The position numbers were made by a program, and so were the translations under genes. From positions 1-26,239 of the forward strand of contig NIVC01005102.1 of NCBI GenBank assembly GCA_002269645.1: a DNA stretch of 26,239 bases. The letters are read 5' to 3'. Positions within the stretch are counted from its first letter, which is position 1. Each line of letters opens with the position of its first letter. The DNA is from Macrostomum lignano. Lineage: Eukaryota. Below the pieces are notes generated by a model. That model worked only from the letters and a program-made list of their open reading frames with translations. It was not told the origin of the DNA and searched no databases. Below are positions 1-26,239 of the stretch, in pieces.

Positions 1-199
1 TCCGGATCTCTAGAGTGCGCGCTCTGGTGTGTTCTCAAAAGTGCCGATTGCCAGGCGGTGGGTCTTCAGCCAGCAGCAGCGCCTGTGCACCTGCTGGAGT
101 TCGCTGCGGTCCCGCCCGGCCCTCAGCAGCGCCAGCAGCGACGACTTCTTTGTCCGTGGCAACAGAGCTGATGCTGGCGCAGTTAAGCGCATTTACTGA
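1..199 (+). CDS. 3' end of a probable small PAN/apple-domain protein, with a 1-nt frameshift at the GGG run 60-62
   Basis: Frame 1 reads SGSLECALWCVLKSADCQAV (1-60). Removing one G continues it in frame 2 as VFSQQQRLCTCWSSLRSRPALSSASSDDFFVRGNRADAGAVKRIY* (TGA 197-199). The joined C-x3-C-x6-C...F...C spacing fits the PAN/apple consensus. Codons are GC3-rich, like the EFR3 exons. Confidence 0.5.
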
Positions 200-964
200 C
201 TCTATGTTATTTCCTTTAATTATTATTTGTTGTTTGGGCGTCTCAGCATAGTTTTCCAACTCAAATTCAAGTCAAACTAATGGCCCCTATTTGATGCCAT
301 ACTCACAGCACAGAGCTATACTTTGTCTCCTGTGCCTCCATCCTGGTCGGCCAGTCCAGACTCTTGCCTCTATCTCAGCCTTTCCCTCTGTCATCTTTAG
401 CTCTTTAGATACTATACATAGCAACCAAATAGAATTCGCTTCTTAGTGTTAATCTAATTGATAAATTTTTGTTATTCTATGCTAACATAATACGTCATTC
501 GGTCTTATCGCACTGTCTGCAGAGATGTGAAAGTAAAAAAACGGAATAAATGATTATGAAAATGTCAATTTGCACCGCGCGTATCTTTAATCGCACAGTA
601 ATAAATGTTTTTCATTTCCACTGGTGCAATAAACGAAAAAATTGTTTTTTTTGGCAAACTTCGAAGTTTGCACTTGCTGCGACAGAATTCGCTGCATGGT
701 AACCTGTGCATTTGACTGAATTGGGTCATCAGCCAAACTGAAGTATGCAGATTTCACCTACACAGAAATAGGAGTCCTTCAAAGCGTTTTACCATCGATA
801 TTTAGTGACAGTGGGAGTGTAATGCTTTAAATCTAATGCGGAAGTGAAAGCCATTTTGTCATAGATTTCATTTGTGCCCACTGTAAGATTTGGCTTCTTA
901 AAAAAGTGCCCTAAGCAGCCTATCCATTTTGTTTACTTCACTCACAAATTCTTAAAATGGTTGT

Positions 965-1470
965 TTTTATTCTTCTTTTACCGTAGCCGTCATGGCCGTA
1001 CGGGCGCAACCACCGCCGACCGGTCTATTTCTTTCAGGGCATCCTCCCGCTGCCTTTTCGGTCTTCTTCACCTTCTTTCACCTTCAACTTTTCTCTTGAA
1101 TGTAGACATTTGCAATGGCTCCCTTCTTTGTAATATTTGAGTTTTTTTCGCTTCATGATTTTCCTCCACAGATTTTGGTTCTTTTCCCTATGCTTTTTAA
1201 ACTTTTCTGCAAACTCAGGAATTTATGTTTTCTCCTTTTCATGAAATCCTTACACTATTCTGTAACATGTCATTTAAAATGCTTTGAGTGTCTCCATACT
1301 TTTCTTCCCAGAGTCCAGCTCTCGAATTCATGCATGTAGTGCGGTATCGCTAATTTGATCGCTTTTGTGATCTTGAGGCGATTCTTCAAACCGACTCCTT
1401 TTTAGTCTCCAAAGTTCATAAAGCTGTTGTGTGCCCTTTCACGGGAACGACGCCTATGCCGTCTTAACCT
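965..1470 (-). mobile_element. Degraded 3' end of an RTE-clade non-LTR retrotransposon
   Basis: Minus-strand peptides across stops and frameshifts: LWRL/KGVGLKNRLKITKAI, ESWTL, LKAF*MTCYR, RIS*KEK, LWRKIMKRKKLKYY, KVEGERR*RRPKRQREDALKE. These follow the order of the RTE post-RT C-terminal region, and the element ends in a short AAAGAAGAA tail. Confidence 0.75.
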
Positions 1471-2035
1471 ATTGGGAAGCTGCGACCTCCAGGTCCCCAG
1501 CCAGAGCACCCGCCAACGGAGGCAGCGGCGGCTGCCCACTCGACAGCAGCTTCATTATGTTTTTAATTTGGCCTACGAGTACATGAATATTAAATAAGGT
1601 AAGAACGAATGTGCGGTACGGTAGGGTGAGGTGCGAGGTGGCGTGATCAGCGTGCGCACTGGTTGAGAAAACTGGAGGGCAGGGGCAGACTGGAAAGTTT
1701 GGGCTGGGCGCGAGAACAAAAAAAGGCACTATTGCACAAGCCTTGTCATTGAGCTGGTTGCAACGCCTATTCCGATTCTGATCTCTTCCTCCTCTGATTC
1801 TGATTCTCCATGATGGTTGCCCCCCCCCCCAGATTGACAGAGTGACGGATCGAGCTGAAACTTTATTTTTGCAGTGTTCTTAGTTGCACATTTTTTTTCC
1901 TGTCCAACGGCGTTCTAAAATATTTTTGCAGAGCAGAGATTTTGTTACTTTTTCGAATATCAATCTGAATATCGATCGGGAAACAAATGCGTGGTATATA
2001 TAGCATTTCCCGGTCAATTTGGTCCTAGAATCACT

Positions 2036-3569
2036 CAATTTAATCCGCAATAGAGAACTCCAATTCATTCCGCCGTCACAAGAGATATGTCTATGACCAA
2101 ATATGCTGTTTTTTTTCAATTTAATCCGCAATAGAGAACTCCAATTCATTCCGCCGTCACAAGAGATATGTCTATGACCAAATATGCTGTTTTTTTTCAA
2201 TTTAATCCGCAATAGAGAACTCCAATTCATTCCGCCGTCACAAGAGATATGTCTATGACCAAATATGCTGTTTTTTTTCAATTTAATCCGCAATAGAGAA
2301 CTCCAATTCATTCCGCCGTCACAAGAGATATGTCTATGACCAAATATGCTGTTTTTTTCAATTTAATCCGCAATAGAGAACTCCAATTCATTCCGCCGTC
2401 ACAAGAGATATGTCTATGACCAAATATGCTGTTTTTTCAATTTAATCCGCAATAGAGAACTCCAATTCATTTCGCCGTCACAAGAGATATGTCTATGACC
2501 AAATATGCTGTTTTTTTCAATTTAATCCGCAATAGAGAACTCCAATTCATTCCGCCGTCACAAGAGATATGTCTATGACCAAATATGCTGTTTTTTTCAA
2601 TTTAATCCGCAATAGAGAACTCCAATTCATTCCGCCGTCACTAGAGATATGTCTATGGCCAAATATGCTGTTTTTTCAATTTAATCCGCAATAGAGAACT
2701 CCAATTCATTCCGCCGTCACTAGAGATATGTCTATGACCAAATATGCTGTTTTTTTTCAATTTAATCCGCAATAGAGAACTCCAATTCATTCCGCCGTCA
2801 CTAGAGATATGTCTATGACCAAATATGCTGTTTTTTCAATTTAATCCGCAATAGAGAACTCCAATTCATTCCGCCGTCACTAGAGATATGTCTATGACCA
2901 AATATGCTGTTTTTTCAATTTAATCCGCAATAGAGAACTCCAATTCATTCCGCCGTCACAAGAGATATGTCTATGACCAAATATGCTGTTTTTTTTCAAT
3001 TTAATCCGCAATAGAGAACTCCAATTCATTCCGCCGTCACTAGAGATATGTCTATGGCCAAATATGCTGTTTTTTCAATTTAATCCGCAATAGAGAACTC
3101 CAATTCATTCCGCCGTCACTAGAGATATGTCTATGACCAAATATGCTGTTTTTTTCAATTTAATCCGCAATAGAGAACTCCAATTCATTCCGCCGTCACT
3201 AGAGATATGTCTATGGCCAAATATGCTGTTTTTTCAATTTAATCCGCAATAGAGAACTCCAATTCATTCCGCCGTCACTAGAGATATGTCTATGACCAAA
3301 TATGCTGTTTTTTTCAATTTAATCCGCAATAGAGAACTCCAATTCATTCCGCCGTCACTAGAGATATGTCTATGGCCAAATATGCTGTTTTTTCAATTTA
3401 ATCCGCAATAGAGAACTCCAATTCATTCCGCCGTCACTAGAGATATGTCTATGACCAAATATGCTGTTTTTTTCAATTTAATCCGCAATAGAGAACTCCA
3501 ATTCATTCCGCCGTCACTAGAGATATGTCTATGACCAAATATGCTGTTTGGTTCCACTCAATTTAATCC
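2036..3569. repeat. Tandem satellite: 19 copies of a ~79-81-bp unit plus a partial copy
   Basis: Unit CAATTTAATCCGCAATAGAGAACTCCAATTCATTCCGCCGTCAC(A/T)AGAGATATGTCTATG(A/G)CCAAATATGCTG followed by a variable T run. Copies start at 2036, 2117, 2198, 2279 ... 3394, 3474, head to tail with no spacers. Confidence 0.97.
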
Positions 3570-4222
3570 TGGGGGCACTTATTTCGCGTATTTATTTTAA
3601 AAGCCGTTATAATAAGCAAGAATGAGTGACTCGGAAAGTAGCGCCAGCTTTGTCATTGCTGACGGAGAAGGAAATCAGGGAAGGAAATTAAAGACCATTA
3701 AAAGCAACCATTTTGGCCATAGAAAATGAAAAGCAAGTTTTTACAAAGTAATAGCTTTATTTCCTTACTAACGATTAAAATCTTTGCTCCGAGGCTCAAT
3801 TTTCTATTTAAAATGCTGTTAAATTTCGCAGACATAGATGGTCGAATCTGCTTTTCTAATTATTGCACTGACGCAAGTTTTATTTTTATTACGTGTCGTA
3901 CTAGGTACTTGCGCTGCTTCTAGAAAGTTCTGCTAGTTTCTATTTCAAGCTTTTTCTTTCGTCATTTTATTCGTTTTTCATTCGGTCTAACCAGGCCTCA
4001 CTATGGTTATCTATTCAAGCCTGCTGTACAGTTTCTTGTATACAGTAGCCTTGCATCTTGAGCTGTACCCACCCAGTGCGAGCCTACGTACCATAAGCAG
4101 ATTGAGATATAGACAAAAACAATATAAATGCATGCATAGCATAGTTACAGAACGAATAGAAAAAATAGAAACCGAAAATAAGAAGACAGCTGAATTTCAT
4201 CTTTGTGCTTTGTAGCCTTACA

Positions 4223-4697
4223 ATGAGTGACAATTTTCCGGAGAGCCTTGACGTCCTGACAGATTTTATCAACGGACTGAATTCCGGAAAATATCGCATT
4301 GCCACGGACGGCCACACTTCACCATTTATAGTGATCGACAATTTCGGGAAGATAATAAACGGAAAATACTACGCAGAATGGGTCTTCCGATTCGATATGC
4401 CGCACAAGGGCTGTAATTACAGTCATTTGAATATTAACAGCAAAATGTTTGGCTTTCCAGATCCGCACACTCCAATACCAGATTGGATGGTTAACAATGG
4501 AAAGATGTTCGGAGAAGGCGCTAAGAAAGCAGGAAAATTATTTTACGTCATTGGATTAGTGGCAGATGCAGTCAATATTGGTAAAAACGTGGTGCAGGAT
4601 TATAGACAGAATGGATTTAAGTCTGCACTTGCTACTGGAATGAAAACCGCCGTTCCAATTGTCGCTACTCGCCTGACTGGTGTAACTGGATCCTCAG
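4223..4697 (+). CDS. Exon 1 of an uncharacterised 199-aa protein (His-motif domain plus amphipathic helices)
   Basis: ATG at 4223, 7 nt after an acceptor-like TTTGTAG (AG at 4214-4215). The frame is open for 475 nt to a consensus donor CAG|GTGAGT at 4698 (phase 1). Contains RFDMPH, HLNIN and DPH motifs. Confidence 0.8.
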
Positions 4698-4934
4698 GTG
4701 AGTGAGACTCAGGAGAGTGATGCAATATATACGAGTGAGTCGTATGAATGCGTTAATTGCTGCTTACCTCTTTTTTATCTTGTCTTGTCGTCTACATACG
4801 AGAGCTACGCGTGCATTTAAAGCTACATTAAATGTACCGTATAGCTATAATTATACATGTATATGCAGAATAAATGTCGCGACTTATAGCAAATCAATAT
4901 TTAGTTACCATGCAATCTTGTCTCCTTTTAACAG

Positions 4935-5059
4935 CTGGGGCAGCAGTTGGCACTTTCATACTACCTGGTGTTGGCACCGTTGTTGGAAGCTATGCTGGCA
5001 CTATTTTGACGACACTAGCCACTGACTTTGGAGTGCACTGGCTCGTAGGCAAACTATGA
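4935..5059 (+). CDS. Exon 2 of the same gene: C-terminal glycine-zipper hydrophobic hairpin
   Basis: Acceptor TCTCCTTTTAACAG|CT at 4934/4935 matches phase 1 (G+CT = Ala). Reads GAAVGTFILPGVGTVVGSYAGTILTTLATDFGVHWLVGKL*. Spliced CDS is 600 nt. Confidence 0.8.
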
Positions 5060-6189
5060 GTAAATTTCTGTTCTGAAGAAAGAAGTTGCTGGATGTAGAC
5101 TGCGATTTAATGTGATGCGATTTGATTTCTGGAATTGATTTACTAGTTTACAGATGCAATACGAGCGTATTTATGTACAGTATGACGTTAATTCCACTTA
5201 AACTGCCCCGTGTCTACCAAAAATTTACCTATGTCTTTTAGACTTCTTAGTTGTGTTTACATGTACCGCACAGTAAGTGCTATTTATATTCCCACAAGTA
5301 GAAATCGATACTTTAGCAATAGAAAATTAACGCAAGCAGGAAACCGGAGGCTAATGAGGGATTGAAATATGAGCAGTGCCGTAGCGTCGGCCTCGATAGA
5401 TTACCTCCAGTCTCATCTGGAACCCTGTGTAAGTGTATAAACTAGAGATTTTGGCCTCTAAAACCCTCAGAATCCGGTTCTGTGGTGGTGCAGGACCGTC
5501 TACGGAAACTGCATGCAGTTCTTACCGGTGGTTGTATTTTGGCTCTAGCATGTACGAGTAACGGTAACTGTCCTTCTTGGGGACTACCCTAGTTCAGTCT
5601 CAGCAAACATGCAGTTTCAACATGCTAGCTGCATCAGACGGCCGCATTAGGTTCCAGCTTCATCGGGCGGTACTTTGCTTCCAGCCGCTTGTAAGCCAGC
5701 ACCGGGCACGCAAAGACTCTTTCTGCCGCTCTCTCCCCTGTACTCCTCCGGTGAAGCTGTACTTCAGTCTGTATACTGATACAGCATATACATGTACCTT
5801 TACGGCTTAGCCCCTTTTTCTTCTCGCTGGATGTGTTAACTCTATTTAGCTATAATATTATTCGAAAGTAAAATGTAATTTGACTGCAGGATTTTTCTTG
5901 ACTATTCTGCATATATCTTTTTAAAATTTATTCTGGCTTTCTTCGTTAAAGTAATTAAAAACTCCCTAGCTGCCTTTGGCAGTAAAAGCATGTGAAAGCT
6001 GGAAGGCTGCAAGAAAGTGTGTGAGGTTTGTTAGGTGTGTATAAGTGTGTAAAGTGTGTCATTGATGTGTGTGAGGTGTGTGTAGTGAGGGAAGATCAGC
6101 AGGGGGAGAGGGGGTCGTCCTGCAGCAACGCCAGAGCTGGTTGGAAACTCTGCAATGAGTCCATATCCATGTGCATCCATGTGAACTGC

Positions 6190-7250
6190 TGTGCATGTCC
6201 ATGACTTCCCGCTCAAGCAGCAGGCCAAGCCTTTAACGCGGCAGGAGGCGGGCTTACGCAGGTTTCAATGATGATTCTGATTGCCACCACCTGCTCTCAG
6301 TAGTTGACCTGTCACTCTGTGAGGCTAGCATGCGCACGTTGAGCACTAGTAGCAGGTAGTTTCGCAGCACGTCGTTCAGAAAATTTTTGAGAGTGCACTT
6401 CGAGGGCGATCCCGCGCTGGCTGATGGAGTTTGTCTTTATTGGGGATGGAGATGATCTTTGAGATCTTCTATACTGCATGGCGGCAGATGTGGACTCGTC
6501 ACCACCAAGACAGCAGTGGCGGTTGAGCAGTCTGATCAAAGAAGATCAGGCAACTTCAGAACTCTCGGTCGGATTCCGTCAACTCCAGACGCAGCGTCAG
6601 GGGGGCAATATAGAAGGATTGGGTGTCAGGCCGGGTGTCAGGCCGGGTGTTAGGCCGGAGGCTGGTGGGAGAAGCAGACGAGGCTCGAGCGCGTTCAACA
6701 CCAGCTAGTAGTGCGAGGCTACCAGCTGCTTTCGATTTTCCTGTGACTTGGCAGCGACGATTGTGTTGGGCTTCTCTCTGCGACCGCTCAGCCTGTTGAT
6801 GGAGCGCTAGCTATGCTGTCAGTTCACAGTCAGTTGCAGGGGCGTCGCCATGGATTTAATGGTGGGGGGACAAAGCCAAGAATTCAATATGTACATGTAC
6901 TAAATTTTGGTACTCATTTTAGTGCCGCAAGCACTCATTTTAGCGCTGCAGGCACTCATTTTAGCGCCACAGACACCCATTTTAGCGCCGAAGGCGCAAT
7001 AATTTGGCGCCATGTATAAAAATTACTGATTACCACAAGGTGGGGTGGTGGGGACAAAGCTTGGCATGTCCCCCGAGAGCTTTTACTGGGGGGGACATGT
7101 CCCCCCTGTCCCCCCCCCGGTGGCGACGCGCCTGGTCAGTTGGATCTCAGCTACCGCCTCTCCGGTTTAGACTTCAGCCTGCTGCTTATGTGCTTATTGG
7201 CTCAGAGCCTGCCTGTAAGATCCTGAGGGTGTTGTTATGACTGAATCATT
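6190..7250 (-). mobile_element. Degraded non-LTR retrotransposon fragment (linker and N-terminal RT motifs), interrupted by a MITE
   Basis: Minus-strand peptides in shifting frames, in canonical RT order: SINRLSGRR, GVDGIRPRVLKLP (~6586-6548), KIISIPNK, QRGIALE, DRSTTE, QVVAIRIIIETC. Multiple stops and frameshifts; outer boundaries approximate. Confidence 0.7.
6837..7134. mobile_element. hAT-type MITE (298 bp) nested in the RT remnant
   Basis: TIRs CAGGGGCGTCGCCA (6837-6850) and TGGCGACGCGCCTG (7121-7134) match at 13/14. Perfect 8-bp TSD GTCAGTTG at 6829-6836 and 7135-7142. Internal 21-bp repeat CACTCATTTTAGCGCC(G/A)CAGG in about 4 degenerate copies (6911-6995). Confidence 0.85.
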
Positions 7251-7789
7251 GTCCCACGTAGAAACACTTTTGGGCTTGCGAGATTCTCGCAGCACAGAAG
7301 CACCAGTTTGGATGGCCATTAAAAAGGCCTCGGGTGAAAAGTTTGCCGGTGCAGCTCATGGCTTGCGATCCCTGCATCCTTACTAGTATTTGACAAAGCT
7401 AATAGAGAAATCCAATTAAAAGTACATATATTATTATTTTAACAGCAAACGTATCATTTATTCATCAACTACACTGTTTGTAGTCACCGATATCGATCTA
7501 TGATCAATGGATCGATGAAGACTGGAAAATAAATTGTTTCAAAACGCTGAGTTATGGAGGCATACGTTATCCCGATTTTTGAGGCAACCATATACATGTC
7601 AGAGCCTCTAAAAAGTTTATGATGAGGACGCACTTTTTTCCAAATCCCGCGCTAGCACATGGGCTCTAAACTTACTTGCCTACTAACAGTGGGCAATGGG
7701 CATTTTTATCCTTTTTCTGCGAATTTTCATAGAATCTATACTAGATATAATGTTTGGTCATACTAGTAGTCATAATAACATAGGTACAG

Positions 7790-7930
7790 CTTTTTGGGTC
7801 ATAAATCATCGCTTTCGAAGCTGGTCTGACAGCCACCTGCGCCTCACTCAGTGTTGAGGCGGGCGCCAGATGGTCTGAGAGGATGCGGGCGGTAGCTTTT
7901 TTCTCATCATTTTGACAGGCCATCAAGATT
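7790..7930 (-). mobile_element. Possible short non-LTR RT remnant
   Basis: KATARILSDHL...LSEAQVAVRP loosely resembles the RT motif K..ARIL..RL...L...Q.GFRP. The match is short and degenerate. Confidence 0.35.
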
Positions 7931-8235
7931 TATGAGGTCAGAGCCTATTGTTCGTGTTCACTCAAGCGTGTGACAGCTTTGACAGCTATGCGTTTTACCC
8001 CTAAAAGTACTTTGGGATTAGCGATTAGCGATTTCTCTTCATTATCTTCACTTTCTATTCAATAAGAGCTTTCTAATGTATATTTTTTCATTAATTTCCG
8101 TCAATCCTACGCGAAAAGTCATAAATCATTTTGTTGCGATTTTGAGTGATTTATGGCCGCACCTGTCATCTTTTTACGACCCTGTGGGAACTGATAGGAT
8201 CTCTCGGTCACGTGATTCTGGGTAGCAACGAGCTT

Positions 8236-8339
8236 AGCCAATCAGAAAATTCGGCGCTCATTTTAACAAAACGGCTCAGCCAATCAGAATCGTCGTGTTC
8301 CATTATAACAAACTGCGGTCCAGTTGGCGGCTATTTAAA
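8236..8339 (+). promoter_or_regulatory. Candidate Pol II promoter: two NF-Y-type CCAAT boxes and a TATA-like element
   Basis: AGCCAATCAG at 8236-8245 and 8278-8287 (42 bp apart), TATTTAAA at 8332-8339, followed by GC-richer sequence. No transcript evidence. Confidence 0.4.
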
Positions 8340-9174
8340 CCGGAGTTTTTGGCCCGCTCGGACTCAACTTTGGCTCGGGCCCAGCGCGCAACTTCTGGTT
8401 CCCGGAGCACGACCGTCGTTTCTTGATCCCCGGATTGCGACTTCCCCCCATCATCATCAAGGACGAGTCCCCTCGGTCATCAGCAGTGAACGTCAAAGGG
8501 AAGAGCATCACCTGCTAGCTATCAGCGAAGAATGTGACATCAGCACCATCCCGGGTCTACAGCTGCGAAGCACTAAGCCGATTCGGTCACTGTGGATTTC
8601 CTGGTCTCCGGCTGTTGAGTTTCTGATTGGTTGGGTGAGAGGCTACCTAGACTTGCTTGATTGGGTGATCCCTTATCTGTCCCCTGTTTCAGTAGCTGGA
8701 TTAGGCGCACACTTTTGCTCATTTTGTTCAGTAGTGCTGTTGCTGAGGCAGAAGTCATTCAATAATACTGCTAGTAGTCTAAACTCCAATTCAATCTGAA
8801 GTGTGAAGTGATCTAAGGAGAAGGTTAAATCTAACAGTTATTGTTATCGGTTTTGTTTCTTTGTTCGCCGGTGGCTCAGATGAGTAGCTAAGCTAGTAGG
8901 CGCCGGTCACAGTGGACCAATGGCAAGGCAGTTCTCAGTCGATCAATCTATCAAATCAATGAGCAAAATTGCCAATGTGCAAATCGGCGCCAGAGATGTA
9001 CTTTGTGCACTCTAGGGTAGCCAAGCGGCTCGGGTAATGAATAATGCGGTCTCTGAAGTTCGAGTTAGTCTATCATCAGCGCTATGAGAGGCTAGTTGGC
9101 GCGTTGAAGGCCAAAAGTACAATTCTTCGTACCAGGTATTTAGCAATGTAATAGTACATGTAGCTACCACATAG

Positions 9175-9305
9175 TCTCGCCACTGCAAGAATCCCCTGCA
9201 CAAGTCCCCTCTGTACCTGCATGGCCAATGCGATCAAGTCCCAGCAGTGTCCCTTATCATCGGCTATGACTTCGAGATAGACAGCAAAAAGACACTAGTT
9301 GGCAG
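9175..9305 (+). other. Candidate orphan coding exon
   Basis: CCACATAG| acceptor-like site, an open GC3-rich frame SRHCKNPLHKSPLYLHGQCDQVPAVSLIIGYDFEIDSKKTLVG, and a perfect donor CAG|GTAAGT at 9306. No partner exons identified and no family recognised. Confidence 0.3.
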
Positions 9306-10114
9306 GTAAGTGCAAAGCCCCTTCTAGTCGGAAGCCCGATTTCGAGAGTCCCGGTGTGGTGAGCCAGGACGCACGGGCTGGTGGCAGCGAGTTAGCTAAT
9401 CTGCGGATTAACTAATTTCTACCTTCAAAATTCTCCCTGCTTGTCTCTCGCTGTCCCTCTCTTAGCTATAGGACCTAGACTGCTCGCCACACGATCAAGC
9501 TACCATGGGGCTGACCATCTGACAGGAGTGGGGGCCAGGTCTCTAATTGATTTATTTCTGAGACCTGTGGCCCGAAGGCTTCCCCACAAGGAGGCCGGAA
9601 GGTCGAAACCCATCATTTAGCGTAATTTAAAAGTGCAGCTGTCATTTTATATGTACATGTAATTAGGATAATTGAATTATTCAATTACGTACAGTGTGCA
9701 AATGTATCTATATCAATGCAGTTAAAATTTAGAGTGCACCATTTATACTGTCAAACTGCATAAATGTCGTTGACTCGTTTACTTTCATGCCACGCATTTA
9801 TATTTAGAGATCAAATTCAGAAACATGTGTTTGTCTAGCATGTAAAAATAATAATAGTAATTGCTACGACTGCTTCGATCAATGGGCAGATGTGCAACTG
9901 AAAGTTCAACCGCAGCTATTGCGCGGCACATCTGTTCGAAGACTGCGAACGGCTGTTCAGTCAAAAAGACTGCATGGGGGTCGCCACACACCTGATCTGC
10001 AATTATACTCATGCCAGCCACTGGCACCATATACGCTCGTATTTTACAACTGGGTGAACTGAAGCAATTCAGAGGATAAGTGTCTTACTCTAGTACTCAA
10101 TTTTTTCCCGAGTG

Positions 10115-10180
10115 GTTCAAAAATCGAACCCCCAACCTTTCACTCTTGATCAGTCCGGAAAATCTAACCACTGGCTAATA
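10115..10180 (-). other. Degenerate tRNA-derived sequence (SINE head or tRNA pseudogene)
   Basis: Minus strand has an A-box-like TAGCCAGTGGTTAG and a B-box-like GGTTCGAT at tRNA-like spacing. I could not fold a complete cloverleaf. Confidence 0.45.
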
Positions 10181-11635
10181 AAACCCCATTGCACGCACAA
10201 TATACATAATTATTACCATTCATTACATGTATTTTCAAATCTGACATATGGCCCTAGCTGTTAGTCTCTAGTATCGTCCTCCCGAGTCGTGACGTGGGAT
10301 TTTGGAATTTTAATTCCGTTCGAATTTTCAGTCTACGCGTTACGCTGCATGTCAGCCCGAATGCGGTGCAATGTTTGTAAAACCCATTTTCTATAGTGGC
10401 ATTGCAAAATTATAAGACGATGTTCGAAAAATCGGCCGACGTCGGATTGCTTTATACTGTAATTAGCGGGTTTTGATTGCTACACTAAATCGTCCACTCT
10501 CGATCGCTTGTCATGCTGCGCCTGCTGCATGCGATTTGAAAGCCTGACTGCGCCTGGATCGACGTGTGCTCAAGGACGACTAATTAAGTAACTCTAAGTC
10601 GTGTGCTCTCCACTTCAGTGCAAGGACTACTAGACTACTATAGACTATCTTCTGGCTGCAGCAGCTTCTTTCGCGGCAGCTAGCACACAGTCTCGGGCGA
10701 TATTCGACTTAATTTGAGTGTCCTTGTCGAGTTCCTGACGAAAGTGTTCTTAGCTTATAGTGTAATTTCCCCCCCCCCCCGGTGCGTCTAACACAACGTT
10801 CCTTACTCAGAGAGAAACAACTGCATCATACAGTATAATGAATACAATTTAAACGGGTTCGTTTCAAACATGCCTGCAGGTCAGATCGACCTGAGATACA
10901 CTGTATGTTGAAGCTGCTGCAGCCTTCGCTCGCAAAAGGCGTAGAGTGTATGATAAGCTATCAGCTCCAAACCAGCTGTTACTATAAAACGTGTGATTGA
11001 AATTATTTAAACTAAGGACGGTACAACAGCAGCATATGGCACGAAAGGCTTTCCATCACCAGAACTACTGCAAAGCAAATTTTAGCTAAAAATCTGGCAT
11101 GATTTCACTTGAGATCAAGTTAAGGTTATAAAATAGAATTTTTATACTGCTTTTTGTTAGTGGCTCTGGTTGCGGATTGAATCGCATGGTGTGTGAAAAC
11201 AGGCTCTCTTTATTATCGAACTGGTGGTACATCATCACGACAATCGTTGATTATTCTAAGAACAAAAATTAAAAAATAATCCTCGGCCAATGTCAATTTT
11301 AATTTTGATCAAGTCAAGTTAAGACAGTGCTAGCTCTGTTGTTGATCAGTTCTCGCTTTTTGGCAAATGTTATTCGCGATTCCTAAATGTCAATGTAGAA
11401 ATTTTTTTCTTAGCTATCACACATTGGCTTTAGAGCGTAGCCTAACATTAACAACAGGAAGTCAATCGATTTAAGAATCAAGAGCCACACGATCACTAAG
11501 TTTAAACTTTATGCACGCTTAGTCTAGGGCCTAGGCAGTTAAATTGTTTTGTCTGTACATTTGAATCTCATCATCCATCACAAGCTGACCAGGATAAAGA
11601 AAGCTTGCTAGTCTAGCCAGTCCTATAATATAAAA

Positions 11636-11642
11636 ATGCCTC
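11636..11642 (+). CDS. EFR3: EFR3 exon 1, coding part (ATG CCT C)
   Basis: AAAAATGCCTC|GTAAGT: good start context and a perfect donor. Phase 1 matches exon 2 (C+GT = Arg), and exons 1+2 total 87 nt (29 codons), ending after NIYPKNYL. Confidence 0.62.
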
Positions 11643-11781
11643 GTAAGTAATTTTTGTGATTAGGATACTATAATAGTAACTTGGCTTTCAAACTTGTACC
11701 TCAAATAAGACCTTGGAATCTTGGATGCAATTTTGCATCATTGCACCAGTGAAAAAACCTAGACTATGTGTTTTTAGGCCT

Positions 11782-13189
11782 TTGACTTACTTGACTTAGC
11801 TGCAGGGCTGTCCTGGAGGGGACACAGCGAGAAGGCGCGGGCACCCATTCCGCTAGTCCCTGAATGGCTGACGCATCGCTATGGACGGAGGGTTGGCGCC
11901 GCCCAGGGAGGTCCCCCAGTGTCGCCAGCAGCTATAGTGCTCTCTGGAAAGGAGAGTTCAGCCCTGCGGGTGGCCCGAAGGTAGTGCATGAGCTGATTAA
12001 AGTTTTCGGGTTTGCACGCATCAGTAATAGATGTGTGTGGCCCGAGGTAAGTGAGTCTGGCCCGCATGAAGGCGGGACAGATGCTGACGAAATGCTCAGC
12101 GGTTTTGTCACCTGAGTTGCAGAAACTACATGTGGCGTTGGTGGCGTTGCCCTGCAGGTACTGGTGCCTGGAGAAGCAGCCATGACCAGAGAGGGTCATG
12201 GTGGCAGCCCGGATGTCTCTGCGCGAGAGGCGCAAGAGGAGCTTCCGGAGCTGGTGAGAGGGCTGAGGGACAGCGCCTCTGGATTGCCTGCAGTTCGTGC
12301 GGTTTGCCCAAGTTGAGCGGTGCTGAGTCCTGATCCACGCTTTGATGCGCGAGTCGATGACACAGCCAGGAATCAGGACAAGGGGTTCGGGACCGAGAGA
12401 GGAGCCGGAGGCACCAACTTTTGCAAGGGTATCAGCCAACTCATTTCCTCGGATCCCCACATGCCCCGGAACCCACTTAATGGTAATTTTGTTGGCAGAA
12501 CCCAACACATTGAGGAGTTTGATACAGTCGAGGACTGTAGCAGAGTTGGTGCTGTAGCCACTGATGGCGTGCAAGGCAGCTTGGCTGTCCGAATGGAAAA
12601 TGATGTTCTTACCAGTAACGCCAGTGGCGAGAAGCTCTGCAGTGCAGGAGCTGATGGCCAGAACTTCATTTTGGAAAACATTGGAGTTGACCCCAGTGTA
12701 TTGAGCGTGGGTAGCGATGACCCTCCCATTCAGAAAGATTCCAACACCAAAGCCGGTGTTGGCTGACTGCTTAGAACTGTCGGTGTAGCAATGAAGCTCA
12801 CCAAGGTTCCATTGGTCATTGATGTTATCGCGCGAGTCAATAGCTACAGAGTAGTGCTGTCTCAGGTTGAGCGTTGAGGCAATGCCATCGGTGAAGACGC
12901 GATTGGCCTGACACTCGTTGAGAAAGTTGAGGCACAGATCGCTATGCGAGACAAGGTTCCGCTTAGCAGGTGCTCTCATGTAAATGAATTTGACGCCGGC
13001 ATCAATTAGACGCCGCGTCGTTCTAGCCGCCTCATCCCTGATCAAGAGGTCAAGAGGCGGAAGATTAAGGAAGGCCCCCATGCCAGCAAAGGGCGTGGAC
13101 CTGGTGGCGTTGCAGATGAGCCTACACGCTCTGCCTTGGATCGTGTTGAGCAGGTCTGCATGGCTTTTGACCTGGATAGCGCTAACCCT
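11782..13189 (-). mobile_element. 5'-truncated LOA/Lian-like non-LTR retrotransposon (post-RT region, RNase H, CCHC knuckle, 3'UTR, repeat tail)
   Basis: LLNTIQGRACRLICNATRSTP...LPPLDL (post-RT). RNase H motifs YTDSSK, VFQNE, HSDSQAAL, WVPGHVGIRGNELADTLAK, then GPEP. Zinc knuckle CSFC-x8-H-x4-C. Stop at 11879-11881; tail (CTAAGTCAA)(GTAAGTCAA) at 11799-11782. Lies antisense in EFR3 intron 1. Clade assignment is by motif recall. Confidence 0.9.
11879..13189 (-). pseudogene. Truncated retrotransposon pol frame: RNase H and zinc knuckle, RT catalytic core missing
   Basis: About 436 uninterrupted codons. The four acidic RNase H residues appear present (G to S in DGS, A to N in QAE). The ORF-track start at 13288 is a TTG in non-retro sequence. 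Confidence 0.8.
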
Positions 13190-13539
13190 GCACCATTTAA
13201 TAGCACATTGGGCCGGATTCCTCTCCTGGCTTCTAAGTGTGGTGGTCTTGGACTTGGTGTGTGGCAGTCTTGGTCCTACACTAGTCAAGATGTTAAATAG
13301 TAATTTTACAATTTAATTTTAACTTTAATTTTAATTTTATAATTTTAACAATTTATAATTATAAATTGTTAATAAATTGTTATAAATTATAATTATAATT
13401 ATAAATTTATAATTATAATTATAACTATTTAACATCTTGACTAGGTAGTATAAGACCAAGACTGCCACACACCAAGTCCAAGACCACCACACTTAGAAGC
13501 TAGGAGAGGAATCTGGCTCAATGTGTTATTAAATGGTGC
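13190..13539. repeat. 350-bp fold-back (long inverted repeat with an AT-rich palindromic spacer)
   Basis: Arms 13190-13301 and 13424-13539 are identical at 106/112 aligned positions, plus one 4-nt indel. The 122-bp spacer is almost pure A/T and contains a perfect 28-bp palindrome TTAACAATTTATAATTATAAATTGTTAA (13345-13372). Confidence 0.93.
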
Positions 13540-14307
13540 GAGAGAGAAGATAAGTAGGTAGGAAAGCCAGCAGGACAAGCCTGCGAGCGAGGAATCTATG
13601 ACTAGGCCTATGAGAGGAATAGCAATGAATGAATGATAAAATATTATTAGCTCTCCCCTAATACCAATAGCTAGTAATAGCTGTGGCAGTCTTGGTATGT
13701 AGCAGTCTTAGTCATGTGCCTCTTGACTATTTATCTATTATCATATATTATATCTTGAAAGTGTATCTTAGAGTCTAGAAAGTTATATATATATATATGC
13801 CAGAATCTGGTATACTATTTGAATTTGAAAGTTGGGCTATTTTTGTTTACCATTTTGAGCTTGAGAAACTTTTGGTTTAAAAGTTAATGCAGTTTTTGGT
13901 ATATAAATTCTAGTGAATAAATTCATGCTAGGCCCTAGGGCCTATGTATATACATGCTTGAAATGTTTAGTATAAAAGTATATTTGGATTTATATTTTAT
14001 AAATAAATAATATTATATTTTTTATTTAATAATATTTTATAAAAAATAAAGTTAATGAAATTGATTGCTTAAAATGTTTTGCATAATTCAATTTTTTAAA
14101 TTACCTTTTTACAAGAAATTTTGACATATTTTAAGGACTTTTGTTTTGGTATATATTGACATAATTTAATTAATACTCTTGTTTTAATGTATACTACTAC
14201 ATAATCTGGACCCTGTATTAGACCTTTGATGTAATCTGGCATCTTTGCACTAGCCAAAAACAATCCAAAATAAAAAATATAAGTTGAAATAAATTTCTAA
14301 ATAAAAT

Positions 14308-14701
14308 TAGAGGTTGGACGGGATCCTGATCCTAATCCCAAAATCTCGGGATCCCAAGGAAAATTGAATTCCTGTGGGACCAGAATCCCGACCCTAAAAA
14401 ACTCAAGATTCGGGAACAGGTCTTTCAATTAATAATTTATAGAATTAGTGATTACTTGAAGGTTTTGCTTTAACTTGTACTCGTTACATTATTATTTACT
14501 TTGTTGGTTACAAAACTTCATATCAATTTTGTTGTGTTTTACTTCTTGATCTTGACAATCTTTTCTCAATTTTGTTTAACTTTATATGGAAAATACACTA
14601 AAAGACCTGATCCCAATTCCCGAATCCCGATCCCGATCCCAAGAAAAAAATTATTCCCAGTCCCGATCCCGCCCAAAGATTTCAATCCCGTCTGACCTCT
14701 A
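14308..14701. mobile_element. hAT-type MITE (394 bp) in EFR3 intron 1
   Basis: TIRs TAGAGGTTGGACGGGAT and ATCCCGTCTGACCTCTA match at 15/17. 8-bp TSD AATAAAAT at 14300-14307 and 14702-14709. Many subterminal ATCCCG/CGGGAT motifs. Confidence 0.85.
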
Positions 14702-15957
14702 AATAAAATCATTTAGTTATAAGTCAACTACAAATAATTTTTTCTATTCTATAGCAGATAGTTTGGTATTTTATAAATAGCTATTTATTTTAGTTTTATT
14801 ATTTATTAAATGAATATTGGAGCAAATGTGGTTTTTTTCAGTCGGTATTTAGCATACAAAATTAGACACTAAAAAGTACATATTTAGCTTATACATCTGT
14901 GTGCCTAAGGTTGGATTTAAAAATGATATAGCAATAGTATATATAATAATAAATTACAACAAAATACATCAATCAATTAGTAGACAATATCACAAAGGCC
15001 TAGGTGCGCCACTGGTTATACTGTCGGCAATGTTCGGTATACCAACATCAGCCAGCAGACAGTCAACAAAGTGCCAAGTATGTGCCTGCCCTTGCTAGTA
15101 AGGTGCATGTATCATTAGCAGTAGCAACTCCTGCATTGGCTCTGGGTAGTACAACTTTGTTTAGATGAGATGGCCAGCTAGCTAGAGTTGCTGACTAGAC
15201 TATTTATATTATTATACTAGAAATAGTACACTATAATTTTAAATGCACTATTTTATTCTTTAGAGTTTTTTTAGAAAGCAAACATACTAGCAAAGAAGCA
15301 TGTATAGTCATGCACAGATAATTTTAATACTAGAAATGATTTCTTTTTTATTTTAAGAATGTTGGTAAATAGATAAAAAGGCATTGGTATTGGTAATTGA
15401 TAATTAGTAAGTAAGTGGACAAGAAGCATCAATAAAATGATAAGAAGTGCCAATGAATGGATATAGATTATTGATATTTCCATGGACACACTGTAATCGA
15501 CAATATTAGGAGCTGATTATGATTTAGATATGTGTAAATTTGTTAATGCATTATGGAAAAAGCAAAATTGAGTACTGAAGTGTATTTTCAAAGCTTAAAT
15601 TTTGTAGCTATGTATGCACAAAGACAACAGGATAAGTTTGTTAAAGTAAAAGGCTTCTTTTAATTTATTGATGTTTATGCAAAAATGCAGCCAAAATTTT
15701 AAATGAAAAAATAGTAGCAAAAGAGCATTAAGAATATACAGTTTAGAAAGAATTATAAAATATAAAGTTTCTTAATGCATTCAAACTTGTCCTCCTCCAA
15801 AGAATAGGAAGTCAATCATTGTGATGTTGATATCCTTAGAACTATTTTTGGCAGCACTCCGCAAACTGCCAGACAATATAAATTAAAACCATTAGTGAAT
15901 TCAACAAAATGAGCATCATGCTAAATTTTTTATACACAAAATTTATTGTTGCACCAG

Positions 15958-16037
15958 GTCGCTGCCAGGGCTGCTGTGGCATGTGCAAGCCGCGGTGGGT
16001 TCGGCTTGTGGACAATATCTATCCAAAAAACTATTTG
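15958..16037 (+). CDS. EFR3: EFR3 exon 2 (Cys cluster, RLVDNIYP)
   Basis: GCACCAG| ... TTG|GTGAGA; reads (R)RCQGCCGMCKPRWVRLVDNIYPKNYL. Confidence 0.9.
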
Positions 16038-16135
16038 GTGAGATTCTAAAAATCTAAATGCACCTCTAAGTACTACATGTTACTCAAGTGTCTGACAAAT
16101 TGTCTAAAATTGTTCGCATGATAAAATCTCTGCAG

Positions 16136-16266
16136 AACAAGCAGCCCAATGGGCCGAAGCTCAACTCGCTGACTCATTATTCATGCCGCAACCCTGAGAA
16201 GCTCGCTCGCATTGCCGAGTACCTGGAAAGCCGGCTGCAAAGAGATCTTTATAGGAGAAAGACTGG
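16136..16266 (+). CDS. EFR3: EFR3 exon 3
   Basis: CTCTGCAG| ... GG|GTGAGT; NKQPNGPKLNSLTHYSCRNPEKLARIAEYLESRLQRDLYRRKT(G), containing the PEKL.RI..YL..RL.RD signature. Confidence 0.93.
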
Positions 16267-16349
16267 GTGAGTTGAGATCCGAAAAATCGGCTGTAAAACC
16301 AGTTTACTGTGAGCAGTGAGAAATTTTCCAATCCATTTTTTTATTTTAG

Positions 16350-16476
16350 GCACGTCTTTGTCTCCATGGACATCATTGACAATCTGATCAAGAGCTGCCA
16401 GCGACTGGACAACTTCATCTGCACCTATTTGGCTATGGTCACCAGCTTGTTGGAGAATAAGGATCCCGAGCTGCAG
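16350..16476 (+). CDS. EFR3: EFR3 exon 4
   Basis: TTATTTTAG| ... CAG|GTTTGG; HVFVSMDIIDNLIKSCQRLDNFICTYLAMVTSLLENKDPELQ. Confidence 0.9.
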
Positions 16477-16564
16477 GTTTGGCTTATTGGCTGACTGGAT
16501 TAACTGTATCGTATCCAGACTTAACAGATCCCCAGATTAGGTCTTCAGCGACCTTCTACCCTCT

Positions 16565-18909
16565 CAGATCCTCAGTTGCTGGGCCAGCCTCCCAGATCCT
16601 CAGTTGCTGGGCCAGCCTCCCAGATCCTCAGTTGCTGGGCCACCAGCCTCCCAGATCCTCAGTTGCTGGGCCAGCCTCCCAGATCCTGGCAGTCGCTTTG
16701 CCAGCCTTCCAGATCCTCAGTTGCTGGGCCACCAGCCTCCCAGATCCTCAGTTGCTGGGCCAGCCTCCCAGAGTGTCAGTTGCTGGGCCAGCCTTCCAAA
16801 TCCCCAGTTGCTGGGCCAGCCTCCCAGAGTATCAGTTGCTGGGCCAGCCTCCCAGATCCCCAGTTGCTGGGCCAGCCTCCCAGAGTGTCAGTTGCTGGGC
16901 CAGCCTCCCAGAGTGTCAGTTGCTGGGCCAGCCTCCCAGATCCCCAGTTGCTGGGCCAGCCTCCCAGATCCTCAGTTGCTGGGCCAGCCTCCCAGATCCC
17001 CAGTTGCTGGGCCAGCCTCCCAGATCCTCAGTTGCTGGGCCAGCCTCCCAGATCTCCAGTTGCTGGGCCAGCCTCCCAGATCCCCAGTTGCTGGGCCAGC
17101 CTCCCAGATCCTCAGTTGCTGGGCCAGCCTCCCAGATCCCCAGTTGCTGGGCCAGCCCCCCAGATCCTCAGTTGCTGGGCCAGCCTCCCAGATCTCCAGT
17201 TGCTGGGCCAGCCTCCCAGATCCTCAGTTGCTGGGCCAGCCTCCCAGATCCTCAGTTGCTGGGCCAGCCTCCCAGATCTCCAGTTGCTGGGCCAGCCTCC
17301 CAGATCCTCAGTTGCTGAGCCAGCCTCCCAGATCCCCAGTTGCTGGGCCAGCCTCCCAGATCCTCAGTTGCTGGGCCAGCCTCCCAGATCCTCAGTTGCT
17401 GGGCCAGCCTCCCAGATCCTCAGTTGCTGGGCCAGCCTCCCAGATCCTCAGTTGCTGGGCCAGCCTCCCAGATCCTCAGTTGCTGGGCCAGCCTCCCAGA
17501 TCCCCAGTTGCTGGGCCAGCCTCCCAGATCCTCAGTTGCTGGGCCAGCCTCCCAGATCCTCAGTTGCTGGGCCAGCCTCCCAGATCCCCAGTTGCTGGGC
17601 CAGCCTCCCAGATCCTCAGTTGCTGGGCCAGCCTCCCAGATCCTCAGTTGCTGGGCCAGCCTCCCAGATCCCCAGTTGCTGGGCCAGCCTCCCAGATCCT
17701 CAGTTGCTGGGCCAGCCTCCCAGATCCTCAGTTGCTGGGCCAGCCTCCCAGATCCTCAGTTGCTGGGCCACCAGCCTCCCAGATCCTCAGTTGCTGGGCC
17801 AGCCTCCCAGATCCTGGCAGTCGCTTTGCCAGCCTTCCAGATCCTCAGTTGCTGGGCCACCAGCCTCCCAGATCCTCAGTTGCTGGGCCAGCCTCCCAGA
17901 GTGTCAGTTGCTGGGCCAGCCTTCCAAATCCCCAGTTGCTGGGCCAGCCTCCCAGAGTATCAGTTGCTGGGCCAGCCTCCCAGATCCCCAGTTGCTGGGC
18001 CAGCCTCCCAGAGTGTCAGTTGCTGGGCCAGCCTCCCAGAGTGTCAGTTGCTGGGCCAGCCTCCCAGATCCCCAGTTGCTGGGCCAGCCTCTCAGATCCT
18101 CAGTTGCTGGGCCAGCCTCCCAGATCCCCAGTTGCTGGGCCAGCCCCCAGATCCTCAGTTGCTGGGCCAGCCTCCCAGATCTCCAGTTGCTGGGCCAGCC
18201 TCCCAGATCCTCAGTTGCTGGGCCAGCCTCCCAGATCCTCAGTTGCTGGGCCAGCCTCCCAGATCCTCAGTTGCTGGGCCAGCCTCCCAGATCCTCAGTT
18301 GCTGAGCCAGCCTCCCAGATCCCCAGTTGCTGGGCCAGCCTCCCAGATCCTCAGTTGCTGGGCCAGCCTCCCAGATCCTCAGTTGCTGAGCCAGCCTCCC
18401 AGATCCTCAGTTGCTGGGCCAGCCTCCCAGATCCTCAGTTGCTGGGCCAGCCTCCCAGATCCTCAGTTGCTGGGCCAGCCTCCCAGATCCCCAGTTGCTG
18501 GGCCAGCCTCCCAGATCCTCAGTTGCTGGGCCAGCCTCCCAGATCCTCAGTTGCTGGGCCAGCCTCCCAGATCCCCAGTTGCTGGGCCAGCCTCCCAGAT
18601 CCTCAGTTGCTGGGCCAGCCTCCCAGATCCTCAGTTGCTGGGCCAGCCTCCCAGATCCTCAGTTGCTGGGCCAGCCTCCCAGATCCCCAGTTGCTGGGCC
18701 AGCCTCCCAGATCCTCAGTTGCTGGGCCAGCCTCCCAGATCCTCAGTTGCTGGGCCAGCCTCCCAGATCCTCAGTTGCTGGGCCAGCCTCCCAGAGTGTC
18801 AGTTGCTGGGCCAGCCTCCCAGATCCCCAGTTGCTGGGCCAGCCTCCCAGATCCCCAGTTGCTGGGCCAGCCTCCCAGATCCCCAGTTGCTGGGCCAGCC
18901 TCCCAGATC
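16565..18909. repeat. 28-bp minisatellite, about 83 copies, filling EFR3 intron 4
   Basis: Unit CAGTTGCTGGGCCAGCCTCCCAGATCCT with recurrent variants (ATCCC, AGAGTGT, CCACCAGC, CTGAGCC). It is the source of the long repetitive ORFs in the track. Confidence 0.98.
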
Positions 18910-18939
18910 TGGACTACTGCCGCACCCCCAATCTCGCAG

Positions 18940-19221
18940 ATGACGGGCACGCAGAGCTTCGAGAAGTTCTCCGAGATCGACAAGGAGACGCCCAACTACC
19001 TGAAGGAGTACGCCACTCTGCTGGAGTGCTTTGTCAAGATGTGTCACGACGCCAGTCCCGACGAAGCGGTCCGCTGCCGGGTGCGCTGCGCTGGGCTGCA
19101 GGGCATCATGAGCATGATGCGCAAAGTGGCCTCCGATGATTTGCAGATCAACATTTGGGAACAGGTGCACATGAACCAGATCCTCTGGGGCATCTTGTTT
19201 AACCTGGAGGAGGGTTTGCAG
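18940..19221 (+). CDS. EFR3: EFR3 exon 5
   Basis: ATCTCGCAG| ... CAG|GTGAGT; 94 codons, phase 0/0: MTGTQSFEKFSEIDKETPNY...IWEQVHMNQILWGILFNLEEGLQ. Confidence 0.93.
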
Positions 19222-19258
19222 GTGAGTTTTTCGAAAATTCGAGCCTAAGGCAAATCAG

Positions 19259-19546
19259 GGAGTAGAGAGCAGATTCAGTAGGGTAGAGAGCAGATTCAGT
19301 AGGGTAGAGAGCAGATTCAGTAGGGTAGAGAGCAGATTCAGTAGGGTAGAGAGCAGATTCAGTAGGGTAGAGAGCTGATTCAGTAGGGTAGAGAGCAGAT
19401 TCAGTAGGGTAGAGAGTAGATTCAGGGGTGGAGAGCAAATTTAGTAGCGTAGAGAGCAGATTCAGTAGGGTAGAGAGTAGATTCAGGGGTGGAGAGCAAA
19501 TTTAGTAGCGTAGAGAGCAGATTTAGGAGGGTAGAGAGCAGACTCA
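19259..19546. repeat. 21-bp minisatellite, about 13 copies, in EFR3 intron 5
   Basis: Unit AGTAGGGTAGAGAGCAGATTC. A 61-bp three-unit variant block is duplicated (marker at 19414 and 19475). Confidence 0.95.
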
Positions 19547-19574
19547 ATCCGCACTGCAATGCCGCACCCCGCAG

Positions 19575-20081
19575 GCAAGCGAGGAGGCGGCCGCCGCCGC
19601 AGCCCCGACCGCAGCGGCGCCCTCAGTCGGTGGCGACGTGGCGCTGCTGGCCGAGGCGGGTGACGGAGGCGGCTGCGCCTCAGGCAGCGGCCCGCGGCCA
19701 TTCGACAAGGCTAAGGAGGCCCTGGAGGACCTGGTGATGCGAGCCAATTACAACAACATGAACTGCATAGTGGACCCGGTGCTGACCCACCTGGACCACA
19801 ATCCAGACCTGTGGGCGCCCAACCGGTTCGCCGTCTTCGTATTCCACACCATCATCTGCCGCATCCCCAAGCCGTCCCAGGCCTACGCTGTGGTGGACCG
19901 GGTCATCCAGCACCTCAACACGGTCAAGTCCACCCCGGTGAAGAAGGCAGTTGTCCAGGTTGTCAGCAGCATTGTGGGCTACGCTGCCAGCGATGCTATT
20001 GGCCCGGCCGTGTACAATGTGTTCAAGGAGCTGTGCAGGCAGCTCATGCAGAGCATCTGGTCCAGGGATGAGAGCAGCGAT
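19575..20081 (+). CDS. EFR3: EFR3 exon 6
   Basis: CCCCGCAG| ... GAT|GTGAGT; 169 codons, phase 0/0. An Ala/Gly linker, then LEDLVMRANYNNMNCIVDPVLTHLDHNPDLWAPNRFA...IGPAVYNVFKEL. Confidence 0.9.
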
Positions 20082-20133
20082 GTGAGTTTAGGTTGGGTGG
20101 CCACTCTTGGGATAAGTAATCGACTCATTCACT

Positions 20134-20784
20134 GATCCTCAGTTGCTGGGCCAGCCTCCCAGATCCTCAGTTGCTGGGCCAGCCTCCCAGATCCTCAGTT
20201 GCTGGGCCAGCCTCCCAGATCCTCATTTGCTTGTCCAGCCTCCCAAATCCTCGGTTGCTGTGCCAGCCTCCCAGATCCTCAGTTGCTGGGCCAGCCTCCC
20301 AGATTCCGGTTGCTGGGCCAGCCTCCCAGATCCTCAGTTGCTGGGCCAGCCTCCCAGATCCTCAGTTGCTGGGCCAGCCTCCCAGAGTGTCAGTTGCTGG
20401 GCCAGCCTCCCAGATCCTCAGTTGCTGGGCCAGCCTCCCAGAGTGTCAGTTGCTGGGCCAGCCTCCCAGATCCTCAGTTGCTGGGCCAGCCTCCCAGATC
20501 CTCAGTTGCTGGGCCAGCCTCCCAGATTCCGGTTGCTGGGCCAGCCTCCCAGATCCTCAGTTGCTGGGCCAGCCTCCCAGATCCTCAGTTGCTGGGCCAG
20601 CCTCCCAGAGTGTCAGTTGCTGGGCCAGCCTCCCAGATCCTCAGTTGCTGAGCCAGCCTCCCAGAGTGTCAGTTGCTGGGCCAGCCTCCCAGATCCTCAG
20701 TTGCTGGGCCAGCCTCCCAGAGTGTCAGTTGCTGGGCCAGCCTCCCAGATCCTTAGTTGCTGGGTCACCGCCAGCCTCCCAGAT
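20134..20784. repeat. Second array of the same 28-bp minisatellite, about 23 copies, in EFR3 intron 6
   Basis: Same consensus unit as 16565-18909. Shares the AGAGTGTCAG and CTGAGCC variants and has a private GATTCCGG variant. Confidence 0.97.
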
Positions 20785-20832
20785 TCCAAATTTGGAAATG
20801 ACCCCACACGTGACCGCCGCTTGCCACCTCAG

Positions 20833-21351
20833 GTGGAGTCGCAGTACCGCGAGGAGGTCATCAACACGATGGTGCGCTACTCGGAGGCTTCGCCCGACAC
20901 GCAGAAAGTTGAGATTATGAAGTACATTCTGTCCTTCGAGGCGCAGCACGTTCGCATGCTGGACCAGAGCTCGCAGTCGCAGCCGGAGGTGGAGGAGCGC
21001 AAGCGCAAAATGCTGCTGAAGAGCCTGCTCAAGACTGTCAGCATGGTTGCTGAGAACTATCGAACCACAGTGATCTCCAACGCTTTCCCATTTGATTTCC
21101 TGCCTCCCCTGCTGAAGATCTCTATGAACAGCGATCCCGGCATCCGGGTTGTGGTGCAGAACATCCTGCAGCACCTCATCGATAGGCACTCTTATCGGGA
21201 GGCCTTCAGTCGGGTGCGCCTACTGCCGTTGCCCGACAGCTCGACAGGTGCGCCGTCACCGCGGCACGACAAGCCGTCTCGGCAGGACATGCAGTTCATG
21301 CGGTCCGCCATGGGCAGCGAGCTGCTCACCCACCTGTACACCCAGCTGCAG
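20833..21351 (+). CDS. EFR3: EFR3 exon 7
   Basis: CCACCTCAG| ... CAG|GTGAGA; 173 codons: VESQYREEVINTMVRY...QKVEIMKYI...LLKSLLK...DPGIRVVVQNILQHLIDRH...LYTQLQ. Confidence 0.92.
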
Positions 21352-21775
21352 GTGAGAACTGCGCGGTTGTTATTCAAGTAATAATCATCTAGTAAAAAGT
21401 CTATGTAAATTAATCCAATGATATCAGTTTCTAAGATTTTCCTTGGGGGGGGGGAGGTGTCGCAGCCCAATGGTCCAGCACCGATCTCTGATGTACCAAT
21501 GGCCCAGACTCGATTCCAAGTTGTCAGTCACATTAATTTAGGGGCCAAATTGGAATCTCGGCTTGGCTCTGCTCGTGCCCAGAGCACAGTGAATTGTACA
21601 TGCGAAACGATAAATAAAGTTTATAGTGCGTATATGTGCGTATGACTGCGTACGTATCCGCGCGCTTGTGTGCCTGCTCAGGGGACTCGGCGGAATGGGC
21701 AGCAATGCCTCTCGCCTCTTGTGTGGCGATGTCGCTTAAAATGTGCCAGTGTGCCTCTAATGAAAAAATCTATCC

Positions 21776-22201
21776 TGAAAATCGTCTCTGTATCTTTCTT
21801 GAGAATCGTCTCTTGATCTCACATGAGAATCGTCTCTAAGATCTCACCTGAGAATCGTCTCTAAGATCTCACCTGAGAATCGTCTCTAAGATCTCACCTG
21901 AGAATCGTCTCTAAGATCTCACCTGAGAATCGTCTCTAAGATCTCACCTGAGAATCGTCTCTAGATCTCACCTGAGAATCGTCTCTAGATCTCACCTGAG
22001 AATCGCGTCTAGATTTTACATGAGAATGGTTTCTAGATCTCACATGGAAATCGTCTCTAGATCTCACCTGAGAATCGTGTCTAGATCTTACATTAGAATG
22101 GTTTCTAGATCTCACATGGAAATCGTCTCTAGATCTCACCTGAGAATCGTCTCTAGATCTCACCTGAAAATCTTCTCTAGATCTCACCTGAGAATGGTCT
22201 C
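21776..22201. repeat. 24/25-bp minisatellite, about 17 copies, in EFR3 intron 7
   Basis: Unit AGATCTCACCTGAGAATCGTCTCT(A); 25-bp copies come first and 24-bp copies later. Confidence 0.95.
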
Positions 22202-22267
22202 AAAATAGCCCCATTATGCCGTAATGCGAACGCCCCTCAGACTGAGCAGCTTGCTTCAATCCCGCAG

Positions 22268-22519
22268 GAGGAGAGCAACCGGGTGGACAACTTCGAGAAG
22301 CTGTACACCACCCTGTGCCTGCTGGCGCTGGAGACTGCGGCAGATGAAGCTCTGGTTGAGTTCTTTCGCCTCGGCCTGCAGACTCAGGACTTTCTAGTCA
22401 GCGATCGGTGCGGCCTGAAGATTGTGCACAAGTCTGCCGCCATGGCGGTTGTGGCCGCCCTCTTCACCCTGCTGTGCGGCCTGCAGCCTTGCAAAGGCAT
22501 CGACGCTCACGTGGCCGAG
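22268..22519 (+). CDS. EFR3: EFR3 exon 8
   Basis: TCCCGCAG| ... GAG|GTCGAA (weak donor); 84 codons EESNRVDNFEKLYTTLCLLALE...HVAE. Confidence 0.85.
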
Positions 22520-22639
22520 GTCGAAATTTATTCGATTTTTACAGAATATAGCAATCATGCACTTTGTGTGCTACTTATTTAGCTACTGGGCAGTAGAATG
22601 CCTAAACTCTATATATTTAATTCCGCTAAATGCACGCAG

Positions 22640-22716
22640 GTGATTGAACAGCGAAACAGCAAAGCGCCGCATTTTCTGCCTAAAGTGGCTTTCAATAGGA
22701 ATAATACAGCTAAGAG
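22640..22716 (+). CDS. EFR3: EFR3 exon 9
   Basis: GCACGCAG| ... AG|GTGAGT; VIEQRNSKAPHFLPKVAFNRNNTAK, matching the V...R...APY/F.LP motif. Confidence 0.85.
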
Positions 22717-22737
22717 GTGAGTCTGACTTGCTTTCTA

Positions 22738-22818
22738 GTGTCTGTCTTAGTGGCTGTCTGTCTGTCTGTCTCTCTGTCTGTCTGTCTGTCTGTCTGTCTT
22801 AGTGTCTTAGTGTCTTAG

Positions 22819-22881
<63 letters not shown>

Positions 22882-22966
22882 GTGTCTGTCTGTCTGTCTT
22901 AGTGGCTGTCTGTCTGTCTGTCTGTGTCTGTCTCTCTGTCTGTCTGTCTGTCTGTCTGTGTCTGTG

Positions 22967-23015
<49 letters not shown>

Positions 23016-23017
23016 GA
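22738..23017. repeat. (TGTC)n microsatellite with TTAGTG interruptions in EFR3 intron 9
   Basis: Directly visible tetranucleotide run of about 280 bp. Confidence 0.97.
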
Positions 23018-23054
23018 CTACACCCTGTATGCCATCACACTGTCCATCGCGCAG

Positions 23055-23218
23055 CTACGCCACCGAGTCCATCACTCCTGAGCTGCTGTTCTCAACCGAC
23101 CAGATCGAATCCGAGCTGAAGGCGGCCGGCTTCGACACCAGCACCCTGCGGCAGCCGTACGAGTCGCTGATGGACCTGCGTGCTAAGCTAGGTGACGAGA
23201 TAAACGCATCGAACAGAG
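23055..23218 (+). CDS. EFR3: EFR3 exon 10 (3' boundary uncertain: 23191, 23218 or 23229)
   Basis: CGCGCAG|C matches phase 2; [38 protein letters not shown] resembles LLF....I...L...G.....L..PY. Several candidate donors exist, of which GTGAGG at 23219 is the strongest. Confidence 0.8.
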
Positions 23219-23676
23219 GTGAGGCCATGGTCAGAGCTTGGTTTAAACAAATTGACTGTAATATTTTGCTGCAATTTAAGTTTGTCTGTTTGTTTTTATA
23301 AATTCGCTAGTACAATGATACATTTACATGTAAATACAAGAGTGCAAATAAGTATTAACTCCCGAACACTCGGCTATCTGGTCTACTAGGCGGATTTGTT
23401 GGATTCGGCAGGCAGCAGCCAAAGCGAAGGGAGTCAACATTTCACTGTAAATAATATCTGTGTATGCGTTTTGGCCGCCCTGATTCGATGGCTCAATAAT
23501 ATCAACGTGCTTCAATATATGCCCATTGTAGTTTCATAAATTTACATCTTTCTCAATACTTTGGCGTATTGATTCATTTAAATCAGTAATTGCTGCCAGA
23601 TAGATTGGTTGCGGGCCAGTTCCTTATCCATCAGTGTACTCTTATAGCTTAGCGAAATTTATACATTGTTCCCTCT

Positions 23677-23944
23677 CAATGTACACTCTGCCTGCCCCAC
23701 CAACTCATAGACCCTCTGCCTCTCTCCCCAATGTACACATTGCCTGCCCCCTTCAACCCATAGACCCTCTGCCTCTCTCCCCAATGTACACATTGCCTGC
23801 CCCCTCCAACCCATAGACCCTCTGCCTCTCTCCCCAATGTACACATTGCTTGCCCCCTCCAACCCATAGACCCTCTGCCTCTCTCCCCAATGTACACATT
23901 GCCTGCCCCCTCCAACCCATAGACCCTCTGCCTCTCTCCCCAAT
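23677..23944. repeat. 53-bp tandem repeat, 5 copies, in EFR3 intron 10
   Basis: Unit CAATGTACACATTGCCTGCCCCCTCCAACCCATAGACCCTCTGCCTCTCTCCC; starts at 23677, 23729, 23782, 23835, 23888. Confidence 0.96.
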
Positions 23945-24784
23945 CAATTTATTATTGATTTCGTTCTGCATGTAGGAATACTCTTTTGGGTATTAAATCT
24001 ATTATTGACTAATTGTTTCAATCTCTGACATTAATTGGTTTAAGTGAGTAGATTTATGATTTTTTCGAGTTTTTTTCATCTCACCTAAAGTTTAATAATG
24101 ATTAACAGTACAATGAATACTTTTTTCTGTACAGTACTTGTTCTTAAGAAAATTTATCTCTGCTTAAATTTAATTCTCACAACTTCCATTATCATTCCCA
24201 TTGTCCCCACAGATTGGGTTGTAGTGATGGAGAGTTCCTATATTATGGGGGGTGGCTTAAAATCCTTTTCATTTATCTGTGCAATTCGATGTATAAAATA
24301 TTAATATTAACAATAATAAACCACACAGCGATTATTTACCTATAGAGTCAATAATAATTGTTATTTCACTAATAATTTCTATCACTGTTTTTGCCGGATT
24401 TTTTTAAAATTCAAGTGAAACAAAATAATTTGCGCATTCGCACATTTCATTTTAGCAGTAGTACTAGTAGTAGTGCGATATAGGTTATCAAACATTTTGT
24501 TATAATTTATTTTTTAATATAATCCTTTGTTTTAGTTCGTAAGTATGAGGCACCCGGTTGAATCCGGGTGGATCAGTTTGATAAACGGCAGATCATTGAT
24601 TAGATTAATTTGTTATAACTATTTTAACTAACCACATTAACACGTGTTTTTAACCACTAACATTTGCGTAGCATTTGATGTTATTGTTATTATTTATTGA
24701 TTTCATTGCATTTGCTTTTATTTGTTAACTTAAGTTTTGGTTTTTAACTTCTGCAGTTTTTGCATGCCCAGTGAGCTCCGCATC

Positions 24785-25130
24785 TCTGCTTTTTTCTTTG
24801 TCTCCCTTTCCACATCATGTGTACCTCTACCTCCACCTCCTATCTACCTCCATTCTCCTCTCGTATCTCACTCTCCACCTCTTCTATCTACCTCTCCACC
24901 TATCTCCCTCTTTAACTCTCCTATCTGTTTCTCTCCTCTCCTGTCTCCCTCTCTGCCTCTCCTATCTTATCTACCTCTTTCCTCCCACCTCTTCTATGTA
25001 CCTCTCCCTTCCCTAATTTCCACCCTCTCTCTAGATCCTCTCTTCTTTATCTCATCCTCTCCCTCACTTTTTCCCATATCTCCTTTCTTCCTTTTCCCAC
25101 TCTAATCTATTTTATCCCTCTCTTTCATGG
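24785..25130. repeat. Pyrimidine-rich (C/T) low-complexity tract
   Basis: About 350 bp dominated by CT, CCT and CTCT motifs with very few G. Confidence 0.85.
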
Positions 25131-25463
25131 CTCCTGCCAAGATATTGATCACCGGTAAAAAGATAGTGTATAAAGTTATTATCGATACATATCGGTGAAT
25201 CAACTTTAGTACTATCTAGCGGCTCAATGTGCACGAGGATCTTCGACTGCGTTTAGGATTAGAAAAAAAGTGCAATGCTAAAAAATCAGCCATTCCTTTC
25301 TCATCCAAGCTTACTAACGCAACCAATAGCTAAGTTTAGCTATGTACGCTATTTTTATCTTCTGTTGATGGTCAAAATTTCGATGATTGAATCTCCGCCC
25401 TCCCCCCGAATTTTTCATCACTGCAAGATTTCCGCGACTTCATGCAAACTGTCGGGGCGCCAG

Positions 25464-25602
25464 GCGCGATCGTCGGGAAAGCGCCTGGTCTCTGGCGCCT
25501 TCGGTTAGCGACGAGAGCGTCGGAGCCGGTCGCGTCGGCTCAGCCGGTCCGACAGCCTGTCGGATTTGGATCTGTCTTTCGGCGCGTTTAGGAAGATTAT
25601 GT
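25464..25602 (+). CDS. EFR3: Probable EFR3 exon 11 (5' boundary and frame ambiguous)
   Basis: SDSLSDLDLSFGAFRKIM (25548-25601) resembles the EFR3 ITFEALKKAI region and ends at T|GTGAGT, followed by a repeat-filled intron. The acceptor is either 25463 (needs a -1 shift near 25547) or 25508. Confidence 0.55.
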
Positions 25603-25615
25603 GTGAGTTTTGGTG

Positions 25616-26239
25616 GCTTAGTGAGCTTGTAGTCTGTGCTCAGTGATCTTGTAGTCTGTGTGCTTAGTGAGCTTGTAGTCTGTGCTTAGTGAGCTTGTAG
25701 TCTGTGCTCAGTGATCTTGTAGTCTGTGCTTAGTGAGCTTGTAGTCTGTGCTCAGTGATCTTGTAGTCTGTGCTTAGTGAGCTTGTAGTCTGTGCTCAGT
25801 GATCCTGTAGTCTGTGCTTAGTGATATTGTAGTCCGTGCTTAGTGATCTTGTAGTCTGTGCTCAGTGATCTTGTAGCTGTGCTCAGTGATATTGTAGTCC
25901 GTGCTTAGTGATATTGTAGTCTGTGCTCAGTGATCTTGTAGTCCGTGCTTAGTGATATTGTAGTCTGTGCTCAGTGATCTTGTAGCTGTGCTCAGTGATA
26001 TTGTAGTCCGTGCTTAGTGATCTTGTAGTCTGTGCTCAGTGATCTTGTAGCTGCTGCTCAGTGATATTGTAGTCTGTGCTCAGTGAGCTTGTAGTCTGTG
26101 CTCAGTGAGCTTGTAGTCTATGATCTGCAGTCTGTGCTCAGTGATCCTGCAGTTTATGCTCAGTGATCTGCCAGTCTATGCTTAGTGATCCTTGCAGTCT
26201 ATGCTTAGTGATCCTGCAGTCTATGCTTAGTGATCCTGC
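25616..26239. repeat. 22-bp minisatellite, about 28 copies, running off the window (EFR3 intron 11)
   Basis: Unit GTGA(G/T)CTTGTAGTCTGTGCT(T/C)A, drifting to GTGATCCTGCAGTCTATGCTTA at the 3' end. Confidence 0.96.

What the first reader, a model, noticed from the sequence alone, without database searches (positions are those of the whole stretch)
4223..5059. Toxin-like animal gene: three-His R-x-D-x-P-H / H-x-N-x-N / D-P-H domain fused to a glycine zipper
Seen: a two-exon 199-aa CDS containing EWVFRFDMPHKGCNYSHLNINSKMFGFPDPHTPIP, then amphipathic helices and a terminal GSSAGAAVGTFILPGVGTVVGSYAG hydrophobic hairpin. Its codons are visibly richer in A/T endings than the EFR3 exons 5-8 in the same window. 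Established: GxxxG zippers of this form occur in bacteriocins, pore formers and membrane-inserting segments of bacterial polymorphic toxins, whose small alpha/beta nuclease domains often carry clustered His residues. Inference: this may be an uncharacterised animal effector (metal-binding or RNase module plus membrane-insertion module), possibly of horizontal origin and since given an intron. From memory a similar motif occurs in unannotated nematode/arthropod proteins, but I have not verified this.
Basis: partly seen in the sequence, partly recalled or inferred. Interest (0 to 1): 0.72.

Follow-up and report, generated by a model that had tools for sequence, protein, structure and literature searches.

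The report
Flatworm gene from bacterial Rhs toxin
A small two-exon gene in this flatworm (Macrostomum lignano-like) sequence is an animal copy of a previously undescribed toxin domain that Bacteroidota bacteria carry at the tips of their Rhs "polymorphic toxins"; related uncharacterised genes occur in nematodes, insects, mites and flukes, so an unstudied bacterial weapon seems to have been adopted by animals.

Summary
Window 4223-4697 plus 4935-5059 (+) reads as a 199-aa, GT..AG, phase-1 two-exon CDS containing both quoted motifs.

In Bacteroidota (and one myxobacterium) the whole module forms the extreme C-terminus of Rhs/YD-repeat proteins. It is followed directly by a conserved, soluble ~165-aa putative immunity ORF, the standard polymorphic-toxin cassette. 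The module comprises a beta head with the His motif, amphipathic helices and a glycine zipper.

Animal homologues are all uncharacterised. They occur in Macrostomum, Fasciola, Caenorhabditis (large tandem arrays), Panagrolaimus, mayflies, cockroach, sawfly, a phorid fly and an oribatid mite.

The glycine zipper is not an animal-specific fusion, because the two parts travel together in bacteria too. The gene is genuinely animal: it has an intron, lies beside EFR3 in a second locus, and has several paralogues.

Most likely mechanism (inferred): a membrane-inserting, oligomerising toxin module with a metal-binding or catalytic His head. An enzyme-plus-entry-zipper model is nearly as likely. Fold and activity remain unknown.

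The parts
4223..4697 (+). Exon 1 (codons 1-158 plus the first base of codon 159)
   Evidence: ORF and donor CAG|GTGAGT. The same junction reproduces deposited paralogue proteins P0001 and P0002.
4698..4934 (+). Intron, 237 nt, GT..AG, phase 1, 36% GC
   Evidence: It is 97.9% identical to the intron of the L001 paralogue. A C. remanei family member has a phase-1 intron one codon away in the alignment.
4935..5059 (+). Exon 2 (rest of codon 159 to codon 199, stop at 5057-5059)
4271..4372 (+). Residues 17-50: N-terminal beta-strand part of the head. It is homologous to the stretch that follows the Rhs core end in the bacterial toxins (GLN..Y.., I.D; D39 81% conserved).
   Evidence: HMMER matches begin at query residues 17-23 in many bacterial and animal hits. 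The AF2 model places strands at 24-28, 36-40, 43-45 and 48-50.
4376..4480 (+). Residues 52-86: signature core W53, R56-x-D58-x-P60-H61, H68-x-N70-x-N72, D80-P81-H82
   Evidence: Conservation in 120 domain sequences: R 97%, D 98%, H61 91%, H68 99%, N70 98%, N72 84%, D80 82%, H82 98%. This is the best-predicted part of the model, with pLDDT 73-86 and strands at 55-58 and 68-71. dN/dS is 0.19 between paralogues.
4499..4678 (+). Residues 93-152: two long helices, including the hydrophobic/amphipathic helix 103-121. Conserved D115 and D126.
   Evidence: AF2 helices at 93-130 and 132-152. D115 is 88% and D126 92% conserved. The equivalent stretch of three metagenome-derived members of unconfirmed source organism gives sub-threshold Pfam Moricin matches.
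4679..5056 (+). Residues 153-199 (interrupted by the intron at 4698-4934): extended glycine zipper / hydrophobic hairpin. G160, G164, P169-G170, G172, G176, G180.
   Evidence: G160 99%, G164 96%, G172 95%, G176 96%, G180 93% conserved. The 47 residues carry only D189 and K198 as charges. Pfam Gly-zipper_Omp is sub-threshold (13.3 bits against a cut-off of 25).

Best explanation
This is a real, spliced animal gene in a Macrostomum lignano-type flatworm. Its whole product is a domesticated copy of an undescribed C-terminal toxin domain of bacterial Rhs polymorphic toxins.

The module has three parts that travel together from bacteria to animals:
1. A small beta-sheet head that displays a constellation of invariant polar residues: R-x-D-x-P-H on one strand and loop, H-x-N-x-N on the neighbouring strand, then D-P-H.
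2. About 60 residues of amphipathic or hydrophobic helix.
3. A C-terminal extended glycine-zipper hairpin.

Most likely mode of action (inferred, not shown): the helices and the zipper insert into a lipid bilayer and self-associate through the GxxxG faces. This dissipates the membrane potential or permeabilises the membrane, as shown for the glycine-zipper toxins TelE, EsxX and TspA and for the Rhs-borne pore-former Tse5. The His/Asp/Asn head then sits at the membrane surface as a metal-binding or catalytic site. That site contributes to or gates toxicity, and it is a plausible target of the soluble immunity protein in bacteria.

In the animal the gene has no linked immunity gene, and the Macrostomum copies have no signal peptide. 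I therefore infer an effector that is held in check or aimed by other means. Candidate roles are antimicrobial defence or controlled membrane damage.
For: Shown:
- The gene model and its paralogues.
- The flank downstream of the gene (window 5654-11776) aligns with locus L002, where an annotated EFR3 gene lies about 9 kb from the paralogue.
- Family size and motif conservation.
- Bacterial members are the C-termini of Rhs/YD/DUF6443 proteins.
- An annotated Hymenobacter plasmid cassette holds an RHS core-domain protein with an overlapping ORF of the same downstream family, E 1.3e-39.
- Eight of the ten bacterial loci examined have a directly following ORF of one family; the eight align with each other and lack a long hydrophobic stretch by hydropathy.
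- No such ORF occurs in the animal loci.
- Animal members occur in flatworms, nematodes, insects and a mite.
- The helices plus zipper make up more than half of the module, and the zipper glycines are 93-99% conserved.
- One hit (P0137) matches only the helix + zipper part and shows no His motif by eye.
- Sub-threshold Moricin matches fall on the helix: 27.2 bits against a cut-off of 27.6, E 3.4e-6.

From the literature:
- Glycine-zipper toxins depolarise membranes and can be neutralised by soluble cytoplasmic immunity proteins (PMC12744356, PMC10434224).
- Tse5 is an Rhs C-terminal pore former (PMC9637101).
Against: - No activity was measured.
- The eight near-invariant polar residues and the strongest purifying selection (dN/dS 0.19 in the head against about 1.3 in the helices and zipper) point to the head as the critical part. 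A pure pore former would not predict this.
- The bacterial immunity protein is soluble and has no signal peptide. That is also what enzymatic, cytoplasm-acting Rhs toxins have.
- Hydrophobicity of the zipper is moderate (maximum KD19 of 1.45).
- The AF2 model is poor for residues 147-199.
- No fold match was found.
Confidence: 0.45

Rival explanations
1. Enzyme plus entry device. The His/Asp/Asn/Arg head is the toxic principle: a small nuclease, RNase or other phosphoesterase with its active site on a beta-sheet face or in a His-Me-finger-like hairpin. The helices and glycine zipper serve only to cross or dock on the target membrane, as the glycine zipper of the Agrobacterium T6SS DNase Tde1 does.
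For: - Invariant R56, D58, H68, N70 and H82, with H61, N72 and D80 nearly so.
- The i/i+2 spacing on two predicted neighbouring strands would put them on one face.
- The head is the most constrained part in Macrostomum paralogues, with dN/dS 0.19.
- The immunity proteins are soluble and lack a signal peptide.
- The Tde1 precedent for nuclease plus glycine zipper (PMC10240207).
- Three of 89 members gave weak Pfam Ntox24 hits (a predicted RNase toxin), best E 0.0098.
Against: - No HNH, EndoVII or other nuclease model is hit by the query or by 89 members.
- The PDB profile search and Foldseek are empty.
- The Ntox24 hits could not be re-found in three further scans.
- The membrane part is over 100 residues, far more than a short entry motif.
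- H61 is replaced in several retained copies, for example Caenorhabditis paralogues and the Hymenobacter toxin.
Confidence: 0.35
2. Domesticated and no longer a toxin. In animals the module has become an ordinary membrane-associated protein, for example an organelle or lipid-surface protein anchored by its C-terminal hairpin, with a ligand- or metal-binding head and no killing function.
For: - Most animal members checked lack a signal peptide. A hydrophobic hairpin ending 2 residues from the C-terminus resembles a tail anchor.
- No immunity gene accompanies the animal genes.
- Some Caenorhabditis members are fused to long amphipathic, apolipoprotein-like repeats.
Against: - All signature residues of the bacterial toxin are retained.
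- Tandem arrays are present: at least 9 copies in 21 kb in C. remanei, and 2 copies in L002.
- dN/dS is about 1.3 outside the core. Both features are typical of conflict genes rather than housekeeping genes.
- Some members do carry signal peptides, for example Cloeon and several Caenorhabditis copies.
Confidence: 0.12
3. Not a functional gene: bacterial contamination, a decaying pseudogene, or an over-interpreted ORF.
For: - Overall dN/dS between paralogues is high, 0.81-1.2.
- One tandem copy in L002 has R56Q and P60A.
- No transcript evidence could be examined.
Against: - There is a canonical intron at the same place in three loci despite different intron lengths.
- The reading frames are intact.
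- The core is under purifying selection.
- The downstream flank (window 5654-11776) aligns to locus L002, where an annotated EFR3 gene lies 9 kb from a paralogue.
- The deposited genome annotation has gene models for the paralogues.
Confidence: 0.03

Closest known systems
C-terminal toxin domains of Rhs/YD-repeat polymorphic toxins (Zhang, Aravind et al. 2012, PMC3482391)
   Same: Bacterial homologues sit after the Rhs core end (..DPxGD..). They are followed by a small cognate ORF and occur in orphan cassette arrays next to other RHS-CT/immunity pairs. Transfer of such domains to animals has many precedents in that paper.
   Different: This domain has no Pfam or NCBIfam model. A text search of the 2012 catalogue for its motifs found nothing. 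The window's gene has no Rhs repeats, no trafficking domain and no immunity partner.
Glycine-zipper membrane-depolarising toxins: TelE and EsxX (T7SS LXG), TspA, and the Caulobacter proteins CdzC/CdzD. Also Tse5-CT (Rhs), a pore former for which I did not check a glycine zipper.
   Same: A C-terminal extended GxxxG zipper is required for toxicity in those systems. EsxX and TelE are neutralised by soluble cytoplasmic immunity proteins, and Tse5 is carried by an Rhs protein (PMC12744356, PMC10434224, PMC9637101, PMC5380434).
   Different: No sequence homology was detected outside the low-complexity zipper. As far as the papers read here describe them, none of those toxins has the R-D-H/H-N-N/D-P-H beta head. 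The immunity family here is unrelated at Pfam level.
Tde1 (Ntox15 DNase with a glycine zipper needed for translocation), Agrobacterium T6SS
   Same: It combines a polar catalytic domain with a glycine zipper in one antibacterial effector, with a soluble immunity protein (PMC10240207).
   Different: The Tde1 zipper is short and N-terminal. Its catalytic domain is Ntox15 (HxxD), which neither the query nor the family matches.
Moricin (lepidopteran alpha-helical antimicrobial peptide, Pfam PF06451)
   Same: The helix after the D-P-H motif in three metagenome-derived members of unconfirmed source organism aligns to most of the mature peptide: profile positions 28-60 of 62, best 27.2 bits, E 3.4e-6.
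   Different: All matches fall below Pfam's cut-off (27.6). The Macrostomum protein itself does not match. Amphipathic Ala/Gly/Lys helices can converge.
Animal genes domesticated from bacterial toxins (tick dae amidases; insect cdtB and aip56, PMC10120054; teneurin Tox-GHH; aerolysin-like toxins, PMC3424411)
   Same: A bacterial interbacterial or cytotoxic weapon now sits in animal genomes with introns and lineage-specific expansions.
   Different: The toxin family is different. The distribution is broader and apparently older (flatworms + nematodes + insects + mite). Nothing is known about its function in any animal.

Membership tests
Rhs polymorphic-toxin C-terminal domain family (this undescribed family) | Significant sequence homology of the window protein to domains at the extreme C-terminus of Rhs/YD-repeat proteins | tested here: met
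   A profile of the three Macrostomum proteins hits P0021 (1533 aa, match at 1173-1360, E 1e-15), P0118 (2115 aa, match at 1927-2089), P0058 and P0014. These carry DUF6443 or RHS repeats. P0152 is named 'RHS repeat-associated core domain-containing protein'. 14 loci from Bacteroidota and Myxococcota were recovered.
Rhs polymorphic-toxin C-terminal domain family (this undescribed family) | A cognate immunity gene immediately downstream of the toxin in bacteria | tested here: met
   Eight of the ten loci examined have an abutting or overlapping 145-180-aa ORF of one alignable family. The annotated Hymenobacter plasmid has the same arrangement. An immunity function is inferred, not tested.
Rhs polymorphic-toxin C-terminal domain family (this undescribed family) | Growth inhibition or killing on delivery or expression, relieved by the immunity protein | not testable with these tools
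   This needs expression assays.
Glycine-zipper membrane proteins and toxins | Tandem (G/A/S)xxxGxxxG motifs in a hydrophobic segment | tested here: met
   Motif starts at residues 156, 172 and 176 in the C-terminal segment, plus one at residue 135 in the helical region. G160/164/172/176/180 are 93-99% conserved. Pfam Gly-zipper_Omp is only sub-threshold (E 0.079, 13.3 bits against 25).
Glycine-zipper membrane proteins and toxins | Membrane insertion, oligomerisation and depolarisation | not testable with these tools
   Only hydropathy could be computed (maximum KD19 of 1.45). The AF2 confidence for residues 147-199 is below 50.
HNH / His-Me finger (beta-beta-alpha-metal) nucleases | A match to an HNH, EndoVII or Tox-HNH-type profile, or to a beta-beta-alpha-Me structure | tested here: not met
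   No such Pfam family is among those listed for the query or for 89 family members scanned at E<=1. The PDB profile search found nothing relevant. Foldseek against PDB gave a best E of 1.7. The model is of moderate quality, so the fold-level answer stays inconclusive.
Ntox24 (predicted RNase toxin, PF15529) | A match to the Pfam model at or above the gathering score | tested here: not met
   Three of 89 members matched, with a best E of 0.0098. The hits were not recovered in 30 further members scanned. The query has no hit.
Moricin (PF06451) | A match to the Pfam model at or above the gathering score (27.6 bits) | tested here: not met
   The best score is 27.2 bits (P0066), then 23 and 18 bits in two others. 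There is no match for the window protein.
   H61 91%, H68 99%, H82 98% in 120 domain sequences.
   The best model has a mean pLDDT of 54.9, with 73-86 in the core. Coordinates are not exposed, so no distances could be measured.

The most novel reading that the evidence does not exclude
An unrecognised family of bacterial contact-dependent toxins (beta head with an R-D-H/H-N-N/D-P-H site plus a membrane-inserting helix/zipper tail) was captured once by an early protostome. It has been kept for hundreds of millions of years, with an intron at the head/tail-zipper boundary, as a cell-autonomous or secreted membrane-attacking immune or cell-death effector in flatworms, nematodes (C. elegans C13G5.2 family) and arthropods. 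As a further step, the lepidopteran antimicrobial peptide moricin would be a stand-alone remnant of its amphipathic helix.
Probability: 0.15. Interest if true: 0.85.

Novelty: new variant of a known kind. Interest (0 to 1): 0.62.

Why it matters
Polymorphic-toxin domains taken over by animals have repeatedly turned out to be important effectors: deaminases, CIDE nucleases, teneurins, tick Dae amidases and insect CdtB.

Here a whole toxin family appears to be unmodelled in Pfam, NCBIfam and the PDB, and absent from the literature I could search. Yet it has members in two laboratory-friendly animals: Macrostomum lignano, and Caenorhabditis, where NCBI names insect orthologues 'C13G5.2-like'. It also has a clear toxin/immunity cassette in non-pathogenic soil and water Bacteroidota.

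That makes three questions directly testable:
- What does a new interbacterial toxin do?
- Why do animals keep it without its immunity protein?
- Was it inherited from one ancient transfer?

If the helix really is related to moricin, it would also give an origin for an insect antimicrobial peptide family.

Tried and rejected
1. Known-family assignment. Pfam, NCBIfam and PDB sequence searches with the single protein gave nothing significant. A profile of 89 members against the PDB gave only chance hits, IL-6 receptor and TRIM33 at E>0.1.

2. Fold assignment. The first AF2 model used a 3-sequence alignment and was poor, with pLDDT 42.6. The second used 26 sequences and reached 54.9 overall and 73-86 in the core. 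Foldseek against PDB and BFVD found no match with E<0.1. Coordinates are not exposed, so His co-location could not be measured.

3. The word-indexed homology search was swamped by Gly-rich candidates and returned only 18-19 hits per run. Taxonomy therefore rests on 30 cluster look-ups plus names. About 125 of the 275 hits were never seen.

4. Ntox24 lead. Three further scans of 10 members each failed to find the matching members, so I dropped it.

5. HNH / His-Me finger idea. The spacing H61..N70/N72..H82 is compatible, but no profile or structure supports it. It is kept only as part of the enzymatic rival.

6. Codon bias as evidence for recent horizontal transfer. I rejected this, because the paralogues share the low GC3 (0.41-0.43) despite dS of about 0.25, and relatives exist in other phyla.

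7. Contamination. I rejected this because of the intron, the paralogues and the alignment of the downstream flank with the EFR3-bearing locus L002.

8. Literature. Searches for C13G5.2, the Mlig gene ids and five other accessions found no paper.

9. The first genome scan with the broad alignment A3 failed because it had no conserved stretch to search with. It worked with the 10-sequence bacterial alignment A5.

10. The phage collection gave no match.
Full report
1. WHAT IS IN THE SEQUENCE

- An ATG lies at 4223.
- An open frame runs to a canonical donor at 4697|4698 (CAG|GTGAGT).
- A 237-nt AT-rich intron follows, with a polypyrimidine-type acceptor (TTTTAACAG|CT) at 4934|4935.
- A second exon runs to the stop at 5057-5059.
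- The spliced CDS is 600 nt (199 aa), with a phase-1 junction inside codon 159.
- Both quoted peptides are present, at residues 52-86 and 156-180.

The window comes from Macrostomum lignano or a very close relative. The best database matches are two deposited M. lignano hypothetical proteins: P0001 (94% identical, BOX15_Mlig028838g2) and P0002 (69%, BOX15_Mlig019912g1). At both of their loci the same two-exon structure reproduces the deposited protein exactly. The intron is 237 nt in one and 876 nt in the other, in the same phase and at the same alignment column. L002 carries a further tandem copy with a short intron.

An EFR3 gene lies about 9 kb downstream of the L002 copy. The window's downstream flank (5654-11776) is 93-98.7% identical to that L002 region. 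I could not look at RNA-seq, so transcription and splicing are inferred from conservation and from the deposited gene models.

2. THE MOTIF IS A FAMILY SIGNATURE

Pfam, NCBIfam and PDB sequence searches with the protein gave nothing significant. The only result was a sub-threshold glycine-zipper hit.

An exhaustive HMMER search with the three Macrostomum proteins found 275 proteins at E<=1e-3 and 71 at E<=1e-10. Most matched from about residue 20 to about residue 187, so they cover both halves of the protein.

Conservation in an alignment of 120 domain sequences:

| Residue | Conserved |
|---|---|
| R56 | 97% |
| D58 | 98% |
| P60 | 78% |
| H61 | 91% |
| H68 | 99% |
| N70 | 98% |
| N72 | 84% |
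| D80 | 82% |
| P81 | 81% |
| H82 | 98% |
| D115 | 88% |
| D126 | 92% |
| Zipper glycines G160/164/172/176/180 | 93-99% |

D39 is also 81% conserved. The R-x-D and H-x-N-x-N spacings fall on two predicted neighbouring beta strands (55-58 and 68-71). On that reading the residues would share one face of a hairpin, with H61 in the loop. This last point is inference from secondary structure.

3. WHERE THE FAMILY LIVES

Bacteria:
- The long hits are Rhs/YD-repeat proteins with the Bacteroidota-type DUF6443 N-terminus. The domain sits at the very C-terminus, after the ..DPxGD.. core end.
- A genome scan recovered 14 loci. They come from Saprospiraceae, Niabella, Flavobacterium, Apibacter, Prevotella, Cyclobacteriaceae, Cytophagales, Paraflavitalea, Puia and other Bacteroidota, one from Haliangiales, and a weak partial match in an Acetobacteraceae bin.
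- In eight of the ten loci I examined, the toxin ORF is abutted or overlapped by a 145-180-aa ORF. Those eight ORFs align with each other through a conserved ..DG..Y..N.. motif. By hydropathy they have no long hydrophobic stretch, and I saw no signal-peptide-like N-terminus. They have no Pfam match.
- An annotated Hymenobacter plasmid shows the same pair inside an orphan cassette array, next to another RHS-CT plus SMI1/KNR4 immunity pair. Its downstream ORF matches the profile of the other eight at E 1.3e-39.
- This is the standard layout of polymorphic toxin/immunity systems (PMC3482391).

Animals. Cluster look-ups and source names place other members in:
- Caenorhabditis brenneri, C. remanei, C. 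nigoni, C. briggsae, C. tropicalis and C. sp. 36
- Panagrolaimus, Panagrellus and Mesorhabditis
- the mayflies Ephemera, Neocloeon and Cloeon
- Periplaneta americana, the sawfly Athalia rosae and the phorid fly Megaselia
- the oribatid mite Oppiella nova
- the liver fluke Fasciola hepatica

NCBI calls several insect members 'uncharacterized protein C13G5.2-like'. This implies a C. elegans member, but I did not see that protein itself. C. remanei has at least nine copies in 21 kb. None of these proteins has a described function, and no paper in the searchable library mentions them. The 2012 catalogue of polymorphic toxin domains does not contain the motif in a text search.

4. ORIGIN

The window protein is homologous to the bacterial domain over essentially its whole length. 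It is therefore not a His domain newly fused to a zipper in animals. The module was already complete in bacteria.

- A neighbour-joining tree places the ten clearly Rhs-borne sequences on one side of a single branch and the 24 sequences with animal names on the other. Bootstrap support is 74/100. This is a weak test, because most metagenomic members are unlabelled.
- The one C. remanei gene whose splice site I determined (P0170) has a 52-nt phase-1 intron in the codon that aligns next to the Macrostomum intron. Both lie just before the zipper. tblastn exon breaks suggest the same position in at least one other copy of that array.
- Together these results suggest one old acquisition, before the nematode/flatworm split, followed by much loss. 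Independent intron gain at a domain boundary is not excluded.
- The bacteria-to-animal direction is inferred from the cassette context and from precedent.
- GC3 is 0.425 against 0.83 for the downstream exon-like segments. These lie in the region that corresponds to L002's annotated EFR3 gene, but they did not hit Pfam EFR3 models when scanned singly. All three paralogues share the low GC3 despite dS of about 0.25, so it reflects gene class or local composition rather than recent transfer.

5. SELECTION

Between the window copy and the L002 copy, dN/dS is 0.19 in the signature core (residues 51-90). It is 1.3 in the helices and 1.25 in the zipper region, and 0.81 overall. The counts are small. 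The pattern suggests a strongly constrained head with a fast-evolving tail in which the glycines are nevertheless kept. Tandem duplication with fast evolution is typical of conflict genes. This is inference.

6. HOW IT PROBABLY WORKS

Nothing here measures activity, so this section is inference.

The C-terminal 47 residues carry only two charges and contain GxxxGxxxG repeats either side of a P-G turn. They are preceded by about 60 residues of helix that include a hydrophobic stretch at 103-121.

In three metagenome-derived members whose source organism I could not confirm, the helix matches the Pfam model of the membrane-active insect peptide moricin just under threshold: 27.2 bits against 27.6, E 3.4e-6.

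One hit (P0137) matches only the helix + zipper part and shows no His motif by eye.

Several experimentally studied antibacterial toxins with C-terminal glycine zippers (TelE, EsxX, TspA, CdzC/D) depolarise or disrupt membranes. The Rhs-borne Tse5-CT forms membrane pores, though I did not check it for a glycine zipper. EsxX and TelE are held in check by soluble cytoplasmic immunity proteins (PMC12744356, PMC10434224, PMC9637101, PMC5380434). A soluble immunity protein is therefore compatible with a membrane toxin.

My preferred reading (about 0.45) is a membrane-inserting, oligomerising toxin whose polar head is a metal-binding or catalytic site at the membrane surface.

The main rival (about 0.35) is that the head is the enzyme that kills and the zipper only provides entry, as in the DNase Tde1 (PMC10240207). 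The invariance of eight polar residues, the low dN/dS of the head and the soluble immunity protein all favour this rival. Against it are the absence of any nuclease-profile or fold match, the size of the membrane part, and the loss of H61 in some retained copies.

The two models make opposite predictions for His mutants against zipper mutants in a simple E. coli K-12 expression test.

In animals there is no linked immunity gene. The Macrostomum, Fasciola and cockroach proteins lack signal peptides, whereas Cloeon and several Caenorhabditis copies have them. Some Caenorhabditis copies carry long amphipathic, apolipoprotein-like repeats. Both intracellular and secreted uses therefore seem to exist.

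7. VERDICT

It is unproven in its biochemical detail (RNase or metal site), and it is wrong in treating the zipper as an add-on.

The family looks undescribed, so I rate it a new variant of a known kind: a polymorphic-toxin C-terminal domain adopted by animals. It is of real interest to people working on interbacterial toxins and on horizontally acquired animal effectors. The mechanism is open but cheaply testable.

Noticed in passing
P0066 residues 165-197, P0055 residues 201-233, P0143 residues 194-225 (homologous to window residues ~95-125, nt ~4505-4597): The amphipathic helix after the D-P-H motif matches Pfam Moricin (a lepidopteran antimicrobial peptide) over profile positions 28-60 of 62. 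Scores are 27.2, 23 and 18 bits against a cut-off of 27.6, with a best E of 3.4e-6. This could be remote homology or convergence. The window protein itself does not match. The source organisms of these three members are unknown (metagenome/Logan).
   Followed up: partly
window 11777-13412 (ORF 11879-13288, minus strand): A ~1.6-kb insertion relative to the otherwise 98.7%-identical locus L002. It carries a 469-aa ORF with an RNase H domain (E 1.3e-10), probably a retroelement fragment. It lies just after the point that corresponds to the start of the EFR3 gene (about window 11630).
   Followed up: partly
window 2035-3549: A tandem array of 19 copies of a 79-nt unit (97% matches) lies 0.7 kb upstream of the gene. 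It is also present, with a different copy number, upstream of the L001 paralogue. It generates a spurious repetitive ORF on the minus strand (1880-2311).
   Followed up: partly
window 16560-18909 and 20134-20764: Long arrays of a 28-nt unit (83 and 23 copies) in the region corresponding to the EFR3 gene. They are open in all three + frames and produce 250-890-aa repetitive ORFs that are not genes.
   Followed up: no
window 1-4709 versus 5654-11776: The window is a mosaic with respect to the public assembly. Upstream sequence and the gene resemble locus L001 (93-97%), while downstream sequence resembles locus L002 (93-98.7%). L002 has two tandem copies of the gene where the window has one. This is consistent with homeologous or haplotypic rearrangement in this duplicated genome.
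   Followed up: partly
L002 12718-~13400: A tandem second copy of the gene with a short intron and with R56->Q and P60->A in the signature. It may be a decaying or neofunctionalised paralogue.
   Followed up: no
L018 (C. remanei CM021146.1 87493-108371): At least nine family members on both strands within 21 kb. One gene model (14919-17112) joins an apolipoprotein-like amphipathic repeat region (PF01442) to the toxin-like domain. C. brenneri and C. remanei proteins P0008, P0009 and P0013 have similar Ser/Ala-rich repeats at the N-terminus.
   Followed up: partly
P0021 (1533 aa, bacterial Rhs protein) residues 1381-1531: The toxin domain is followed, not preceded, by a Hint/AXH-like domain (AXH E 1.6e-13; PT-HINT E 2e-4). 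This is an unusual order for a polymorphic toxin.
   Followed up: no
window 4223-5059 versus 18955-23223: GC3 is 0.425 in the toxin-like gene and 0.79-0.86 in the five neighbouring exon-like segments. This is a very large within-locus difference in codon usage, shared by the paralogues.
   Followed up: partly
L019 (Hymenobacter plasmid NZ_CP110137.1) 1874-3034: This bacterial member has a degenerate signature (H61->D, N72 lost, D-P-H -> L-H-H) but keeps the helices, the zipper and the immunity partner. This hints that the head residues are not all indispensable.
   Followed up: no
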